The notes below the pieces were generated by a model. The model made no database searches and was not told the origin of the DNA. It saw nothing but the letters and a program-made list of their open reading frames with translations. Below, piece by piece: positions 1 to 64,000 of a stretch of DNA of 64,000 nucleotides. The position numbers and the translations under genes are program-made. Each line of letters begins with the position of its first letter. The first letter of the stretch is position 1. The stretch comes from an uncultured Candidatus Binatia bacterium (lineage in GTDB: Bacteria; Desulfobacterota; Binatia; UBA9968; JAJDTQ01), in contig OZ244070.1 of assembly GCA_965215605.1 (NCBI GenBank), forward strand, positions 1,824,001-1,888,000, given 5' to 3'.

Positions 1-2
1 AG

Positions 3-173
3 TGGCGTGCCGAGGGTTTCGATCCGCGCAACCTTCACGCCTTCCGCAAGGCGTATCCCGCGGGCGAGAATTTCGTGGTCACGTCCGACACGGAGCGGTC
101 CTACACACGGCGTGACGGCAACGCCCAGTACCGGTTCGTGGGGCTAGCCGACCTCATCGGGCGGCTTGCCTAG
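3..173 (+). CDS. 3' end of a probable AAA+ ATPase/DUF4143 protein (partial, runs off the window start)
   Basis: My translation from nt 3 reads WRAEGFDPRNLHAFRKAYPAGENFVVTSD...VGLADLIGRLA* (TAG 171-173). It resembles the tail after the ExKW motif of DUF4143 proteins (compare ECKW in 34221..35432). Not in the ORF track. Confidence 0.5.
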   Translation, partial: WRAEGFDPRNLHAFRKAYPAGENFVVTSDTERSYTRRDGNAQYRFVGLADLIGRLA

Positions 174-175
174 CC

Positions 176-1066
176 ATGGAAACGGGTATCGCCTACGCGC
201 TGGCGGCCGCGCTGTTCTGGGGGACCTCTCCGGTGCTGGTGAAGCGCGGCCTCAGACGCTCCAACATCAGCGCGGCGGTGCTGCTGCAGTCGGTGGGCTC
301 GGTGGTTGTCCTGGTGCTGATCCTCGCGCTCCCGTTCGGCGAGGTCGAGCTCGCCATGCCGTGGACCGCGGCCGGCGTGTTCGTGTCCGTGGGCTTGGTG
401 GGAAGCTTCCTGGGCCGCACCTTCGCGCTCAAGGGTATCGACGAGGTGGGAGCTTCCAAGGCCCAGTCCATCGTCAACTCCGCGCCCCTGCTCACCGCGG
501 TCTACGCCATCGTCCTCCTGGGCGAGACCGCCACCCCGCTGATTCTCATCGGCGTGGTGCTTATCGTCAGCGGCCTCCTGGTCATCACCGGCGGAAGCCC
601 CGACGACGAAGACCGGCGGCCCTTTCGGTTGAAGGCGTTCCTCAACCCCCTGCTGGCCATCGTGTTCTTCGGTTTCGGCCCGATCCTCAAGAAGGTCGCG
701 ATCCTGGCGGGCGGGACGCCCATCCCCGGGTCGCTGATCACCCACGTCACCGGCCTGGCGCTCGTCATGTCCTTCGGCCGGTTGCTGCGTATCGACTGGC
801 GGGAAGGCATCTGGCTCACCGGGGACAGCTACTTCTTCCTGCTCCTGTCCGGGTTCTTCCAGGGGGTGGGATCGGTGTTCACCTATCTCGCGGTGGCTAA
901 TGCCCCGGCCATCATCGTCGCCCCCATCTGGAACGTGCAGCCGCTGGTCACGTCCTCCTTGGCGCGGCTGCTCCTGCAGGGGGACGAGGCGGTCACGTTG
1001 AAGGACGGTCTGGCCGCGGTGCTGGTGGTGGCCGGCGTCTTCTTTCTCTTTCAGTCACGGGGGTAG
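176..1066 (+). CDS. DMT/EamA family transporter
   Basis: 296 aa, about 10 hydrophobic segments in two repeats; ALFWG start, LLGET and LLQGDE repeat ends. Confidence 0.85.
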   Translation: METGIAYALAAALFWGTSPVLVKRGLRRSNISAAVLLQSVGSVVVLVLILALPFGEVELAMPWTAAGVFVSVGLVGSFLGRTFALKGIDEVGASKAQSIVNSAPLLTAVYAIVLLGETATPLILIGVVLIVSGLLVITGGSPDDEDRRPFRLKAFLNPLLAIVFFGFGPILKKVAILAGGTPIPGSLITHVTGLALVMSFGRLLRIDWREGIWLTGDSYFFLLLSGFFQGVGSVFTYLAVANAPAIIVAPIWNVQPLVTSSLARLLLQGDEAVTLKDGLAAVLVVAGVFFLFQSRG

Positions 1067-1103
1067 CGGAATGCGTCATTGCCGCAAAACAGCCCTCTCA
1101 CCC

Positions 1104-1137
1104 TTGATATTCTCCAAAATTGGACTATATTAAGTCC
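1104..1137 (+). promoter_or_regulatory. sigma70-like promoter with overlapping palindromes (probable TA operator)
   Basis: TTGATA(1104)-16-TATATT(1126); palindromes TCCAA-aa-TTGGA (1113-1124) and GGACT-N6-AGTCC (1122-1137). Confidence 0.5.
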
Positions 1138-1154
1138 TGATATGGATTGATGAA

Positions 1155-1592
1155 ATGTCGCGCACACCCGCATATCCCGAGACCCGTCATGACCCCCCCG
1201 AGGTCGCGGACCTGTCTAGTCGCGCAGAGCGTTTGCGGCTCACTCCGGACGCCGTGCGCGCCTTCTTCAATATCATGGACTGCTGGAAGATCCGGGACGA
1301 AGATGCCCGCCGTCTGCTCGGCGGCATCTCGAACGGCGCCTACTACGCGTTGAAGAAGGCACCTCGCCGCCCGCTCGACGAGGACAGGCTGCGCCGGATT
1401 TCGTACTTGGTGGGGATCTTCAAGGCCCTGAATGTTCTCTACAGCGACGAATTGGCCGATCTGTGGATGCAACGTCCGAACCGGAACAGGATCTTCGGCG
1501 GGCTGACTCCGTACCAGTACCTCGCCCGAGGCGGCTTGCCGGCGTTCGCGACCGTGCGGAAGCTGCTGGATGCGCGGCGGAGCGGCCATTGA
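1155..1592 (+). CDS. Xre/MbcA/ParS-family antitoxin (DUF2384-like)
   Basis: RISYLVGIFKAL...ADLWMQRPN...FGGLTP...VRKLLDARR pattern; lies directly upstream of a RES gene. Confidence 0.85.
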   Translation: MSRTPAYPETRHDPPEVADLSSRAERLRLTPDAVRAFFNIMDCWKIRDEDARRLLGGISNGAYYALKKAPRRPLDEDRLRRISYLVGIFKALNVLYSDELADLWMQRPNRNRIFGGLTPYQYLARGGLPAFATVRKLLDARRSGH

Positions 1593-2281
1593 GGATTCCC
1601 GCTCATTCACGGATTCGACAAGCACACACGCACCGGCTGATTCCCTCGAAGTACAGCGAGAGCGGAGACAGCGTCCTCGCCCGGATCGCGGACAACGACG
1701 ACCACCTTCGTGGGATACTGGAACTCGACCTCGCCACCGACGAACGCCTCGTGGCCGAAGCGGATCGGGCATCGGGCATCGGCATCGACGAGCTCGTTTC
1801 CAGCATTCCCCATGCCGGCATCATCAATGCCGCCTTCGCCCACGCCCACCCCTTGGGCAGCCGTTTCAGCGGCCCGGACCGCGGCGCCTGGTACGCGGGC
1901 GCCGAACTGGCCACGTCACAGGCCGAAGTGGCGTGGCACAAATGGATCGAGCTTGTAGAGGTCGACTGGCTGGAGGAGAGCGTCACCTACGACGACTATC
2001 TCGCGGACTTCGCTGGCGAGTTCCACGACATCCGGGAAGACTCTGCCTTCGAAGGTTGCCTCGATCCGGCCAGCTACATCGAGTCCCAGGCGCTCGGAGA
2101 GACCCTTCTCCACCAGGGATCGCCCGGCATCGTCTATCCCAGCGTGCGCCGCAAGGGCGGCACCTGCCTCGCCTGCTTCCGTCCCGCCTTGGTGGACAAC
2201 GTCCGCAAGGGTGCGCGTTACCGCTTTACTTGGCGCGGATCGCCGACACCGGTCGTTCGCCTTGAGCAACGTTATCCGTGA
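1589..2281 (+). CDS. RES-domain toxin (NAD+ phosphorylase family)
   Basis: HRLIP, SRFS, WYAG, AEV, Y..SQ and GIVYPSVR motifs. TTG start at 1589 overlaps the antitoxin stop (TTGA). Confidence 0.85.
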   Translation: MRIPAHSRIRQAHTHRLIPSKYSESGDSVLARIADNDDHLRGILELDLATDERLVAEADRASGIGIDELVSSIPHAGIINAAFAHAHPLGSRFSGPDRGAWYAGAELATSQAEVAWHKWIELVEVDWLEESVTYDDYLADFAGEFHDIREDSAFEGCLDPASYIESQALGETLLHQGSPGIVYPSVRRKGGTCLACFRPALVDNVRKGARYRFTWRGSPTPVVRLEQRYP

Positions 2282-2302
2282 CGCCGGCCGCAAGGCTTCG
2301 CG

Positions 2303-2626
2303 CTACGTCAGCTCCCCGAACACGGCGATCCAAATGCACGGAGGCGTCCGGCTGGTGTAGTTGACCCGGTGGCGGCGGTGGGCGGGTATCAGCACGTGGT
2401 CGCCGGCGCCGAGTTGCAGTGTCTCTCCGTCGTCGTACTCCAGCACGGCCTCGCCCTGGATCAGCATGACCCATTCGTCGCGGTCCTGGTCGTACCACTG
2501 ACCGGCGGGCGCCACCCGGCCGCGGGAGACGATGCGTTCGATCTTCACGCCCCGGTCGGGAATGAGGTCGGTGAACTCCTCGTCGTCCGGGAGCGGATCG
2601 GGCAGGTTGTAGAGGTTAACCTTCAT
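2303..2626 (-). CDS. cupin domain protein
   Basis: IERIVS.G...WYDQ..DEWV...GEA.L...GDHVLIPAH.RHRV..T...IW.AV; start moved to the ATG at 2626. Confidence 0.85.
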   Translation of the reverse strand: MKVNLYNLPDPLPDDEEFTDLIPDRGVKIERIVSRGRVAPAGQWYDQDRDEWVMLIQGEAVLEYDDGETLQLGAGDHVLIPAHRRHRVNYTSRTPPCIWIAVFGELT

Positions 2627-2695
2627 GAAGTCCCTTGTAACGAGAAGCAACGATTCACTGGGCCGACACTCTGTCTGCCTCATTGGACAAAGGGG

Positions 2696-3289
2696 TTACC
2701 TTGGTGACCCCGCGTGCATTGCAGTGATGTCCAGCCATGGCGGAGGGTTGTCTGCTACCCACCTTGACTCAGGCGTCAGAATCGCGACCTCGCGATATGG
2801 ATTCTCAGGGCTGGCATTGTCGTAGATCCGGGTTTCCTCGGATAGTTCGACGGCCGCCGGAAGGTTCGCTAGCGAGCGAGCAAACCTCCGTCGCACATCC
2901 TCTTCCGGCACGTCGTGACAAGCTATCCGGTTGGCGATCCGGTCCAGCGCCTGGGCGACGGAGTTCACCGAGACGTAATGCAACGCGATCCTATATCCTG
3001 CGGAACGGGCTTGATCCATGACGAGAAGCATGGTCTTGCCAGCCAGCGTGGTTTCCACGACGACTGTTCTGCAATTGACAAGAGCGGCGCGACGTCTCCG
3101 CACAGCCTCGCGACGGGCTGTGCGGCGGCGCACGGCACTTTCGAGATCACCGAGACTAGTGCGGCGGCGGGCTATGGCGTCAGGGTCGATCAACTCCACC
3201 CCACCGAATCGCCTGGAACGTGTCAGCGTGGATTTCCCGGATCCGTTCGGCCCGGCCACGATATAGAGGATCGGCGTGGCCGAAGGCAT
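2696..3289 (-). CDS. zeta-toxin-like P-loop kinase/ATPase
   Basis: AGPNGSGKST, IDPD.IA, ETTLAG, RI..R...HDVPE..VRRRF, YDN motifs. Confidence 0.8.
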   Translation of the reverse strand: MPSATPILYIVAGPNGSGKSTLTRSRRFGGVELIDPDAIARRRTSLGDLESAVRRRTARREAVRRRRAALVNCRTVVVETTLAGKTMLLVMDQARSAGYRIALHYVSVNSVAQALDRIANRIACHDVPEEDVRRRFARSLANLPAAVELSEETRIYDNASPENPYREVAILTPESRWVADNPPPWLDITAMHAGSPR

Positions 3290-3301
3290 GGGCGGGCGGA
3301 A

Positions 3302-3499
3302 TCAGGCGTTCTTGCCTGCGCCCGGCGTGACGATTTCGTCACCACTCTTGGTCCGGGCGACATAGGCGCCATCCTGGCGATACCCGTAGAGTGTGCCACC
3401 AGCCTCGACTTGAGCAGCGAGATCGGCCCTGATCCGATCTCGCCATGCAGCCTGTTGAAAAGGCTTCCCTGAGGCCTCGGTGTCTTCGCCCTTCACCAT
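3302..3499 (-). CDS. small hypothetical protein, probable partner/antitoxin of the zeta-like ATPase
   Basis: 65 aa, ends 12 nt before the ATPase start, preceded by its own promoter. Confidence 0.6.
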   Translation of the reverse strand: MVKGEDTEASGKPFQQAAWRDRIRADLAAQVEAGGTLYGYRQDGAYVARTKSGDEIVTPGAGKNA

Positions 3500-3505
3500 G
3501 GCTGG

Positions 3506-3534
3506 ACTTTAGGTAGAGGATGCCCGAATTGCAA
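3506..3534 (-). promoter_or_regulatory. sigma70-like promoter, probable leaderless transcript
   Basis: Minus strand TTGCAA-17-TAAAGT, then 6 nt to the ATG at 3499. Confidence 0.55.
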
Positions 3535-3605
3535 GGTCTGAAAACCAAAAGCCACACAGGACTTGTCTGGACTGGGGATTGAATTGGCCCGGAGCATGGC
3601 GCTGG

Positions 3606-4673
3606 TTAACCGGCATGCTCCGGCGGACGGAACACGGCGAACACCTTGTCGGAGTTGGAGATCCAGGACTCCAGGAAGACGATGTCGTCGGGCTTGCGGC
3701 CAAGCTCGGACATGGCGCCGGCGAGGGCGAACCAGTTGAGCAACTCGTGGTGGCCGCGGTCCTCGGCTTCCGGGAGGTTGGTCTGGCGCCAGGTGTTCCA
3801 GTCGCCGTCCCGGAGCGCCTGGAAGTAGCGCTTGTCGGATTCCACGTCCGGGTACATGAAGGCGTGCTTGGCGGTGAGGAACGAGTGGGACCAGCTCGAC
3901 GAGGCGATGAGCGCCACCTTCCACGGACTGTCCAGAAACGCCCGGGCGGTGGCGGCGCCGATGTCGAAGCAGCGCCAGGGCTGGGGGCCCGGCGGGTCGA
4001 ACTGGTCTTCGATCTCCCGGGCGGCCGAAGGCGTCAGCGGGACACCGCGGCTGCCCACGAGCTTGCGCCCGTAGCTGTTCACCGTGAAGGGCAGCACCGG
4101 GTAGGGAAACCCCCGCCGGTCCCAGTCGAGGTAGAGGATGGAGTTGACGAAGGCGTGGCCCAGGCCGCGGTGGAGCGGCTTGTAGGAGTAGGCCACGTCG
4201 AAACCGTTGTCCAGCAGGCTCGATGCCAGGTACTTCCCTGCCTCCTGGTGCCCCTGGATGGTGAAGATCTTGTCGTCGGGCTCGTCCCAGACGTTGGCGC
4301 CCCGGCGGCTGTGGGTCCACGGCTGCGCGTCCACCGAGTCGTAGGCGAGAATGGAGAAGGCCGGGACGCAGTCTTCCTTGTAGTTCTCGTACTGATCGTC
4401 GCCCCACAGCAGGCAGAAGTCGGGCTGGAACTCGTCCAGGGCCCGGCGGGCGATGCGGAAGCGGTCGATCAGGTCATGGCGGTGGGCGTCGGAGTGGCTC
4501 TGGCCGTCGTCCGTGCTCCACTGCGCGCGCATGGGCGCCGGCCAGTTGTCCATGTCGCGCAGGCGTTCCGGCAGCGCGGGATCCTCCAGACACATCTTGA
4601 TGCGCCGGGTCATGTTCCCCTGGAAACCGAGTCCGGGGTAGTGCGTGATGCCCAGGCCGAGTATCTCTCCCAT
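3606..4673 (-). CDS. LigB-like (class III) extradiol ring-cleavage dioxygenase family protein
   Basis: GITHYP, WGDDQYEN, GFDVAYS, GLGHAF, ALIASSSWSH and GHHELLNW motifs. Confidence 0.75.
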   Translation of the reverse strand: MGEILGLGITHYPGLGFQGNMTRRIKMCLEDPALPERLRDMDNWPAPMRAQWSTDDGQSHSDAHRHDLIDRFRIARRALDEFQPDFCLLWGDDQYENYKEDCVPAFSILAYDSVDAQPWTHSRRGANVWDEPDDKIFTIQGHQEAGKYLASSLLDNGFDVAYSYKPLHRGLGHAFVNSILYLDWDRRGFPYPVLPFTVNSYGRKLVGSRGVPLTPSAAREIEDQFDPPGPQPWRCFDIGAATARAFLDSPWKVALIASSSWSHSFLTAKHAFMYPDVESDKRYFQALRDGDWNTWRQTNLPEAEDRGHHELLNWFALAGAMSELGRKPDDIVFLESWISNSDKVFAVFRPPEHAG

Positions 4674-4717
4674 GTCCTTTCCCCTTCTTCCGTTCCGGGA
4701 CTCTCAAGGGCCGTCGG

Positions 4718-5437
4718 TTACGGCAGCGTCTGCAGCAGGCGCCCAAAGCCCTCGACGGGCTCGCGGATATGGAGGCGCTTCTGGGTCGCCCACAACTCCG
4801 CGTTGAGATTCGTAACCACCGGCACCCCGAGGTCCTCCTCCAGGTACTCGATGGCGGGCAGGCAATCCCAGCCCGCGCCCAGGAGGTAGACGCACTCCCC
4901 GCCGTGCTCGAGGAAGGCCTGCTTGGCCTCGCGGTAGATCACCTCGGCGGGAATGTTGCCGACATCGGAGAAGGGCACACCCTGGATCTCCCTTACGCCC
5001 GTCACCGTGAAGCCGGCCTGCTCGATGAAAGCGGCGAACCTGGCGTTCATGGGGCCCTGGATGTACGAGAGCGCCGCCATGGTGCGCACCTCCAGCACGC
5101 GAAAGGCCTCCACCTGCGCGGTGGTGGCGGTGAGCACCGGCACGCCGTACTCCCGGGTGAGCCTCTCCGTCAGCTCGCCGTCGAAGCGGTAGCCCCGGAG
5201 CATGATGGGCGGCACCCCCTGGATCACCACCAGGTCCACCCCGAACTCGGCCAACTCGGCCACCCTGGATTCGGCCACGGCGATGGCTTCGTCGAACTCG
5301 GCCTCGGTGCCGGCGCGGACGCCGACGTAGCGCGGTACCACGCACACCCCTTCCGGCAGGAGCCGCGTGAAGGTCTCCAGCGACCCGGGCCGGAACGTCG
5401 GTTTCACCACCCCTACCTTGCCGCGCCAGCAGTACAA
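4718..5437 (-). CDS. maleate isomerase/arylmalonate decarboxylase (Asp/Glu racemase superfamily)-like protein
   Basis: KVGVVKP, LPEGV, GVPVLTA, IEYLEEDLGVPVVTN..A.LW; canonical catalytic Cys residues not apparent. Confidence 0.75.
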   Translation of the reverse strand: MYCWRGKVGVVKPTFRPGSLETFTRLLPEGVCVVPRYVGVRAGTEAEFDEAIAVAESRVAELAEFGVDLVVIQGVPPIMLRGYRFDGELTERLTREYGVPVLTATTAQVEAFRVLEVRTMAALSYIQGPMNARFAAFIEQAGFTVTGVREIQGVPFSDVGNIPAEVIYREAKQAFLEHGGECVYLLGAGWDCLPAIEYLEEDLGVPVVTNLNAELWATQKRLHIREPVEGFGRLLQTLP

Positions 5438-5496
5438 TGCCTGTCCTCCTGGTTCCCGAGGGTCAACGTCTCACAAATAAACGCCGGCAACCGGCA

Positions 5497-6321
5497 TTAC
5501 ACGGCGATGGTCTGGCCGCCGTCCACCACCAGGGCGTGGCCGGTGACGAAGGAGGCCTCGTCGGACACCAGGAACAGGACGCCGTAGGCCATCTCCTCGG
5601 GCCGCGCCATGCGCAGCAGGGCCTTGTTGCTGTCGGCCATGCGCTTGCGCTGCTCGGGGGTGGCGGCCTGCAGCGACGGTACCGGCGGGTGCCCGCGGAA
5701 GCGCGGCGTCTCGGTGGCGCCGGGGCAGATGCAGTTCACGCGGACGCCCTTGGGGCCGTAGTCCAGCGCCATCTGCCGGGTCAGGCTGATGACCGCCGCC
5801 TTGGTGGCGCAGTAGGCTGGGTAGTTGGCCGAGGCCAGCAACCCGAAGGTGGACGCGGTGCTGACGATGTTGCCGCTGCCCTTCTCGATCATGTGGGGGA
5901 CCACCGCCCGGACGCTCCTCTGGATGGCGTTCAGGTTGAGGTCCATGATGAAGTTCCACTCCTGGTCCGTGTGTTCATGAACCTGCTTGCGTATGCCGCC
6001 GCCGGCGTTGTTGTAGAGGATGTCCGCGCCGCCGTACCGGTCCATGGCCGTCTTCATCATCTCCTCGGGACCGCCGTCCGCGGTCACGTTCACGTTCAGA
6101 AAAGTGGCCTCGCCGCCTTCGTTGATGATGAGCTCGTCCACCCGCGGGGTCAGGGTCTCCTGGATGTCGCAGCACACGACGCTGGCCCCCTCGCGCGCGA
6201 ACAGCCGCGCGGTGGCCCGACCGATGCCGCTGTTGGCGCCGGTGATGATGGCCACCTTGCCCCGCAGCCGCCCCAGCCCCTCTCTCAACATGGGATGCTC
6301 GTCGTTGTTGGCGTTCGCCAT
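5497..6321 (-). CDS. SDR family oxidoreductase
   Basis: TGANSGIG, NNAG, YCATK, VRVNCICPG, VDGG. Confidence 0.92.
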   Translation of the reverse strand: MANANNDEHPMLREGLGRLRGKVAIITGANSGIGRATARLFAREGASVVCCDIQETLTPRVDELIINEGGEATFLNVNVTADGGPEEMMKTAMDRYGGADILYNNAGGGIRKQVHEHTDQEWNFIMDLNLNAIQRSVRAVVPHMIEKGSGNIVSTASTFGLLASANYPAYCATKAAVISLTRQMALDYGPKGVRVNCICPGATETPRFRGHPPVPSLQAATPEQRKRMADSNKALLRMARPEEMAYGVLFLVSDEASFVTGHALVVDGGQTIAV

Positions 6322-6462
6322 GGCTTAAGCCTCCTTGGATTGTGTGCCTTGTGGCTCATTCTCCCTTATCCGATTGCCGTATGATTGCCAAGCGAGCCTG
6401 GGACGTTTACCCCTCCGATTGGCCCTATCGCCGTTGCCTTGGAGGTGTCGACGTCCCGCGTC

Positions 6463-6480
6463 CGTCATTCCCGTGCAAGC
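6463..6480 (+). repeat. half-copy of the GTCATTCCCG palindromic repeat family
   Basis: CGTCATTCCCGTGCAAGC resembles the left arm of the element at 51289. Confidence 0.35.
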
Positions 6481-6578
6481 ATGCCTCTAGACAACATCAA
6501 GGACCATGTGTCCGGGCCGGGCTCGGGTTAACCTCGCCCGGACAATCCGCTACAGTGTGATCATCAAGGAGGACGGAC

Positions 6579-7466
6579 ATGGACCAGGCGGACGAGAGAT
6601 ACGTGGATGTGGACGGCATCCGCACCCGCTACTTCGAGAAGGGCAGCGGCGAGCCGGTGGTGCTGTTCCACGGCGGCAACTTCGGCTCCAACGACGCCGC
6701 CGACTGCGCCCTCGACTGGGGGCTCAACTTCCACGGCTTGGCGCAGTGGTTCCACGTCTACGCGGTGGACAAGCTGGGGCAGGGGATGACCGACAACCCC
6801 AAGAGCGACGAGGATTACACCATGGCCGCGGTGGTGCGGCACGCCTTGGGCTTCCTGGAGACCCTGAAGCTCGGCAACGTCCACCTGGTGGGCCATTCCC
6901 GCGGCGCCTACCTGGTGGCGCGCATGACCCTGGAGCGCGCCGACCTGGTCAAGTCCGTAATCCCCGTGGACACCAACACCCTCGCCCCCGGTGTCGGACG
7001 CAACGACATCGTCTTCGCCAACGCGCCGCAACCGCGCCTGGGCCGGGAGTGCCAGCGCTGGGTGTTCGAACGGTACTCCTACGGCCACGGCCACATCACC
7101 GACGACTGGCTCGACGCCTGCGTGGCCATCGGCCAACTGCCCAAGTACAAGGAGGCGGTGGAGAAGATGGAGATCCAGGGGCTCAAGACCAACCTCTTCC
7201 TGGCCGCCCACGCGCGGCAGAAGGAGGAGACCCTGGGCTGGATCCGGGACCGCGGCCTGCAACGGCCCACGCTGCTGGTGTGGGGCTACAACGACCCCAC
7301 CGCCACCCTGGACCAGGGCATGCGCCTGATGGAGCTCATGGCCGGGAGCGAGCGCCGCACCCAGATGCACATCATCAACGAGGCCGGCCACTTCTCGTAC
7401 CGGGAGCACCCTCCGGAGTTCAACGAGGTGCTGAGAGCCTTCATCGCGGGCCAGCAATCCGGGTGA
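6579..7466 (+). CDS. alpha/beta hydrolase (meta-cleavage product hydrolase-like)
   Basis: HGG oxyanion motif, GHSRG nucleophile elbow, WGYND acid, AGH catalytic His. Confidence 0.85.
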   Translation: MDQADERYVDVDGIRTRYFEKGSGEPVVLFHGGNFGSNDAADCALDWGLNFHGLAQWFHVYAVDKLGQGMTDNPKSDEDYTMAAVVRHALGFLETLKLGNVHLVGHSRGAYLVARMTLERADLVKSVIPVDTNTLAPGVGRNDIVFANAPQPRLGRECQRWVFERYSYGHGHITDDWLDACVAIGQLPKYKEAVEKMEIQGLKTNLFLAAHARQKEETLGWIRDRGLQRPTLLVWGYNDPTATLDQGMRLMELMAGSERRTQMHIINEAGHFSYREHPPEFNEVLRAFIAGQQSG

Positions 7467-7558
7467 AGCTGGCGAAGTAACCGGCCCGTGGCTTGAAAAA
7501 AGCCCGTTCCATGAACCATAAAGGGAATGAAACAGAAAACAATCTTGGAGGTGACACC

Positions 7559-7900
7559 ATGGGCAAATACATGTTCCACACCACGTACACCGGCAAGGGG
7601 CTGGTGGGCCTGCTCAAGGAGGGCGGCAGCCGCCGGCGGGCAGCGCTGACCCAGACCATCGAGGGCATGGGCGGCAGCGTCGAGGGGCTCTACTATGCCT
7701 TCGGCGATACGGATCTCTATATCATCGCCGACCTTCCCGACGACGCTACGGCGACCGCGGTCTCGCTCAACATCGCCAACGCCGGCGCCCTCAATGTCCG
7801 GGCCACCGTGCTGATCACGCCGGAGACGGTGGACGAGGCGGTCAAGAAGAAAGTGCCCTACCGGCCGCCCGGAGCCCGGGCCACCCGCGGCCAGAAGTAG
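7559..7900 (+). CDS. GYD domain protein
   Basis: YT..G..GL...GG..R...GG.VE..YYAFG..D...Y.PPG; GGAGG RBS before the ATG at 7559. Confidence 0.85.
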   Translation: MGKYMFHTTYTGKGLVGLLKEGGSRRRAALTQTIEGMGGSVEGLYYAFGDTDLYIIADLPDDATATAVSLNIANAGALNVRATVLITPETVDEAVKKKVPYRPPGARATRGQK

Positions 7901-7951
7901 GGTCGAAGCGGCGGCACCGGCTTGAGCGGGCGCCGGTGCCCGTTTCCAATC

Positions 7952-9862
7952 ATGCCCCTCGTCAGCTTCGAAGACGTCTCCCTGCAGTTGGGCGACCAGC
8001 GGCTGTTGGCGCATGCCGACCTCGCCATAGAGCCGGGAGAGCGGGTGTGCCTGATCGGCCGCAACGGCGCGGGCAAGACCTCTTTGCTCCGGCTCATTAC
8101 CGGCCAGATCGAACCCGACGGCGGCGAGATCCGTTACCAGAGCCGCATCCGCATCAGCGAGCTGGAGCAGGCGCTGCCCGAGGAGCTCGGGCAGACGGTG
8201 CGGGAATACGTCACCACCGGGCTGGCGGACCTGCAGGCCGTCATCGACCTCTATCAGCAGCGGTCCAGGGAGGCCCTGGACCGCAAGGGCCTTCTTGAGC
8301 TGGAGGCGCTGCACCGGGAGATCGACGCCCACGGCGGCTGGCACGTGGACCAGCGGGTGGAGACGGTGCTGAGCGAGCTGGACCTGCCGGCAGAGCGGCT
8401 GCTGAAGGAGCTGTCCGGCGGCTGGCAGCGCCGGGTGGGGCTGGCCCGCGCCATCGTCGGCAACGCTGAGCTGCTGCTCCTCGACGAGCCCACCAACCAT
8501 CTCGACCTGAGCACCATCCAGTGGCTCGAGGACCGGGTCTACAACTATGCGGGCGCCGTCCTGTTCATCACCCACGACCGCGCCTTCCTGCGGCGGCTCG
8601 CCACCCGCATCGTCGAGCTGGACCGCACCCGGCTTACGAGTTGGCCCGGCAGCTACGACAACTACCTCGATCTCAAGGAGCAGTCCCTGGCGGAAGACGC
8701 CCGGCACAACGCCCTGTTCGACAAGCGGCTGGCCCAGGAGGAGGAGTGGATACGGCGCGGCATCAAGGCGCGCCGCACCCGCAACGAAGGCCGGGTGCGG
8801 GCGCTCATGGCCATGCGGGAGGAGGCGGCCCAGCGGCTCAAGCCCCAGGGGCACGCACGCATCCACGTGCAGCACGGCGGACAGTCCGGCCGCAAGGTGG
8901 TGGAACTCCGCAACGTCACCCACGGCTTCGGCGGCGAGCCGCTGATCGACAACCTGTCGCTCCGCATCATGCGCGGCGACCGCATCGGGCTCATCGGCAA
9001 CAACGGCGTGGGCAAGAGCACGCTCTTGCGCATCCTCGTGGGAGAAATCACGCCGAACTCCGGGACCGTGGAGCCGGGCGCCAATCTCGAGATCGGCTAT
9101 TTCGATCAACTGCGGCGGCAGCTCGACCCCGAAAAGACCGTGGCCGAGACCGTCGCCGACGGCCGCGACCACGTCTTCGTCAACGGACGGCCGCGCCACG
9201 TCGTCGGTTACCTCAAGGGATTCCTCTTCAGCCCCAAGCGGGCCATGAGCCCGGTGGCGGCGCTGTCCGGCGGCGAGTGCAACCGCATCATCCTGGCCCG
9301 GCTGCTCACCCAGCCGGCGAACCTGCTGATCCTGGACGAGCCCACCAACGACCTCGACATCGAGACCCTGGAGGTGCTGGAAGAACAGCTCGTGGCGTAC
9401 CGGGGCACGCTGCTGGTGGTGAGCCACGACCGCAGCTTCCTCGACAACTGCGTCACCAGCACGCTGGTGTTCGAGGATTCCGGCCGCATTCAGCCCTACG
9501 CCGGCGGCTACAGCGACTGGGCCAGACGCGGCAAGGCCCTCAACGTCACCGACGATCCCAACCGGAAGCGGGTCCAGGAGCCGGCCCGGGACCGGCGCGA
9601 GACGCGGTCGCGCCCCAACAAGCTCAGCTACAAGCTGCAACTGGAGCTGGACCGGCTACCGGACCGCATCGAGGCCATGGAGCAGGCGGTGGCCACGCTG
9701 GAGGAAAGGACCCACCAGCCGGCCTTCTACGCCCAGCCCTTCGCCAACGTCCAGCCGGTCCTGGACGATCTCAAGGCCGCCAAGGCAACCCTCGACCAAG
9801 CGGTGGAACGCTGGACCGAGCTGGAGACACTCAGGGAAGAGGCGGAGCAGCGCTCACCGTGA
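7952..9862 (+). CDS. uup: ABC-F family ATPase Uup
   Basis: Two ABC domains (GRNGAGKT/LSGG/LLLDEPTNHLD; GNNGVGKS/DEPTNDLD), IKARRTRNEGRVRAL linker and KLSYKLQ C-terminal coiled coil. Confidence 0.9.
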   Translation: MPLVSFEDVSLQLGDQRLLAHADLAIEPGERVCLIGRNGAGKTSLLRLITGQIEPDGGEIRYQSRIRISELEQALPEELGQTVREYVTTGLADLQAVIDLYQQRSREALDRKGLLELEALHREIDAHGGWHVDQRVETVLSELDLPAERLLKELSGGWQRRVGLARAIVGNAELLLLDEPTNHLDLSTIQWLEDRVYNYAGAVLFITHDRAFLRRLATRIVELDRTRLTSWPGSYDNYLDLKEQSLAEDARHNALFDKRLAQEEEWIRRGIKARRTRNEGRVRALMAMREEAAQRLKPQGHARIHVQHGGQSGRKVVELRNVTHGFGGEPLIDNLSLRIMRGDRIGLIGNNGVGKSTLLRILVGEITPNSGTVEPGANLEIGYFDQLRRQLDPEKTVAETVADGRDHVFVNGRPRHVVGYLKGFLFSPKRAMSPVAALSGGECNRIILARLLTQPANLLILDEPTNDLDIETLEVLEEQLVAYRGTLLVVSHDRSFLDNCVTSTLVFEDSGRIQPYAGGYSDWARRGKALNVTDDPNRKRVQEPARDRRETRSRPNKLSYKLQLELDRLPDRIEAMEQAVATLEERTHQPAFYAQPFANVQPVLDDLKAAKATLDQAVERWTELETLREEAEQRSP

Positions 9863-9956
9863 GACTGGACGTCATGCCGCACCCCGCCGTCCCTACAGGC
9901 CGGGGCGTCGTTGCCTGCCTCCCGAAGTTCCGATAAGAAGGTGTGCGGAGACACCC

Positions 9957-12254
9957 ATGAAAAAACAAAGACTAACAGTGGCAGGGCGGCCCGCGGTGCG
10001 CCTCGACGCGATCGAGAAGGTTTCGGGCTCGGCCTTTTATACCGGTGACATCGAGCTTCCGGGAATGGCGTATGCCAAGATCCTGAGGAGCCCGTTGCCC
10101 CATGCGCGGATCCTTAAGGTCGATGCCAGCAAGGCCAGGGAATTGCCGGGCGTCGTCGACGTCCTGACCCGGGACGAGCTGGCCGGCCTCAACTACAACT
10201 ACGGCGCCACCTACAAGGACCAGGCGGTGGTGGCGGTGGACAAGGTGCGATACGTCGGCGATCCGGTGGCAGCGGTGCTGTCCGCGGACGAGCTGGTGGC
10301 CGAGGAGGCGCTGGCGCTCATCGACGTGGAGTACGAGGAACTGCCCTTCGTGGACAACGTGGACGCCGCCCTGGCACCGGGCGCTCCGCAGGTGCATGAG
10401 GGCGACGTTCCCAAGGCCGAGTTGCGGGGCTCCAAGTACGGCGCGCCGGACCGGTTCAAGGGCACCAACGTGTGCTATCACTTCGGCTACTCGCGGGGAG
10501 ACGTCGAGGACGGCTTCGCACAGTCCGACCACGTCTTCGAGGATGTTTTCCGCTTCAACCGGGTGCAGCACTACTCGCTGGAGCCCCACATCTGCCTCGC
10601 CCACTACGACGGCGAACGCCTGACGGTGTGGAGTTCGTGCCAGGATCCGTTCACCCTGCGGGGACACCTGGCCGGGATCTTCAAGCTGCAGCTCAACCGG
10701 GTGCGCGTGGTGGTGCCCTATGTCGGCGGCGGCTACGGCGGCAAGCTCTACGTCAAGGCCGATCCCATCGCCGCGGCGCTAGCGGTGCGGAACCGTCGCC
10801 CGGTCAAGCTCGCCATGAGCGTCAGCGAGAGCTTCAAGACCGTGACGCGCCATCCCGCGCGCATCCGCATCAAGACCGGAGTCAGCAAGAAGGGCGCGAT
10901 GGTGGCCCGGGAGCTGGAAGTCTACATGGATACCGGCGCCTACGCCGACGCCGGACCCCGGGTGACCCAGAAGGCCGGCTACCGGGCGGTGGGTCCCTAC
11001 CGCGTCGCCAACGTAAAGATCGATGCCCACGGCGTCTACAGCAACACCGTGCCGGCGGGGGCCTTCCGCGGCTTCGGCGCGGTGCAGGTGGCCTGGGCCT
11101 ACGAGTCGCAGATGGACATGATCGCCAAACGGCTCGGCATGGACCCGCTCGACTTCCGGCTCAAGAACCTGCTGGAGAAGGGCGAGCCCTACACCCCCGG
11201 CGACACCCCGGTGGACTGCGACCTGAAGCAGGGATTGCGCAAGGTGGCCCGGGCGCTGGACTGGAAGAAGGCTTCCCGGCCCAACGTGGGCAAGGGCCTG
11301 AGCGTTTGCCTGAAGGACGCCGGGGGCACCTACAAGGTGGCCGGCGCCACCGTGAAGATGTCGTCGGACGGCAGCGCCGTGCTGCTCACGGGCACCGTGG
11401 AGGTGGGCCAGGGTTCCCGCACGGCCTTGAGCCAGGTGGTGGCGGAAGAGTTGGGCATCGCGCTCGAGCAGGTGTCCGTGGCCCAGTTGGATACGGACGT
11501 CACCCCCTTCGACGTGTCCACCAGCGCCAGCAGCTCCATGACGGTCATGGGCCTCGCGACCCAGCGGGCCGCCCAGGACGTAAAGAAGCAGTTGCTCAAG
11601 GCCGCGGCCAGGGTCATGAAGGAGAAGGCCGGCGACCTCACGCTCAAGGGCGGTCGGGTGCGCGCCGGCAAGGGCCGCGGGCTGGCCTACAGCGACGTCA
11701 TTTCCGAATACTTCGGCAGCTCCGCCACCGAGATCGTCGGCCGCGGGCTGTACCAGGACAAGAAGAGCAAGACCGCGGTGCTGGGTTCTCCCACCACTTT
11801 CTGGGAGGTGGGCTGGGGCGGCGTCGAGCTGGAAGTGGACCCGGATACCGGCGTCATCCGCATACTCAAGTACGTGTCCATGGCCGACGTGGGACGGGCC
11901 ATCAACCCGCTGCAGGCCGAGGGGCAGGACGAGGGCGGGGTGGTGTTCGGCCTGGGACACACGCTGCTGGAAGAGATGGTGTACGAGGACGGCCAGCTTC
12001 TGAACCCGAACCTCGTGGACTACCGCGTGCCGGGGTTCCACGATTTGCCGGAGAACTTCATCTCGGAGCTGGTGGAAAGCGGCAACGGCCCCGGCCCCTT
12101 CGGTGCCAAGGGCATGGGCGAGGGGGGTGTGCTGCCGGCCGCGTCCGCCATTGCCGCGGCAGTGGACGATGCCGTCGGCGTCCGCATCTGCGACCTGCCG
12201 CTGACGCCCCCCAAGGTATGGAAGCGCCTGCAGGAGCACGACAGCGCCGGCTAG
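9957..12254 (+). CDS. xanthine dehydrogenase family molybdopterin-binding (large) subunit
   Basis: RSPLPHARI, VGGGYGGK, AFRGFG, EVGQG, GPFGAKGMGE motifs. Confidence 0.92.
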   Translation: MKKQRLTVAGRPAVRLDAIEKVSGSAFYTGDIELPGMAYAKILRSPLPHARILKVDASKARELPGVVDVLTRDELAGLNYNYGATYKDQAVVAVDKVRYVGDPVAAVLSADELVAEEALALIDVEYEELPFVDNVDAALAPGAPQVHEGDVPKAELRGSKYGAPDRFKGTNVCYHFGYSRGDVEDGFAQSDHVFEDVFRFNRVQHYSLEPHICLAHYDGERLTVWSSCQDPFTLRGHLAGIFKLQLNRVRVVVPYVGGGYGGKLYVKADPIAAALAVRNRRPVKLAMSVSESFKTVTRHPARIRIKTGVSKKGAMVARELEVYMDTGAYADAGPRVTQKAGYRAVGPYRVANVKIDAHGVYSNTVPAGAFRGFGAVQVAWAYESQMDMIAKRLGMDPLDFRLKNLLEKGEPYTPGDTPVDCDLKQGLRKVARALDWKKASRPNVGKGLSVCLKDAGGTYKVAGATVKMSSDGSAVLLTGTVEVGQGSRTALSQVVAEELGIALEQVSVAQLDTDVTPFDVSTSASSSMTVMGLATQRAAQDVKKQLLKAAARVMKEKAGDLTLKGGRVRAGKGRGLAYSDVISEYFGSSATEIVGRGLYQDKKSKTAVLGSPTTFWEVGWGGVELEVDPDTGVIRILKYVSMADVGRAINPLQAEGQDEGGVVFGLGHTLLEEMVYEDGQLLNPNLVDYRVPGFHDLPENFISELVESGNGPGPFGAKGMGEGGVLPAASAIAAAVDDAVGVRICDLPLTPPKVWKRLQEHDSAG

Positions 12255-12282
12255 TGGCCGGTACTCCCGAAAGGAGCTCAAC

Positions 12283-13287
12283 ATGTCAGACCCCACCCGT
12301 TTCCGCGCCATGGTCGTCAGCGAGAACGAGGACAAGACCTTTTCCCGCGTCATCACCGAACGGTCGGCGGACGACCTGCCGGAAGGCGACCTGCTGGTCT
12401 CGGTGGCTTATTCCTCTCTCAACTACAAGGACGCGCTGTCGGCCTCCGGCAACAAGGGCGTCACCCGCAACTTCCCCCACACCCCCGGCATCGACGCCGC
12501 GGGCACGGTGGCGGAGAGCGGGGTGGGCGGTTTCGCCAAGGGCGACGAGGTGGTGCTGACCGGCTTCGACCTGGGCGCCAACACCGACGGCGGCTTTGCC
12601 GAGTACGTGCGGGTGCCGGCCGCCTGGGCGGTGAAGCGCCCGGACGGCTTGAGCCTCAAGGAGAGCATGGTCTACGGCACCGCGGGATTCACCGCGGCGC
12701 TCTCGGTGCTGCGGCTCCAGGAGGGCGGAGTCACGCCGGAATCGGGCGACGTGCTGGTGACCGGCGCCACCGGCGGTGTCGGCTGCCTGGCCGTGGCCAT
12801 CCTGGCCCAGGCCGGCTACCGGGTGGTGGCGTCCACCGGCAAGGAGTCGGAGAAGGACTTCCTCACGGGTCTGGGCGCGGCCGACGTGATCTCGCGGGAG
12901 GACGCGGACGATCAGTCCGGACGGCCCCTGCTCAGGGGCCTGTGGGCCGGCGTCGTGGATACCGTCGGCGGCAACATCCTCGCCACCGCCATCAAGGCCT
13001 CCAAGTACGGCGGTGTGGTCACCTGCTGCGGCAACGTCGCCTCGGTGGAGCTCAACACCACGGTCTTCCCCTTCATCCTGCGGGACGTGCGCCTCGTCGG
13101 CGTGGCCACGCCGGACTGCCCCGCGGACATCCGCGCTACCCTGTGGCAGAAAATGGCCATGGAGTGGAAGCTGCCCAACCTGGACGCCGTCACCATCGAC
13201 TGCTCGCTCGGCGAGCTTGACGGCCACATAGAGAGCATCCTCAAGGGCGGGATCCGTGGCCGCGTGGTGGTGGACCTGTCGCGCTGA
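12283..13287 (+). CDS. YhdH/AcuI-family NADPH oxidoreductase (MDR superfamily)
   Basis: YSSLNYKDAL, PGIDAAG, GTAGFTA, VTGATGGVG, VFPFILR. Confidence 0.9.
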   Translation: MSDPTRFRAMVVSENEDKTFSRVITERSADDLPEGDLLVSVAYSSLNYKDALSASGNKGVTRNFPHTPGIDAAGTVAESGVGGFAKGDEVVLTGFDLGANTDGGFAEYVRVPAAWAVKRPDGLSLKESMVYGTAGFTAALSVLRLQEGGVTPESGDVLVTGATGGVGCLAVAILAQAGYRVVASTGKESEKDFLTGLGAADVISREDADDQSGRPLLRGLWAGVVDTVGGNILATAIKASKYGGVVTCCGNVASVELNTTVFPFILRDVRLVGVATPDCPADIRATLWQKMAMEWKLPNLDAVTIDCSLGELDGHIESILKGGIRGRVVVDLSR

Positions 13288-13321
13288 CGGACACTCACGC
13301 ACCGTTTCCCGGGAGATCGCC

Positions 13322-15391
13322 ATGGCATCGTGGATGGTCGGCATCGATACCGGAGGCTCCTTCACCGATCTGATCGCGTTCGATCCCGACACCGGCGAGC
13401 GTCGGATCGCCAAGGTGCCGTCGAGGCCGGATGACCCGTCGGCCGCGGTGATGGATGCCCTGGACGAGCTGTTCCAGTCCGGGGTGGACCCGGGCGGGAT
13501 CGAGTTCCTGGTCCACGGCACCACGGTGGCCACCAACGCCATTCTGGAAGGCAGAGGCGCGCGCACCGGGCTGCTGATCACCCGCGGTTTCCGGGCGGTC
13601 TATGAAGGGCGCGGCTGGTCCCAGCCGGCGCCGGAGGACCTGGCGGACCCCTACTACGTCAAGCCCACGCTGCTGGCGCCCCAGTCGCTCACCGAAGAGA
13701 TCACCGAACGCCTCGACTATCTCGGCAACGTGCAGACGCCGCTCGACGAGGACGACGTGCGGCGGGCGGTCGCAAGCCTCAAGGAGAAGGAAGTCGAGGC
13801 GGTGGCCGTCAACTTCCTCTTCAGCTTCCGGAACTCCGATCACGAGGAGAGGACCGCGGCCATCATCGCCGAGATGGCGCCGGAATGGCGCGTGTCGGTG
13901 TCGTCGCGCATTCTGCCCACCATCCGCGAGTATCCGCGTCTCTCCACCACCGTCATCGACGCCTTCGTGGGCAGGTCCATGGAAACCTACCTGCTGCGGC
14001 TCGTGGACCGGCTGCGGGCCGCCGGCATCGAGACGCCGCAGATCTTCCTCATGCAGTCCAACGGCGGGCTGATGCGCATGAACGTCGGCGCCCGCTATCC
14101 CAACCAGACGCTGCTCTCCGGCCCGGCGGCCGGAGTGGTGTCCGGCATCGAGCTGGCCGCGCTCCTGGGACGCAGGAATCTCGTCACCTTCGACATGGGC
14201 GGCACGTCCACCGACATCAGCGTGATCCGGGATGGGCGGTCCGAGGAGACCACCGCGGGCCGGATTGCGGGACAGGATCTGGCGACCCCCATGCTGGCCG
14301 TCCACACCCTGGGCGCAGGCGGCGGCACCATCGCCTGGATCGGCAAGGACGGCCTCATGAAGGTCGGGCCCCGTAGCGCGGGCGCCGACCCGGGACCGGC
14401 CTGTTACGGCAGGGGCGGCGCGCTGCCGACGGTCACCGACGCCAACCTGCTGCTGGGCGCCCTCGGTGACAGCAGCGCGCTGGGCGGGCGGCTGCGGCTG
14501 GATCGGTCCGGGGCGGAGGCCGCGGTTCGTACAGGGCTGGCCGAACCCCTCGGTCTCGACGTGATGGAGGCCGCCGCCGGGGTTCTCAAGATCGTCAACA
14601 ACAACATGGCGGTGGAGCTCAGGCTTGCGCTGCAATACCGCGGCGTCGACCCGCGCGACTTCGTGCTGGTGGCCTTCGGCGGCGCCGGCCCGCTTCACGC
14701 CGGCGTGCTGGCGGAGGAGCTCCAGATACCCGCGGTGCTGGTGCCGCCGAACCCCGGACTCAACAGCGCCCTGGGGCTCCTCCAGACCCAGGTGCGTCAT
14801 CTCTACCTGCTGTCCGATCTCGGCCTGGTGAGCGGCTACGATCCCGCGCGCATGAACCAGCGTTTCGATGAACTGCGGCGCCGGGCCGAGGAGGACATCC
14901 GGGAAGAGCACTTCGATCTCTCCGAGGCGGTTTTCCGGCATCAGGTCGACATGCGCTACCTGCACCAGGGTTACGAGCTTTCCGTGGACTGCCCGGACCG
15001 GGAGATCTTGGAGACGGACAGGGCCGGGCTCAAGGCGGCCTTCGACGAGCTGCACGGCAAGGTGTACGGCCTGAGCGCCAAGGACGAGGACGCCGAGATC
15101 GTGACGTTCCGGCTGCTGGCGGAGATCGCGGTGCCGCGGCTCGCGCCGCCGCCCCTGGAAACCGGGGATCCGGGCGTCGAGCACGCCGAGATCGGCCGCC
15201 GGCCGCTCTTCGACCTGGAGCGCGGAGAATTCGTGGAAGCCGTGGTCCTCGACCGTGGCCGGTTGCTGGCCGGCAACCGGATCGACGGCCCCGCCGTGAT
15301 CGAGCAGTTGGACGCGACTACGGTGCTGTCCGAGTCGCAGCATGCCAACGTCGATACGTTCGGGAACATCGTGATCGAGAGGGACCCATGA
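13322..15391 (+). CDS. hydantoinase/oxoprolinase family, subunit A
   Basis: GIDTGGSFTD, HGTTVATN, LSGPAAG, DMGGTSTD, SAGADPGPACY, FGGAGPLH. Confidence 0.92.
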   Translation: MASWMVGIDTGGSFTDLIAFDPDTGERRIAKVPSRPDDPSAAVMDALDELFQSGVDPGGIEFLVHGTTVATNAILEGRGARTGLLITRGFRAVYEGRGWSQPAPEDLADPYYVKPTLLAPQSLTEEITERLDYLGNVQTPLDEDDVRRAVASLKEKEVEAVAVNFLFSFRNSDHEERTAAIIAEMAPEWRVSVSSRILPTIREYPRLSTTVIDAFVGRSMETYLLRLVDRLRAAGIETPQIFLMQSNGGLMRMNVGARYPNQTLLSGPAAGVVSGIELAALLGRRNLVTFDMGGTSTDISVIRDGRSEETTAGRIAGQDLATPMLAVHTLGAGGGTIAWIGKDGLMKVGPRSAGADPGPACYGRGGALPTVTDANLLLGALGDSSALGGRLRLDRSGAEAAVRTGLAEPLGLDVMEAAAGVLKIVNNNMAVELRLALQYRGVDPRDFVLVAFGGAGPLHAGVLAEELQIPAVLVPPNPGLNSALGLLQTQVRHLYLLSDLGLVSGYDPARMNQRFDELRRRAEEDIREEHFDLSEAVFRHQVDMRYLHQGYELSVDCPDREILETDRAGLKAAFDELHGKVYGLSAKDEDAEIVTFRLLAEIAVPRLAPPPLETGDPGVEHAEIGRRPLFDLERGEFVEAVVLDRGRLLAGNRIDGPAVIEQLDATTVLSESQHANVDTFGNIVIERDP

Positions 15392-15413
15392 ATCTCGCCG
15401 AGGGGAGAACGCC

Positions 15414-17093
15414 ATGAGCCTTGACCCGATCACCAGCGAAGTGGTGTTGAGCCGGCTGCGGGAGATCACCGCGTCCATGGCCCACGCGCTGTTCCACAGC
15501 GGCTATTCGCCGATCCTGCGCGAGTCGCAGGACGGCACCGCCGGGCTGACCGACGGCAACGGGCGCGTGATCATGGTGGGCGGGGGCCTGCAATATCATT
15601 CCCTGCTGTATTCGCAGTCGGTGGCCGGCGTCCTGGAACGCTACCCGGCGGAAGAGATGAGCGAGGGCGATTCGTTCGTTTCCAACGACCCCTACAAGGC
15701 GGGAAACAGCCACGTGCCCGACATGGTGGTGGCGACGCCGGCCTTTGACGACGGCAAGGTGGTGGCGTTCGGGGTCAGCGTAGCCCACAAGGCGGACGTT
15801 GGCGGCCTGGTGCCGGGGTCGAGCGGCGCGGCGTCACGGGAGATCTTCCACGACGGGATCCTGCTGCCGCCGGTGCGCTTCACCACGGCCCGGGGCGTGC
15901 TGCCCGAGGTGGAGGCGATCCTTCGCAACAACAGCCGCATTCCGGACGTGGTGCTCGGCGACCTGCGCGGACAGGTGGGGGCGACGAAACTCGGGGCGAT
16001 CCGGTTCCAGGAGCTGCTGCAGGAGTATGGGGCGGACACCCTGCTGGGCACCATCGACGAGTTGATGACGCGGACCACAGCCCGGGTGCGGGCCGAAATC
16101 GCCTCTTGGCCGGACGGGGAGCACGAGGCGGAAGGCTTCCTCGACCACGACGGCGTGGACCGCTCGAAGCCGGTGCGCATCCATGTCCGGGCCGTCAAGG
16201 CAGGGGACCGGTTGACCCTCGATTTCTCCGGCAGCGACCCCCAGGCCCCCGGACCGGTGAACACGACGCGGGTCACGGCCCGTGCGGTGTCGACCCAGGC
16301 GGTGCTGGCGGCATCGGATCCGAGCATCCCGATGAACGCGGGCGCGTTCGAGGCCATCGAGTTCAACCTGCCGCCCGGACGCGTGATGAGCCCGGAGTTT
16401 CCGGCGACCGTCAACCACTACTTCCCGACCTCGCACCTGGTCTACAACTGCGTCCTCGCCGCCATCGGAAAGTTCAACCCGAACCGGGCGGTGGCCCCCT
16501 CCGGCCTCGGCACCGGCGCCATCGCCGTCGGCTACAAGCAGAGCCGCTCGGCGGGCCGTCCCACCGTCCAGTACGAGATCATGATCACCTCGCTGGGCGG
16601 CACCAGCGACCACGACGGCGCGGCCATCGTCATGCCGGTTAACCACTTCGCCCCCGGCACGCCGGTGGAGATCCTCGAGACCGAGTATCCCGTCGCCGTA
16701 CGCCGATACGATATCTGGCAGGACTCGGCCGGCGCCGGGCGCTGGCGCGGCGGCACGGGTTTCATCCGCGAGTACGAGTTCCTCACCGATTGCACCCTCA
16801 CGGTCCGCTCGGCCAACCACCAGCAGGCCTCATGGGGCCTCAACGGCGGCGGAAGCCCACCCAACTCCAGGACCACCATCCAGAACCCCGACGAAGACCC
16901 GTCCGAAGTCGACATGCTGGAAACTCGACCCCTCAAGGCCGGCGCCCGGCTCGCCATCTTCCGTAGCGGCGGAGGCGGCTACGGCGATCCCAGGGAACGC
17001 CCCGCCGAGTTGGTGCGGCAGGACGTCGAGGATGGGTACGTATCGCGGGAACAGGCCCGGGAGGCGTACGGGCTTGGTGACGGAGAGGGGTGA
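15414..17093 (+). CDS. hydantoinase B/oxoprolinase family, subunit B
   Basis: SPILRE, NDPY..SH.PD, HKADVGG..PGS, DSAGAG.WRGG, GGGGYGDP.ER. Confidence 0.92.
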   Translation: MSLDPITSEVVLSRLREITASMAHALFHSGYSPILRESQDGTAGLTDGNGRVIMVGGGLQYHSLLYSQSVAGVLERYPAEEMSEGDSFVSNDPYKAGNSHVPDMVVATPAFDDGKVVAFGVSVAHKADVGGLVPGSSGAASREIFHDGILLPPVRFTTARGVLPEVEAILRNNSRIPDVVLGDLRGQVGATKLGAIRFQELLQEYGADTLLGTIDELMTRTTARVRAEIASWPDGEHEAEGFLDHDGVDRSKPVRIHVRAVKAGDRLTLDFSGSDPQAPGPVNTTRVTARAVSTQAVLAASDPSIPMNAGAFEAIEFNLPPGRVMSPEFPATVNHYFPTSHLVYNCVLAAIGKFNPNRAVAPSGLGTGAIAVGYKQSRSAGRPTVQYEIMITSLGGTSDHDGAAIVMPVNHFAPGTPVEILETEYPVAVRRYDIWQDSAGAGRWRGGTGFIREYEFLTDCTLTVRSANHQQASWGLNGGGSPPNSRTTIQNPDEDPSEVDMLETRPLKAGARLAIFRSGGGGYGDPRERPAELVRQDVEDGYVSREQAREAYGLGDGEG

Positions 17094-17114
17094 CGCAAGC
17101 GGGACACGGCGGCT

Positions 17115-17143
17115 TTGACCTTCTCCTGCAGGGGTCCTAAACT
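17115..17143 (+). promoter_or_regulatory. sigma70-like promoter
   Basis: TTGACC(17115)-17-TAAACT(17138). Confidence 0.55.
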
Positions 17144-17149
17144 AGCGCC

Positions 17150-17209
17150 AATACCCCTTGCGGTTTCGACCGCAGGGTGCGGGGCCTCTTCGGAGGCCCT
17201 TGCTTTTTC
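17150..17209 (+). ncRNA. candidate ~60-nt two-hairpin small RNA/leader ending in an intrinsic terminator
   Basis: CCTTGCGGT-TTCG-ACCGCAGGG, then GGGGCCTC-TTCG-GAGGCCCT followed by TGCTTTTT, starting about 7 nt after the -10 box. Confidence 0.4.
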
Positions 17210-17220
17210 AGCAGGCCTGC

Positions 17221-17295
17221 ATGCGCACCATCGTCTATGCCAGTTGCCGGATCCAATTCCCGGCACAAACATCCGCAGACCCTCCCCGGTGGTAG
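17221..17295 (+). pseudogene. remnant of a probable NYN (PIN-like) nuclease gene with a near-total internal deletion
   Basis: MRTIVY is joined directly to QLPDPIPGTNIR (shifted frame) and PPRW*. From memory these match the N- and C-termini of one NYN-domain family. Confidence 0.5.
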
Positions 17296-17353
17296 CTGGT
17301 GGCGCAGTTCAGTGAGGAGATGGTGAGGGGCGCCCCGAGACCCCCCGGAAACT

Positions 17354-18517
17354 TCACCCATCCAGCTTGAACAGCCGCTCGGCGTTGCCGTGGCGGATGA
17401 GCTCCTTGGTCTCTTCCGAGATGTTCTTGTTGACGGACAGGAGCTGGACGTCCCGGAACTTCATGCTGCCGCCGGGATCGTCGTGGGGGTAGTCGGTGGC
17501 GAAGAGGAAGCGCTCGGGGCCGAGGAACTCGATGGCTTCGGGCAGGGCGGCTTCTTCGGTTTCGATGGTGAAGTAGAAGTTGTTGCGGAAGTAGTGGCTC
17601 GCCGGTTTCTTGTTCTTCTCCAGGAAGACCTCGGCGCCGTAGAAGGCCCGGTGGCGGCGCAGCTTGGCCTTGACCCCGCGCATGACGTCCGCATCGGCGT
17701 CCCCGTCGTAGTCCACCGGAGGGCCGTTGAAAGCGGCGTCCAGCCGTTCCACCAGCGGCTTGATGAAGCCTGTGCCGGCCTCGGTGAAGATGAACTGGAG
17801 GCCGGGGAAGTCGTCCAGCAGGCCGCTGGTCACCAGCGACACCAGGCTCACCTGTCCCTCCTGCGGCGCGAACAGGTAGAGGCCGTCCTTTTGGAAGTTG
17901 GGCAGGTTGCTGATGCGGTGGCCGTGCTGGATGTTGTGGAGGAAGATGGGCATTTCCATCTCCTCGGCCCGGGCGAAGAAGGGCCACAGCTCCTTGTGGC
18001 TGCCGAGGCTATCGCCGTAGGGGTGATCCTGCACCGGGTAGACCTTGTCCAGCACCACCGCGCGGAACCCCTCCTTCTGCGCCCATTCCATCTCGCGGAT
18101 GGCCGCGGGCACGTCCTGGAGCTGGACGATGGGCACGCCGATGAGGCAGTCGTGCCGCTCCATCATGCGCAGGTTGGACAGGTTGTAGGAGCGGGCGATG
18201 GCCGACGCCAGCGCCGGCTCGATCATGTAGGTCCACCAGCCGGAGAACTGCGGCAGCACGAACTGACGGTCCACCCCAAGCACGGGCATCTCGTCGAGCC
18301 GCACCTGCAGGTCCACCAGCCCTTTCATGCTGGCGCCGGAACCCGGCGGTCCCAGCGGCGTCACGCCCGGCACCTCGGGCGGTCCGCCCGGAAAGTCGAT
18401 GTCGGCGAGCAGTCCGTCGTCGCTGTACCGTGGGATCGGCGCCTTGTCCCGGAACTCCTCGGGCATGTCGTCGAAGGCGTCGTTGGGCATGATATGGGTG
18501 TCGCAGTCGATGATCAC
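17354..18517 (-). CDS. amidohydrolase_2 (LigW/ACMSD-like) family protein
   Basis: IIDCDTH, SYN, PIFLH, FTEAG, FATDYPH, NAERLF. Confidence 0.88.
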   Translation of the reverse strand: MIIDCDTHIMPNDAFDDMPEEFRDKAPIPRYSDDGLLADIDFPGGPPEVPGVTPLGPPGSGASMKGLVDLQVRLDEMPVLGVDRQFVLPQFSGWWTYMIEPALASAIARSYNLSNLRMMERHDCLIGVPIVQLQDVPAAIREMEWAQKEGFRAVVLDKVYPVQDHPYGDSLGSHKELWPFFARAEEMEMPIFLHNIQHGHRISNLPNFQKDGLYLFAPQEGQVSLVSLVTSGLLDDFPGLQFIFTEAGTGFIKPLVERLDAAFNGPPVDYDGDADADVMRGVKAKLRRHRAFYGAEVFLEKNKKPASHYFRNNFYFTIETEEAALPEAIEFLGPERFLFATDYPHDDPGGSMKFRDVQLLSVNKNISEETKELIRHGNAERLFKLDG

Positions 18518-18680
18518 TGTGGATTCCTCCTGATCAATGAGTAGCTATTAGCGCCGTTGCGCGGCGTTGGCAAGTTTGCCGACCCCACGCGCGGAAGAGC
18601 CCACGGGTTCGCCGACGCGACCATAATTTGATCCCGCCGTTACCTGTCCTTAACGATCGCATGCCAGGCTTCCCTCAGGC

Positions 18681-19676
18681 ATGAGAGTCGCGGTCGCCAC
18701 CGACGCTTGGGAACCACAGGTCAACGGCGTGGTGCGCACGCTGCAGCAGACGGGAGCGCACTTGGCGGAGCTGGGACACGAACCGCTCTTCGTAACGCCG
18801 TCGGACTTCACCACCGTCCCCTGCCCCACCTACCCGTCGATCCGGCTGGCGCTCTTTCCAAGCAAGGGAGTCGGACGAATCCTGCGGGATTTCGAGCCCG
18901 ACTCTGTCCACATCGCCACCGAGGGACCCATCGGCCACGCCGTCCGCTCCTTCTGCCGTGGCGCCGGCATCCCCTTCACCACCTCGTTCCACACCCTGTT
19001 TCCCGAGTACCTTCGCGCGCGGGTTCCGTTTCCGGTGACTTGGTCGTACGCCTATCTCCGACGGTATCACGGCCGCGCCGCCCGCACCTTCGTGGCCACC
19101 CGCTCCCTGGCCGAGCACCTCCGGGGGCGTGGCTTCGACAACCTCGCCATCTGGGCCCGCGGCGTCGACACGGAGATGTTCAAGCCGGGCCCCAAGTCGT
19201 TCCTGCCGGGCCCGAGGCCGCTATCCATGTACATGGGGCGCGTGGCCGTGGAAAAGAACATCGCGGCGTTTCTCGATCTCGACCTGCCCGGGACCAAGTA
19301 CGTGGTGGGCGACGGGCCCGACCTGAACGGCCTGCGTTCCAGGTACCCGGAGGTCCGGTTCACGGGACAGAAACTCGGCGACGAGCTCGCGGCCCACGTG
19401 GCCGCCGCCGACGTGTTCGTTTTCCCGAGCCTGACGGATACCTTCGGGCTGGTCATGCTCGAAGCCATGGCCTGCGGCGTGCCCGTGGCCGCCTTTCCCG
19501 TCACCGGACCGTTGGACGTGGTCCGGAACGGGAAGACCGGCGTGCTGGACCGCGACCTGCGCACCGCGGTGCTCGGCGCCCTGGAGCTGGATCCCGGCGA
19601 CTGCGTCGCGTACGCCGGGCAACACACATGGCTGGAGTGGACGAAACGGTTCGTTGCGCTGCTGGTGCCGGTTTAA
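18681..19676 (+). CDS. GT4 glycosyltransferase, Agt-like (glycosyl-diacylglycerol synthase)
   Basis: TDAWEPQVNGVVRTL, HIATEGPIG, GRVAVEKN, FPSLTDTFGLVMLEAMACG. Confidence 0.85.
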   Translation: MRVAVATDAWEPQVNGVVRTLQQTGAHLAELGHEPLFVTPSDFTTVPCPTYPSIRLALFPSKGVGRILRDFEPDSVHIATEGPIGHAVRSFCRGAGIPFTTSFHTLFPEYLRARVPFPVTWSYAYLRRYHGRAARTFVATRSLAEHLRGRGFDNLAIWARGVDTEMFKPGPKSFLPGPRPLSMYMGRVAVEKNIAAFLDLDLPGTKYVVGDGPDLNGLRSRYPEVRFTGQKLGDELAAHVAAADVFVFPSLTDTFGLVMLEAMACGVPVAAFPVTGPLDVVRNGKTGVLDRDLRTAVLGALELDPGDCVAYAGQHTWLEWTKRFVALLVPV

Positions 19677-19757
19677 CGACAACGCTGGCCCGCCCGCTGA
19701 TTCGGTGCGGCAACAACTACCCCGTACGAAACGTCTCCTCGGAAACGAAACGTCACC

Positions 19758-20642
19758 TCAGGAATCGTCACCCCGCAACGTATGGACCGTCTCCAGCACC
19801 GCGTTGCGATGGTGGCGACCGCCGTTATGGGCGATCAACGGTACCGGTTCCAGCGCCGTTCCCGGGTCGCCTTGCCCGATCCGTTGCGTGTCCTGCCAGT
19901 GCAACAACTCCAGGCTCCCGTCGTCATGCTCCACCAGCGCGCTGTTGCTCTCCACCCAGTCCCCGCAGTTGCAGTAGGTGATGCCGTTCAATGGAATGAT
20001 CTGGGGCCGGTGGATGTGTCCGCAGATGACCCCGTCCACTCCCAGGCGGGCCGCCTCGAACGACACCGCCGCCTCGAAGTTGCTGATGTAGCGCATGGCG
20101 TTCTTGACCTTGTGCTTGATGGCGCCGGCCAGGGACCAGTACGGGAGACCGAGCTTGCGGCGGACCAGGTTGAGCCGGGTGTTGATGCCCAGCAGCAGGT
20201 CGTAGGCGTGGCTGCCCAACAGCGCGATGGCCCTGGACGAACGCACCACGCTGTCGAACTGGTCCCCGTGGATCACGAGAAAACGCTTGCCGTCGGCCTT
20301 GCGGTGGACGATGCGGTCCGCGATGCGGATGTTGCCGAAGGCCATGCCGTTGTAGTCCCGCAGCATCTCGTCATGGTTGCCCGGCACGTAGATCACCTTG
20401 GTGCCGTATTTGGCCTTGCCGAGGATCGTTCGCAGAATGTTATTGTGGTCCTGGGGCCAGAAGGGCCGCTCTCGCACGGACCAGATGTCGATGATGTCAC
20501 CGACCAGATAGAGAAACTCGCATTCCACCGAACGGAGGAAGGCCAGCAGGGATGTGCCGCTGCATCCGCGAAATCCCAGGTGGATGTCGGATAGCCACAC
20601 CGTGCGGTAGAATTGCGCAGCCGTTCCATTCTGATTCGACAC
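19758..20642 (-). CDS. LpxH-like metallophosphoesterase, PlcP-type phospholipase C
   Basis: SDIHLG, GDIIDIW, PGNHD, HGDQFD, YWSL, CGHIH, NCGDWVE; GGAGG RBS before the GTG at 20642. Confidence 0.8.
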   Translation of the reverse strand: MSNQNGTAAQFYRTVWLSDIHLGFRGCSGTSLLAFLRSVECEFLYLVGDIIDIWSVRERPFWPQDHNNILRTILGKAKYGTKVIYVPGNHDEMLRDYNGMAFGNIRIADRIVHRKADGKRFLVIHGDQFDSVVRSSRAIALLGSHAYDLLLGINTRLNLVRRKLGLPYWSLAGAIKHKVKNAMRYISNFEAAVSFEAARLGVDGVICGHIHRPQIIPLNGITYCNCGDWVESNSALVEHDDGSLELLHWQDTQRIGQGDPGTALEPVPLIAHNGGRHHRNAVLETVHTLRGDDS

Positions 20643-21040
20643 GTTGCCACCTCCATTTGCGAGCATGGACAAAGCTCGGAGATCCGTGTCGTTCGCCCCG
20701 GATTCTCCTTGGCAAGGGTATCGTGTCAGTGTGTCGTTACGATGATGGGGTTGCGTCGGAGCCGGGAAGTGTTTGTTGACGTTCTGTTATGCAACGAAGC
20801 GGACCAACGCGCCCGGACGCAGTGTCAGGTCGCCGGGCCCGCGCAGGCGGCGGCTCCGATTCCGGCGACTCGTCCCCCCGCGGAACCGCGTGTCTGGACG
20901 CACCAGACCTTGCGTCCGGAGGCGTCGACACGTATGCCGAAGCCAGGCATGTGGCGGTTTCAGACCACGGTATCGCCGGATTCGGCCGACAGTGCGTCAA
21001 CGGCGCGAAAAACATGACAAAATAGGACTACGGTCATCCC

Positions 21041-21757
21041 ATGTGCGGCCGGTACACGCAGACGAGGAAGCTTCACGACCTCGTAGACCGCTTCGGCATC
21101 GACGAGCCGGACTTCGATCCGGCGCCCCGGTATAACCTTGCTCCCAGCCAGGACGCGCCGGTGGTGGGAGTGAACCCCAAAACCCCGGAGACGCGGTCCC
21201 TGCGGCTGATGCACTGGGGCCTCGTTCCCTATCACGCCAAGGACGCCGCCAAGCCCATCATCAACGCCCGAGCGGAAACCCTGGCCCAACGGCCAGCGTT
21301 CCGGAACCTGCTACCGAGGCGCCGCTGTCTGGTGGCGGCCGACGGCTTCTACGAGTGGCGCAAGGAAGGCCGCGTCCGAACCCCCATGCGCTTCACCCTC
21401 AGAAGCGGAGAGCCGTTCGCCTTCGCCGGCCTTTGGGACCGATGGCTCCGGCCCGACGGAACCCCGCTTTACTCGTTCACCATCGTCACCACGAGCCCCA
21501 ACAGCCTCGTTGAGCCGGTGCACAACAGGATGCCCGTCATCCTGCGCCCGGAGGATGAGGCCAAGTGGCTCGATCCCGCCATCACCGACTCGGCGGCGCT
21601 GTCACCACTGCTCAAACCCTACCCTGCCGAAATGATGGACGGGTACTGCGTCTCGCGGGCCGTCAACTCGCCCGTGAACGACTCGCCCGAGTGCATCGCG
21701 CCGGACGAAGCACCGCTTACCTTGCTACGTAAACCGAGCTTGAAGACTGATCCATAA
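21041..21757 (+). CDS. SOS response-associated peptidase (SRAP/YedK/HMCES family)
   Basis: MCGRY N-terminus, INARAET, GFYEW, HNRMPVIL. Confidence 0.93.
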   Translation: MCGRYTQTRKLHDLVDRFGIDEPDFDPAPRYNLAPSQDAPVVGVNPKTPETRSLRLMHWGLVPYHAKDAAKPIINARAETLAQRPAFRNLLPRRRCLVAADGFYEWRKEGRVRTPMRFTLRSGEPFAFAGLWDRWLRPDGTPLYSFTIVTTSPNSLVEPVHNRMPVILRPEDEAKWLDPAITDSAALSPLLKPYPAEMMDGYCVSRAVNSPVNDSPECIAPDEAPLTLLRKPSLKTDP

Positions 21758-21773
21758 AGATATATTTTCTATA

Positions 21774-21812
21774 CCGGAGGAGGTAGCCATATATGAGAGC
21801 GAAGAAATTTGA
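21774..21812 (+). pseudogene. C-terminal remnant of a BrnT-like toxin gene
   Basis: PEEVAIYESEEI* overlaps the antitoxin start, as BrnT tails typically do; there is no room upstream for the rest of the gene. Confidence 0.5.
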
Positions 21813-22026
21813 TGCCGACTTCGACGCCGGCAAGGACATAACCGCCGCTCTCGATTTGCCTGCCGCACGTCGTCCGGCTCGAAAACAACGACGGGTCAAC
21901 GTGGATTTCCCGGTCTGGATGGTCGAATCCCTGGACCGGGAGGCCAGTAGGCTCGGAGTCACTCGCCAATCGATCATCAAGCTCTGGTTGGCGGAGCGGC
22001 TGGAGCGGTCGGCCGCGAACGGCTGA
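21793..22026 (+). CDS. BrnA/CopG-family (RHH) antitoxin
   Basis: FD..FDAG.DI...LDL..ARRP...RRVNVDFPVWM..SLD.EA.RLGVTRQSIIK.WLAERL. Confidence 0.85.
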   Translation: MRAKKFDADFDAGKDITAALDLPAARRPARKQRRVNVDFPVWMVESLDREASRLGVTRQSIIKLWLAERLERSAANG

Positions 22027-22107
22027 AATGGCTGCCCTGATCCGCCACTGGGTCCCGGCCCCGGACCCCGGGTCAGGCCCGGGGAAACTTGATATGGGGA
22101 AAAGAGG

Positions 22108-22452
22108 CTACTTCGCCGCGCAGACCATGATCTCCACCTGGGTGCCCGGGGTGAGCGCCACGCCGATGGCGGCCCGGGCCGGAAGATTGTCCTTGTCGAT
22201 CCAGGCCATCCAGGCCTCGTTCATCTCGTCCTTGGCGTCGATGTCGGCGAGATAGACGGTGGACGTGAGGATGCGGGACTTGTTGGTGCCGGCGAGGGCC
22301 AGGATCTCGTCGATTTTGGCTAACACCTGCTCGGTCTGACCCTTCGTGGACAGGGACTTGTCGTCGGCCACCAGGCCGGACAGGTATACCAGGTCGCCGT
22401 GCACCACGGCGCGACTGTTCCAGACTTGCGGTTTGATGTGTTCGATGCTCAT
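22108..22452 (-). CDS. RidA/YjgF family protein
   Basis: SRAV.HG..VYLSG.V, MNEAW..W, PARA, VEIMV.A. Confidence 0.9.
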   Translation of the reverse strand: MSIEHIKPQVWNSRAVVHGDLVYLSGLVADDKSLSTKGQTEQVLAKIDEILALAGTNKSRILTSTVYLADIDAKDEMNEAWMAWIDKDNLPARAAIGVALTPGTQVEIMVCAAK

Positions 22453-22576
22453 CGGAAGACAGCCTCCTTGTGAAGAATTTCCAGGACGCTATGTGTTCGC
22501 GCTCGCGATGTCAACGCAGAATGCACGGTCCTATTTCACGTCACCTCCTCTAATCATCAGTGCGGGCCAGGTTAAA

Positions 22577-22605
22577 TTGCCTTCGAGGCGAATATCTGTC
22601 ATGAT
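22577..22605 (+). promoter_or_regulatory. sigma70-like promoter, probable leaderless transcript
   Basis: TTGCCT-17-CATGAT, then 6 nt to the ATG at 22612. Confidence 0.45.
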
Positions 22606-22611
22606 CCCCAT

Positions 22612-23820
22612 ATGATTCACCGTTGTCGCATAAGCAACTTCCAATCCATCCGCGAAGAAGTGCAGCTTGATTTCCGTATTCCCCGCACCTGCCCCAACCT
22701 GCCGCGTTTCCGGCAAGCCCATTCGGGGAATGGCGTTCGCCTTCCCGGCGTGATCGCCTTCGTAGGGCCCAACGGCTCCGGTAAGACGACATTGCTGCGG
22801 GCCATAACCGAGTCCATCGAGTTTGCACATCGTTCGTTCGATCTGGGTGCGTCCCAAAACATCCCTTACTTCCTCCCGTTTCTTTCTTCGGAGGCGAAGG
22901 CCGCTCCAACACGGATTGAAATGGACTTCGATGCAGCGTGGTTTTCCGCGGATTCCGGTGAACCGTCCCTCTGCCGGTATACCCTGGAACTAGAGCGAAA
23001 CGGTTCCGACCTCAACTCTGTGAGGGTTTACGCCGAAACGCTCCACACGTTCCCCAACGGGCGCCCTCGGCGAATGATGGAGCGGCGTGGCGACGGCCCG
23101 GTCTACGTTGCCAGCGGCCTCGGAATACGGCGCGGTGACGACCGCCTCTCGTCCGTGCCTGCCAATGCGTCGGTAATCTCGACTCTCGCGCGTCTGGGGT
23201 TGGCTCCGTTCCCTTTGATTGCCGAGGATCTCGGGAACGTTCAAAGGAATCTCATTGGTTCATCACCTTGGCGACCTGATACCGAAACAGTGACGCGTTT
23301 CTACGGGGACCGCCCCGCGTTGCTGGACAAGCTGTCCGATCGGTTGCAGCGTTTCGATCTCGGGATCCAGGCCTTGAGGATCGCCGTGTTGCCTGACGGC
23401 CAGCGGATACTGCTTTGCGATCATCATGGGTTGGACGTGCCCGTCGTCATTTCCCAGGAATCCACAGGTACCCGTCATCTCGTGCATGTGTTCCCCCAGC
23501 TCGACTTTGCGCTCCAAACCGGTCACGTCGCGATCATGGACGCCCTGGATTCCGAGTTTCATACGGAGTTGGTCGCTGAAGTCTTGCGGTGGTTTCAACG
23601 TCCCGAGACCAATCCCCACGGCGCTCAGTTGATCTGCTCCCTACACAACCAGTCCGTCCTCGAAGAGCTTGAAAAGGAGGAACTCTTCATCGTCGAAAAG
23701 GGCCAGGATGGCGCCACCCGGGCGTACGGTGCGAAGCAGGTGCACGGCCTCCGCCGGACGGAAGACCTCCACAAGCGATATCGTAGTGGCGTTCTGGGTG
23801 GACTTCCCACGTTCGGTTGA
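22612..23820 (+). CDS. AAA_21/RloA (AbiLi-like) ABC-type ATPase
   Basis: NFQSI, GPNGSGKTT, ESTGT signature, AQLI.S.H, Y.SG.LGG.P tail. Confidence 0.85.
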   Translation: MIHRCRISNFQSIREEVQLDFRIPRTCPNLPRFRQAHSGNGVRLPGVIAFVGPNGSGKTTLLRAITESIEFAHRSFDLGASQNIPYFLPFLSSEAKAAPTRIEMDFDAAWFSADSGEPSLCRYTLELERNGSDLNSVRVYAETLHTFPNGRPRRMMERRGDGPVYVASGLGIRRGDDRLSSVPANASVISTLARLGLAPFPLIAEDLGNVQRNLIGSSPWRPDTETVTRFYGDRPALLDKLSDRLQRFDLGIQALRIAVLPDGQRILLCDHHGLDVPVVISQESTGTRHLVHVFPQLDFALQTGHVAIMDALDSEFHTELVAEVLRWFQRPETNPHGAQLICSLHNQSVLEELEKEELFIVEKGQDGATRAYGAKQVHGLRRTEDLHKRYRSGVLGGLPTFG

Positions 23821-23823
23821 CGC

Positions 23824-24375
23824 ATGCCGCGCCCTCCGTCCATTCCCTCCCGCAAGCGCATCTTCGTTGGGACCGAGGGCGAGAGCGAACGGGCATTCGC
23901 CGCTTGGTTGCAGCAGTTGTGCAATCAACTAAAACAGCCCGTGCACCTCGATATCTCCCTCGGCAGCGGCGGGGACTGCCTTCAGATAGTGGAAGATGCA
24001 ATCGTCCGCTATCGAGAACGTTCGAAGCGACATGGCCGGTTTGCCGATGGTTGTGTGCTGCTCGACGCCGACCGCTTGCGTCGAGACCAGCGGCATGGTC
24101 GCGATCCCGAACCCGTCGCGTGTAGCGCAGGCCTACGCCTTGTTTTCCTCAAACCAAGAATCGAAGGGCTGTTGGTCCGTCTTCATCCCCGCTGCGAGAA
24201 CCGTCAGTTATCGGCCCGTAGTGTCGACGTAGAACTTCGCAGGCTATGGCCGGAGTATCGGAAACCTGCCTCGTCCCGCGCTTTGGCAGAGCGGTTCGGT
24301 CTGGATGATCTGCGGCGCGTTTGCCGTCGCGACGAGGGCTTGGCGGCGGTGCTGAAAGTGCTCGGTTTGGCATGA
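23824..24375 (+). CDS. RloB-like protein (AbiLii-like)
   Basis: IFVGTEGESE (TOPRIM-like Glu), LLDAD, P.IEG.L.RLH, YRK; starts 3 nt after the ATPase. Confidence 0.8.
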   Translation: MPRPPSIPSRKRIFVGTEGESERAFAAWLQQLCNQLKQPVHLDISLGSGGDCLQIVEDAIVRYRERSKRHGRFADGCVLLDADRLRRDQRHGRDPEPVACSAGLRLVFLKPRIEGLLVRLHPRCENRQLSARSVDVELRRLWPEYRKPASSRALAERFGLDDLRRVCRRDEGLAAVLKVLGLA

Positions 24376-24439
24376 CCCCGGAAGCCTTGGGGACGGGTGT
24401 TTGACTCGCACTCGTCGGCCACCCGGCCGTTGTACTGAA

Positions 24440-25867
24440 TCACTGTTTGTTGTCACCGTGTTGGGCTCCGTCCCTCTTCCCACGGCGGCGGAACAGCGAC
24501 GCCGCGGCGGCCAGGCCGCACAGCACCGCGGCGGTCATGAAGACAAGCTGGAAGGCGGTCACGAAGGCGGCCACCTCTCCCAGGTCCACGTGGGCGACGC
24601 GCCAGCGTTCGAACATCAGGCTGGCGCCGGTGACGCCGAAGACGATGCCGGCGGTGCGCATCATCTGGTTGACGCTGCCGGCGACGCCCTGGTGCTCGCG
24701 TGGGATGGCGCCCATGACGAAGCTCATGTTGGGGACCTGGAAGGTGCCCAGGCCGAGTCCCACCAGGGCCAGGGACATGGCCGCGGTGGGGTAGTCGGAG
24801 CTTGCGTCCAGGCCGCTAGCCAGCCACAGGCCCACGGCCTGGACGGCCAACCCCGCGGAGCTCAGCCCGGAGGTGCCGATGCGGTCGGACAACCGGCCGG
24901 CGAAGGCGGCGGCGAAGATGGTCATCACCGCGGGCGCAAAGAGGAGCAGGCCGACCACAACCCCCCGATAGCCCAGGATGTTTACGGCATAGTAGGGGAC
25001 CAGCAGGCCGATGGGAAACCGGGTGGCGTTGGCCGCCAGGGTGAGGAGGTTGGCGAGGGTGAAGGCCGGCCAGCGGAACAGGTCGAGGTTGATGACGGGC
25101 GCGGCCACCCGATTCTCGGTGACGAGGAAGACCACCAAGCTGACCGCCCCGGTCAGCGCCAGCGCGAGTACCTCCGGATCCGTCCAGCCGAGGTCGCGGC
25201 TCCGGGTCATGGCCAGCAGCAGCGCGCCGGCTGCCAGGGTGAGGGTTACGGCCCCCAGAAGGTCGAACCGCTCGCGGGAGGCCGCGCGTTCCACGGAGTG
25301 CACGCGGCGGGAGGTGAACCAGGCGATGACCAGGGCGGGAAGCGCCCGGTAGAAGTAGACGCCGCGCCAGCCGAAGGCGTCCACCAGCACGCCCCCCAAC
25401 AGCGGACCCATGGCGTACCCGGTGGCCATGTTCATCTGGTAGAACCCCAGCGCCCGTCCACGCTCGTCGCCGCTGACGCTGAGCGTCACCAGCGCCGGGG
25501 CGGCGCCGAACACCAGCGCCACGCCCACCCCCTGGAGTATCCGCCCCATGAGCAGCCAGGCGAAGGTCTGGGCGGAGCCGCAGACCACGAACGCCACGGC
25601 GCTGATCAGGAGGCCGATGGTGAGGATGCGCCAGTGGCCGAAGATGTCCGCCAGCCGGCCGCAGCCCAGCAGCAGGCTGGCGTGTGTCAGCACGTAGCTC
25701 ACCACCACCCACTGGATGGACAACAGGTTGATGTCGAACGCCGCGGTGATGGCCGGGAACGCGATGTTCACCGACGTGTCCGAAGACGCCAGCAAGCCGC
25801 TGAACCCTGCGATGAGCAGCGTCGGGTTAGACCAGGTCCGGGTTGGTGGTGGTGTAGAGTCGGGCAA
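24440..25867 (-). CDS. MFS transporter (DHA2, 14-TM type)
   Basis: D.SVN.A.P, WVV.SY.L, GRLADIFG, R..QG.G, GPLLGG.L...FGWR. Confidence 0.9.
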   Translation of the reverse strand: MPDSTPPPTRTWSNPTLLIAGFSGLLASSDTSVNIAFPAITAAFDINLLSIQWVVVSYVLTHASLLLGCGRLADIFGHWRILTIGLLISAVAFVVCGSAQTFAWLLMGRILQGVGVALVFGAAPALVTLSVSGDERGRALGFYQMNMATGYAMGPLLGGVLVDAFGWRGVYFYRALPALVIAWFTSRRVHSVERAASRERFDLLGAVTLTLAAGALLLAMTRSRDLGWTDPEVLALALTGAVSLVVFLVTENRVAAPVINLDLFRWPAFTLANLLTLAANATRFPIGLLVPYYAVNILGYRGVVVGLLLFAPAVMTIFAAAFAGRLSDRIGTSGLSSAGLAVQAVGLWLASGLDASSDYPTAAMSLALVGLGLGTFQVPNMSFVMGAIPREHQGVAGSVNQMMRTAGIVFGVTGASLMFERWRVAHVDLGEVAAFVTAFQLVFMTAAVLCGLAAAASLFRRRGKRDGAQHGDNKQ

Positions 25868-25881
25868 GGAGCCCCGCTAGT

Positions 25882-26694
25882 TCAGCTTCCCGCCAGCCAC
25901 TGTTCCAGCCGCTCGTTGTAGGCCTCGGGCCGCGTGCCGCGCATCATGTGGCCGATGCCTTCCCAGAACTCGAACACCACCTGCGGCGAGGCGATGTTCC
26001 TGAGATGGCCCAGTTCCTGGGCGAGGATGGCGCCGGGCTGCGGCGACACCGTGGCGTCCCCCACCAGGATCAGCGTCGGCACCTGGATGCGCCGCAGGCG
26101 CTCTTCGGACGCCAGCGCCCAGTCCCGGTTGTCGGTCAGGAGCCGCGTCAGGGCGTGGGGCGAGAAATGGCGGTTGCGGTAGACCTCCCAGTCCTCCTGC
26201 TCCGGCGAGAGTCCGCGCTCCCTGGCCTCGGCCCGGATTTCCTCCTCGGGCCGCGCGAGCCGCGCCAGGGCGCCGGGCAGGGCGGTGACGAAGGCGTGCT
26301 GCATGCGCCAGTAGACCGGGTCCTCCAGGAAGGCGCGGGAGATGTCTTCGGGGTGGTCCGCCGCCAGCATGGTGCCGATGTTCCCGCCCCAGGAATGGCC
26401 GGCGTAGGCCGGGCGCTCGAGCTCGAGGTTGGCGATGAGTTGGTGGACGTCTTCCGCGAAGTCGCGCAGGCGGTAGCCCGTCACGGGCTTGTCCGACTCG
26501 CCGTGGCCCCGGAGGTCCGGCGCCACCACGTGGTAACGGCCGGCGAAGTGCTCGGCCACTCCCGCCCAGCCCAGGCTGTAGTTGGTCCAGCCGTGGACCA
26601 GCAGCAGGTCCGGGTCCGCAGGGTCGCCCCACTCCCGGTAGTGCATCCGGATGCCTTGAACCTCGGTGAAGCCGCTTCTGGGGTCTTCGGCCAT
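25882..26694 (-). CDS. alpha/beta hydrolase
   Basis: VHGW, DLRGHGESD, GHSWGG, IGH; GGAGG RBS before the ATG at 26694. Confidence 0.88.
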   Translation of the reverse strand: MAEDPRSGFTEVQGIRMHYREWGDPADPDLLLVHGWTNYSLGWAGVAEHFAGRYHVVAPDLRGHGESDKPVTGYRLRDFAEDVHQLIANLELERPAYAGHSWGGNIGTMLAADHPEDISRAFLEDPVYWRMQHAFVTALPGALARLARPEEEIRAEARERGLSPEQEDWEVYRNRHFSPHALTRLLTDNRDWALASEERLRRIQVPTLILVGDATVSPQPGAILAQELGHLRNIASPQVVFEFWEGIGHMMRGTRPEAYNERLEQWLAGS

Positions 26695-26782
26695 GATCGT
26701 CCCTCCGTGTGCAACGGACGAGGATAGTGATACACGTTTTGGGAAGTTTTGAGCAATTGGGACGGAACCAAGAGGAGAGGAC

Positions 26783-28276
26783 ATGAGCCCGACCCCAGAC
26801 TCGTTCACGCTGCCGGAAGCCACCATCGAGGATATCCACGCCGCGTATGCCGCCGGCAGCCTCACGGCGCGCCAACTGACGCAGATGTACATCGACCGCA
26901 TCGAGGCCTATGACCGCGGCGGCCCCCGGATCAACTCCATCATCACGGTGAACCCGGCGGCGTTGGAGGAGGCGGACCGCCTGGACGCGGCGTTCAGGAG
27001 CGCGGGGAAGACCGGGACGCTCCATGGTGTTCCGGTGGTCATCAAGGACCAGGCGGACGTCAAGGGGACGCCCACCACTCTGGGCTCCTTGCTGTTCAAG
27101 GATTACTACCCGGACCGGGACTGCCGGGTGGTGGAAAAGCTCAAGGAGGCGGGGGCCATCGTGCTGGCCAAGACCACCCTGGGGGAGCTGGGCGCGGGCG
27201 ACACCCACGGCTCTCTGTTCGGCTCCACCCGCAACCCCTACGACGTGGAACGCACCGTGGGCGGCTCGTCGGGCGGTTCCGGCGCCGCCGTTTCCGCCAA
27301 CTTCGGCGCCGTCGGCATCGGGCAGGAGGGGCTGGCGTCCATCCGCCGGCCTTCCACCTGGAACTGCATCGCCGGCATGCGTCCCACCGCCGGCCTGGTG
27401 AGCCGCAGCGGCGTCTACTCCGGCTGGCCGCAGGAGGCGGGGTCGCTGGGGCCCATGGCTCGCACGGTCCGGGACATGGCTACCCTGCTGGACGTGATGG
27501 TGGGCTACGACGGCGAGGACCCGATCACCTCCAGGGGCGTCGGCCACGCGCCGACGAGCTACACGGACTTCCTGGACGCCGACGGGCTGCGCGGTGCGCG
27601 GATCGGCGTCCTGCGCGAGCCCATGGGCTACAACACCGATCCCGAGGCCGATGACTTCAAGAGCATTACCGGGATATTCGACAACGCGGTCGAGGAACTG
27701 CGAGCGGCCGGCGCCGAGGTGGTGGACCCGGTGGAGTTGGCGCGATTGAACGAGCTGCTCGCCAAACGCTGCGCGGATCCCACCGCCGGGGAAAGGGCCT
27801 TCGGGATCTACATGTCCCGCAGCGCCAATCCGCCGTACCGGACGCGCGCGGACGCCATGGCGTTGCCGGACTACTCCAAGCTCACGGAGCAGGTGCAGGC
27901 GCGCCTGCGCATCACCTCCGACCCCGCGGACCACTACCAGTACCTGCTGGCCCGGGACCACCTGATGATCCACCTGCTCAAGACCATGGCCGAGCACCGT
28001 CTGGACGCCATCGTCCACAAGGCCGTGGAGCACCAGCCCACGCTCATCGCCGACGGCGTGAAGCCGCCCTTCGTCAACCACAAGGGCGCGCCGCACCTGA
28101 ACACGTTCCTGGTGTATGTGCCCACGGTGACGGTGCCCGCGGGCTTCACCGCCGACCACCTGCCGGCCGGCGTCAGCTTCCTCGGACGGCCCTACGACGA
28201 CGGCCGCATGATCCGGCTGGCGTACGCCTACGAGCAGGCGACGCATCACCGCCGGCCGCCGGAGAGCACGTCGTAG
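26783..28276 (+). CDS. amidase signature family protein
   Basis: LHGVP..IKD, GGSSGGS, G...LASIRRPS (Ser-cisSer-Lys triad). Confidence 0.9.
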   Translation: MSPTPDSFTLPEATIEDIHAAYAAGSLTARQLTQMYIDRIEAYDRGGPRINSIITVNPAALEEADRLDAAFRSAGKTGTLHGVPVVIKDQADVKGTPTTLGSLLFKDYYPDRDCRVVEKLKEAGAIVLAKTTLGELGAGDTHGSLFGSTRNPYDVERTVGGSSGGSGAAVSANFGAVGIGQEGLASIRRPSTWNCIAGMRPTAGLVSRSGVYSGWPQEAGSLGPMARTVRDMATLLDVMVGYDGEDPITSRGVGHAPTSYTDFLDADGLRGARIGVLREPMGYNTDPEADDFKSITGIFDNAVEELRAAGAEVVDPVELARLNELLAKRCADPTAGERAFGIYMSRSANPPYRTRADAMALPDYSKLTEQVQARLRITSDPADHYQYLLARDHLMIHLLKTMAEHRLDAIVHKAVEHQPTLIADGVKPPFVNHKGAPHLNTFLVYVPTVTVPAGFTADHLPAGVSFLGRPYDDGRMIRLAYAYEQATHHRRPPESTS

Positions 28277-28320
28277 GAGACGGAATGACGAGTAGTGAAA
28301 CGTCGATGGAAGGAGCCAGC

Positions 28321-28950
28321 ATGCGAGAAAAGAAGAACGTGATCCAGTGGATCTATTCCTCGAAGGGCAACACCGAGCTGGAGGAGCGGTACGACAAGTG
28401 GGCCGGGTCCTACGATGAAGACCTGTACTCCGACTTCGGCTGGTTGAGCCCGCGGAAGGCCGTGGATGCTTTCGCCAAACGGGTGCCCAGGCATGGCCGC
28501 ATCCTCGACGCGGGCGCCGGCACGGGCATCGTGGGGGAACTGCTCCACGAAGCGGGGTTCGAGTATCTCGTGGCCATGGACCTGTCCCAGGGAATGCTGG
28601 ACGAGGCTGCCCGGAAGGACGTCTACAAGGAGTTCCACCGGATGGCGATGGGTCCGCCGCTGGACTTCCCGCCGCGCTCCTTCGACGGGGTCATCAGCGT
28701 GGGCGTCTTTACCGTGGGGCACGCGCCGGCCAGTTCGTTCGACGAGCTGGTGCGTGTCACTCGTCCGGGCGGACACATTGTCTTTTCACTGCGGCCGGAC
28801 ACCTACGAGCAGGATGGTTTCAGGGAGAAGCAGTCGTGGCTGGAGACCGAGGGAAAATGGCGGCTGGTGGAGGAGGGGGAGAAGTACCAGCCCATGCCCA
28901 AGGGGGAGCCCGAGGTCCATCATCAGGTTTGGGTGTACCAAGTCCTGTAA
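28321..28950 (+). CDS. class I SAM-dependent methyltransferase
   Basis: YD.WA..YD.D, ILDAGAGTG, DLS.GML, GVFT.GH, RPGG. Confidence 0.88.
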   Translation: MREKKNVIQWIYSSKGNTELEERYDKWAGSYDEDLYSDFGWLSPRKAVDAFAKRVPRHGRILDAGAGTGIVGELLHEAGFEYLVAMDLSQGMLDEAARKDVYKEFHRMAMGPPLDFPPRSFDGVISVGVFTVGHAPASSFDELVRVTRPGGHIVFSLRPDTYEQDGFREKQSWLETEGKWRLVEEGEKYQPMPKGEPEVHHQVWVYQVL

Positions 28951-29111
28951 CAGCGATTCGCGGCCCGGGGTGCGCGGCGGTTTGCGGCAGTGAACGACCA
29001 CGGTCCGCCCCCTTTCGCGGCAGGAGAAAAGTGCGCAAATCCCTTGATGTACGAAGGTCGGCGGCGGTATAACGAAAAAAACAGGGGCTATTCGAAGGAG
29101 GTAGAACGATC

Positions 29112-30221
29112 ATGTCCGGTCTCAATACACGCATTATCGACGGCGACGGCCACATCCTGGAGGACAACCCCGGAATCCTCGAGCACATGGACGGGCCTTA
29201 CCGGGACATCGCCGCCAAGAAGGGCATCATCTTCCCGCCCATCGACCATCTTCATGACGGACGCGCGGTGGAGACGCCGCCGCTCCGGGACGGACGGGAG
29301 AAGGTGGGTCCCGACGGTTGGATGAAGTTCCTGGACGACGTGGGAATCGACTGGACCGTGATGTATCCGACCCAGGGGCTGGGCTACGGGAAGATCGTGA
29401 GCCTCGACTACGCCATCGCCGCCTGCAAGGCTTACAACGACTGGGCGTACCACACGTACCTGCAGCGCGACCCGCGCTTCAACGCCATGGGCCTGATCCC
29501 CATGCAGGACCCGGAGGAGGCGGCCAAGGAGTTGCACCGCATCGTCACCGAGCTGGGCATGATGGGCGCCATGATGCCCTCCAACGGCCTGCCGCTGCCG
29601 CTGGGCGCCAAGGCCTACTGGCCCATCTATGAAGAGGCCGACCGGCTGGGCTGCTGCCTCGCGGTGCACGGCGGCTGCCACGACCGTTTCGGGCTCGACC
29701 AGATGAACATGTACGTGCCCGTGCACGCGCTGGGCCACCCCTGGGGCATCGCCCTCAACTGTGCCAACATCCTCTACAACGGCATCTTCGAGCGCTTTCC
29801 CAACGTGCGCATCGCCTTCCTCGAAGGCGGCGTGGCCTGGCTGCTGATGCTGCTGGAACGGCTGCACGCGTCCCACGAGACGCACTTCCAGTACATCCCG
29901 GACGGCGAGTTCAGCATCGGCGAGGACCAGGACCCGGCCAAGATCATCAAGCAGCTCATCGAGGCGGATCGCTTCTACCTGGGCATCGAGGCCGAGGAGC
30001 TGACGTTGCCCTTCGCCATCAAGACCGTGGGGCACCGGCCGTTCCTGTACTCCTCGGACTTCCCCCACGAGGTCACCACCCAGAGCTGCATGCATGACCT
30101 CGGCGAGCTCATGGAGAGTGACGAGATGACCGGCGAAGACAAGGCCGCCATGCTCTATCGCAACGCGGAGCGGTTCTACAAGCCGGCAACCGCGGGCGCC
30201 CAGGTCGCGGCCAAGGCATAG
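29112..30221 (+). CDS. amidohydrolase_2 family protein
   Basis: IIDGDGH, YPT, YNDW, AVH, FLEGG, SSDFPH, NAERFY. Confidence 0.88.
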   Translation: MSGLNTRIIDGDGHILEDNPGILEHMDGPYRDIAAKKGIIFPPIDHLHDGRAVETPPLRDGREKVGPDGWMKFLDDVGIDWTVMYPTQGLGYGKIVSLDYAIAACKAYNDWAYHTYLQRDPRFNAMGLIPMQDPEEAAKELHRIVTELGMMGAMMPSNGLPLPLGAKAYWPIYEEADRLGCCLAVHGGCHDRFGLDQMNMYVPVHALGHPWGIALNCANILYNGIFERFPNVRIAFLEGGVAWLLMLLERLHASHETHFQYIPDGEFSIGEDQDPAKIIKQLIEADRFYLGIEAEELTLPFAIKTVGHRPFLYSSDFPHEVTTQSCMHDLGELMESDEMTGEDKAAMLYRNAERFYKPATAGAQVAAKA

Positions 30222-30249
30222 CGGGTTCCGCTGGGCTTTCCCGAATCTG

Positions 30250-30284
30250 AAGGGGCAGGGCGTAGGTCACGCTCTGCCCCTTTT
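30250..30284 (+). terminator. intrinsic terminator-like hairpin
   Basis: AAGGGGCAGGGCGT-aggtc-ACGCTCTGCCCCTT-TT, 28 nt after the stop codon. Confidence 0.55.
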
Positions 30285-30332
30285 ACAATGGACGCGCCAG
30301 GGACCCCTGACGTCTCGAGAAGGAGAACGACA

Positions 30333-31418
30333 ATGGATGAATGCCGCGCCGCCGTGGTGGTATCCCACAACGAGCCGCTGGAAATACAGAAGGTGCCGAT
30401 CCCGGAGCTGGAGCCGGGCGCGCTGTTGGTGCGCATCGATGCGTCCACCATCTGCGGCACCGACGTGCATCGCTGGCACGGCCCCCTGGGCGGTGGCGAC
30501 ACGCTGCCCATCATCACCGGGCACGAGCCGTGCGGTTACATCGAGGAGATCAACGGCGAGCGCACGGACATCCTGGGCAACCCGGTGAAGCCCGGCGACC
30601 GCATCGTGTGGAGCTACGTCGCCTGCGGCCACTGCTATTACTGCACCGTGGCGCTGCAGCCGTGCATCTGCCCCGGCCGCGCCTCCTGGGGACACAACCG
30701 CAGCGACCAGTATCCGTACCTCTTGGGCAGCGTCTCCGAGTACATGTACGTGCCGCCGCCCTGTGAGATCATCAAGGTGCCCGAAGATGTCACCTCGGCG
30801 TCCGCGGCCGCCTCGGCCTGCGCCTACCGCACGGTGATGCACGGCTTTGACCGCCTCGGCGCCATCAAGAGCCACGAGACCGTGGTGATCCAGGGCAGCG
30901 GCCCGCTGGGCAACTTCGCCACCGCGGTGGCCAAGGACCACGGCGCCAAGAAGGTGCTGGTCATCGGCGCCCCGGCCGCGCGCCTGGAAGTGAGCAAGCG
31001 CATGGGCGCGGACGCGGTGCTGAACCTCGAGGAAGTCACCGACCCCAAGGACCGCCGCCAATGGGTGAAGGACCACACCGACGGCCGCGGCGGCGACGTG
31101 GTGATCCAGGTGGCCAACAACATGGCCGTGCCCGAGGGCCTCACGCTGCTGCGCGGAGGCGGCACCTTCGTCAACATCGGCGCCGGCGGCAAGGCCGACA
31201 TCGGCGTCCAGAACCTGCCCCAGGAGATGATCCTGCACACCATCCGATCCGGCGAGCCGCGCCACTGGCTGCAGGCCATCGACTTCCTCTCCTCGCGCAA
31301 GGACACCTTCCCGTTCGAGGAGATGATCTCGGCGGAGTACAGGCTGGACCAGGTGAACGAGGCGCTGCAGGCCATGGCGAAGTACGAGATCGTCAAGGGG
31401 GTCATCCAGTTCAACTAG
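30333..31418 (+). CDS. zinc-binding alcohol dehydrogenase
   Basis: ICGTD, GHE, CGHCYYC..C structural Zn site, GSGPLG; AGGAG RBS. Confidence 0.9.
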   Translation: MDECRAAVVVSHNEPLEIQKVPIPELEPGALLVRIDASTICGTDVHRWHGPLGGGDTLPIITGHEPCGYIEEINGERTDILGNPVKPGDRIVWSYVACGHCYYCTVALQPCICPGRASWGHNRSDQYPYLLGSVSEYMYVPPPCEIIKVPEDVTSASAAASACAYRTVMHGFDRLGAIKSHETVVIQGSGPLGNFATAVAKDHGAKKVLVIGAPAARLEVSKRMGADAVLNLEEVTDPKDRRQWVKDHTDGRGGDVVIQVANNMAVPEGLTLLRGGGTFVNIGAGGKADIGVQNLPQEMILHTIRSGEPRHWLQAIDFLSSRKDTFPFEEMISAEYRLDQVNEALQAMAKYEIVKGVIQFN

Positions 31419-31482
31419 GAGCGGCGGGGTCAGATCTTGTTTTGGCAACTGCGGAGCTAACTGGCTGATTATAGGGGGTTTC

Positions 31483-32484
31483 ATGCGCGCGATCGTCATG
31501 GGCACCGGCCCCATCGGGGGCATCATCGGCGGACGGCTGGCCCGGGACGGACAGGACGTCACCTTCGTGGACGTTGACCGGGAGCACGTCGCCGCCATCT
31601 GCGAGCACGGGCTTCAGGTGGACGTGCCCGACGGGGCGTTCAACGTGAAGGCGAACATCGTCACTCCGGACGAGATCGAGGGCGCCTTCGACACGGCCTT
31701 CATCGCCGTCCGCTGCAACTACACCCGCGACACGCTGAAGACCGTTGTGCCGCATCTGAGGGACGGCGCGCTGGTGGTGTCGATGCAGAACGGCATCAAC
31801 GTCCCGCTTCTGGAGGAGGCGGTGGGCGCGGACCGGTCCGTGGGCATGGGCATCCGAATGGGCAGCCGGCGCACGGCCCCCGGGCGGGTTCACACCACCA
31901 CGCGCGGCCACCTCTACGTCGGCCATTCCCACGGCCGCACCACGCCGCGGTTGGAAGAGCTCAACGCCATGCTCGATGCCGTGATTCCCAGCGAGATCAC
32001 CGACAACATCATCGGAGTGTTGTGGAGCAAACTCACCTACACCTGCTACGGTTACTACGGTTCGCTGGCGAACACGTCCATGGTGGAGAGCTGCGCCAGC
32101 CCCGAAGACCGGCTGCTGCTGGCGGATTTTCTGGGGGAGGTGGTTGCCGTGGGCACGGCAGCCGGCGCCCGGTTCATTCCCCTGGCCGAGTACGACCCGC
32201 CCGACCTTCATCCCGACAAGCCGGCGGAAGCGCGCACGGCCATCGTGAACGGCTATGCCGAGTCCTGGAGGTCCGACGACCTCAAGGGGCCGCTGCGGCA
32301 ACTGCTGACGGGGAGCAAGCTCGAGGTGGCGTTCACCTTGGGTCACGTGGTCCGCGAGAGCGCCCGGCTCGGTCTGCCCACACCGCTTTGCGACAACCTG
32401 CTGCAAATGATGCTCGACCTGGAATCGGGCAAGCGCCAACTCGGCCTCCACAACTACGCCGAACTGGCGGCCTGCCGGACATAG
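31483..32484 (+). CDS. ketopantoate reductase (PanE/ApbA) family protein
   Basis: GTGPIGG, QNG, LWSKL, PTP motifs. Confidence 0.85.
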   Translation: MRAIVMGTGPIGGIIGGRLARDGQDVTFVDVDREHVAAICEHGLQVDVPDGAFNVKANIVTPDEIEGAFDTAFIAVRCNYTRDTLKTVVPHLRDGALVVSMQNGINVPLLEEAVGADRSVGMGIRMGSRRTAPGRVHTTTRGHLYVGHSHGRTTPRLEELNAMLDAVIPSEITDNIIGVLWSKLTYTCYGYYGSLANTSMVESCASPEDRLLLADFLGEVVAVGTAAGARFIPLAEYDPPDLHPDKPAEARTAIVNGYAESWRSDDLKGPLRQLLTGSKLEVAFTLGHVVRESARLGLPTPLCDNLLQMMLDLESGKRQLGLHNYAELAACRT

Positions 32485-32508
32485 CGGGATCGGCTGCTAC
32501 CCTTAGGC

Positions 32509-32543
32509 AAAAGGTCGTGAGAACCAATCTCACGGCCTTTTTT
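32509..32543 (+). terminator. intrinsic terminator
   Basis: AAAAGGTCGTGAGA-accaa-TCTCACGGCCTTTTTT. Confidence 0.7.
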
Positions 32544-32610
32544 GCTCGGGAACGCCTTGCAGTCCAATAAGAATACCCAGCTTACATCCGGCCGGTCGAG
32601 GATCTTGTAC

Positions 32611-34140
32611 ATGAAGCGGGCTGCCTTGGGACTGTTGCTTATCGTCTTGTTGGCGGGCGCGACCTGCTACTGGCTGACGTTCATCCGGGTCACGAACGGA
32701 GGGTTGGCCTTCGAGAACAAGCTGCTGATTCCCGAGCAGCTATTCGGCACCGTCCTGGACGGACGCCGGCAGTTTCACCTGACCGTTGACGAGGGGACAC
32801 GGGAGTTCCTGCCGGGCAAGCAAACGCCGACGGCCGGCGTCAACGGCCCGTTTCTGGGGCCGACGCTGCGACTGCGTCAGGGCGAGGACGTCGATCTGAT
32901 CGTCCGGAACGACCTGGACGAGATGACCACCATGCACTGGCACGGAGCGCACGTTCCCGCCCGCATGGACGGCACGCCACACCAGAAGATCCAGCCCGGG
33001 ACATCGTGGACCGCCAGCTTCCAGGTCCATCAACAGGCCGCTCCGTTGTGGTACCACCCGCATCCGCACGGCGCCACGGGGCGGCATGTCTATCAGGGCG
33101 TCGCTGGCTTCATGTGGATCGACGACGAGAACAGCGAGGCGCTGGATCTGCCCAAGACCTACGGCGTTGACGACATTCCAATCGTGATCCAGGATCGGCT
33201 GTTCGGCGACGACGGTGCGTTTCGCTTTGCCATCAACCAGGGTGCCGTTTACGGCGACACCATGCTGGTCAACGGCACCTGGAGTCCGTTTGTCCAGGTC
33301 GAGTCGCGGCGAATCCGATTCAGACTGTTGAACGGCTCGAATGCGCGGATCTACTACATCGGCTTTGACGACAACCGTGTTTTTCACCAGATCGCCACGG
33401 ACGGCGGCTTCCTTGAGAGACCCCTCCGAACCGACCGCGTGGTCCTCGCTCCTGGCGAGCGGGCCGAGATCCTGGTGGACTTCAGTGATGGCGCCGAGGC
33501 GGTGTTGAAGAGCTACCCGGAAGCCGGGTTGCTGGAGACGATGGAGGCATTCTTCGGGGGGATCGGCAACGGGCACCTGGAGTTGTTGAAGATCGTTCCC
33601 CGGCCGGCAAAGCGCGCATCCCACGCTCTGCCGGAACGCCTCAACACCATTACCCGCATCGATGCCTCACAAGCCGCGAAAACCCGACCGATGGTTTTGG
33701 GAGGGCCGATACAGGGCGCACAGGGTGGACGGTTTGCTGGAGGCGGACCGGGTCCGGGGCCGCCGATCAACGGCAAGATCATGGACATGGGGAGAATTGA
33801 TGAGGTGGTGCGGCTGGGAGACATAGAGATCTGGGAAGTGGACAATCGCGGGGGGCAGGCTCACCCTTTCCACATCCACTTGGTGCAGTTCCAGATTCTC
33901 GACCGCAACGGCCAACCGCCCAGCGGCGCCGAGCTCGGCTGGAAGGACACGGTCCTGGTGCCTGCCGGTGACATCGTCCGGATCATCATGCCCTTCGATC
34001 GATATGCCGATCCGGAAGTGCCGTACATGTACCACTGCCACATCATGGAACATGAAGATAACGGGATGATGGGACAGTTCCTGGTAGTGGAAGACCCGGA
34101 GCGACTCGCCAGCCGTACGAGAAATCTGCAGCACCGGTAG
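32611..34140 (+). CDS. multicopper oxidase (CueO/CumA-like)
   Basis: HWHG, WYHPH, HPFHIH, HCHIMEHED.GMM copper ligands; N-terminal hydrophobic segment. Confidence 0.92.
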   Translation: MKRAALGLLLIVLLAGATCYWLTFIRVTNGGLAFENKLLIPEQLFGTVLDGRRQFHLTVDEGTREFLPGKQTPTAGVNGPFLGPTLRLRQGEDVDLIVRNDLDEMTTMHWHGAHVPARMDGTPHQKIQPGTSWTASFQVHQQAAPLWYHPHPHGATGRHVYQGVAGFMWIDDENSEALDLPKTYGVDDIPIVIQDRLFGDDGAFRFAINQGAVYGDTMLVNGTWSPFVQVESRRIRFRLLNGSNARIYYIGFDDNRVFHQIATDGGFLERPLRTDRVVLAPGERAEILVDFSDGAEAVLKSYPEAGLLETMEAFFGGIGNGHLELLKIVPRPAKRASHALPERLNTITRIDASQAAKTRPMVLGGPIQGAQGGRFAGGGPGPGPPINGKIMDMGRIDEVVRLGDIEIWEVDNRGGQAHPFHIHLVQFQILDRNGQPPSGAELGWKDTVLVPAGDIVRIIMPFDRYADPEVPYMYHCHIMEHEDNGMMGQFLVVEDPERLASRTRNLQHR

Positions 34141-34185
34141 TGCGAGGATACCCTCGGCCTCGTGACTATATTGAGCTTCACGAGT

Positions 34186-34214
34186 TGGACAAATTTAACT
34201 TATAAAGTCATAAT
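34186..34214 (+). promoter_or_regulatory. sigma70-like promoter, probable leaderless transcript
   Basis: TGGACA-17-CATAAT, then 6 nt to the ATG at 34221; AT-rich, no RBS. Confidence 0.55.
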
Positions 34215-34220
34215 ATCCGG

Positions 34221-35432
34221 ATGCAGTACCCCAGGTTGCTCGCTGACCGGCTGATCCGGCTCGCGGCACACTTTCCGGCGGTGGTGGTCACCGGTGCGCG
34301 TCAGGCGGGCAAGACGACCCTGATGCGCGCCACCTTCCCGGATCATCACTACGTTTCCCTGGACCTCCCCACCACGGCCGACCAGGCCGAACGCAATCCG
34401 GACCTGTTCCTGCACCACCATCGGGCGCCGGTGCTCATCGACGAGGTGCAGTACGCGCCCGGCCTGTTCCGCCACCTGAAAGCGGCGATCGATGACCGTC
34501 GTCCTGACATGGGCCGCTACATCCTCACCGGGAGCCAGAACTTCACGCTCATGAAAGGGATCTCGGACAGTCTTGCGGGCCGTTGCGGGATCGTGGAGTT
34601 GGAAAACCTGGCGCTGCACGAGATCGACGCCGTGACTCCTCCCGGCGACGACGCGGCCAGCCTCGCCGGCCTGATGGCCCGGGGGCAGTTCCCCGAGTTG
34701 TGGCGCGAGCCGGAGCTGCGGGCGGCGGATTTCTTCGCTTCGTACCTCGCCACCTACCTCGAGCGCGACGTGCGCCAGATCCTGAACGTGGCGAGTCTCC
34801 GGGATTTCGAGCGCTTCGTTCGCTTGCTGGCGGCTCGCTCGGCGGCCATGCTCAACAAGAGCGACGTCGCACGGGACACCGGCGTGGCGGTGAAGACCAT
34901 CGGCGAGTGGGTGAGCGTGCTCCAGGCGTCCGGCCAGATCGTCCTGCTGGAACCCTGGCACGTGAGCTTCGGCAAACGAGTGGTGAAGACTCCGAAGGTC
35001 TATTTCCGCGACAGCGGCCTGCTCTGCTTTCTGCTGGGGCTTGACGCCTCCACGCTGCTCACCTCGCCAGCCCTGGGCGCCGTATGGGAGACGTTCGTGT
35101 TCGCGGAGATGCGCAAGCTGAACGAGGCCGAATCCGCGCCTGTCAACTTCTGGTACTACCGCGACCAACGCGGCCAGGAAGTGGACTTCGTGCGCGACGC
35201 CGGCGGCGTCCTCGGCTTCATGGAGTGCAAGTGGAGCGAGCGGCCCACCCTGCGTGACGCGCGCGGGTTGCTGCGGGTGAGCGCCGGGCTGGCCGCGTCC
35301 AACAGTCCCTGGCGCCCCGGCCCGCACTACGTCATCGGCCGGCCCGTGTCCAGCCATTCCCTCGGTGAGGGCGTGACCGCCGTGTCGCTGCGCGACCTCC
35401 CCGCCATCGTCTCCGGGAATCCGCTCGCCTGA
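34221..35432 (+). CDS. AAA_14 ATPase with DUF4143 domain
   Basis: [44 protein letters not shown]...ECK. Confidence 0.9.
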
Positions 35433-35541
35433 CCGGTTGCGCTGGACATCGTTGCCTCTCCGCGCCCAAAGACGTAGTAATGGCACAGCCTGGGACGTCG
35501 GCTTCAGGCGGGATGAACGCCGCCAACGAGGAGAAACGCAC

Positions 35542-36522
35542 ATGGAATACCGCCAGTTCGCAACCACCGACTGCAAGGTGTCGCCCATAGGGCTCGGCTG
35601 TCTGAGCATGTCCGGGATGTATGGCGCCGGCGACGACACGGAGTCCATCGCCACGCTGCACCGGGCCTTCGAGCTCGGCATCAACTTCCTGGACACCTCC
35701 GCCAGCTACGGCAACGGCCACAACCACGAGCTCATCGGCAAGGCCATCAAGGGCCGGCGCGACCAGGTGGTGATCCACTCCAAGTCCGGCAGCCCGCGGT
35801 CCGCCGCCGGCACCGGCCTCGACGGCGGCAGCTCGCCCGAGTACCTCGTCCAGACCTGCGAGGAGAGCCTCCAGCGACTGGGCACCGACTACCTGGACAT
35901 GTACTGCATGTCCCGCATCGACCCCGCCGTCCCGGTGGAGGAATCGGTAGGCGGTATGGCGCGCTTGGTGGAGCAAGGCAAGACCCGCTACATTGGACTC
36001 TCCGAAGCCAGCGCCGATTCCATCCGCCGCGCCCAAAAGGTCCACCCCATCGTCTCGCTCCAGATCGAATACTCACTCTGGTCCCGGGACCCCGAGCAGG
36101 GCAACATCGAGGCCTGCCGCGAGTTCGGCATGGGCCTCATGGCCTACTCGCCCTTGGGCCGCGGCTTCTTCGCCGGCGCCGTCCGCAGTCTCGACCAGCT
36201 CGCCGAACGCGACGGCCGCCGCAACCAGCCCCGCCTCCAACCGGGCAACATCGAGCGCAACCTGGAGTTACTGGCCCAAGTGGACGAGGTCGCCAGGGAC
36301 AAGGGCATCACCACCACCCAGCTCGCGCTCGCATGGCTCATGGCCCAAGGTCCGGACATCATCCCCATCCCCAGCAGCAAGAGCCGCAAGCACCTGGAGG
36401 AGAACGTCAAGGCTGTCGAGGTGGAGTTGACGGACGAGGACCTGCGCCGGCTCGACGGCATCCTTCCCTACGGCGCCGCCGCCGGGAACCGGACGCGGGA
36501 CATGAAGCGGGTGAACGTGTAG
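35542..36522 (+). CDS. aldo/keto reductase
   Basis: IGLGC, DT...[28 protein letters not shown]. Confidence 0.92.
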
Positions 36523-36643
36523 TACCTCGCGAAGTCGCCATTTTGGGGGAGCGCCGGTTGCCTCCACCCATTTCGCTAGCAATATCAATAGGTACGGTGC
36601 GGTGGCCACCGTGCCTCCCCACGCTTTGGAGGGGGCAGCTCTG

Positions 36644-37666
36644 TCAGTCCCGTTCAAGTTGGTTCGTCGACGGCTGTGCACGCACATTGGGCAGACGATC
36701 ATTGATCGCGATTGCCAGATCGCACCCGAAGTTCCGCGTGTTGTCCGTGACTACCGTCCGGGCTCCCGTCGCCTCCACATAGGCAAGGGTTTCTTCGAAA
36801 TCAGCGTGGTTCGACAGCGCTACGCGGTATGCCCGATCTGAAAAGATCTTCAATGGATGGTCGTGGTCTACCATGTAAGCGCTACAGGTGACCATTGTCC
36901 CCTCGACTCGCTCGTTCTTGAAACCGTCGCCCTTTGAGTAGAGCCGCACATATGAACGCTGTTGCACGGCGTGCCTGCCGTCGTCGGAATCAAGCGGAAC
37001 CAGTACTCCGGGCGCGAGGCCATGCTGCTGGTATACCTGCACGCGCCGGATTAGCCGCTCGGTGGCCAGAAGGGGAACGCCCACGTTGTCTCCAAGCACC
37101 TGCAAGGTGCGTTCGATGGTTCCGGGGTGGGCGTGGATATGGACTGAACCGTGCCGTAGTCTCGCACAGACTATTTCAGACAGGCAGGCTTCCGCTTGGT
37201 CCTGCGTGTAACCTCGGACGCTACGGGGGTTACCATAAGTACTGTCAACGACCAGTTCATCGACTTGGATCACGTTGTCGAGGGGCCATCCGAAGTCGCC
37301 GGAATATCCAATCCGATGACCGTCTGGCAACTCCAGGGCAACCTGACACGATCCAAGCATGTGGTTCGATGGGACTAGATGTAACGTAAAGCCTTTTCCC
37401 AGATCATGCGCGACACCGCGTTCGACCGGGTGGAAGTTCTCTCGGTACTCCAGATCAGCATTGTACTCGGCAATGAGCAAAGCATAGGTCTCAGGGCTTA
37501 GCAGGAACTCCTGCAGCCCCTTGCTCTTGTTGAACGCACCCATGTGGTCTTCATGGACGTGTGTCTGGACACGGAAGCGGCAGCCATTAGCGAAACCGTC
37601 GCACACGACCATCTCGCCGAGGCAGACAGCGCCACTCTCCCGCACGTCAACCATCGGGTCAGGCAT
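36644..37666 (-). CDS. MBL-fold, beta-CASP-like nuclease
   Basis: THVHEDH, NHMLGS, YSGDF, VDSTYG, LSNHADF; the ATG at 37666 overlaps the upstream stop by 8 nt. Confidence 0.8.
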   Translation of the reverse strand: MPDPMVDVRESGAVCLGEMVVCDGFANGCRFRVQTHVHEDHMGAFNKSKGLQEFLLSPETYALLIAEYNADLEYRENFHPVERGVAHDLGKGFTLHLVPSNHMLGSCQVALELPDGHRIGYSGDFGWPLDNVIQVDELVVDSTYGNPRSVRGYTQDQAEACLSEIVCARLRHGSVHIHAHPGTIERTLQVLGDNVGVPLLATERLIRRVQVYQQHGLAPGVLVPLDSDDGRHAVQQRSYVRLYSKGDGFKNERVEGTMVTCSAYMVDHDHPLKIFSDRAYRVALSNHADFEETLAYVEATGARTVVTDNTRNFGCDLAIAINDRLPNVRAQPSTNQLERD

Positions 37667-38369
37667 TTGCGACACACTCCGCAACAAAGGCGCGCAGCAG
37701 AGATTCAATGTCTTGCTTGCCGACATGCTTCATTGACACGCCAAAACCCTCGTCCCCGACCAAGGTGAAAATTTTGGGGCCTAGGCGTCCTGACGCCCCC
37801 TTTAGCCCGATTTTCTCCACGCCCGCCGCCAACATTGCATCCCTTTCTCTTTGTGGAAGCTCCGCAAGAGCTCGCTGTGCACCGCGATCAAGTATGGTGC
37901 CGATGAACACGTAACGCCGGTCGATTGCTTGCCGCATGTTGATGACTTCCTTCACGCACTCGCTGACCGGCCGTCGTGAGCGTTCGTGCAGTTGCACGAC
38001 CTGTCGGACCTCTTTGCTATTCAGGCCGTTGGCGAGTATCGCTTCGGCGACCGTGCGTTGGTCGTCAGCTTTCGGAAGTCGGGTGAGTTCGGTAGCACAA
38101 GAGAACCCCACGGCATCTCGAGGGCTGCCCCAACTTATCACGTGCCGGAGGTCGTCCGGGAGGTCAAGAATACGCAGGAAACGTCTAACGCCCGTCGCGT
38201 CGATCCAGGTCTCCTTTGCACATTCGTCAAGTGAACTGCCGGCATCGCATGCCCGCTGCAGCAATGCACCGACTTCGACCGGCGAAAGTAGACGCTCCTT
38301 TCTATGTTTCCCGTAGCCGACCGACATCCGGAGACGTCCAAGTTCTAGAGGGCTCAGACCTGGGAGCAT
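37659..38369 (-). CDS. ParB-like HTH/C-terminal domain protein lacking the CTPase domain
   Basis: LSPVEVG...G.S..E.A.....V.R.L.ILDLP...A..L..L...Q...A..I...LN.KEV resembles the Spo0J HTH region; no GxRR motif. Confidence 0.55.
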   Translation of the reverse strand: MLPGLSPLELGRLRMSVGYGKHRKERLLSPVEVGALLQRACDAGSSLDECAKETWIDATGVRRFLRILDLPDDLRHVISWGSPRDAVGFSCATELTRLPKADDQRTVAEAILANGLNSKEVRQVVQLHERSRRPVSECVKEVINMRQAIDRRYVFIGTILDRGAQRALAELPQRERDAMLAAGVEKIGLKGASGRLGPKIFTLVGDEGFGVSMKHVGKQDIESLLRAFVAECVANA

Positions 38370-38383
38370 GATGGCTACTAATC

Positions 38384-39202
38384 TCAGAGTCCGCGGCCGG
38401 TCAGCGCCTCTTCGATGAGCATGACGGTCGCGTCTCCCTGGTTGGTGCCTTCTTCCCGGGCGACCTGCTGGATGGCACGATGCGTATCCTGTGTCACGGT
38501 AGCGACAACCTGGATGACCTTCGAGCCGGACTTCGCGCCCTCTATAACCTCTACGACAGACTTGTCGGGATTGTCTCTTCGATCCTCCTCCACCTTCTTG
38601 CGTTGGGCTCCTGACATCGATGCCATCTCCTGGGCCAAGACAAGGGCGTCGTCGGTGTTGACCGCGCCGTCGTCGTCCGTTGCCGAATCCTGCGCACGCA
38701 GTGCGGCATTGACATCAACTTGTCCTTCGTCGACCAAGTCCTTCAGTTGTTTCACCAGCCGGGGGTACTTTACGTAGTCCCGCACTTCCCGATGGGGCAG
38801 GCCTGTTGTCTTGACCACGTCCTGAACGCTTCCGTATATGTTGTAAAGGTAAAGGATTCCATCCTTGAGTTCTTTGCCCGACAGCTTGCGACGTATTAGG
38901 TTTTCGGTGATGGAGATTGTCTTGGCCTCAGCCTGCCCGACTTGGCTGTCAAGCACGGCGGCCGAGATGGTGTCTCGATTCAGCATCTTGTAAGCGAGGA
39001 AGCGCCGCTGACCTGTAAGGATCTCCCATTTCCCGGGCTGTTGTTTCGACTTGCAAACCACGATCGGTTGCAGTAGCCCTTGCGCTTCGATACTTGCGGC
39101 GAGATCCTCAACGCCGGCCCCCGGGTTCTCTGTCCGGACCTGTCCCAGACCAATTACCAAGTCGTCGAGGGGTATTTCGCGGTAATCGATGATTTTTGCC
39201 AT
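38384..39202 (-). CDS. ParB/RepB/Spo0J family protein
   Basis: LA.SI...GLLQPIVV, EILTGQRRFLA, ENL.R..LS; AGGAG RBS before the ATG at 39202. Confidence 0.88.
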   Translation of the reverse strand: MAKIIDYREIPLDDLVIGLGQVRTENPGAGVEDLAASIEAQGLLQPIVVCKSKQQPGKWEILTGQRRFLAYKMLNRDTISAAVLDSQVGQAEAKTISITENLIRRKLSGKELKDGILYLYNIYGSVQDVVKTTGLPHREVRDYVKYPRLVKQLKDLVDEGQVDVNAALRAQDSATDDDGAVNTDDALVLAQEMASMSGAQRKKVEEDRRDNPDKSVVEVIEGAKSGSKVIQVVATVTQDTHRAIQQVAREEGTNQGDATVMLIEEALTGRGL

Positions 39203-39206
39203 GGCT

Positions 39207-40619
39207 TTAGTCTCCTTCGGTTGCATTGGAAGAGGGCGAAAGGGTGCCCTCCGCAAGTTCTAAAATCTCCATGAGTTCGCGCTTGGTGAGTCGCCCGCGC
39301 ACCGTCCCCACAGATTCGATGACCTCGTCGAATAGGGCCTCCTTCCGGTCGAGCACTGTAGCTATGCGCTCTTCGACCGAGTCTCGGACCAGGAAACGGA
39401 TGACATGCAGCGGCCCTTCCCGTTCGAAGCGGTGCGCTCGGTAGACTGCCTGGAACTCGACTGCAGGATTCCACCAGCGGTCGAACAGGACGGCGTGGGT
39501 CGCCTCCCCGAGGTTCAGGCCGACGCCGCCGGCACGAAGGGAAATCAATAGTGCCCGCGGTGTTTGGCCTGTCCTGAACCGGTCGATAGAAATCTGTCTC
39601 TCGGCTGCCGGCATGGATCCGATCAGAAGGTCGTGGGGTATTCCGATCCGCTGGGAAATCTGCCGCAGGGTCTGGACGAACTGCGAAAACACAATCATCC
39701 TCGCCGATTGCCCAGCGCCTTCGCAGATGGCTGTGAGGGCCTCCAGTTTCGATGAAGCACCGCTCTCGACGTCGTAGTTGCAGATCACCTTTAGTCGCGT
39801 AATGAGACCGAGCATGGCGGCGTTGGAGTCTTCCTTTTCCCCGCCGATTTGTGCCGTTCTGGCCGCCCACAGATCGTCGTAGGCGATCCTTTGTGGCGAC
39901 GAGAGCTCGAGGTACAGATCCTGTACGATGACAGCCGGCAGTTCGGCCCGCACTTCACGTTTCCGCCGCCGCAGCATCATTGCCTCCAGCCTCTTGTTCA
40001 GCCGTGTTGCATCGGGATCCCGACGAATATCGGGGTCCAGGAAGGCGAGGATTGAGGCGACGTCTTCGCGGTCGTTTTCGAGCGGCGTCGCAGACAGTGC
40101 CCACGCACGTTTTCGCGGCAGCAGCCGGCAGGCGAGTGCCGTTGCGGAGTTCTTGTTCTTGATGCGTTGCGCTTCGTCCAGGATGACGAGATCGAACGTG
40201 CCTTTGGGAATCTGATCCAGTCCGTCTTGACGGATCTGTTCGTAAGAGGAGACGAGAACAGGGATCGGCAGCAGGTAGAATGCCTTCCGGCTGGCGGCCC
40301 CGCCCTGAAGCCGTCGCGTCGCCAGTGACGGTGCCCATGTAGTGAGTTCGGACATCCAGTTCAGCGTCAGCGAGGCAGGGGCCACGATCAAGGCTCGGTC
40401 GATCCCCTTTTGTCCATTGAGGAGAAGTGCAAGAGCGATTGCTGCCTGGACGGTTTTTCCCAATCCCATCTCGTCAGCGAGAAGGGCAGACGTGGACTGG
40501 TACAGGAATGCCACTCCCTCCCACTGGTACGTGTGAAGGGCGGCGGGGAGCATGAGTTGATCTTCGGCCGCGCTCCGGAGATCTTGCACGTCCAGCGTCA
40601 CTCGAAGACCCACACCCAC
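39207..40619 (-). CDS. minimal SNF2-family (SF2) ATPase/helicase
   Basis: YQ.EG, LADEMGLGKT, DEAQRIKN, SATPLEN, SSK, IVFSQF, AGGVGLNL, WWNPA...QA..RAHR. Alternative GTG start at 40601. Confidence 0.9.
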   Translation of the reverse strand: MGVGLRVTLDVQDLRSAAEDQLMLPAALHTYQWEGVAFLYQSTSALLADEMGLGKTVQAAIALALLLNGQKGIDRALIVAPASLTLNWMSELTTWAPSLATRRLQGGAASRKAFYLLPIPVLVSSYEQIRQDGLDQIPKGTFDLVILDEAQRIKNKNSATALACRLLPRKRAWALSATPLENDREDVASILAFLDPDIRRDPDATRLNKRLEAMMLRRRKREVRAELPAVIVQDLYLELSSPQRIAYDDLWAARTAQIGGEKEDSNAAMLGLITRLKVICNYDVESGASSKLEALTAICEGAGQSARMIVFSQFVQTLRQISQRIGIPHDLLIGSMPAAERQISIDRFRTGQTPRALLISLRAGGVGLNLGEATHAVLFDRWWNPAVEFQAVYRAHRFEREGPLHVIRFLVRDSVEERIATVLDRKEALFDEVIESVGTVRGRLTKRELMEILELAEGTLSPSSNATEGD

Positions 40620-40720
40620 ACGGCAGCTTCAGCGATATCTCGTTGGCATGTCTCGATAACCGCCCGCGAAATGTGCTGTGTCATCGAAGTTAGCCTGTGA
40701 CCAGCGAACTGCAAATACAT
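40598..40720 (-). CDS. possible 40-aa ORF bridging the DUF262 and SNF2 genes
   Basis: My translation is MYLQFAGHRLTSMTQHISRAVIETCQRDIAEAAVWVWVFE*; its stop forms a GTGA overlap with the alternative SNF2 start. Confidence 0.25.
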   Translation of the reverse strand: MYLQFAGHRLTSMTQHISRAVIETCQRDIAEAAVWVWVFE

Positions 40721-40736
40721 ATGACTTCATTGACCA

Positions 40737-42509
40737 TTAGCTCTCCTCGCGTCCGGAAAAGCACCACACCTGAGCGGCCGCCTTTGCGAGGTCCCTTGAG
40801 CGTTCGGCCACCGCCGTCGGAGTCCACTCGTCATGTATAGCTACATCGCGCGTCATTCCAAATGGGCTGGTCTCAAAAACGGCCTTCTTGGCGGCGAAGT
40901 TCGCGTTGAAACGGTGCCGTGCATGATTGCCGCTGTCGCCCAGCAATGTCAGATTCCCGATTCGAGCAACCCAGTCCCGGAGGTCGTATCCCACCGACGT
41001 GAAGCCGGTCCAACCGGACCAGTAGGTCTCCGACTGCGGCAAGATGTGTTCCACGGAACATCCTTCATAGTCGAATGCGCGGCCTTCACGTTCTTGCTTG
41101 CCGTTGATTCCGAACAACAGTCGTTTGGCTCGCCGGGAATCGGTCATCTGAACATCGAGGAGGCGAGAAATAAATCGTGTGTCGTCCATTATCATCAAGT
41201 CATCACATTCTTCGAGATCTGTTTTTATGTCGAGGTCAGCGACCTTGCTACTGGTCGCGATTCTCCTGGCACAATTGGCAAAACCCGGCTCTACTCTGGA
41301 TGGTTCGAATTTGGCCCCGCAGAAGGAGAGGCGCATCACGAAGGAAGAAAGGTCGCTGAGGCAGTGATGCGCGGCTTTGGCTACTGCTCTCCGGTACCGA
41401 TCTTCGGCTTCAATGAACTTCCGTAACAATGCAAACATTAGCGGTTGCACGACCTTATAACCACCCAATTCCTGAATGAACACAGGCAGATTACGTTTGT
41501 TTCGGGTGGTGCCGGACGCCGTGCAGAAGGCATTAAGCAGTTCCTTGCTTGGGTTTGTGGCAGTGATAGTCCGGAACAGTTCCACGGCAGCGGGACTAGC
41601 AAGCTCATGGACTAGCGCGTAAACGTGCTTGTCTCCATCCGGTCGTCGCCCAGGATTGCGGATCTTCGCCCGAGTATCGCGATAAAAGCGGGTCTTCTGA
41701 AGATAGCCGTACCGACATTGAAAGAAACAGCGGAAATACTCTTGGGATCGCGTAGTGCTTCGAGTAGTTGCGAGGACGCTTTCAAGCTGCTCGTGGACGG
41801 TGGCGCGCCGCTCTGAGTCGGCAGGATCTGTGAAGTACGAGTAAAGGTGGTTTCGAATTAGATCAACGTCATCCAGTCGCTTGCCTCGTCCATTGAGGGC
41901 TTCGAAAACGGCATTGGCGTCCTCTGTCTTGGGGACGTAGAGGACACCAATCTCTACCTTCTGCGTCAGGAAATCGAAAAACGTTTGGGTCTCACTCGGC
42001 CCCATTGCGCTGACGAACAGGGCCACTTCGTTCCAGGCGGAGGTCAATTTGCCGTTCGTCCCGATGTCGAGGCCACGGATAATCTGAGTAAACCGCGATC
42101 GGTCTTGGCGTGGCGGCTCGACGCGAGGCACATCCCGGGTCGTGTCGTCGAAGTTGGTGACCGCGTTCTCCGGGCGATCGAACAGTACGCGCAACGCGAG
42201 CATTTCACGGCCAGCGTCCGTGTCGCGGTTATTTGCGAACCGCCGGCCGAATGCAGCAAAGAGTAGGGAGAGGGTGATCATGCGCTGCTGACCGTCGTTG
42301 ATTTCCCAAACATCCTCACCCGCGACCAGCATAATGGACCCGAGGAAGTAACTTGCCCGATCTTCGTCCAGGGCTTCCTTGAGGTCGACCAACAACTCGG
42401 TGACCTGCTCTACGGTCCAGTCGTAATACCGCTGATGCCACGGCACTGTGAACCGTCCCTTGAGGAAGAGCTCGGACACGAGCAATGCCTCTGACGTGAT
42501 CTGGGTCAT
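40737..42509 (-). CDS. DUF262 + DUF1524 (HNH) protein, SspE/GmrSD-like
   Basis: VP..QR.Y.W, YFLGSI, DGQQR, FE.LN.RG..L..DL.RN; C-terminal VEHILPQ...IGNLTLL...N. Confidence 0.88.
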   Translation of the reverse strand: MTQITSEALLVSELFLKGRFTVPWHQRYYDWTVEQVTELLVDLKEALDEDRASYFLGSIMLVAGEDVWEINDGQQRMITLSLLFAAFGRRFANNRDTDAGREMLALRVLFDRPENAVTNFDDTTRDVPRVEPPRQDRSRFTQIIRGLDIGTNGKLTSAWNEVALFVSAMGPSETQTFFDFLTQKVEIGVLYVPKTEDANAVFEALNGRGKRLDDVDLIRNHLYSYFTDPADSERRATVHEQLESVLATTRSTTRSQEYFRCFFQCRYGYLQKTRFYRDTRAKIRNPGRRPDGDKHVYALVHELASPAAVELFRTITATNPSKELLNAFCTASGTTRNKRNLPVFIQELGGYKVVQPLMFALLRKFIEAEDRYRRAVAKAAHHCLSDLSSFVMRLSFCGAKFEPSRVEPGFANCARRIATSSKVADLDIKTDLEECDDLMIMDDTRFISRLLDVQMTDSRRAKRLLFGINGKQEREGRAFDYEGCSVEHILPQSETYWSGWTGFTSVGYDLRDWVARIGNLTLLGDSGNHARHRFNANFAAKKAVFETSPFGMTRDVAIHDEWTPTAVAERSRDLAKAAAQVWCFSGREES

Positions 42510-43678
42510 AAGGGATGTACGGATTTGAGAAGGGCGAGTCGACCGTTTTCGGTGATCTCGTCACGCCACCAAACGTCTTCGATGCACTCGATTTCCGCCG
42601 GGCTGATGAGGGTGTCGCCGACCGTTTTCTCTAGTGCAAAGAGTCGATCAAGAATGGTTCGGCGGACTGCTAGGGTGAATGGACCGAACACCTGGGAGCC
42701 GTCGGACCGGTTCCGAGGGTTACCGTCACGGCGCACGGGAAGTCGATTGCTGTCGTCCTCCCGCAAGGCGATGAGCCATTCGCGGAAGTCCGACAGGCTT
42801 TCCATCTTCTTGGCCTCCTCGTGCCCTGAATCGATCAGGCCCCGGAGACTGCGGTCTTTAGTGACCACCGTGCATGTCCAACAGCCGAATCGTGGGGAGG
42901 AACTGCCACATGACGGTGCGTCGTCTTGTGTCATTACCAGTGGACACTCGCCCCCTCCGGCTTGACGATAGAGAGTGATTAGCCGGCGATGGGTGCCGCC
43001 CCATGGTGGGCGGCGCTGCATCAATACCATCCAGACATCCTCATCGCTGAGGTCGGCAAGCGGGGAGAATATCCGACAGCCCTCCACAGAGTCGTGTTGA
43101 TTGCTTTTCCCGGCAGACACCTTGCGTCGGTCCATGCCTCGCTGCCGGTTTTGTGACTCGCTCCGGCGGCTACCGATTAGGAGAACGGCCCCCCCATGCT
43201 CTCTCACGATGTCTTGCAACAGACGGCTAGTCGGCCGAATTTTCATTCGGTCTGTGCACCACCGAAAATTCCTGGTGGGAGGTATGTATCCCCGCCCTAT
43301 CACACTCACCCAAAAGGTCTGATCGATGGCTGGTGTGGTGACCCGAATGTCCACAGGCATTTCTTGTGTTGTGGCGGCGGCCTCAATCACGTTGAGCGAT
43401 CCTCGGAGATGCCGAATGACGAGCGGCGACTCGACTAGAGTATCATTGCCGACGATGAAGATGGATCGCTGCCGTTGGTCTGTTGGTAGCCCGGCAACTG
43501 TTTCCCAAATCATCTGTAGGAGAAGGGTAGAGTCCTTCCCTCCAGAATAAGCAACAATCCAGGGATGGCCGTGCTTGCGACAGTACTCCCGTCGGAGGGT
43601 CTCTGCGATCTTCTTGAGCCGCGTAGGTAGACTCGTCAGGCTGTTACTGGTCGCCGTTGAACTCGTCGGCGCCTTCAT
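42506..43678 (-). CDS. dndC: DNA phosphorothioation sulfurtransferase DndC (PAPS-reductase fold)
   Basis: PW.VAYSGGKDST, DTLVESP, FWV..IGRGY.PP...FRWCT.RMKI.P, LY.QA..GECPLV, SCG...RFGCWTCTVV.KD.S, GPFT. Confidence 0.88.
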   Translation of the reverse strand: MKAPTSSTATSNSLTSLPTRLKKIAETLRREYCRKHGHPWIVAYSGGKDSTLLLQMIWETVAGLPTDQRQRSIFIVGNDTLVESPLVIRHLRGSLNVIEAAATTQEMPVDIRVTTPAIDQTFWVSVIGRGYIPPTRNFRWCTDRMKIRPTSRLLQDIVREHGGAVLLIGSRRSESQNRQRGMDRRKVSAGKSNQHDSVEGCRIFSPLADLSDEDVWMVLMQRRPPWGGTHRRLITLYRQAGGGECPLVMTQDDAPSCGSSSPRFGCWTCTVVTKDRSLRGLIDSGHEEAKKMESLSDFREWLIALREDDSNRLPVRRDGNPRNRSDGSQVFGPFTLAVRRTILDRLFALEKTVGDTLISPAEIECIEDVWWRDEITENGRLALLKSVHPL

Positions 43679-44820
43679 GTCGTGATGCTCCGAAGAGTTG
43701 ACACAGCGTCATTAACGCGTTGTCCAACGAAGTCGACCTCTACCTCTGTAGTATAGCGACCAACGCTGAATCGCACGGAGGAGAGTGCCAGCGTTTCGGT
43801 GACACCGAGTCCCTCCAGCACGTGTGATGGCTCAATCGACGCCGCCGTGCATGCGGAACCTGCCGAGATCGCAACATCGCCAAGAGCCAGCATCAGCGAC
43901 TCGGCCTCCACGCCGGGAAAGGCAATGTTCAAAATGCCTGGGACTCGCGCGGTACGGTTGCCGTTGACGACCGCCCCGCCAATCTCGTCCAACCAGCCAA
44001 GGAGGCGTCGGTCGATGGCTGCCACTCGTTCCGCGTCACTACTCTGACAGTCGTTTGTGAGCCGCGCCGCCGCTCCTAGACCAACAACCTGGTGGGTCGC
44101 CAACGTCCCAGCCCGCAGCCCAGCTTCTTGTCCGCCTCCATGGATCTGGGGGATGAGCAACGGCCGAACGGAGCGGCGCACAAATAGAGCACCCACACCT
44201 TTCGGGCCATATATCTTGTGGCCGCTCAATGACAGGAGGTCTACTCCCATGAGCGAGACATCGATCGGAAGTCGTGCGGCGCTCTGTACGGCGTCGACAT
44301 GAAACAGTGTGCCGTTTTTCCGTACCACGCGCGCTATGCTCGGGATATCAGTAACAGTCCCAACCTCATTGTTTACGTGCATAAGGGAGACTAACGCGGT
44401 GTCCGGTCGAAGATCCGCGCGGACGACATCCGGCGTGATCATGCCATCGGCGTCAGGTGTGAGGTAGGTCACCTCCACGCCCTGGCCAGAGAGCCAGTCT
44501 GCGGTATCGAGTACTGCCTTATGCTCTAGTGAGGAGACGAGGAGATGCCGACCGCGTACGCTAGGCGATAGCATTACTCCCTTGATGGCTAAATTGATCG
44601 CCTCTGTCGCACCGGAGGTCCAGAAGATTTCATCGGCGTCTGCGCCGATCAACCGCGAGACATGCCCGCGGGCCTCCTCAATAGCCTCTGAAGCTGCATG
44701 CCCAAAGCGGTGGGTGACGGAATGCGGGTTTCCGAAGACGCCGTCGGCTGTCAGAAACTTGGCCATCGTGTTCGCGACTTCCGGTGCAACAGGGGTCGTC
44801 GCAGCGTAGTCTAGGTACAC
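43675..44820 (-). CDS. dndA: cysteine desulfurase, DndA/IscS-like
   Basis: YLDYAATTP, GNP.S..H, TSGATE, HVDAVQ, SGHKIYGPKG (PLP Lys), SAGSAC (catalytic Cys). ATGA-coupled to dndC. Likely GTG start at 44820, though the ORF is open to 44997. Confidence 0.85.
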   Translation of the reverse strand: MYLDYAATTPVAPEVANTMAKFLTADGVFGNPHSVTHRFGHAASEAIEEARGHVSRLIGADADEIFWTSGATEAINLAIKGVMLSPSVRGRHLLVSSLEHKAVLDTADWLSGQGVEVTYLTPDADGMITPDVVRADLRPDTALVSLMHVNNEVGTVTDIPSIARVVRKNGTLFHVDAVQSAARLPIDVSLMGVDLLSLSGHKIYGPKGVGALFVRRSVRPLLIPQIHGGGQEAGLRAGTLATHQVVGLGAAARLTNDCQSSDAERVAAIDRRLLGWLDEIGGAVVNGNRTARVPGILNIAFPGVEAESLMLALGDVAISAGSACTAASIEPSHVLEGLGVTETLALSSVRFSVGRYTTEVEVDFVGQRVNDAVSTLRSITT

Positions 44821-45091
44821 GCCCTCTTCTGGATACGATACCCACTCGTCGCCTACGAAATACAGTTTTCGATGTGTTTTCAATAAGTTACTCGGTCTAT
44901 GAGGTGCCCCCGTGGCCCTTCCCAACCCTGATAGACTCGGCGGCTCTACCGTTCCAGTTCGTTTAGAATGACTCCACACATATGGATGCAACCGCAAAAC
45001 TGATGCCAGTGTCTGTTGGGTCGAGTCTCGCAGATTTCTTTCGGTGGTTCAACGGATTGTTCTCGACTACCGCTTTACCTGCACTCCCCAC

Positions 45092-45877
45092 TCAGGACAT
45101 CAACCTCCCGCCAGATACATTCAGCGCCTCCCCCGTGGTGTGCGACGAATCACTGGAGGCCAGGAAGAGGGCGGCGTTGGCCACTTCCTCGTGCAGTGCG
45201 TGTTTCCGCAGCGGCGTCTGCTTCAGGACGTTTTCCCACAACTCCTCGAAGGAGACGCCGAGGCCCTTGGCGCGGTCGTGGTACATTTCCCGCAGGTCGG
45301 CCTCGTCCATGCCGCCGGGGCAGATGACGTTGGCGCGGACGCCCGAGGGGCCGGCTTCCTTGGCGATGGTCTGGGTGAGTCCCAGCAGGCCCCACTTGGC
45401 GGCGCACAGGGAGCCGCGGAGCGCCATGCCCTCGCGGCCGGCGGTGCCGGAAATGCTGACGATGCTGCCGCGCTTCTGCCCCATCATGACCGGCAACGCG
45501 GCTTTGCAGCAGAGGAAGATGGCCTTGAGGTTGACGTTGAGGACCTGGTCCCATTCCTCCTCGGTGATCTCGTGCACCTCGACCATGGGGCCGCGGAAGC
45601 CGACGCTGTTGACCAGGATGTCCAGGCGTCCCCACTTGGCCGCCACGTCGGCAACCATTTTGTCGATCTGTGCCGCGTCGGTGGCGTCGGCCGTCATGGC
45701 TACGGCCTCGCCGCCCTTCTGTCCGATGGCTTGGACGACCCCGTCGAGCTCCGGCTCCATCTTCTCGAGATCCACCAGAACGATCTTTGCGCCCTCACCC
45801 GCGAAGGTGTGGGCGATGGCCTCGCCGATGCCGCGGGCGCCGCCGACGATGACTGCGATCTGATCTGAAAGTTTCAT
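45092..45877 (-). CDS. SDR family oxidoreductase
   Basis: GGARGIG, LDILVN, RANVICPG, TGE.LNVSGG; the YxxxK Tyr appears replaced (LCAAK). Confidence 0.88.
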   Translation of the reverse strand: MKLSDQIAVIVGGARGIGEAIAHTFAGEGAKIVLVDLEKMEPELDGVVQAIGQKGGEAVAMTADATDAAQIDKMVADVAAKWGRLDILVNSVGFRGPMVEVHEITEEEWDQVLNVNLKAIFLCCKAALPVMMGQKRGSIVSISGTAGREGMALRGSLCAAKWGLLGLTQTIAKEAGPSGVRANVICPGGMDEADLREMYHDRAKGLGVSFEELWENVLKQTPLRKHALHEEVANAALFLASSDSSHTTGEALNVSGGRLMS

Positions 45878-45955
45878 ACGATTCCTCCGGACTGAGGTGG
45901 TCCTGGTTTGTAGGACAGGTAGGCGGCGGAGATAAGGTGTATTCCAGACGTTCGA

Positions 45956-46882
45956 TCATGCCGCCAAGGTCCCGTTTATCACGTCTTCGTGTTCCGATGG
46001 AACTGACAGAGGGGCGGGCGGGGTGTGAGGTCCGGCCTGCCTCTTGAGTCCTCGTTCGTAGGCCTCGGCCGGGGTGGAGCCGGCGAGGGCGGAATGAGGC
46101 CTTTGGGTGTTGTAGAAGTGGAGCCAGTTGGCGATGGTCCTTTGGGCGGCGAAGCCGTCCGAGAGCTCGTGCAGGTAGACGGCCTCGTACTTGAGGGAGC
46201 GCCACAGGCGCTCGATGAAGATGTTGTCCATGCACCGGCCCCTGCCGTCCATGGAGATGGCGACGCCGGCGTCCTTGAGCACGGAGGTGAACTCCAGGCT
46301 GGTGAACTGGCTGCCCTGGTCGGTGTTGAAGATCTCGGGAGGGCCGTAGCGTTCCAGAGCCTCTGAGAGGGCCTCGACACAGAAGCGGGCATCGAGGGTG
46401 TTCGACAGCCTCCAGGAGAGCACCCGGCGGGTGGCCCAGTCCATCACCGCCACCAGGTACAGGAAGCCCTTCTGGACAGGGATATAGGTGATGTCGGAGG
46501 TCCACGCGTGATTGGGCCGTTCGATGGCGACCCCCTTGAGCCGATAGGGGTAGACCCGGTGCTCGGGATGCGGTCGGGTGGTCCGCGGCGCCTGGTAGAT
46601 GGCCTGTAGACCCATCAGGCGCATCAGACGCCGCACCCGGTGACGACCCACACGGTCGCCCTCCCGCCACAGATGGCGGACCATCTGGCGGCTGCCGTAG
46701 AAGGGGTACTCCAGGAACAGCTTGTCGATCCGGCGCATCAGCGCCAGATTCTCCGCGCTCTCGCCCTTGGGCCGGTGGTACACGGAGGATCGACTCACTC
46801 GAAGCAGATGGCATTGACGGCTCAAGCTGAGCTTGGGATGGCCGGGCTCGATCATCCCCCGGCGCTTCTCCCGGCTCACCAC
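45956..46882 (-). CDS. IS3 transposase OrfB (DDE/rve)
   Basis: YGSR, W.SDITYI, AVMDW, NTDQGSQFTS, DN.FIERLW.SLKYE, YN..RPHSAL. Confidence 0.93.
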   Translation of the reverse strand: MVSREKRRGMIEPGHPKLSLSRQCHLLRVSRSSVYHRPKGESAENLALMRRIDKLFLEYPFYGSRQMVRHLWREGDRVGRHRVRRLMRLMGLQAIYQAPRTTRPHPEHRVYPYRLKGVAIERPNHAWTSDITYIPVQKGFLYLVAVMDWATRRVLSWRLSNTLDARFCVEALSEALERYGPPEIFNTDQGSQFTSLEFTSVLKDAGVAISMDGRGRCMDNIFIERLWRSLKYEAVYLHELSDGFAAQRTIANWLHFYNTQRPHSALAGSTPAEAYERGLKRQAGPHTPPAPLSVPSEHEDVINGTLAA

Positions 46883-47157
46883 TTGAGCCCTTTGGCCAAA
46901 AAATCCCGCTCCACCGTCAACTCCCCGATCTTCGCGTGCAGGTCCCGAATCTCCCCCTCGTGGTCGCCCCTCGTCCGCTCCGTCCCCTTCGTGAAGACCT
47001 CCTTCATCCCCTCCACCGCCCGCTGCTTCCAGGTGCTCACCTGGTTCGGATGAACCTTGTGCCGCACAGCGATCTCCTGGATCGTCTTGTCCCCGCGCAG
47101 CGCCTCCAGCGCCACCTTCGCCTTGAAGTCTCCGCTGAACCGTCGTCGTGTGCTCAT
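46876..47157 (-). CDS. IS3 transposase OrfA (HTH)
   Basis: FKAKVALEA..G..T..EIA....VHPNQV..WK...KIGELTVERDFL; a T6 run precedes the -1 overlap with OrfB. Confidence 0.92.
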   Translation of the reverse strand: MSTRRRFSGDFKAKVALEALRGDKTIQEIAVRHKVHPNQVSTWKQRAVEGMKEVFTKGTERTRGDHEGEIRDLHAKIGELTVERDFLAKGLKW

Positions 47158-47168
47158 TGCGTATCCCT

Positions 47169-47280
47169 CCCTAAGTCGGTGGAATACACCTTAGTAACCT
47201 GTCCGATTTTCCAGGACCACCTCACCCTAAGTCGGTGGAATACACCTTAGCAACCTGTCCGATTTTCCAGGACCACCTCA
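47169..47280. repeat. 56-bp direct tandem repeat of the IS left end
   Basis: 47169-47224 and 47225-47280 are identical except one T/C difference. Confidence 0.95.
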
Positions 47281-47378
47281 GACATAGCCAGAATAGTGCG
47301 CTTATGTATCTTCAAGCATCTGGATGGGACATGTCGAAGAGTGCCGGGCGGTCCGCGGCAGTCACAATAGATACCGCG

Positions 47379-47603
47379 TCAGAGCACAGTCTGGCGGGCT
47401 ATTCTAGGGAGCCATTCCTCGTCTGGGACATCTCCGCGGAAGTGATCTTCCAGTAGTTCGACCTGGAATCCACGCTCGCGCAGTGCGGCGGCAAAAATCT
47501 TTCCCCCCAGGCATTGATCGAGGACGAAGGTGAGATTTTCAGGCGGCCGGCTCGAATTGCTCGCATCGGATAGCTTCTTCGATGTCTGACGGGGGGCGGG
47601 CAT
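47379..47603 (-). pseudogene. truncated VapC45-like PIN toxin
   Basis: FVLDQCLG...L...G..V....DHF..D.PDEEWL is followed by a stop before the expected LT.D motif; overlaps the DUF433 gene end. Start uncertain. Confidence 0.65.
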
Positions 47604-48246
47604 AATCGGCAGCGAGTTCTTCGACGGAGTCCCCGGCTGCGAAGCTTTGGTAGACGACTCTCGTTGCTATGTGGCTACCCACCAACACGGGACGACCAAA
47701 CGAAATACGCGGATCAACGACAACCCGGGGTTGTTGGACTTCGGCGGGCGGCAGGTCTCTCCGATTGAACAGATGGAGCTTCGTCGCAATACCGGTCATG
47801 TCACGTTCGATTCTCTTCAGGTATGTTCTAAGAAACTCGCGTATACCGATTTGCCCACCTTGAGTTATGTTGACCACCTCCCCGAGTTGGTCAACAAACA
47901 GGTCCATACCATCCGTTTCAAAGTCCTTTTCAGCCAACGGATGTGGCGACGGAAATTGCTGATACAGATAGTCCAGGCCACGCCTAATGCTTCTGAACGG
48001 TACGTTGCATTGTCGAATGGCTTCGAGGACGTGCGCCTCTGTCAGGTTCACGAAAGATAAAAGGCCACGCGATTCGTCGGCCAGCTTGATCACCGGTTCG
48101 GACCATTGCTCGCCTTGGGCGGTCGGATAGGTTCGCCCACGAACCCACGTCCGCAGCGTGCTCGGTGGTATGCGTAGGTAGTGGGCCGCCTCGCCTATTC
48201 CATAGGCCGGCAACTCACGTGGGTCTTTTCCCCCGTAAAGATTCAT
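47539..48246 (-). CDS. HTH + DUF433 antitoxin (VapB45-like)
   Basis: Y...EAA.YL.IP.STL..W, LSF.NL.E, HPLA, VDP.ISFGRP, AGDS.EELA.DY. Confidence 0.85.
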   Translation of the reverse strand: MNLYGGKDPRELPAYGIGEAAHYLRIPPSTLRTWVRGRTYPTAQGEQWSEPVIKLADESRGLLSFVNLTEAHVLEAIRQCNVPFRSIRRGLDYLYQQFPSPHPLAEKDFETDGMDLFVDQLGEVVNITQGGQIGIREFLRTYLKRIERDMTGIATKLHLFNRRDLPPAEVQQPRVVVDPRISFGRPVLVGSHIATRVVYQSFAAGDSVEELAADYARPPSDIEEAIRCEQFEPAA

Positions 48247-48387
48247 TATGTTCCGTTGACGCCACAACTTTCCGGGCGAGTCAAGGGGCAGCCCGCAATA
48301 AACCGGTTTCCTTGGGTTTCTCTTTCTTCAAGAACCCTTGCGTCAAGGCTGCTCGCGGAGACAGTGGACGTCACCGTCCAAACATCA

Positions 48388-49371
48388 TCAAGCGCCACCC
48401 AGCGCCGTCACCACGGCGATGACTCCGGCCACGGTGACGCCGGAGAAGATCGTGGTCCAGAAGACCACGTCGCCGGTGAGCTCGGCGTCGCCGTCGAGCT
48501 CGATGGTGAGGATGAGGGTGTTGACGGCGGTGGGGGCGGCGGCGCCGATGATGAGGTGGGCGCCGGGCCAGGGCCAGAGGCCGAAGGCGTATGCCGCGGT
48601 GCCGACGAGCACGGGCAAGGCCAGGAGCTTGACGAACGCGATGGGCGCCACCTGCCGCCATCGGGGCCAGCGGGCGCCCTTGGCAAGCTGAGCGCCCAGG
48701 GCCACGAGCATCATGGGCACCAGCGCCCCGGCCAACGAGCGCAGGGGGAAGGACACCCACACGGGCAGGAAGTCCGCGCCGTTGAATGAGCGGAGGCGGA
48801 TCTCCCTCAGTATGAAGGAGGTCACCAGGGCGTAGGGTATGGGGAGCTTGAGGATTCCCAGGGCCTCGCGGGCGCGCCCGCCCCTGGCCACGGCCAAAAC
48901 CAGGTAGCCCAGGAACCAGACCAGCAGGTTGCTGAGCATCACCACCAGCGCCTGCACGTGCAGGCCCGCTTCCGCGTCCGGCTGGCCCTGGAACAGCGTG
49001 CCGCCCTCGATGTAGAGCAGGTGGGCGACGGGGATGCCGAAGTTGCCGGCGTTGAACACGATGCTGCCGAGGATGACGGCGGCGACCGTCTTGCTGGGTG
49101 CGTGGAGGGCGCGTCCGCTGGCGAACAGCAGCAACCCGAGGACGCCCAGGACGATCAGGAACACCAGGGCGATGAGCCCGATCTGGCCCCAGGGGATGTC
49201 GCTGTCGTAGATCTTCACCAGCAGGAACGACGGCACCAGCAGGTACATGCTGATGCGGGCGAGAGTTTCCAGGCTCAACGACTGGTAGCGTTGCAGCAGC
49301 GTGCCGAAGCCCACCATGAGCAGCAGCGGCAGCAGGATGTTGTAGAGGATCTGGCCGGTGTGGTGCAGCAT
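48388..49371 (-). CDS. AEC (auxin efflux carrier) family transporter
   Basis: N.GNFGIP, P.M.V.LG.QL, KL..P, AAPTAVN. Confidence 0.88.
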   Translation of the reverse strand: MLHHTGQILYNILLPLLLMVGFGTLLQRYQSLSLETLARISMYLLVPSFLLVKIYDSDIPWGQIGLIALVFLIVLGVLGLLLFASGRALHAPSKTVAAVILGSIVFNAGNFGIPVAHLLYIEGGTLFQGQPDAEAGLHVQALVVMLSNLLVWFLGYLVLAVARGGRAREALGILKLPIPYALVTSFILREIRLRSFNGADFLPVWVSFPLRSLAGALVPMMLVALGAQLAKGARWPRWRQVAPIAFVKLLALPVLVGTAAYAFGLWPWPGAHLIIGAAAPTAVNTLILTIELDGDAELTGDVVFWTTIFSGVTVAGVIAVVTALGGA

Positions 49372-49549
49372 GGAGCGGGGGAGGCGTTATCGGCCCGTGC
49401 GCGGGCCGGTCCGCCTTACCGGGGTGTTGCCGGCGCGCGGCGGCGAGATCTCGCGGGCAAAATGACGCCGGCGCTCCGAGGCTCCCGCGCGGGCAGGTCC
49501 CCGAAGCGCCGGCTGGTGACGACACTAGTGACTGTTGACTAGCCCGTGC

Positions 49550-50038
49550 CTACCCCGCGGATTCCGCGAAGAACTTGCCGGGCATCTCGATGGGCGGCAG
49601 GGTCTTGTTCTCCTCCGAGTCGGAGGGGATCTCCTTGCCGTCGGGGCCGAGGCGCGCATCGTCGCCCCGCGGCGGCGTGGCGTCGATGCCGCAACCGATG
49701 CGCAGCACCACGAGGTTGCCGTCGCCGGTGTTGAGGTAACGATAGTAGGCGCCCTTGGGGATCATGATCCCCTGGTACTTGTCGATCTTCAACTCGTTGC
49801 CCTTCTCGTCGAACACCGACATCTGGCCTTCCAGCACCACGAAGGAATGGTCCTCGTCCAGGTGGCAGTGGACCGCGTTCTCGCCGCCCTCGGAGTTGAT
49901 CTTGGTGTGGATCCACATGTTGTCGGTCTTGGCCACGAGCTGGGTGACCCGGCCCTGCTGCATGTAGGGGGTCTTCAGCGAATACCTGTAAGCCCTGGGC
50001 CTTTCCTCGACTTCCTGCTTCTCGGCGACTGCTTCCAT
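49550..50038 (-). CDS. cupin domain protein
   Basis: GGEN..H.H..EDH.FVVL.G...IP.GA.Y.Y.N.G. Confidence 0.82.
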   Translation of the reverse strand: MEAVAEKQEVEERPRAYRYSLKTPYMQQGRVTQLVAKTDNMWIHTKINSEGGENAVHCHLDEDHSFVVLEGQMSVFDEKGNELKIDKYQGIMIPKGAYYRYLNTGDGNLVVLRIGCGIDATPPRGDDARLGPDGKEIPSDSEENKTLPPIEMPGKFFAESAG

Positions 50039-50117
50039 GGTGAACTCCTTTCCGAACGTTTCGTGTTCTTTCCGTCAATGAGGATGGCCCGCACGCGCGG
50101 GTCCTGCGCCTGTTCCC

Positions 50118-51176
50118 TCAGGCGTTGACGCCCTCCAGCTTGAGGTCGTAGAGCTTCAGCACGTTCTCGCGCACCACCTTGCGGAAGATGTCCGACGGCA
50201 GGTGTCCGAGCTCGTCGGTGATGACCTGGCGCGAGTGCGGCCAGGTGGACGCCGCGTGCGGGTAGTCGTTGGACCACATGCAGGTCTCGCTGCCCCACCA
50301 GTCCAGCAGCCGGCCGCCGGTGGGGTCGCTGAAGAAGGTGGCGTAGAACTGCTCGCTGCAGTACTCGCTGGGAAGCTTCTTCATGTGCGGCAGCGGCGCC
50401 TTGGTGGCGTGGCGCTTGAAGTACTTGTCCCACTCGTGGAGGTAGAACGGGATCCACGAGATCTCGTTCTCCACGTACACGAACTTGAGGTCCGGATAGT
50501 TGGACATGGGGCCGCCGAAGACCAACTCGAACAGGGTGTTGGCGGCGTCCGCCAGCTTCTGGTTGACGGTCATGCGGTAGACGTCCAGGCCCTCTCTTTC
50601 GTACCGGCTGTAGTTGAACCCCGTGAGGATGTGCAGGTTGACGGGCATCTGCAGATCCTGCGCCGCCTCCCAGAACGGGTTGTAGTGGTCGCTGGTGAAG
50701 GGGAGGTGATCCGGCGGCACCTGCCAGATCAGGCAGCCCACCAGCCCGGCCTTCTTGCAGCGCTCCAGTTCCTTGATGGCGTTGTCGATGTTGTAGAGCG
50801 AGATCGACGGCACGCCCACGAGCTTGTGGGGGTGCACCTTGCAGTAGTCGATGAGCCAGTCGTTGGCGAGTTCGAAGCAGGCTTCCTGAAGCTCTGCGTC
50901 CTCCAGGGCGAACAGGCGCAGTCCCAGGGTCGGGTAGAGTACCTCGGCGGACACTCCGTCCACCGCCATCTCCTCCACCCGCGCCCGCGGGTCGTAGCCG
51001 CCGGGCTTCTCGCCGATGGCGTTCCGGGGCGGAAACTCGGGATAGCGGCCCTTGAAGCTCGCGGGGAGGTTCTTGACCCACAGGTCCGTGGGCTCCATGA
51101 TGTGGGAGTCCGCGGATACGATGATCTCGGTGGCCGGATCCAGGCCGGTCGCGGTTGTCGGCATGCTTACGCTCAA
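50118..51176 (-). CDS. amidohydrolase_2 family protein
   Basis: SADSH..EP, YPT, NDW, VNLH, VEN...W, WSNDYPH. Start TTG 51176 or ATG 51164. Confidence 0.88.
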   Translation of the reverse strand: MSVSMPTTATGLDPATEIIVSADSHIMEPTDLWVKNLPASFKGRYPEFPPRNAIGEKPGGYDPRARVEEMAVDGVSAEVLYPTLGLRLFALEDAELQEACFELANDWLIDYCKVHPHKLVGVPSISLYNIDNAIKELERCKKAGLVGCLIWQVPPDHLPFTSDHYNPFWEAAQDLQMPVNLHILTGFNYSRYEREGLDVYRMTVNQKLADAANTLFELVFGGPMSNYPDLKFVYVENEISWIPFYLHEWDKYFKRHATKAPLPHMKKLPSEYCSEQFYATFFSDPTGGRLLDWWGSETCMWSNDYPHAASTWPHSRQVITDELGHLPSDIFRKVVRENVLKLYDLKLEGVNA

Positions 51177-51288
51177 GTTTCGATCCTCCTCTTTTTCTTG
51201 TTGGTTCAGTTACTTCTTATGCCTTTTTGGGTCGTTTTGTCCACCGCGAGAGCGGGCACGGCTGGGCGATGCAGCTACCGTTCTGAAT

Positions 51289-51405
51289 CGTCATTCCCGC
51301 GAAAGCGGGAATCCAGGTGTGGGGAGGGTGGGCAACTGCTTCCCGGCCCCACCCCGCCTGGATTCCCGCTTTCGTGGGAATGACGGAGAGGTAGCGGGAA
51401 TGACG
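51289..51405. repeat. REP-like palindromic element (ATTCCC-N8-GGGAAT cores)
   Basis: CGTCATTCCCGCGAAAGCGGGAATCCAG (51289-51316) is inverted with CTGGATTCCCGCTTTCGTGGGAATGACG (51358-51385); an extra GCGGGAATGACG lies at 51394-51405. Confidence 0.85.
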
Positions 51406-51519
51406 AGAATGGCGGCGTGTTCGGAGCGCAACGGTGCGCTCGACAGCCCGGTGTGTTATGACCACTGCAACGCGGGCCGGAGACGGACCCGTCGTGAAAA
51501 CCACCTTCGGAGGCAACTC

Positions 51520-52479
51520 ATGACGACCATGATTACGGGCGCGGGGCTGGTGGGCTCCCAGATCGCGCGCATCCTCGTACAGCAGGGCGAGAAGCCTGTC
51601 CTGTTCGACATCGCACCCAACCTCAACGCCTTGGCGGACGTGGTGGACGTGGACGCGGTCACGCTGTTCCGCGGAGACCTGCTGAACCCCTTCGACCTCG
51701 GCAAGGTGATCAACGAGAACGGCATCACCCGCATCGTCCACACCGCCGCCTATCCCAACCTCGGCACCGGCGCCCAGGAGAACCCCTACGGCGCCATCCA
51801 GGTGAACATCATGGGCACCGCCAACGTCCTCGAGGCGGCGCGGCTCCACGGCGCTGAGCGGGTGGTGATGATCAGCACCGCGGCCGTGGCCAGGGGCGTG
51901 GCCGGCGGCGAGGACAACGGCGACCGCAGCAAGGAAGAGGCGCTGCCCCGGCCCAACTCCTTCTACTCCGCCACCAAGTGGGCGGGCGAGAACCTGGGCT
52001 ACAACTACGCGCGCTCCCACGGCGTTGATTTCCGCGCCGTGCGCTTCCCCAACGTATGCGGCCCCTGGATCCCGGGAGGCGGCGGCCGCCCCAGCGCCAT
52101 GTTCCGCACCCTGGTGGAGAAGTCCGTGGACGGCGTCGAGCATACCGTCCCGCCCGGCGTCATGGAGTGGCTCTACTCCAAGGACGCGGCCCGGGGCGTG
52201 GTCCTGGCCCTACAGGCCGAGGGCGTCAAGAGCCGCGTCTTCAACCTCGGCGTCGGCAAGCCCTATGACAACCAGGAACTCATCGACATCTTCAAGCAGG
52301 TGGTCCCCGGCGCCAAGCTCAGCATCGACGAGAGCGTGGCCACGTCACAGACGTCGTCGGTCTTCCTGGACATCACCCGCGCGCAGACGGAGCTGGGCTT
52401 CGATGCCGAGTATGACATCCCCGCCGCGGTGACGGACTTCGTGGGGTGGTACCGGCGGCTCAAGGGGAAGGGGAGCTGA
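51520..52479 (+). CDS. NAD-dependent epimerase/dehydratase
   Basis: ITGAGLVG, HTAA, N..GT.NVLEA, YSATK; GGAGG RBS. Confidence 0.9.
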   Translation: MTTMITGAGLVGSQIARILVQQGEKPVLFDIAPNLNALADVVDVDAVTLFRGDLLNPFDLGKVINENGITRIVHTAAYPNLGTGAQENPYGAIQVNIMGTANVLEAARLHGAERVVMISTAAVARGVAGGEDNGDRSKEEALPRPNSFYSATKWAGENLGYNYARSHGVDFRAVRFPNVCGPWIPGGGGRPSAMFRTLVEKSVDGVEHTVPPGVMEWLYSKDAARGVVLALQAEGVKSRVFNLGVGKPYDNQELIDIFKQVVPGAKLSIDESVATSQTSSVFLDITRAQTELGFDAEYDIPAAVTDFVGWYRRLKGKGS

Positions 52480-52483
52480 GGGC

Positions 52484-53359
52484 ATGGCTGATACAAGCGA
52501 TTACGTACCTCCCAAAGTCTGGACATGGGAACGCGAGAACGGCGGCCGGTTCGCCAACGTCAACCGCCCGGTTTCCGGCGCCACCCATGATAAGGAGCTG
52601 CCGCGCGGCAAGCACCCGCTCCAGCTCTATTCGCTGGGCACCCCCAACGGCGTCAAGGTGACGATCATGCTGGAGGAGTTGCTGGCGGCCGGCCACACCG
52701 GCGCGGAATACGACGCCTGGGTCATCAACATCCGCGAGGGCGACCAGTTCGGCTCCGGGTTCGTGGCCATCAACCCCAACTCCAAGATCCCGGCGCTGGT
52801 GGACTACTCCATGCCCACGCCCACACGGGTGTTCGAGTCGGGTTCGATCCTGCTCTACCTGGCCGACAAGTTCGGCGCCTTCGTCCCGGAGGACCCGTCG
52901 GAGCGTGCCGAGTGCCTGTCCTGGCTGTTCTGGCAGATGGGCTCCGCCCCTTATCTCGGCGGCGGCTTCGGCCATTTCTATGCCTACGCTCCCCACAAGA
53001 TGGAATACCCCATCGACCGTTTCACCATGGAGGTGAAGCGCCAGCTCGACGTCCTCGACAAGCGGCTGGCCGAGAACCGCTACGCCGCGGGCGACGTCTA
53101 CACCATCGCCGACATGGCCATCTGGCCCTGGTACGGCATCCTCACCACCGGCAGCCTCTACGGCGCCGCCGAGTTCCTCGACATCCAAACCTACACCAAC
53201 GTCCTGCGCTGGTTCGATGAAGTCGCGGCGCGCGACGCGGTGAAACGCGGGCGCATCGTCAACAAGACCTCCGGCCCCCTCGATCAGCAGCTCCGTGAGC
53301 GCCACGACGCCTCGGATTTTGAGTTGAGGACGCAGGACAAGCTTGAGGCGGCGGAGTAG
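52484..53359 (+). CDS. yghU: glutathione-dependent disulfide-bond oxidoreductase (GST nu class)
   Basis: YVPPKVW, SLGTPNGVKV, NPNSKIPAL, FESGSIL, QLRERHDASDF. Confidence 0.9.
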   Translation: MADTSDYVPPKVWTWERENGGRFANVNRPVSGATHDKELPRGKHPLQLYSLGTPNGVKVTIMLEELLAAGHTGAEYDAWVINIREGDQFGSGFVAINPNSKIPALVDYSMPTPTRVFESGSILLYLADKFGAFVPEDPSERAECLSWLFWQMGSAPYLGGGFGHFYAYAPHKMEYPIDRFTMEVKRQLDVLDKRLAENRYAAGDVYTIADMAIWPWYGILTTGSLYGAAEFLDIQTYTNVLRWFDEVAARDAVKRGRIVNKTSGPLDQQLRERHDASDFELRTQDKLEAAE

Positions 53360-53382
53360 CGACTAGAAAGCCACCAACCGAG

Positions 53383-54057
53383 ATGAACAAGGGAGAAACG
53401 ACCAGAAGCTCAGTGCCAAGGCTACGCGTTAGGAAAGAAATAAGGTCTCGATCTGCCATGAAAGCGAGCAATATCCGCGGTGAGCTTCGCATCCGCAGGG
53501 CACTACGCAACCGACACCTCCGCCACTATAGGAAGCAAGGTGAGGTATTGGTGTTAGATGAGCTAGGGCTGGCTCATGCCCGCAGCCGGGTCGACATGGC
53601 GGTCATTAACGGCTACGTCCACGGCTATGAAATCAAGAGTGCAGTAGATAAGCTTGATAGGCTGCCTCGTCAGTTGGATATCTACCGGAAGTCGCTCCAA
53701 AAGTTGACGCTGGTGGTTGCGCCTCGCCACTTGGAACCAGTGGAAATTGCGGTCCCGAATTGGTGTGGAATACTAGAGGTCGTGCAGGGGACTCGCGGTG
53801 GGATCGGGTTTCGATATGTTCAACGACCGCGAACTAATCCGGACGTGGATCCGTTTATGCTTGCGCATTTGCTCTGGCGGGAAGAAGCGTCGACGGCTTT
53901 GGCAGAACTGGGTGTGGCAAGGCGTGATCTAAAAGGGACACGTAAGGATCTCTATCGGTTGCTGCTTGAGATGATGTCTATGCCGGACCTTACGGCGTTG
54001 ATCAAACGATCAATGCTGCAGCGACGAAGTTGGCGAGATTTTCCACGACCAGTGTGA
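53383..54057 (+). CDS. sce7726-family protein (PD-(D/E)xK-like)
   Basis: DEL......RVD.AV.NG..HGYEIKS..D.L.RLP.Q...Y, P.WCG, LLWREE. Start may be the ATG at 53458. Confidence 0.75.
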   Translation: MNKGETTRSSVPRLRVRKEIRSRSAMKASNIRGELRIRRALRNRHLRHYRKQGEVLVLDELGLAHARSRVDMAVINGYVHGYEIKSAVDKLDRLPRQLDIYRKSLQKLTLVVAPRHLEPVEIAVPNWCGILEVVQGTRGGIGFRYVQRPRTNPDVDPFMLAHLLWREEASTALAELGVARRDLKGTRKDLYRLLLEMMSMPDLTALIKRSMLQRRSWRDFPRPV

Positions 54058-55102
54058 TGTGATGGTTTATCCCGACTTCCTTCCAGCGGGTAAGGTTGCT
54101 CGGGTTAGCATGACCGACGGCACAGTCGGCAATGTACTGATCACCGGAACAAAAGCCCTGACCGCGGAACTCGAAACGGGCACCGTTGACGATCTCGGCA
54201 CAATGTACGTGCATTTGCTCGGGATTGTCCCGGAACGCCCCGCCTTTGCGGGTAGCCCAGGTCGTAGAGGCCGTGTAGATGACCTTGCCGGCTGGTTTAA
54301 TCTTCCGCATGTCTACGGCGGTGAAGGCCGGATGGACAGTCGTATAGTCGCCATAGATTGGCCGCCGCATTCCCACCGGGAGTCGACTTAGCAAGGCTTG
54401 AAAGAAGAGCCAGTCATGGCGTGGAATTTCGTCAGAGCCCATAGCAATGTTTCCGAATGTTTCAGGAACAGCCGTGCTAATGAGTACGAAGGTTCTGAAG
54501 GCGTCGATATTGCCCAGACGCCGAATTGCCGTGATCAATGCATTTGCAAATGTGTGGTAGGGATGAAAGTTCGGCGCACGTAGATCGACGATCAGGTCCA
54601 CCTCCTGGGGCGTAAGCGCGAGCCCATTGGCCAAAGCCAATATCCTCGTTCTGGCCGCAGGTCGCATTAGATCTTCGAGCCTGATCGTTACGCCGGCTCC
54701 TTGGCGGTCGCGAGAGGTGGCCCGTGCGGCCGCTGAAACGGTGTCTATGTCAGCACCTAAGGGCACGGCGGGGATGGCAGTTGCGTTGTGGGGCCTGAGA
54801 CCGTCGAATACGTAGTCAAAGACGTGGCTTCCATCATCCATACGGCCAACGGCGATGGAGTCGTCCAGCATGATCCAAGCCGGACGCTTACCCCATTTGG
54901 CTTTGTAACGGGGGACAAAAGGAAGGACGTGTGCGTGGATCGTACTCTTAAGCTGCCGAGATTCAAAATCGAACTCTACTTCGGGAATCGAAATTAGGGG
55001 GACGACCTTGGCTTTGACCGGTTCTTTGAGGCGAAGTAGAGCTTGGTACTCGCCTTGCCGCCACCGCAAGGCGGGTACATACACGTCTTCACGCAAGATC
55101 AT
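54002..55102 (-). CDS. beta-family protein (T4 beta/sce7725-like)
   Basis: YVP.L.W.QGE..AL, YGDY..VHP, ..Y, GD.YI, ..W.....NHHI..V. Confidence 0.78.
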   Translation of the reverse strand: MILREDVYVPALRWRQGEYQALLRLKEPVKAKVVPLISIPEVEFDFESRQLKSTIHAHVLPFVPRYKAKWGKRPAWIMLDDSIAVGRMDDGSHVFDYVFDGLRPHNATAIPAVPLGADIDTVSAAARATSRDRQGAGVTIRLEDLMRPAARTRILALANGLALTPQEVDLIVDLRAPNFHPYHTFANALITAIRRLGNIDAFRTFVLISTAVPETFGNIAMGSDEIPRHDWLFFQALLSRLPVGMRRPIYGDYTTVHPAFTAVDMRKIKPAGKVIYTASTTWATRKGGAFRDNPEQMHVHCAEIVNGARFEFRGQGFCSGDQYIADCAVGHANPSNLTRWKEVGINHHITLVVENLANFVAAALIV

Positions 55103-56381
55103 CTGTGACCTCAGTGAATTGGTTACGGACACGGTCTTGGCCGACAAGGTGGTTTAGGATTGCGTAGTCGCCCTGTTCTTTGCGAATGCGCCCTGCGATG
55201 ATACTCGTATCGATACCAAGTGTTTCAGCGTCCAGACGGACGGCTTCTTCAGTCATTGCGAAGCGCGAAAGGCATTGATCCCAAGCCTCATCGGAGATGA
55301 GACAGTTTAGGGCGAACTGGTCGGCTTCCAGTTCTACACGATCACCTTCGGCTGGGCCTTCTTCGTCGAAGAAATCGTAGCGCAGGCCGGTCATCAGATG
55401 CAGGAACACGTGTCCCAATTCGTGGAGCAAGACAAACCAGAAGTTGTCTAGGCGGTCGTAGCGAAGTGTGAGGCCGACAACTGGGTGCCCATCGCCAGTC
55501 AACATTGCCGCGCCATCCAGATAGGTCCCGGGAAGGTGCTCTTCGGTGATCAACACGATTCCCTTCCGAGCCAACAGACCCCGTGCTCTTCTAGGACCGT
55601 CCGCGCGGCGTGTGAGGGCAACGAGGGCGGGCAACCAACGATCATCCAAGACGAACTCTGGCAACCCGCTGTGGGCTACCTTTTCGCGAGCCCGTTCAAG
55701 CACTCGCGCCTGCCATGCCAGCAGGGAGTACTCATTCGGTATTGTGCCGAAGTTGATTTTTTTTCGGTGAAACGCAGTCAGGAATTCGGGGCCAGCGGCT
55801 TCAAGGATGTATTCCTTGACCCTGTGCACGACATCGGCGCCTCGGGGCAGGTCAAACCAGCGTCTCTTACGCATCTCGTTAATCGGGAACTGTTGCCAGA
55901 GGATATCGTCGGCATTCGCCCACGAGACTACAGCACCGTGGGTCGTTCGGTCGCCCTCAAACAGGCCTGAAGTGTGGACATTGAGAATCTTCGAAATCTC
56001 GATTAGTCGCGCAAGGCTAGCACCCATATAGTTTGAAGCCTCATAGCGTTGAATTTGCTGGGGTTTTATGCCGAGCGTTTGCGCTAGATCAGTCTGGCTC
56101 ATACCGGCCGCAATGCGCGCCTCCACGAGCATTGAAGGCAGATTCTCAAGCGCGAAAGACTTGGCAAAGGTGAATTCACCTGCCTTCAGTAGGTCGTAGT
56201 GGGCGATCTCCGCTTCTAGTTCGGCGATCTGGCTTCGGAGAGCGGCAATCTGCGCATCGCGCAACCAAGCTTGATCGGGCTTGGAGGTTTGCGCGCTAGT
56301 TAGCGCATCTTTCAGCTTGGTCAGCTCGCGTTTCGAGATGCGGTATTGCTGATCGCTGTAGACCATGGCGCCACCTTTCAT
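55089..56381 (-). CDS. XRE HTH + ImmA/IrrE-type metallopeptidase fusion (HigA-like)
   Basis: ARI..G.SQ.DLA..LG...QQIQRYE HTH; LDGAA, RLDNFWF.LLHELGH (HExxH), E.EAD.FA. Alternative start at 56366. Confidence 0.88.
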   Translation of the reverse strand: MKGGAMVYSDQQYRISKRELTKLKDALTSAQTSKPDQAWLRDAQIAALRSQIAELEAEIAHYDLLKAGEFTFAKSFALENLPSMLVEARIAAGMSQTDLAQTLGIKPQQIQRYEASNYMGASLARLIEISKILNVHTSGLFEGDRTTHGAVVSWANADDILWQQFPINEMRKRRWFDLPRGADVVHRVKEYILEAAGPEFLTAFHRKKINFGTIPNEYSLLAWQARVLERAREKVAHSGLPEFVLDDRWLPALVALTRRADGPRRARGLLARKGIVLITEEHLPGTYLDGAAMLTGDGHPVVGLTLRYDRLDNFWFVLLHELGHVFLHLMTGLRYDFFDEEGPAEGDRVELEADQFALNCLISDEAWDQCLSRFAMTEEAVRLDAETLGIDTSIIAGRIRKEQGDYAILNHLVGQDRVRNQFTEVTDDLA

Positions 56382-56845
56382 TGGATCATTGGCTCATTGG
56401 GCAATTCAATTAGGACGAGCCCTTTCTTGCGGCCGCTGAAACGCTCAATCTGGAAAAAGTCAATGAAAGTCGTGCCGGCTCGGTCCGCCGGCCAACCTGA
56501 GGGGAAGAACTCCCCTTTGTACTTATTTTTTTGGGCGGCGCGGTTATTCTCGAAGTTGAGGAAGACGGGATCGAGGAGCGTTGGATCGACCCCGCTTGGG
56601 TCCCAGCAGACATCGTAGTCGCGGGGGTTGGGTTTCGCGGTCACAAAACTGCCGTCCAAGTATAGGCGCTGGCAGCCCGCTTGCTTGAGGTTCCGAGAGG
56701 CGTCGAGAAGGCCGTGGAAAAGCGTCCTGCGCCACGGGTTGATGGCAAGGCTGGAAGCCACTTCCCTGAAGTCCGCGCTGTGCAAACCCTCGGGTAACAC
56801 AGACCAAGGCGCACCTGGGATGCAAATCAATGTCGGTAACACCAC
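56378..56845 (-). CDS. minimal nucleotidyltransferase-like protein (DUF6932-like)
   Basis: LP.G.H, LDGSFVT.K..P.D.D (GS...DxD pol-beta motif), KG tail. Confidence 0.75.
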   Translation of the reverse strand: MVLPTLICIPGAPWSVLPEGLHSADFREVASSLAINPWRRTLFHGLLDASRNLKQAGCQRLYLDGSFVTAKPNPRDYDVCWDPSGVDPTLLDPVFLNFENNRAAQKNKYKGEFFPSGWPADRAGTTFIDFFQIERFSGRKKGLVLIELPNEPMIQ

Positions 56846-56846
56846 C

Positions 56847-56879
56847 TACAACTATAATGTTGTAATGAGTGGATGTCAA
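56847..56879 (-). promoter_or_regulatory. near-consensus sigma70 promoter with operator palindrome
   Basis: TTGACA-17-TATAGT, then 5 nt to the GTG at 56845; perfect TACAAC-N6-GTTGTA (56847-56864) over the -10 box. Confidence 0.75.
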
Positions 56880-56924
56880 CGGGTATTTCCTTGGCGCGCG
56901 TGCACCGGCAACGATGGAACCTTG

Positions 56925-57223
56925 CCGCAGATCGAGATGCGGTTCTGCGCCATCAATTTCTTCTGATGAAGTCATGGCTGGTCATGCGCTGGTCCTGTAG
57001 AGGTCGCCCAGGAACGTAGTGGAGCCACTCAGAGCGCACCCTTACGAAGGTCGTCCTAAGCTTCGGGAATCGTTCGGCGATGCGATCCTTGCCGCAGCGC
57101 CCTCAACGCCAACGCAGGCGTATCCGCCTACTTCCAGCATTCCCCCATCCAGCGGTTGTAGCTCCGGCATGGCGCGAGTTCGTTGTCGGGCCTAGTGTCG
57201 GCGGGCTGATGAAAAATCGCGGC
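56925..57223 (-). pseudogene. degraded third copy of the tandem amidohydrolase
   Basis: 57131-57182 matches 60600-60651 at 47/52 nt. Fragments ELAPCRSYNRWMGECWK*, RLRW, DRIAERFPKL, WLHY, DLYR and LMAQNRI occur with frameshifts. Confidence 0.8.
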
Positions 57224-57459
57224 GCGTGTTACGGTGATGCGGCGTGTACAGTCAAGATGACCACCGGCGCGTTCGACGGGCAAGTACGCGAGTGCCACAA
57301 CAGCTTGGACTTTGAGCTTCGGCCGCAAGATAAGATCGAGGCCGTTGAGTAGCAGCACAGGTCCAGTTTCCATAACGCTGCAGCCGAGGCCTTCTTTGTC
57401 GTGCTAGGGAGAGATCGCATGGCTGGTGTTCAGCCCCCTTGGAGCCGAGGCAAGGGGAA

Positions 57460-58782
57460 ATGGCGGGTGTCGTAGACCTTGGTAGTGACGACATGCACCG
57501 GGAATCGGCCGTCACTTGGCGCCGGCTATTCGCCGTGTTCTGGCGCATCGGCATCCTGTCCTTCGGCGGCCCGGCGGCACAGATCGCGCTCATGCACCGG
57601 GTCCTGGTGGAAGAGGAAGGGTGGCTCGACGAGCCCAGGTTCCTGGGCGCGCTCAGCTTCTGCATGCTTCTCCCCGGCCCCGAGGCCATGCAACTCGCCA
57701 CCTACTCAGGGTGGCAGCTTCGCGGCGTGCCCGGCGGGTTGGTCGCAGGCCTCCTGTTCGTGGTTCCGGGCGCCCTGGTGGTGCTCGGGCTGGCGATGCT
57801 CTATGCGGTCGGGGGCGATCTGCTGCTGGTGGCCGCGCTGTTCCTGGGGATCAAGGGCGCGGTCGTGGTCATCGTGATCGAGGCCCTGCTGAGGGTGGCG
57901 AACCGAGCGCTGCACTCCGCCGTGCACTGGATCGTCGCGGGCCTGGCCTTCGTGGGAATCTTCTTTCTGTCGGTCCCGTTCCCGGTCATTATCCTGGTAG
58001 CCGCCCTGACCGGATTTCTCTTGCTGGGCGGCCAGAGCGCCGCCGAGACCGGGGCCGGGCGAGGCGGCGGGTCTGTCTCCGGCACGGCGCGGACGGTCGC
58101 GTTGTGGATGGTTGTGTGGTGGGCTCCGGTGCTGCTGCTGGTGGCCGTGGGCGGCTACGACATCCTGGTGCAACTCGGCAACTTCTTCTCCCGCCTCGCG
58201 GTGGTCACCTTCGGCGGCGCCTACGCGGTGCTGGCCTACCTGGCACAGGACGTGGTGACCCATCACGGCTGGTTGACGGCCGGTGAAATGATGGACGGCC
58301 TGGGGCTGGCGGAAACCACCCCGGGGCCGCTGATCTTGGTGACGGAGTTCGTCGGTTACATCGCGGCATACCGGGCCAGCGGGCTGAGCATGGGCATTGC
58401 CGGTGCGTTGGTCACGCTCTGGGTCACGTTCGCACCCTGCTTCCTGTGGATATTCGTCGGCGCCCCCTACATCGAGCGACTCACGGCCCAGCCCCGGCTC
58501 AAGGGCGCCCTGGAGGCCATCACGGCGGCCGTGGTGGGCGTCATCCTGAACCTCTCTATCTGGTTCAGCCTGCACGTCCTGTTCGCCGAGCTGTCGTCGC
58601 ACCAGAGCGGCCCGGTCAAGCTCCTGGTGCCGGACTGGTATTCCCTGGACTGGCGGGTTGTGGCGGTCGGCGCCGTCAGCGCGATCATGCTCCTCTGGCG
58701 ACACCAGTCCCTCATGAGAACCCTGGCCGTCGCGGCGCTGATGGGCCTCGGGTTCGGTGCGCTGGGTTACCTTGCCGGATGA
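57460..58782 (+). CDS. chrA: chromate efflux transporter (long-chain CHR)
   Basis: SFGGPAAQIA, LPGPEA.QLA, TFGGAYAVL, AETTPGPLI. Confidence 0.92.
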   Translation: MAGVVDLGSDDMHRESAVTWRRLFAVFWRIGILSFGGPAAQIALMHRVLVEEEGWLDEPRFLGALSFCMLLPGPEAMQLATYSGWQLRGVPGGLVAGLLFVVPGALVVLGLAMLYAVGGDLLLVAALFLGIKGAVVVIVIEALLRVANRALHSAVHWIVAGLAFVGIFFLSVPFPVIILVAALTGFLLLGGQSAAETGAGRGGGSVSGTARTVALWMVVWWAPVLLLVAVGGYDILVQLGNFFSRLAVVTFGGAYAVLAYLAQDVVTHHGWLTAGEMMDGLGLAETTPGPLILVTEFVGYIAAYRASGLSMGIAGALVTLWVTFAPCFLWIFVGAPYIERLTAQPRLKGALEAITAAVVGVILNLSIWFSLHVLFAELSSHQSGPVKLLVPDWYSLDWRVVAVGAVSAIMLLWRHQSLMRTLAVAALMGLGFGALGYLAG

Positions 58783-58877
58783 CGGAGAAGTGCTGTGCAG
58801 AAAATATATGCCTAACGCGGAATAACAAACCGCTGGGTTAACCCGCGCCAGGATCGGAGAACTCTTCTCGTCAACCC

Positions 58878-59909
58878 TCAAAGGTTGTACAGCGCCCGCG
58901 CGTTCCCGCCGGTGATCTTGGCCGCCACCTCGGGGCTCAGGCGCGGGTCGTTGGCGACGCCGTCTATGGCCAGCAGTTCGGTGGCGCTGTCCGCGTGGCC
59001 GTAGTCGGTGCCCACCACCAGGTGGTCCTCGCCGGCGTTGTCGATGATGTAGGGTAGGTCGTCGGTGGTCTCGCACCCGACCCAGATCCGGTTCTTTGCC
59101 AGCAGCTCGTTCCGTTTGAACCCCTGCTCCTTTACGTACGGGCGTTTGTACAGGTCGGTCAGCGCGTAGGGCAGCCACTGCGCGCTGACCTCCAGGAACC
59201 CCATCTTGAGCTGTGGGAATCGCTGAGGGATTCCGCCCGCGACGATGGTGTGGAACGCCCCCACCACCACCAGCTTGAACTTCGAAAAGGCCACGGGCTC
59301 ATACTTGTAGTAGTCGAACAGCACGGAGCTGCCGTTGGAGGCGTGGATGCACACCGGGATGTCCAGCCGGCCGGCGGCGTCGTACACCGGATAGAAGAAG
59401 GGATCGTTCAGCAGCCGTTCGCCCTCGGAGCCGCGCATGTAGATGCCCACCGCGCCGTTCTCCTTGGCCAGCCGGGCTTCCTCATGCACCTGGTCCGGGC
59501 TGAGGAGCGGCACCATCGCCACCCAGCGCAGGCGGTTGTCGGACTGTTTCCAGCACTCGCCCATCCAGCGGTTGTAGCTGCGGCACAACGCCAGCTCGAT
59601 CTCGGGCCGGGGCGTCAGCGGGATGATGAAGATGGTGGGGAAGATGACCTGGATGTCCACGTTGAGCTCGTCCATGTGCTTGAGCCGCGCGGCCACGTCA
59701 CGCAGTTCGCGGGACTCCAGCGGCGTGTCCTTGCCCACGTTCCGGGTCTTGAGCCGCAGGGTTCCGTCCACCAGCCAGTACTCGTCCCCGGAGCCCGAGC
59801 CGTTGGTGGAGCCGACGACCTCGGGCCGGTACTTGCGGTCCGCGCCGTCCATGAACTCCCAGGTTTCCTCGGTTTCGAGAACGTGTGCGTCAGCGTCGAT
59901 TCTGAGCAT
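58878..59909 (-). CDS. amidohydrolase_2 family protein (tandem copy A)
   Basis: IDADAH, FPT, YNRW, CIH, FLE, GTDYGH. Confidence 0.88.
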   Translation of the reverse strand: MLRIDADAHVLETEETWEFMDGADRKYRPEVVGSTNGSGSGDEYWLVDGTLRLKTRNVGKDTPLESRELRDVAARLKHMDELNVDIQVIFPTIFIIPLTPRPEIELALCRSYNRWMGECWKQSDNRLRWVAMVPLLSPDQVHEEARLAKENGAVGIYMRGSEGERLLNDPFFYPVYDAAGRLDIPVCIHASNGSSVLFDYYKYEPVAFSKFKLVVVGAFHTIVAGGIPQRFPQLKMGFLEVSAQWLPYALTDLYKRPYVKEQGFKRNELLAKNRIWVGCETTDDLPYIIDNAGEDHLVVGTDYGHADSATELLAIDGVANDPRLSPEVAAKITGGNARALYNL

Positions 59910-59930
59910 TTCGTTTCCTCCAGTCCGATC

Positions 59931-60962
59931 TCAAAGGTTGTACAGCGCCTGCGCGTTTCCCCCGGTGATCTTGGCGGCCGCCTCCGGCGTCAGCCGCGGG
60001 TCGTTGGCGACCCCGTCCAGGGCCAGCAGCTCGGTGGCGCTGTCGGCGTGGCCGTAGTCGGTGCCCACCACCAGGTGGTCCTCGCCGGCGGTGTCGATGA
60101 CGTAGGGCAGGTCGTCGTTGGTCTCGCAGCCGACCCAGATGCGGTTCTGTGACAGCAGCTCCTTCTTGCTGAACTCCTTGCCGGTCATGTGGTGGCGCTT
60201 GTACAGGTCGCTCAGCGCGTAGGGCAGCCACTGGGAGCCCACCTCCAGAAACGCCATCTTGAGCTTCGGGAACCGCTCGGGGATCTTGTCCATGATGATG
60301 GTATGGAAGGCGCCCACCACTACCAGCTTGAATTTCGAGAAGCCCACGGTCTCGTACTTGTAGTAATCGTACAGCACGGGGCTGCCGTTGGAGGAGTGGA
60401 TGCACACCGGGATGTCGAGTTTCTCGGCGGCGTCGTAGACCGGGTAGAAGTGGGGATCGCTCAGCAGCCGCTCTCCCTCGGAGCCGCGCATGTAGATGCC
60501 CACCGCGCCGTTCTCCCTGGCCTGCCGGGCCTCCTCGTACACTTGCTCCGTCTTCAGCAGCGGCACCACCGCCACCCAGCGCAGGCGGTTGTCGGACTGC
60601 TTCCAGCATTCGCCCATCCAGCGGTTGTAGCTGCGGCACAGCGCCAGTTCGATCTCGGGCCGGGGCGTCAGCGGGATGATGAATATGGTGGGGAAGATGA
60701 CCTGGATGTCCACCTTGAGCTCGTCCATGTGCCTGAGCCGGACCGCTACGTCGCGCAGTTCGCGGGATTCCAGCGGCGTGTCCTTGCCTACGTTGCGGGA
60801 CTTGAGTCGCAGGGTACCGTCTACCAGCCAGTACTCGTCGACTTCGCCAGAGCCGTTCAGGGAGCCGACGACGTCGGGCCGGTACTTCCGGTCGGCGCGG
60901 TCCATGAACTCCCAAGTCTCCTCGGTTTCGAGGACGTGAGCGTCTGCGTCGATTCTGAGCAT
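59931..60962 (-). CDS. amidohydrolase_2 family protein (tandem copy B)
   Basis: Same motifs and length (343 aa); about 54 substitutions versus copy A by manual count. Confidence 0.88.
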   Translation of the reverse strand: MLRIDADAHVLETEETWEFMDRADRKYRPDVVGSLNGSGEVDEYWLVDGTLRLKSRNVGKDTPLESRELRDVAVRLRHMDELKVDIQVIFPTIFIIPLTPRPEIELALCRSYNRWMGECWKQSDNRLRWVAVVPLLKTEQVYEEARQARENGAVGIYMRGSEGERLLSDPHFYPVYDAAEKLDIPVCIHSSNGSPVLYDYYKYETVGFSKFKLVVVGAFHTIIMDKIPERFPKLKMAFLEVGSQWLPYALSDLYKRHHMTGKEFSKKELLSQNRIWVGCETNDDLPYVIDTAGEDHLVVGTDYGHADSATELLALDGVANDPRLTPEAAAKITGGNAQALYNL

Positions 60963-61078
60963 TTTCGTTCCCTGTTCGGTGCCTTCGGTTGGACGGGCCG
61001 CGGGCGTGTTTTCAATCTACCCGACTTGCGTTCACAAGCCCTGCATTCGTGTCCCTGTATCCGAACTCCGTGTGGGAA

Positions 61079-61894
61079 TCAACGGCCCTTCCACACCGGC
61101 GGCCGCTTCTCTACGAAGGCCCGCGGCCCTTCCTTGCTGTCGTCGGTGGTGAGCACGAGGGTGGCGAGATCGGACTCCAGGCGCAGCGCCTGCTCGAGCG
61201 GCAGGCCCTGGCCCTTGTGGACGGACTCCTTGATGTACCGCAGGGCCAGGGGAGCGCCCTTGGCGAAGGATGCCGCCATCTCCTCGCCGGCGCGCGTCAG
61301 CTCATCCACCGGCACCAGCTTGTTGACGAGTCCGATGCGGTAGGCTTCCTGAGCGTCCACGAGCGACCCGGAAAGACACATCTCCATAGCCTTGGCCGAG
61401 CCCACGAGGCGGGCGAGCCGTTGCGTCCCGCCCGATGCCGGCATGAAGCCGAGCCGGACCTCGGTCACGCCCATGCGGGCGTTCTCCGCGGCGATGCGGA
61501 TGTCGCAGGCCATGGCGATCAACAAGCCGGCCCCGACAGCGTAGCCGTGCAACAGCGCGATGGTAGGCTTCTGCACCAGGGCCACGGCGTCGATGGGTGA
61601 ATGGACGCCCGGAGCCTGCTTCGCCTGCCGGGCCTCCAGCGGAGAGGCCGATGCCGCCGCCGGTTCGGTGTTGCGGCTGGCCCGTTCCTTGATGTCGCCG
61701 CCCACCGTAAAGCCCTTCTCGCCGGCGCCCCGGAAGAGCACCACCTGGACGTCCCGGTCCGCTTCCGCCCGGGCGCAGTACTCGATAATGAGCTGCCGCA
61801 TCTCCTCGTTGATGGCGTTCAGCGCCTCCGGGCGGTTCAGGGTGATCCAGGCGGTCTGCTCCTTGACTTCGTAGAGAACCTTGTCGTCAGCCAT
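61079..61894 (-). CDS. enoyl-CoA hydratase/isomerase family protein
   Basis: ITLNRPE.LNA, F..GGDI, KP.IA...G.A.G.G, EV.LG..P..GGTQRL, AF.EKR.P. Confidence 0.92.
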   Translation of the reverse strand: MADDKVLYEVKEQTAWITLNRPEALNAINEEMRQLIIEYCARAEADRDVQVVLFRGAGEKGFTVGGDIKERASRNTEPAAASASPLEARQAKQAPGVHSPIDAVALVQKPTIALLHGYAVGAGLLIAMACDIRIAAENARMGVTEVRLGFMPASGGTQRLARLVGSAKAMEMCLSGSLVDAQEAYRIGLVNKLVPVDELTRAGEEMAASFAKGAPLALRYIKESVHKGQGLPLEQALRLESDLATLVLTTDDSKEGPRAFVEKRPPVWKGR

Positions 61895-61947
61895 TCGATG
61901 TTGTCTCCTGTGTGTCGAATAGTGGAGGAGTCGCCAATCACAGTGGT

Positions 61948-62955
61948 TCAGCTCGCACCGCCGTCAAGCCGGTAGACCCGGGCCGCGGTGTCATGGAACA
62001 GGGCCGCACGTTCCGGTTCGGAACAGCTCCGGCCGATAATCTTGAACGCATTCCACACCGACTCGTAGGAGTAGGACACCCGGTCCACCGGGAAGTTGCT
62101 TTCGAACATGCAGCGGTCGGCGCCGAACTTCTCGATGCAGAATTCGAAGTAGGGCCGCATGGCCTCGGCCAGCTCGGCGGAGTCGGGCCTGGGCTCGCGC
62201 TTGTGCCAATCGTAGCCGGAGCGCAGGGATCCTACGCCGCCCAGCTTGAGCACCACGTTGGGGCACGAAGACAGCGCCGTGATGGCGGCGCTCCACGCCT
62301 GAAAAACCTCGTTGCGCCGCCCTTCGTACGGGCCGAGCCCCAGGGGTCCGCCGATGTGGTCGAGGATGATGGGCACCGCCGGGAAGTCCCGGGCCAGCTC
62401 CACCAGCTCGGGAATCTGCGGGTGATAGAGCCATGCGTCGAAGCTCAGGCCGAGGGGCTGGAGGCGCGCGAAGCCCTTCCGGACCGTTGCGTCCCGGAGC
62501 AGGCCGGACCGCGGCACGCTCCGGAACGAGTCCGAGGCGTCCCACATGGTGGAGTAGCGTATGCCGCGCAAGCGCGTGGGGCTGGCCTCCAGGTGCGCTT
62601 CCAGGACGGCGGCCACGGCGTCGCCAAGGGTCAGGTCGGCGTAGGCTACAATAGCGGCCGCCACGGTTGCGGGCGTACCCGCGGACGAGCTCTCGGATGC
62701 GATGCCCTCCAGGAACTCCGTTTCCCCCACCGGCCGCAACTCCGCCGGCCCGTCTTCGCGGTACATCGCCCCGCACTCCACCGCCACACTGGAGACGATG
62801 CGATGGCCTGTCGAGGCGTCGCGCAGGAAATCGTCGAGCAGGTAGGGGTTGTCGGGGCGTCGCCACAGGTGGTGGTGCGGGTCGCAGATGGGGAGGTTGG
62901 GTTCCAGCGGCGCCTCGTTCGGGTTGCTCGCACTGCGCGGCCGGGTTTGGTACAA
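61948..62955 (-). CDS. amidohydrolase family protein (lactonase/LigI-like); start uncertain
   Basis: PICDPHHHLW, RGIR, LSFDAW, ILDH.G.P, KLGG, RCMFESNFPVD. The upstream ~310 codons of the track ORF are antisense shadow. Confidence 0.82.
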   Translation of the reverse strand: MYQTRPRSASNPNEAPLEPNLPICDPHHHLWRRPDNPYLLDDFLRDASTGHRIVSSVAVECGAMYREDGPAELRPVGETEFLEGIASESSSAGTPATVAAAIVAYADLTLGDAVAAVLEAHLEASPTRLRGIRYSTMWDASDSFRSVPRSGLLRDATVRKGFARLQPLGLSFDAWLYHPQIPELVELARDFPAVPIILDHIGGPLGLGPYEGRRNEVFQAWSAAITALSSCPNVVLKLGGVGSLRSGYDWHKREPRPDSAELAEAMRPYFEFCIEKFGADRCMFESNFPVDRVSYSYESVWNAFKIIGRSCSEPERAALFHDTAARVYRLDGGAS

Positions 62956-62991
62956 GGGGATTGCCTTCAACGGATGACACCAGGAGGTCGC

Positions 62992-64000
62992 GTGGATTTC
63001 GAGCTGGCCCATTACCCTGTCCGGTCCCTTTCCTGGGGTGCCCACACCGAATATCGGGAAGGCGAACTCATTGTCAACCGCGAGGCGCTGCGCGCCGAAC
63101 TGCTGGCGGAACCGCTCATTGATGACGTCGAGTTGAGCATCGTCCGGCCCGGGGACCGTACCCGGGTCCTCCACGTGGTGGACATCGTCGAGCCGCGCTG
63201 GAAGGACCCGGAACGCGGCGGCGCGTTCCCCGGCAGCCTCGGACCGCTGTACCAGTGCGGCCTCGGCCGCACCCACGCGCTGGACGGCGTGGCGGTGGTG
63301 ACGTCCGGCTCGCTCCCCCGGTCCGAGGAGGCCATCATTGACATGTGCGGCCCCGGCAGCGAGCTTAGCCGGTTCGGCCAAATGCCCGGTCTGGTGGTGC
63401 TGCCCAAGGCGCGGGAGGGGTCCGACCCAGGCGAGTTTGGCTTGGCGCTCATGCGCGCGGGGCTTCGCACTGCGGTGTTCCTGGCCCATACTACCCAAGG
63501 CGTCGAACCGGCCCGCACCGAAGCCTTTTCCCTGGACCTGGGACGTAACGCGTCGACGGACCTGCCGCGCGTGGGGTACCTCAGCTTCTCGTACTCCCAC
63601 GGCATCGGTCGCCAGAAGCTTTTCTACGGCAAGAGCACCAAGGACATCGTGCCGAGCGTGGTGCATCCCAACGAGCTTCTGGACGGGGCGCTGGTGAACG
63701 ACGGCTATACCAAGCCCACCAAGAACGCCACCCACGACATCCTGAACCACCCGATGATCCGGGAGCTCCACCGCCGCCACAACCAGGACCTCGTGTTCGC
63801 GGGCATGGTCATCGCCAACCACTACGCCACATACGAAGAAAAGGCCGCCGGGGCCTGGCACGCGGCGCGCCTGCTCAGACACGTGGTGGCGGCCGAGGCG
63901 GTGGTCATCACCAAGGACGGCGGCGGCCAGGCGGACGTGGACCTGATGCTGGCCTGCCGGGCCTGCGAGGAAGTGGGCCTGCGCACGGTGCTGGTGGCCA
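62992..64000 (+). CDS. glycine/sarcosine/betaine reductase component B (GrdE-like) protein, partial
   Basis: My translation from GTG 62992 (AGGAGG RBS): MDFELAHYPV...PGDRTRV..V.D.VEPR.K...FPG...GRTH.L.G.AV...IIDM.GPG...HPNELLDGA...NHP.I.EL...ITKDGGG..D.D.M. Missing from the track because it has no stop in the window. Confidence 0.8.
   Translation, partial: MDFELAHYPVRSLSWGAHTEYREGELIVNREALRAELLAEPLIDDVELSIVRPGDRTRVLHVVDIVEPRWKDPERGGAFPGSLGPLYQCGLGRTHALDGVAVVTSGSLPRSEEAIIDMCGPGSELSRFGQMPGLVVLPKAREGSDPGEFGLALMRAGLRTAVFLAHTTQGVEPARTEAFSLDLGRNASTDLPRVGYLSFSYSHGIGRQKLFYGKSTKDIVPSVVHPNELLDGALVNDGYTKPTKNATHDILNHPMIRELHRRHNQDLVFAGMVIANHYATYEEKAAGAWHAARLLRHVVAAEAVVITKDGGGQADVDLMLACRACEEVGLRTVLVA

Follow-up and report, generated by a model that had tools for sequence, protein, structure and literature searches.

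Published reconstitutions and surveys of phosphorothioate (PT) modification of DNA take two kinds of partner to be required: an ATPase, which is DndD or SspC, and a subunit for DNA recognition, which is DndE or SspB. The window analysed here, a stretch of 64,000 nucleotides from an uncultured Candidatus Binatia bacterium, contains an island in which genes for a cysteine desulfurase and a DndC-type sulfurtransferase stand beside those for a DUF262/HNH protein, an SNF2-family ATPase, two ParB-type proteins and a beta-CASP nuclease. This raises the question of whether such a gene set could constitute a PT system and, if so, whether it is one system or two. We consider it probable that the island is a new variant of Dnd-type PT restriction-modification.

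Gene layout and insertion site

The seven genes are co-oriented on the minus strand between positions 36644 and 44820, and all of their open reading frames were confirmed (Table 1). Coordinates, overlaps, gaps and GC content all agree with the first-pass annotation, which had described a lower-GC island of seven genes in one orientation. The first three genes overlap by 4 nt at each junction (43675-43678 for g1/g2 and 42506-42509 for g2/g3), and g3 is separated from g4 by 117 nt, which is the sole sizeable gap in the island. The remaining junctions comprise gaps of 4 nt (g4-g5) and 14 nt (g5-g6) and an overlap of 8 nt (g6/g7). The start of g7 was set at an internal methionine because its homologues are about 340 residues long.

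Table 1. Coordinates of the island, its flanking genes and its seven genes, in window positions
Feature	Position	Strand	Product and remarks
Left flank	ends 36522	plus	Aldo-keto reductase gene
Island	36523-45091		Insert between the stop codons of the two flanking genes
Right flank	ends 45092	minus	Short-chain dehydrogenase gene
g1	43675-44820	minus	DndA/IscS-type cysteine desulfurase, 381 aa; presumed sulfur donor; begins with GTG at 44820, preceded by a purine-rich stretch
g2	42506-43678	minus	Short DndC, 390 aa; PP-loop sulfurtransferase, ~100 aa shorter at its C-terminal end than canonical DndC
g3	40737-42509	minus	GmrSD-family DndI-like protein, 590 aa; N-terminal DUF262 NTPase and C-terminal DUF1524 HNH
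g4	39207-40619	minus	SNF2-family ATPase, 470 aa; helicase core, no extra domain
g5	38384-39202	minus	ParB-family protein, 272 aa when started at the ATG, which is 18 codons inside the longest ORF; N-terminal NTP-binding domain and HTH
g6	37659-38369	minus	ParB-HTH protein, 236 aa; without the ParB N-terminal domain
g7	36644-37666	minus	beta-CASP metallo-beta-lactamase-fold nuclease, 340 aa; start at M21 of the ORF

The insert is 8.6 kb in size. When the window is compared with a genome of the same genus in which the site is empty (locus L092 in genome G022), similarity stops at 36522 and restarts at about 45098; the distance between the same two flanking genes is 162 bp in G022 and 206 bp in genome G021. 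GC per kb over 37-45 kb is 0.53-0.59 versus about 0.63-0.70 in the surroundings, and GC3 is 0.64-0.69 in five of the seven island genes (those listed after filtering) versus 0.85-0.94 in the flanking genes. The corresponding site of a congener is occupied by a Vsr-Dcm-GHKL-Z1-DUF4420 cluster. No replication, integrase or ParA gene was found in the island by ORF and domain calls. The island is foreign and lies at a variable defence hotspot, and we read it as a horizontally acquired defence locus, probably of the restriction-modification type.

Sulfur-transfer proteins

The g1 product matches Pfam Aminotran_5 (4.8e-83) and the PADLOC models for SspA (1.5e-145) and DndA (2.9e-142). On the NCBIfam DndA model (TIGR03235) it scores 378.9 bits, under the cut-off of 480, and its best NCBIfam matches are IscS models. 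Since the genome carries two further paralogues (43-45% identity), g1 is an extra copy. The g2 product exceeds the cut-off of the DndC model TIGR03183 (336.5 versus 290.4 bits) while covering model positions 6-341 of 447 only, and its alignment with a 489-residue canonical DndC spans residues 30-392 of the latter at 36% identity. PADLOC places it with DndC (6.3e-112) rather than SspD (5.5e-6). The SGGKDS motif and six cysteines do not vary among 18 homologues. The short form accounts for 537 loci and for over 120 clusters at ≥67% identity; because the clade is large and conserved and its catalytic residues are invariant, the short DndC is not a recent truncation. Invariance of the catalytic motifs among homologues 45-70% identical was recorded for all seven proteins and itemised for g2, g3, g4, g5 and g7.

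The DndI-like protein

The g3 product matches GmrSD_N (3.3e-25) and GmrSD_C (1.1e-17) in Pfam and the full length of the PADLOC models HEC-06 (7.4e-68) and Orf5 (9.6e-47), with the generic HEC-06 outscoring the Orf5/DndI models. Its sole sequence match in the PDB is DndI (9JFL, 1.3e-8), and it has the DndI-type domain layout, a DUF262 domain with DGQQR at the N-terminal end and a DUF1524 HNH domain at the C-terminal end; 25 homologues show no variation in DGQQR or in the nuclease-motif residues E-H, N and N. DndI, encoded by ORF5 of the Salmonella dpt cluster, has a published role as a PT-sensing nickase (PMC11662687). The tyrosine of DndI that is reported to sense PT, Tyr25 (Y25), aligns with His25 of g3, and the g3 family shows hardly any variation at W24 and H25.

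The g3 gene is translationally coupled to that of DndC, and a model of the complex between the two proteins scored 0.61 versus 0.00 for the best control, the score being the model's confidence and not a measurement. At least 91% of contacts were common to the model runs, with a partner pLDDT of at least 82. In calibration the mark was reached by 58 of 80 solved complexes and by 2 of 110 mismatched pairs, counts that hold only roughly here because our own alignments were used. No DndC relatives were found in the PDB, which makes it unlikely that the model passed by having memorised a solved structure. The modelling supports binding of DndC to the DndI-like protein.

The SNF2-ParB-ParB-HTH-beta-CASP cassette

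The g4 product matches SNF2-rel_dom (7.9e-45) and Helicase_C (8.8e-19) in Pfam, and neither its Walker A nor its DEAQ motif varies among 19 homologues. The g5 product matches Pfam ParB_N (3.2e-13) and exceeds the cut-off of TIGR00180 (62.8 versus 58.45 bits); its GQRRFLA and ENL motifs, which we take to be ParB CTP-binding boxes II and III, are invariant among 22 homologues. For g6, a Pfam HTH_ParB match (1.1e-5) is accompanied by a confident model (pLDDT 92.6) whose helical part has a weak fold match to the DNA-binding domains of Spo0J, Noc and ParB (E 1e-3, TM 0.35-0.42), and the closest Atlas clusters are ParB HTH proteins. The g7 product has no Pfam match and falls under the cut-off of the NCBIfam ligase-associated exonuclease model (TIGR04122, 6.8e-13). 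Its model (pLDDT 89) matches the folds of Artemis, SNM1A, Apollo, CPSF73 and RNase J (E about 1e-14, TM 0.62-0.75) and, with HxHxDH invariant among 20 homologues, g7 belongs to the beta-CASP nucleases, in which a beta-CASP domain is inserted into the metallo-beta-lactamase fold.

The domain calls (Pfam, PADLOC, NCBIfam and, for g6 and g7, fold matches) bear out the gene identities given in the first-pass annotation. Its proposed PADLOC check returned matches only to the DndA/SspA, DndC, Orf5/HEC-06 and generic SNF2 models, with nothing significant for g5-g7.

Searches for the usual partners

The window's genome (97% complete) has no match to the DndD model TIGR03185, and tblastn with canonical DndD recovered just a 48-residue Walker A stretch (E 0.002). 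None of the ten other carrier genomes has a DndD match above the cut-off. The absence of dndD first noticed in the window extends to the genome and to these carriers. For DndE, no TIGR03184 match was obtained in the window's genome by a search that was also silent in every control genome, the best tblastn hit with this small, divergent protein had E 0.58, and no ORF cluster of the DndE kind recurs among the 80 loci surveyed below. There is no match in the genome to the DndB (DGQHR) model TIGR03187, tblastn with canonical DndB found nothing, and PglZ (PF08665) is likewise absent. For DndB and PglZ the earlier observation in the window holds genome-wide; DndE too was not found, within the limit set by the silence of its profile in the controls. 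Among the seven proteins there is no match to the SspB, SspC, DpdA, DpdB or DpdC models. BREX type 4 was considered and rejected, with PglZ not found in the genome and BrxP matching g2 at 1.8e-10 only.

Recurrence and linkage

Neighbourhoods were surveyed at the best 80 of the 537 DndC-relative loci, all 80 being picked via DndC and together spanning 12 named phyla. Three or all four of the downstream genes occur at 41 of the 80 loci, in the window's order and strand at 39 of these 41; the set thus recurs as a unit, and the case named in the first-pass annotation, that these genes never accompany dndC elsewhere, does not apply. Individual counts are 72 for the DndI-like protein, 62 for DndA, 42 for SNF2, 41 for ParB, 43 for ParB-HTH and 41 for the nuclease. 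The seven-gene arrangement is not due to chance, as its order is repeated at dozens of loci across many phyla. A dnd-associated methyltransferase (TIGR04096) occurs at 7 of the 80 loci and a PT-DNA-binding restriction endonuclease at 5.

The core of DndA, DndC and the DndI-like protein is found with the SNF2 cassette, with an alternative cassette of GIY-YIG and DndB proteins (DndB, PF14072, is present at 29 of the 80 loci), or with neither; at 7 of the 68 loci having both flanks, it has no other conserved partner. Well-supported branches of the DndC tree force at least nine switches between the two cassettes. On a metagenome contig (L084) the SNF2 cassette adjoins canonical dndBCDE and dndA, all above cut-offs, and at two further loci (L086 and L087) it adjoins dndA. 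The seven-gene set is a composite of a core and an exchangeable cassette. The compact single system first envisaged does recur as a unit, but it is not indivisible: the core also occurs with the GIY-YIG and DndB genes or with neither cassette, and the SNF2 cassette is also found with a canonical dndABCDE cluster.

This exchangeability bears on whether two independent systems simply adjoin, a DndA-DndC-DndI-like PT system and a self-sufficient cassette that needs no PT mark, their adjacency arising merely from the clustering of defence genes. The SNF2 cassette could act independently, given the 117-nt gap, which would be the boundary between core and cassette, the exchanges between sister DndC lineages and the rearrangement of the cassette (inverted or displaced) at L006 and L036. 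Its company at L084, a very different canonical Dnd cluster, points the same way, as do pairwise distances, which correlate more strongly within modules (0.87 for DndC/DndI-like and 0.82 for SNF2/nuclease) than between DndC and the cassette proteins (r = 0.67-0.76), although such correlations among related sequences overstate linkage. Against this, Dnd genes lie next to the cassette in all four metagenome loci with readable context, and within the genus a short DndC is located 5-6 kb away from each of the six cassette copies, both being small samples; no copy was found in 400 other genomes of the phylum or in 72,556 plasmid records. The distances of DndC and the cassette proteins, though less tightly than those within modules, do correlate, in keeping with a tie of the cassette to Dnd. 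We regard two separate systems as unlikely, and favour a cassette dedicated to Dnd-type modification.

Relation to known systems

The system of Salmonella enterica Cerro 87 (IscS-DndBCDE-DndI; PMC11662687) likewise combines a desulfurase, DndC and a DUF262/DUF1524 (HNH) protein. The island differs from it in lacking DndB, DndD and DndE, in a DndC without the C-terminal ~100 residues, in the overlap of the dndC and DndI-like genes, whose products are predicted to bind, and in g3 itself, which is distant from DndI (E 1.3e-8) and has a histidine at the Tyr25 position. Canonical DndABCDE-DndFGH systems share the sulfur-donor and sulfurtransferase families and the pairing of a modification module with a motor-and-nuclease restriction module; in the island, DndD and DndE are absent and an SNF2 protein, two ParB-type proteins and a beta-CASP nuclease replace DndFGH. 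A reappraisal of Dnd systems takes DndD and DndE as the universal core and, in its available text, names SNF2 and ParB only in relation to DndH and DndB, with MBL absent (PMC10853773). SspABCD-SspE systems also comprise a desulfurase, a PAPS-reductase-family enzyme and a PT-sensing DUF262 and HNH effector, whereas g2 is of the DndC and not the SspD type and none of the seven proteins matches SspB or SspC. Dpd 7-deazaguanine systems resemble the island in that a DNA-modifying enzyme acts together with SNF2 helicases and with DpdB, an NTPase of the ParB superfamily, and g4 matches the PADLOC DpdE models (6.1e-57), its helicase core corresponding to only the C-terminal part of these much longer models; the chemistry differs, and the DpdA, DpdB and DpdC models have no match among the seven proteins. 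In Sulfurimonas sp., a neighbourhood of dndC, a P-loop gene and DUF262 was flagged as a possible undescribed PT system in one sentence of the available text, which gives no gene list, survey or test (PMC12914056).

A route to PT synthesis with a single gene and no DndD/E-type partners is reported for Tdp, in which tdpABC needs tdpC alone (An et al. 2025, Nat Chem Biol, as cited in the introduction of another paper). PT synthesis without DndD and DndE is less surprising given this precedent. It also raises the possibility that the short DndC, like TdpC, synthesises PT autonomously, the locus being a Tdp variant and the DndI-like protein a restriction effector only, with which the core lacking any other conserved partner at some loci would agree. 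No NCBIfam or PADLOC match of g2 bears a Tdp name, and the predicted DndC/DndI-like interface favours a complex. Furthermore, the neighbours here (GmrSD-type and SNF2/ParB/beta-CASP) differ from those reported for Tdp, a hexameric TdpA and a TdpB. We consider an autonomous synthase improbable, and retain the Dnd-type reading in which DndC acts with the DndI-like protein.

It is very improbable that the island serves another sulfur modification, of bases or RNA, or is a decaying dnd remnant with ParB kept for mobile-element maintenance, for while DndC lacks its C-terminal ~100 residues and usual partners and ParB proteins are classically partition proteins, the short DndC clade is large and conserved with invariant catalytic residues, PT-specific accessory genes recur alongside it, the island holds no replication, integrase or ParA gene, and the site is a defence hotspot.

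No earlier description of the seven-gene set or its architecture was found in the literature, with Tdp, the closest precedent, compared via its citations. The first-pass view of the set as unnamed stands to this extent, but the DUF262/HNH gene has a named relative in DndI (dpt ORF5).

Proposed mechanism

From the gene content we infer PT chemistry, a defence phenotype and the following division of labour for the Dnd-type variant proposed above. DndA would draw sulfur from cysteine, and the short DndC, with its PP-loop and putative Fe-S cysteines, would insert it into the DNA backbone. Because neither was found in the genome, DndD and DndE would have no part in the modification, and the DndI-like protein may supply the NTPase and DNA-handling roles that they hold elsewhere; it may also nick unmarked DNA, as Salmonella DndI does. 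The SNF2-ParB-ParB-HTH-beta-CASP genes would form a separable, Dnd-dedicated cassette, in which loading onto DNA may fall to the ParB/HTH pair, translocation to the SNF2 motor and degradation of unmarked DNA to the beta-CASP nuclease, making the cassette a functional analogue of DndFGH. If this is true, the DNA of the cell would be marked with sulfur, and unmarked DNA cut, without two proteins that have been thought essential.

The locus and its insertion site

Seven closely packed open reading frames on the minus strand make up the locus, encoding in order a DndA (g1), a short DndC (g2), a DndI-like protein (g3), an SNF2 protein (g4), a ParB (g5), a ParB-type HTH protein (g6) and a beta-CASP nuclease (g7). 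With start codons picked by homologue length and sequence, g1 and g2, and likewise g2 and g3, overlap by 4 nt, g6 and g7 overlap by 8 nt, and the remaining genes are separated by gaps of 117 nt (g3–g4), 4 nt (g4–g5) and 14 nt (g5–g6). Given these starts, the overlaps and gaps match those described in the first-pass annotation, and the lower-GC island that it had reported is borne out by a drop in per-kb GC to 0.53–0.59 across 37–45 kb and by a third-position GC of 0.64–0.69 in the five of the seven island genes listed by the filter, against 0.85–0.94 in the flanking genes. Predicted promoters and terminators in the island were no more numerous than in shuffled sequence, and none fell in the 117-nt gap.

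The site was compared across five genomes of the same genus that lack DndC (G021, G022, G024, G032 and G034). The aldo-keto reductase gene and the short-chain dehydrogenase gene on either side of it are 162 bp apart in G022, 206 bp in G021 and 1.1 kb in G032, and farther apart in G024 (8.4 kb) and G034 (11 kb). The boundaries of the island follow from the match to the empty site of G022, which stops at the reductase stop codon (36522) and restarts at about 45098, and the whole G022-type spacer is replaced by the island. At the same site in G024 (L089, G024:C1:2565300-2574000) there is a low-GC cluster encoding Vsr, a C-5 cytosine methylase (Dcm), a GHKL ATPase, a Z1-domain protein and a DUF4420 PD-(D/E)XK protein, and the site is therefore a variable hotspot with restriction-modification-type cargo. 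In G034 it is occupied by 11 kb of other DNA, and in G032 the 1.1 kb hold one ORF. The empty spacer of G022 (L092) carries two copies of a GC-rich palindromic, REP element-like sequence in inverted orientation. A role of the ParB genes in partition or plasmid maintenance is rejected, since ParA, replication and integrase genes are absent from the island. Elsewhere in the window, a second low-GC stretch may be another acquired island.

Coordinates of the island, its genes and other features of the window
Feature	Position	Strand	Remark
SRAP peptidase gene	21041-21757		lower-GC stretch 20600-23820
AAA_21 ATPase gene	22612-23820		lower-GC stretch 20600-23820
AAA_14/DUF4143 ATPase gene	34221-35432		two genes before island
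Island	36523-45091		
Genes g1 to g7	36644-44820	minus	
IS-type transposase (rve, HTH_21)	45956-46882	minus	just past island-flanking dehydrogenase gene
HTH_66 + DUF433 protein	47539-48267		low-GC kb, just past island-flanking dehydrogenase gene
Second low-GC stretch	53400-57000		GC 0.55-0.58
'Beta protein' family gene (PF14350)	54002-55147	minus	in second low-GC stretch
DUF6932 gene	56378-56845	minus	in second low-GC stretch

The encoded proteins

The g1 protein is a cysteine desulfurase of the class-V aminotransferase fold that matched the SspA (1.5e-145) and DndA (2.9e-142) models in an HMM scan of proteins (PADLOC), falls under the NCBIfam DndA cut-off and has two paralogues elsewhere in the window's genome. 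The g2 protein is over the curated DndC cut-off, with coverage of only positions 6–341 of the 447-position model, and aligns with residues 30–392 of a 489-residue canonical DndC at 36% identity. Since the alignment ends at residue 392, g2 is without about the last 100 residues of DndC. All of 18 homologues retain its PP-loop motif and six cysteines without variation, and neither a sequence search nor a profile of these homologues found a relative in the PDB.

The g3 protein contains GmrSD_N and GmrSD_C domains, its best PADLOC models are HEC-06 and 'Orf5', and its one sequence match in the PDB is DndI (9JFL, 1.3e-8). DndI is described as a DUF262+HNH nickase with an ATPase stimulated by DNA phosphorothioate (PT) that restricts PT-free DNA (PMC11662687), and ORF5 as an extra gene in the Salmonella dpt cluster (PMC2978375); from the descriptions in these two papers we infer that ORF5 is the gene later characterised as DndI. 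The DGQQR motif and nuclease residues of g3 are invariant in homologues, and histidine is found at the position aligned with Tyr25, the reported PT-sensing residue of DndI.

The g4 protein consists of an SNF2 helicase core alone, and its motifs are intact. In the ParB protein g5 the GQRRFLA and ENL motifs, which we take to be the ParB CTP-binding boxes, are invariant, and g6 comprises a ParB-type HTH only. No Pfam match was obtained for g7; its predicted fold (pLDDT 89) is that of a beta-CASP nuclease, with matches to Artemis, SNM1A, Apollo and CPSF73 at E values of about 1e-14 and an HxHxDH motif that is invariant in homologues.

A stable core with exchangeable cassettes

Relatives of g2 were found in 537 stretches in a scan of one representative genome per species (185,579 species), and the short DndC proteins form more than 120 clusters at 67% identity or above. 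Several of the taxa are presumably typical of marine sponge microbiomes. The best 80 of the 537 loci (57–100% identity) were analysed, a gene being called present where tblastn with the seven proteins gave more than 50% coverage. DndC was found in all 80, the DndI-like protein in 72 and DndA in 62, and the cassette proteins SNF2, ParB, ParB-HTH and nuclease in 42, 41, 43 and 41, respectively. Clustering of neighbouring ORFs identified a second recurrent pair located 3' of the core (DndA, DndC and the DndI-like protein), composed of a GIY-YIG protein of ∼110 residues and a DndB of ∼425 residues (PF14072, 1.5e-29).

Gene content beside the core among the best 80 of the 537 loci, and among the 68 with both flanks (at least 7 kb on each side of the locus)
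Content	All loci	Loci with both flanks
At least three of four cassette genes, no DndB	37/80	35/68
DndB without the cassette	25/80	21/68
DndB and the cassette	4/80	2/68
One or two cassette genes	4/80	3/68
Neither cassette	10/80	7/68

A quick maximum-likelihood tree was built from 71 short DndCs and one canonical outgroup, leaving out nine loci whose DndC was not assigned to the main cluster by ORF calling. The two cassettes are interleaved on this tree, with at least nine switches forced by well-supported branches, and its clades mix phyla, for example Rhodothermota and Thermodesulfobacteriota. Across 35 loci, pairwise distances correlate at r = 0.87 for DndC and the DndI-like protein, 0.82 for SNF2 and the nuclease, and 0.67–0.76 for DndC and the cassette proteins, all values being inflated by relatedness. 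Overall, the locus consists of a stable core followed by an exchangeable cassette, and the near-identical gene order at 57–75% protein identity in 12 phyla is a clear instance of a defence island passing between phyla. Origin as a recent deletion derivative of dndABCDE is rejected, because the short DndCs form a clade that is deep, conserved and remote from canonical DndC.

Two loci recorded under the same isolate label (L002 and L003) both have g3 to g7 98–99% identical to those of the window, while the identity of DndA and DndC is 99% in one record but 95% and 93%, respectively, in the other, which suggests either mosaic exchange inside the island or a bin that mixes two strains. Four loci (L027, L032, L040 and L074) have a GmrSD_N-only protein of ∼260 residues, a split or duplicated N-terminal domain, encoded between DndC and the DndI-like gene.

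Association of the cassette with Dnd systems

A metagenome scan with g7 gave seven loci. One (L082) has the full seven-gene order of the window, and in another (L084) the SNF2-ParB-ParB-HTH-nuclease genes, at 38–47% identity, are convergent with canonical Dnd genes that are all over curated cut-offs (DndB, 514.8 bits; full-length DndC, 659.7; DndD, 570; DndE, 122; DndA, 490). The nuclease gene adjoins dndA in two more (L086 and L087), and the remaining three loci are too short to judge context. Within the window's genus the nuclease is present in 5 of 28 genomes, with all six copies 5–6 kb from a short DndC, and another four genomes encode the short DndC but lack the cassette. The nuclease was not found in any of 400 further genomes sampled from the phylum, and tblastn gave no match in plasmid records. 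From these results the cassette appears to be devoted to Dnd systems, short and canonical alike, in an independent sample that is small.

Searches for DndD and DndE

No DndD, DGQHR/DndB or PglZ was found in the window's genome (97% complete), and tblastn with the canonical DndB, DndD and DndE of L084 found no match in it. A DndE family search of this genome also gave no match, as did the same search of control genomes. None of ten chromosome-level carrier genomes has a DndD over the cut-off, and no DndD-like or DndE-like ORF cluster recurs across the 80 neighbourhoods. Homologous dndA–dndC loci, which the first-pass annotation had allowed might always carry dndDE, thus do not, and the finding survives. 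The locus, put forward there as a candidate new defence system, is read here as a variant of Dnd-type PT restriction-modification rather than as categorically new; two points stand out, a DndC clade that is without DndD and DndE and is coupled to a GmrSD-type protein, and an undescribed four-gene Dnd-associated cassette.

According to reviews, a sulfurtransferase is needed for PT installation together with an ATPase and a subunit that recognises DNA, and PT systems are currently identified by a three-activity rule that asks for a PAPS-reductase-type enzyme, for DndD, CxC or SspC as the ATPase, and for DndE or SspB as the subunit for DNA recognition. DndD and DndE are treated as universal in the Dnd reappraisal (PMC10853773), and at least this one large survey is anchored on them. 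Searches of the full-text literature, and the accessible text of the same reappraisal, a BREX survey and a dissemination study, gave no description of this gene set; supplementary files might list such neighbourhoods. Partial precedents are DndI of Salmonella (PMC11662687), a one-sentence mention of a dndC + P-loop + DUF262 neighbourhood (PMC12914056) and the statement of a citing paper that tdpC alone suffices for PT synthesis, Tdp having no mention in the accessible text of a large PT review. A 2016 metagenome study describes Dnd genes as enriched in sponge metagenomes, 'though not functionally complete' (PMC5099237).

Proposed mechanism

The only constant neighbour of DndC is the DUF262-HNH (DndI-like) protein, which has NTPase and nuclease motifs and is encoded by a gene overlapping dndC. 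A model of the DndC/DndI-like complex scored 0.61, against 0.00 for the best control; the three runs agree in at least 91% of contacts, with a pLDDT of at least 82 for the partner. Of 80 solved complexes, 58 reached the mark set for the tool, as did 2 of 110 mismatched pairs; because the alignments were our own, this calibration applies only approximately here. A score that merely reproduces an already solved complex is unlikely, since DndC is without a solved relative. The predicted interface involves DndC residues 115–120 and 148–160 and a C-terminal helix (360–388) and contains many invariant residues. The model supports binding of the DndI-like protein by DndC and, because the two are also constantly paired, we propose that they may work as a single complex, which would install PT and, as has been shown for DndI, would also nick unmarked DNA. 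In the cassette, ParB and the HTH protein would carry out loading, SNF2 translocation and the beta-CASP nuclease degradation, a logic that may be analogous to the motor-plus-nuclease of DndFGH.

Genes linked to PT occur in the same neighbourhoods, namely DndB, a TIGR04096 methyltransferase (seven loci) and a PT-DNA-binding endonuclease (five loci), and they support PT as the chemistry involved. The last of these, a 'phosphorothioated DNA-binding restriction endonuclease' (NF045808), adjoins the short-DndC genes in L015, L019, L029, L040 and L059; the L015 member scored 312 bits against a cut-off of 180, and the other four were assigned by ORF clustering. Such an enzyme is odd beside genes that are expected to produce PT DNA.

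The feature is real, it recurs and it moves horizontally, and a function in PT-based defence is on balance probable. A more far-reaching reading is doubtful when taken as a whole. The short DndC and the DUF262-HNH protein would form a self-contained writer-and-restrictor complex, in which the GmrSD-type subunit would provide NTPase activity and DNA recognition for PT installation, replace DndD and DndE, and nick unmarked DNA. The SNF2-ParB-ParB-HTH-beta-CASP genes would make up a new family of restriction modules coupled to PT, which use an NTP-gated ParB clamp to scan DNA and work for short as well as canonical Dnd systems, and the whole set would be spreading over at least 12 phyla.

A DndC clade working without DndD and DndE would escape surveys that are anchored on these two proteins. 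With 537 loci and more than 120 clusters, the clade is not small. If confirmed, it would widen the known range of PT modification and would provide a compact three-gene PT restriction-modification unit, a test of a GmrSD-type protein on the modification side, and a new motor, clamp and nuclease restriction module for the PT field.

Follow-up and report, generated by a model that had tools for sequence, protein, structure and literature searches.

A run of three genes on the reverse strand of a 64,000-nucleotide stretch of genomic DNA from an uncultured Candidatus Binatia bacterium (the window) looks like a stripped-down form of a known bacterial anti-virus system. The cassette is a horizontally spread and conserved unit in which a shortened DNA-sulfur writer, DndC', is tightly coupled to DndI', a nuclease whose type is known for sensing sulfur marks, and the customary helper proteins are absent. 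The reading that we favour, and hold to be probable rather than assured, is that the cassette constitutes a phosphorothioate (PT)-type restriction-modification system that works without DndD or DndE. We infer from family membership alone that the sulfur mark is PT; the sensing of this mark by DndI', and the choice of the protein that targets DNA, are putative assignments. The three genes and their junctions, established from the strand sequence and the list of open reading frames, are as follows:

43675-44820, reverse strand: dndA, an IscS/DndA-type cysteine desulfurase of 381 aa, counted from the GTG at 44820
43675-43678, reverse strand: ATGA overlap of the dndA stop and the dndC' start, junction ...acgacATGAaggcg
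42506-43678, reverse strand: dndC', a short DndC-family PP-loop sulfurtransferase of 390 aa
42506-42509, reverse strand: ATGA overlap of the dndC' stop and the dndI' start, junction ...cccttATGAccc
40737-42509, reverse strand: dndI', a DndI-like DUF262 (DGQQR) NTPase plus DUF1524 HNH nuclease of 590 aa

The GTG assigned as the start of dndA has AGAGGG upstream; a longer open reading frame opening with TTG extends to 44997, and its family matches start only at residue 60. The product matches Pfam Aminotran_5 (279.7 bits) and the PADLOC SspA and DndA models (483 and 473 bits, respectively), and the NCBIfam IscS and DndA models match it under their cut-offs.

A preliminary description of this DNA had called the 390-aa protein a true DndC on the strength of its motifs, and GECPLV, RFGCWTCTVVTKD and GPFT are all present in the DNA. 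The protein is indeed a DndC-family member: at 336.5 bits it clears the cut-off of TIGR03183 (290.4), a curated model for DndC, through a match that spans profile positions 6-341 of 447 only. Its PADLOC score is 373 bits for DndC versus 24 bits for SspD, and a weak PADLOC match to BrxP (37.7 bits) is also present. The SGGKDS PP-loop (S45-S50) and C141, C245, C257, C266, and C269 show no variation among 77 sequences, and C245 P246 L247, R263-V271, K274 D275, and G332 P333 F334 are invariant or nearly so across the 77 relatives; the PP-loop and these cysteines, the CxxC dyad among them, align with canonical DndC. Missing from DndC' are a C-terminal extension of about 100 residues (ten canonical DndC proteins have a further 73-114) and two inserts found in canonical DndC, so that its activity could differ from that of the canonical protein. 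The best 120 relatives of DndC' are 359-399 aa in length, and in a phylogenetic tree the short DndC' proteins form a separate clade (support 100/99) that groups with other DndC proteins. The family is large and spans many phyla, with 538 relatives among species-representative genomes and 6050 protein clusters at E ≤1e-30, a count in which canonical DndC is included.

The arrangement of the cassette is conserved among 80 related loci drawn from many phyla. A dndI-like gene directly follows dndC' in 75 of them, and dndA lies directly upstream of dndC' in 64. In the window the DUF262 nuclease does occupy the slot usually taken by dndD, as the preliminary description had held. The overlap of stop and ATG that had been described for the window is present at 42506-42509. 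With start codons in the related loci chosen by rule as those nearest to the aligned start of the window gene, a gap of -4 nt recurs in 49 of the 74 measurable dndC'/dndI' junctions, 72 of which have a gap of 36 nt or less, and in 34 of 63 dndA/dndC' junctions; the coupling of dndC' to dndI' exceeds chance. Values of dN/dS of 0.07-0.15 across dndA, dndC', and dndI' (about 0.1), which cover only pairs with dS ≤1 in all three genes, show that the cassette is under purifying selection, and the pairwise identities of DndC' and DndI' correlate (Mantel r 0.79, with 0 of 999 permutations as high). Together with the 75 loci and the recurrent overlap, these ratios bear out the earlier suggestion of a selected arrangement over a random scar, and the conserved arrangement contradicts the idea of a type IV gene that replaced dndDE by accident.

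Neither DndD nor DndE was found in the source genome (97% complete), and 36 of the 40 carrier genomes yielded no DndD- or DndE-type match. Each protein is above cut-off in only two of the 40, and in those two genomes a second, canonical DndC adjoins DndD. The absence of DndD and DndE posited earlier thus holds, but the minimal writer-reader trio is not the whole unit, since the operon continues four genes past dndI' (36644-40619), outside the coordinates given in the preliminary description:

39207-40619, reverse strand: core of an SNF2-family helicase, 470 aa, opening with GTG 117 nt past dndI'
38384-39202, reverse strand: ParB-family protein, 272 aa; Pfam ParB_N 50 bits and TIGR00180 62.8 bits (cut-off 58.45), both computed on the longer 290-aa open reading frame at 38384-39256
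37659-38369, reverse strand: ParB-HTH-like protein, 236 aa; Pfam HTH_ParB 25.9 bits (cut-off 22.6)
36644-37663, reverse strand: metallo-beta-lactamase (MBL)-fold/beta-CASP-like nuclease candidate, 339 aa

The SNF2 gene (Pfam SNF2-rel_dom 153.6 bits, Helicase_C 68.2 bits) overlaps or abuts dndI' in 24 of 40 related loci. The start of the MBL gene overlaps the stop of the ParB-HTH gene, which is conserved as its neighbour in 70 of 80 metagenome loci; H35, H37, D39, and H40 of the MBL candidate are invariant in 35 sequences, and its match to TIGR04122 (ligase-associated exonuclease) is weak, at 48 bits far under the cut-off. Elsewhere the block adjoins canonical dndBCDE, sspBCD, and other PAPS-reductase genes. 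Metagenome loci that contain the whole block and no less than 4 kb of flank number 31; DndC or DndA matches occur in 27 of these, sspBCD in one, and a small PAPS reductase in one. The four-gene block is tied to PT writers; it goes unmentioned in the PT literature searched and represents a candidate new PT-dependent restriction module. Because 19 genomes carry the cassette with no MBL gene anywhere, the DndI' nuclease is the sole restriction candidate in them.

In the mechanism proposed for a PT system of this kind, DndA would draw sulfur from cysteine, and the short DndC', a putative PP-loop ATP pyrophosphatase with Fe-S cysteines, would place this sulfur in the backbone of the DNA. The ParB-like DGQQR NTPase domain of the DndI-type protein DndI' would read the sulfur mark, and its HNH domain would nick unmarked DNA. 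DndC' is predicted to dock, through its C-terminal helix, at the junction of the N-terminal and linker domains of DndI'. The SNF2, ParB, ParB-HTH, and MBL nuclease proteins would form an optional second module accompanying several kinds of PT writer, most likely a translocase-nuclease restriction arm.

The contact between DndC' and DndI' is a prediction from co-folding, which the preliminary description had proposed and which passed, with scores of 0.75, 0.75, and 0.78, the best of three controls scoring 0.00; at least 96% of contacts agree between runs and partner pLDDT is at least 83. Of 157 solved complexes 116 attained this mark, as did 2 of 215 mismatched pairs, counts that hold only roughly here because the alignments were made in-house. 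Since sequence and fold searches of the PDB returned no DndC-like or TdpC chain, the pass is unlikely to reflect a solved complex already known to the predictor, and the model supports binding of DndC' to DndI'. Such binding, taken with the coupled genes, suggests that writer and reader are made, and probably act, as one unit. A further step, which we put forward tentatively and think doubtful on balance, would make DndI' both the reader and a DNA-handling subunit of the writer, its ParB-like NTPase domain positioning DndC' on DNA (the scanning role of DndD/DndE), sensing the finished mark, and gating its own HNH domain. If this were true, writer and reader would together make up a holoenzyme of two proteins, comparable to restriction-modification enzymes of type I or type IIG but with the backbone as the site of modification.

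DndC' may instead find and modify sites alone, as TdpC is reported to do, with DndI' confined to restriction and the gene overlap serving stoichiometry or co-regulation without a functional complex; we consider this fairly unlikely. The DndC' open reading frame is intact in all 80 loci, whereas DndI' is absent from 4 of the 40 carrier genomes searched and its gene is split in four loci (L026, L042, L054, and L079). This is the pattern of an orphan modification enzyme, and as DndC' persists without the nuclease it cannot strictly depend on it. TdpC, a single DndC-like protein, is stated to be sufficient for PT synthesis (PMC12914056), and the predicted interface residues, far from being specially conserved, are less so than the remainder (0.556 versus 0.735 for the rest of DndC', and 0.465 versus 0.57 for the rest of DndI'). 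The co-fold scores, set against controls of 0.00, argue for a complex, however, as do P116, D119, and Q120 of DndC', which lie within the predicted interface, are invariant in a clade-specific manner, and differ in canonical DndC.

The DGQQR motif earlier ascribed to the DUF262 protein is present in the 590-aa product, which matches Pfam GmrSD_N (89.8 bits, cut-off 33.2) and GmrSD_C (64.7 bits, cut-off 23). QR.YDW, NDGQQR, H488, N519, and N535 are invariant, N71-R76 in 63 relatives. The PADLOC model Orf5, which we take to be the old name of dndI, matches DndI' over its full length at 158 bits. Among solved structures DndI of Salmonella (9JFL) comes closest to the nuclease, both by profile (E 1.6e-29; SspE 3.2e-17) and by fold (TM 0.65/0.65; SspE 0.46/0.36; BrxU 0.31), at an identity of only about 18%. 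The PADLOC SspE model scores 41.6 bits and covers residues 20-88 only, the N-terminal DGQQR stretch; with SspE models confined to that region and DndI closer by profile and fold, the earlier designation of a Dnd/Ssp hybrid with an SspE-like nuclease was rejected. Experiments have shown DndI to be an ATPase and nickase, stimulated by PT and toxic in its absence, and its Tyr25 is the PT-sensing residue, in a hydrophobic pocket (PMC11662687). HMMER aligns this residue of 9JFL with His25 of DndI', which is at least 90% conserved. The best PADLOC matches of DndI' are the HEC-06 models (227, 218, and 196 bits), and HEC-06 has no known PT link (bioRxiv 10.1101/2024.01.29.577857); this, the low identity to DndI, and His25 weigh against the favoured reading.

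Were DndI' an embedded type IV restriction enzyme of the GmrSD/HEC-06 kind, attacking modified phage DNA without reading PT, it would ride in the operon as BrxU does in BREX and HEC-06 in Hma, and the nuclease against which DndA and DndC' gave protection would be a different one, for instance the SNF2/MBL module. We regard this as improbable. Beyond the leading HEC-06 scores, it draws on the description of HEC-06 as GmrSD-like, defending alone, and commonly embedded in modification systems (bioRxiv 10.1101/2024.01.29.577857), and on the loss of Tyr25 from DndI'. However, all 38 strong DndI' places in the 40 genomes, judged from coordinates, adjoin a DndC' place, with no orphan DndI' copy among them, and a sample of 301 genomes of the bacterium's own phylum gave a strong DndI' match in the source genome only (863 bits; next best 104). 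The 19 cassette genomes without an MBL gene, the passing co-fold, and the standing of DndI as nearest solved structure likewise count against it.

That DndA and DndC' thiolate a DNA base or RNA, or that the cluster is a decaying dnd remnant, is very improbable: the nearest folds to DndC' are APS reductase, the tRNA thiolases TtuA and NcsA, and LarE, and DndC' has no counterpart of the canonical C-terminal region, but it exceeds the curated DndC cut-off and groups with DndC proteins, the neighbouring genes all encode DNA enzymes, and a dN/dS near 0.1, the 80 intact DndC' frames, and the invariant catalytic motifs rule out decay.

In current PT models the machine is built around the DndD/DndE pair as its core (PMC10853773), and how PT writers pick their sites, and why only part of the sites are modified, are open questions in the field. 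The cassette dispenses with DndD and DndE but retains a conserved DndC that is linked to a DndI-like nuclease, and a system of three genes lends itself to a direct test of whether a scanning ATPase is needed. Should the predicted contact prove real, this would be the first PT writer physically joined to its reader. PT surveys anchored on dndCD adjacency or on DndD/E, as in the methods given in PMC12914056 and PMC10853773, would miss the cassette.

Among the systems nearest to the cassette, IscS-DndBCDE-DndI from Salmonella enterica Cerro 87 (PMC11662687; 9JFL) likewise combines a cysteine desulfurase, a DndC writer, and a DUF262 (DGQQR) plus DUF1524 HNH protein of about 590-600 aa. The cassette differs in having no DndB, DndD, or DndE, in the shorter C-terminus of DndC', and in a nuclease that is divergent and has His25 in place of the PT-sensing Tyr25; in Salmonella, moreover, dndI is co-transcribed with dndFGH (PMC11662687), whereas dndI' is translationally coupled to dndC'. 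SspABCD-SspE also pairs a PAPS-reductase-type writer and a cysteine desulfurase with a DUF262/DUF1524 nickase, that of SspE being PT-sensing, but the cassette has no SspB or SspC, its writer scores as DndC rather than SspD, and DndI' resembles SspE at the N-terminal DGQQR only. TdpABC (An et al. 2025, as cited in PMC12914056) shares PT writing without DndD or DndE, predicted from the genes in the case of the cassette. The restriction partners differ, TdpAB being a hexameric translocase plus nuclease. BREX type 4 (BrxP) and canonical DndBCDE-DndFGH are alike in joining a PAPS-reductase-family writer to a multi-gene restriction arm with an SF2 or SNF2-type ATPase, but the cassette has no BrxC, PglZ, BrxL, or DndFGH. 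HEC-06, BrxU, and GmrSD share with DndI' the two-domain architecture, DGQQR, and the EH..P nuclease motif; whereas HEC-06 works on its own and sits within methylation systems (bioRxiv 10.1101/2024.01.29.577857), DndI' neighbours DndC' wherever it occurs in the genomes searched, and the two are predicted to bind.

Seven consecutive minus-strand genes at 36.6-44.8 kb of the window, recognized from the ORF list and the sequence, make up the cassette referred to here as the island. The first three (40737-44820) encode DndA, a short DndC (DndC') and a DUF262/DUF1524 nuclease (DndI'). The three-gene layout and ATGA coupling reported in the preliminary description were confirmed in the window sequence, where the overlap occurs at both the dndA/dndC' and dndC'/dndI' junctions, and the motifs that it singled out (GECPLV, RFGCWTCTVVTKD, GPFT and DGQQR) were all found and are invariant or nearly so among relatives.

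Genes of the island and its surroundings
47539-48267, minus strand, HTH_66 and DUF433 protein, upstream of the island
45092-45877, SDR, an ordinary metabolic gene and immediate neighbour
43675-44820, minus strand, dndA, GTG start with AGAGGG upstream (Pfam Aminotran_5, 279.7 bits; PADLOC SspA 483 and DndA 473 bits)
42506-43678, minus strand, dndC', DndC-like protein of 390 aa
40737-42509, minus strand, dndI', DUF262/DUF1524 protein of 590 aa
39207-40619, minus strand, SNF2 helicase core
38384-39202, minus strand, ParB
37659-38369, minus strand, ParB-HTH-like protein
36644-37663, minus strand, metallo-beta-lactamase-fold (MBL) protein, HxHxDH invariant
35437-36522, aldo-keto reductase, an ordinary metabolic gene and immediate neighbour
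34221-35432, plus strand, AAA_14/DUF4143 ATPase, downstream of the island
32542-34140, multicopper oxidase, an ordinary metabolic gene and immediate neighbour

GC content is 0.53-0.59 over 37-45 kb versus 0.63-0.67 in the flanks, which fits acquired DNA; the surroundings of the island showed neither integrase nor tRNA, and the window as a whole contains no tRNA. A scan of 36200-45400 gave two promoter-like and five terminator-like sites, not above shuffled sequence.

DndC' scores 336.5 bits against the curated DndC model TIGR03183 (cut-off 290.4), matching profile positions 6-341 of 447 only, and in PADLOC obtains 373 bits for DndC (positions 9-375 of 481), 37.7 for BrxP and 24.3 for SspD. Ten canonical DndC proteins, each adjoining DndD and DndE, carry a C-terminal extension of 73-114 residues and two inserts, whereas DndC' aligned with them is without all three; its clade-specific features are IDQT, IPPTRN and an additional SS ahead of PRFGCW, and the 120 database relatives ranked highest span 359-399 aa. 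In a tree of 20 of 77 short DndC proteins (every fourth), 10 canonical and four others, the DndI-linked proteins form a single clade (support 100/99) whose sister is two short DndC proteins paired with DndD-like genes, and the canonical clade (99/99) stands apart from all short forms. The sister proteins (L084 in genome G022 and L085 in G003; 377-415 aa) also lack the C-terminal extension, and adjoin a DndD-like and DndE-like pair scoring under the curated cut-offs.

Only one DndC, and no DndD or DndE match, is present in the window's genome (4.06 Mb, 97% complete), in line with the earlier proposal of a system lacking DndD/E. Across 40 genomes carrying the short dndC cassette, DndD lies above the cut-off in two and DndE in two; both of these carriers hold an additional, separate canonical DndC adjoining DndD, and two further carriers have the other short DndC beside the DndD-like/DndE-like pair under the cut-offs. 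The same search also hits 10 of 14 control genomes, which marks most of the weaker DndD matches, seen in 19 of the 40, as other SMC-like ATPases.

Short DndC relatives in species-representative genomes number 538, and the best 80 loci were kept. These come from metagenome-assembled genomes labelled Binatia, Acidobacteriota orders, Alpha- and Gammaproteobacteria, Chloroflexota, Gemmatimonadota-type orders, Nitrospirales, Nitrospinota, Latescibacterota, Thermodesulfobacteriota, Bacteroidota/Rhodothermales and Spirochaetia; two of them (L002 and L003) bear a single isolate label, are nearly the window itself and are not independent. Among these best 80 of 538, a DndI-like gene starts at most 700 nt from the DndC match in 75, DndA is directly upstream of DndC in 64, and SNF2, ParB-HTH and MBL genes follow downstream on the same strand in 38; the five nuclease-less loci include one (L050) that ends 250 nt past dndC. 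With starts picked as those nearest to the window's start, the dndC/dndI' gap is -4 in 49 of 74 junctions and the dndA/dndC gap -4 in 34 of 63, while dndI' and SNF2 overlap or abut in 24 of 40. The DndC ORF is intact in 80/80 loci, and dN/dS is 0.07-0.15 for dndA, dndC' and dndI' in unsaturated pairs. The dndA-dndC'-dndI' arrangement is thus under selection, as the preliminary description had argued against a random scar. A decayed dnd operon is ruled out by the intact ORFs, the invariant motifs and the low dN/dS.

Two features of locus structure deserve separate mention. A DndB-family gene (Pfam PF14072) is present in 26 of the 80 loci, usually behind a 110-aa GIY-YIG gene, and in an alternative architecture (L012, L015, L018, L046, L052 and others) dndA-dndC'-dndI' is followed by GIY-YIG (~110 aa) and DndB-family (~426 aa) genes that replace the SNF2-ParB-MBL block. 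L002 and L003 represent two near-identical versions of the island (locus coordinates 8000-17500; window ~36600-45700), with 99.2-100% identity from ~230 nt inside dndI' through the MBL gene and just 91-97% over dndA and dndC', a step in identity that points to recombination with a breakpoint close to where dndC' meets dndI'.

The downstream SNF2-ParB-ParB-HTH-MBL block is optional: genome-wide, the MBL gene was found in 0/19 carriers whose loci lack it (E <=1e-10), and in 3/3 positive controls. An MBL-anchored search of metagenome contigs gave 138 relatives, and all four block genes are present in 47 of the 80 loci kept. Where at least 4 kb of flank is available, DndC or DndA matches accompany 27 of 31 four-gene loci and sulfur-writer genes of some kind 29 of 31; a DndI-like gene occurs in only 3 of the 80. 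Neighbours in 16 loci were scanned with PADLOC and Pfam, placing beside the block canonical dndB-C-D-E(-A) (L095, L099, L105, L117, L137, L140, L147, L167), sspB-C-D (L145), small PAPS reductases (L151, L164) or other short DndC forms (L108, L123). Various kinds of phosphorothioate (PT) writer are therefore found beside it, and the block is a putative PT-dependent restriction or accessory module. MBL relatives without ParB or SNF2 partners despite available flank (L125 and L126; 52-53% identity) indicate that this nuclease occurs outside the four-gene block too.

For the three-gene core, the reading that we regard as probable is that DndA and DndC' would write a PT-type mark without DndD/E and that DndI' would read this mark and nick unmarked DNA, the putative writer and reader being linked through their synthesis and, as predicted, by physical contact. 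Co-folding of DndC' with DndI', a check proposed at the outset, passed with scores of 0.75, 0.75 and 0.78 (best of three controls 0.00), a mark met by 116/157 solved complexes and 2/215 mismatched pairs, counts that apply only roughly because the co-fold ran on custom alignments. The runs share at least 96% of contacts, with partner pLDDT of at least 83, and place the interface at DndC' residues 115-120, 148-160, 318-322 and C-terminal helix 360-389, and at DndI' residues 124-170, 243-250, 305-328 and 365-373, distant from the HNH motif. Neither a DndC nor a TdpC chain was found in the PDB by phmmer, profile or Foldseek, which makes it unlikely that the predictor reproduced a solved complex, and the models support binding of DndC' to DndI'. 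Pairwise identities of the two proteins correlate over 63 loci (r 0.79; 0/999 permutations as high), as expected if the genes travel together. However, average conservation at the predicted interface is lower than in the remainder of the two proteins, the opposite of expectation, which counts against a tight contact.

That DndC' writes alone, its contact with DndI' having no functional role, is an unlikely though credible alternative, and PMC12914056 states that TdpC writes by itself. DndI' is absent from 4/40 genomes and split in four loci with DndC' still intact, so DndC' does not strictly depend on DndI'; such nuclease loss is the usual decay of the restriction half in ordinary restriction-modification pairs. 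(dndI' is split, truncated or absent in L026, L042, L054 and L079, and in genomes G008, G019, G020 and G037.) The predicted contact favours the joint writer-reader reading.

Less likely still, the nuclease would be a type IV enzyme of the HEC-06/GmrSD kind, unconnected with PT. DndI' has Pfam GmrSD_N and GmrSD_C, and in PADLOC gives 227 bits for HEC-06 and, over its full length, 158 for 'Orf5'. Strong DndI' places adjoin a DndC' place in 38/38 cases among the 40 genomes (coordinates compared by eye), and no orphan nuclease was seen there. In a sample of 301 genomes of the window's own phylum, a strong match (863 bits) was confined to the window's genome, the next best being 104, which speaks to patchiness only and not to adjacency; with this query, viral contigs gave 27 pattern matches, 0 of them related to DndI'. 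L058 carries a second GmrSD-like gene (10673-12427, minus strand), 40% identical to dndI', convergent and just downstream of the MBL gene. A substrate other than DNA PT, or decay, is very improbable.

The nuclease had been described as SspE/GmrSD-like, and the SspE part of that designation should be revised: PADLOC SspE matches DndI' over the N-terminal DGQQR stretch only (41.6 bits), and a PDB search with a profile built from 63 orthologues retrieves DndI of Salmonella Cerro 87 (9JFL; E 1.6e-29, 106 bits) ahead of SspE (E 3.2e-17, 65 bits). TM-scores of the AlphaFold model (pLDDT 90.1) are 0.65/0.65 to DndI, 0.46/0.36 to SspE and 0.31 to BrxU. Since DndI leads in both comparisons, DndI' is, by profile and predicted fold among solved structures, DndI-like and not SspE-like; among PADLOC models, HEC-06 scores above 'Orf5'.

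A literature search for DndC with GmrSD, DUF262, SNF2 or ParB found no description of the cassette in the papers covered; supplements may list such loci. The survey of PMC10853773 anchors on DndD/DndE, and PMC12914056 requires a P-loop NTPase neighbour, defines PT systems by dndCD adjacency and lists 'DUF262' dndC neighbourhoods as untested candidates; by these designs, both comparative studies would miss the cassette. Two sponge studies may have glimpsed it, one reporting PT genes 'not functionally complete' in a microbiome (PMC5099237) and the other 'dndA, B, C-like' genes in Thaumarchaeota, with DUF262/DUF1524 within the dndB-like one (PMC6790972). Judged from sequence, the cassette appears to be a variant not described in the literature searched and built of known PT-system parts. 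The closest solved relative of DndI' is DndI, which PMC11662687 presents as a PT-stimulated ATPase and nickase that defends jointly with IscS-DndBCDE and harms cells without PT; DndI' is ~18% identical to it, and the PT-sensing Tyr25 of DndI aligns with a conserved His25 in DndI'.
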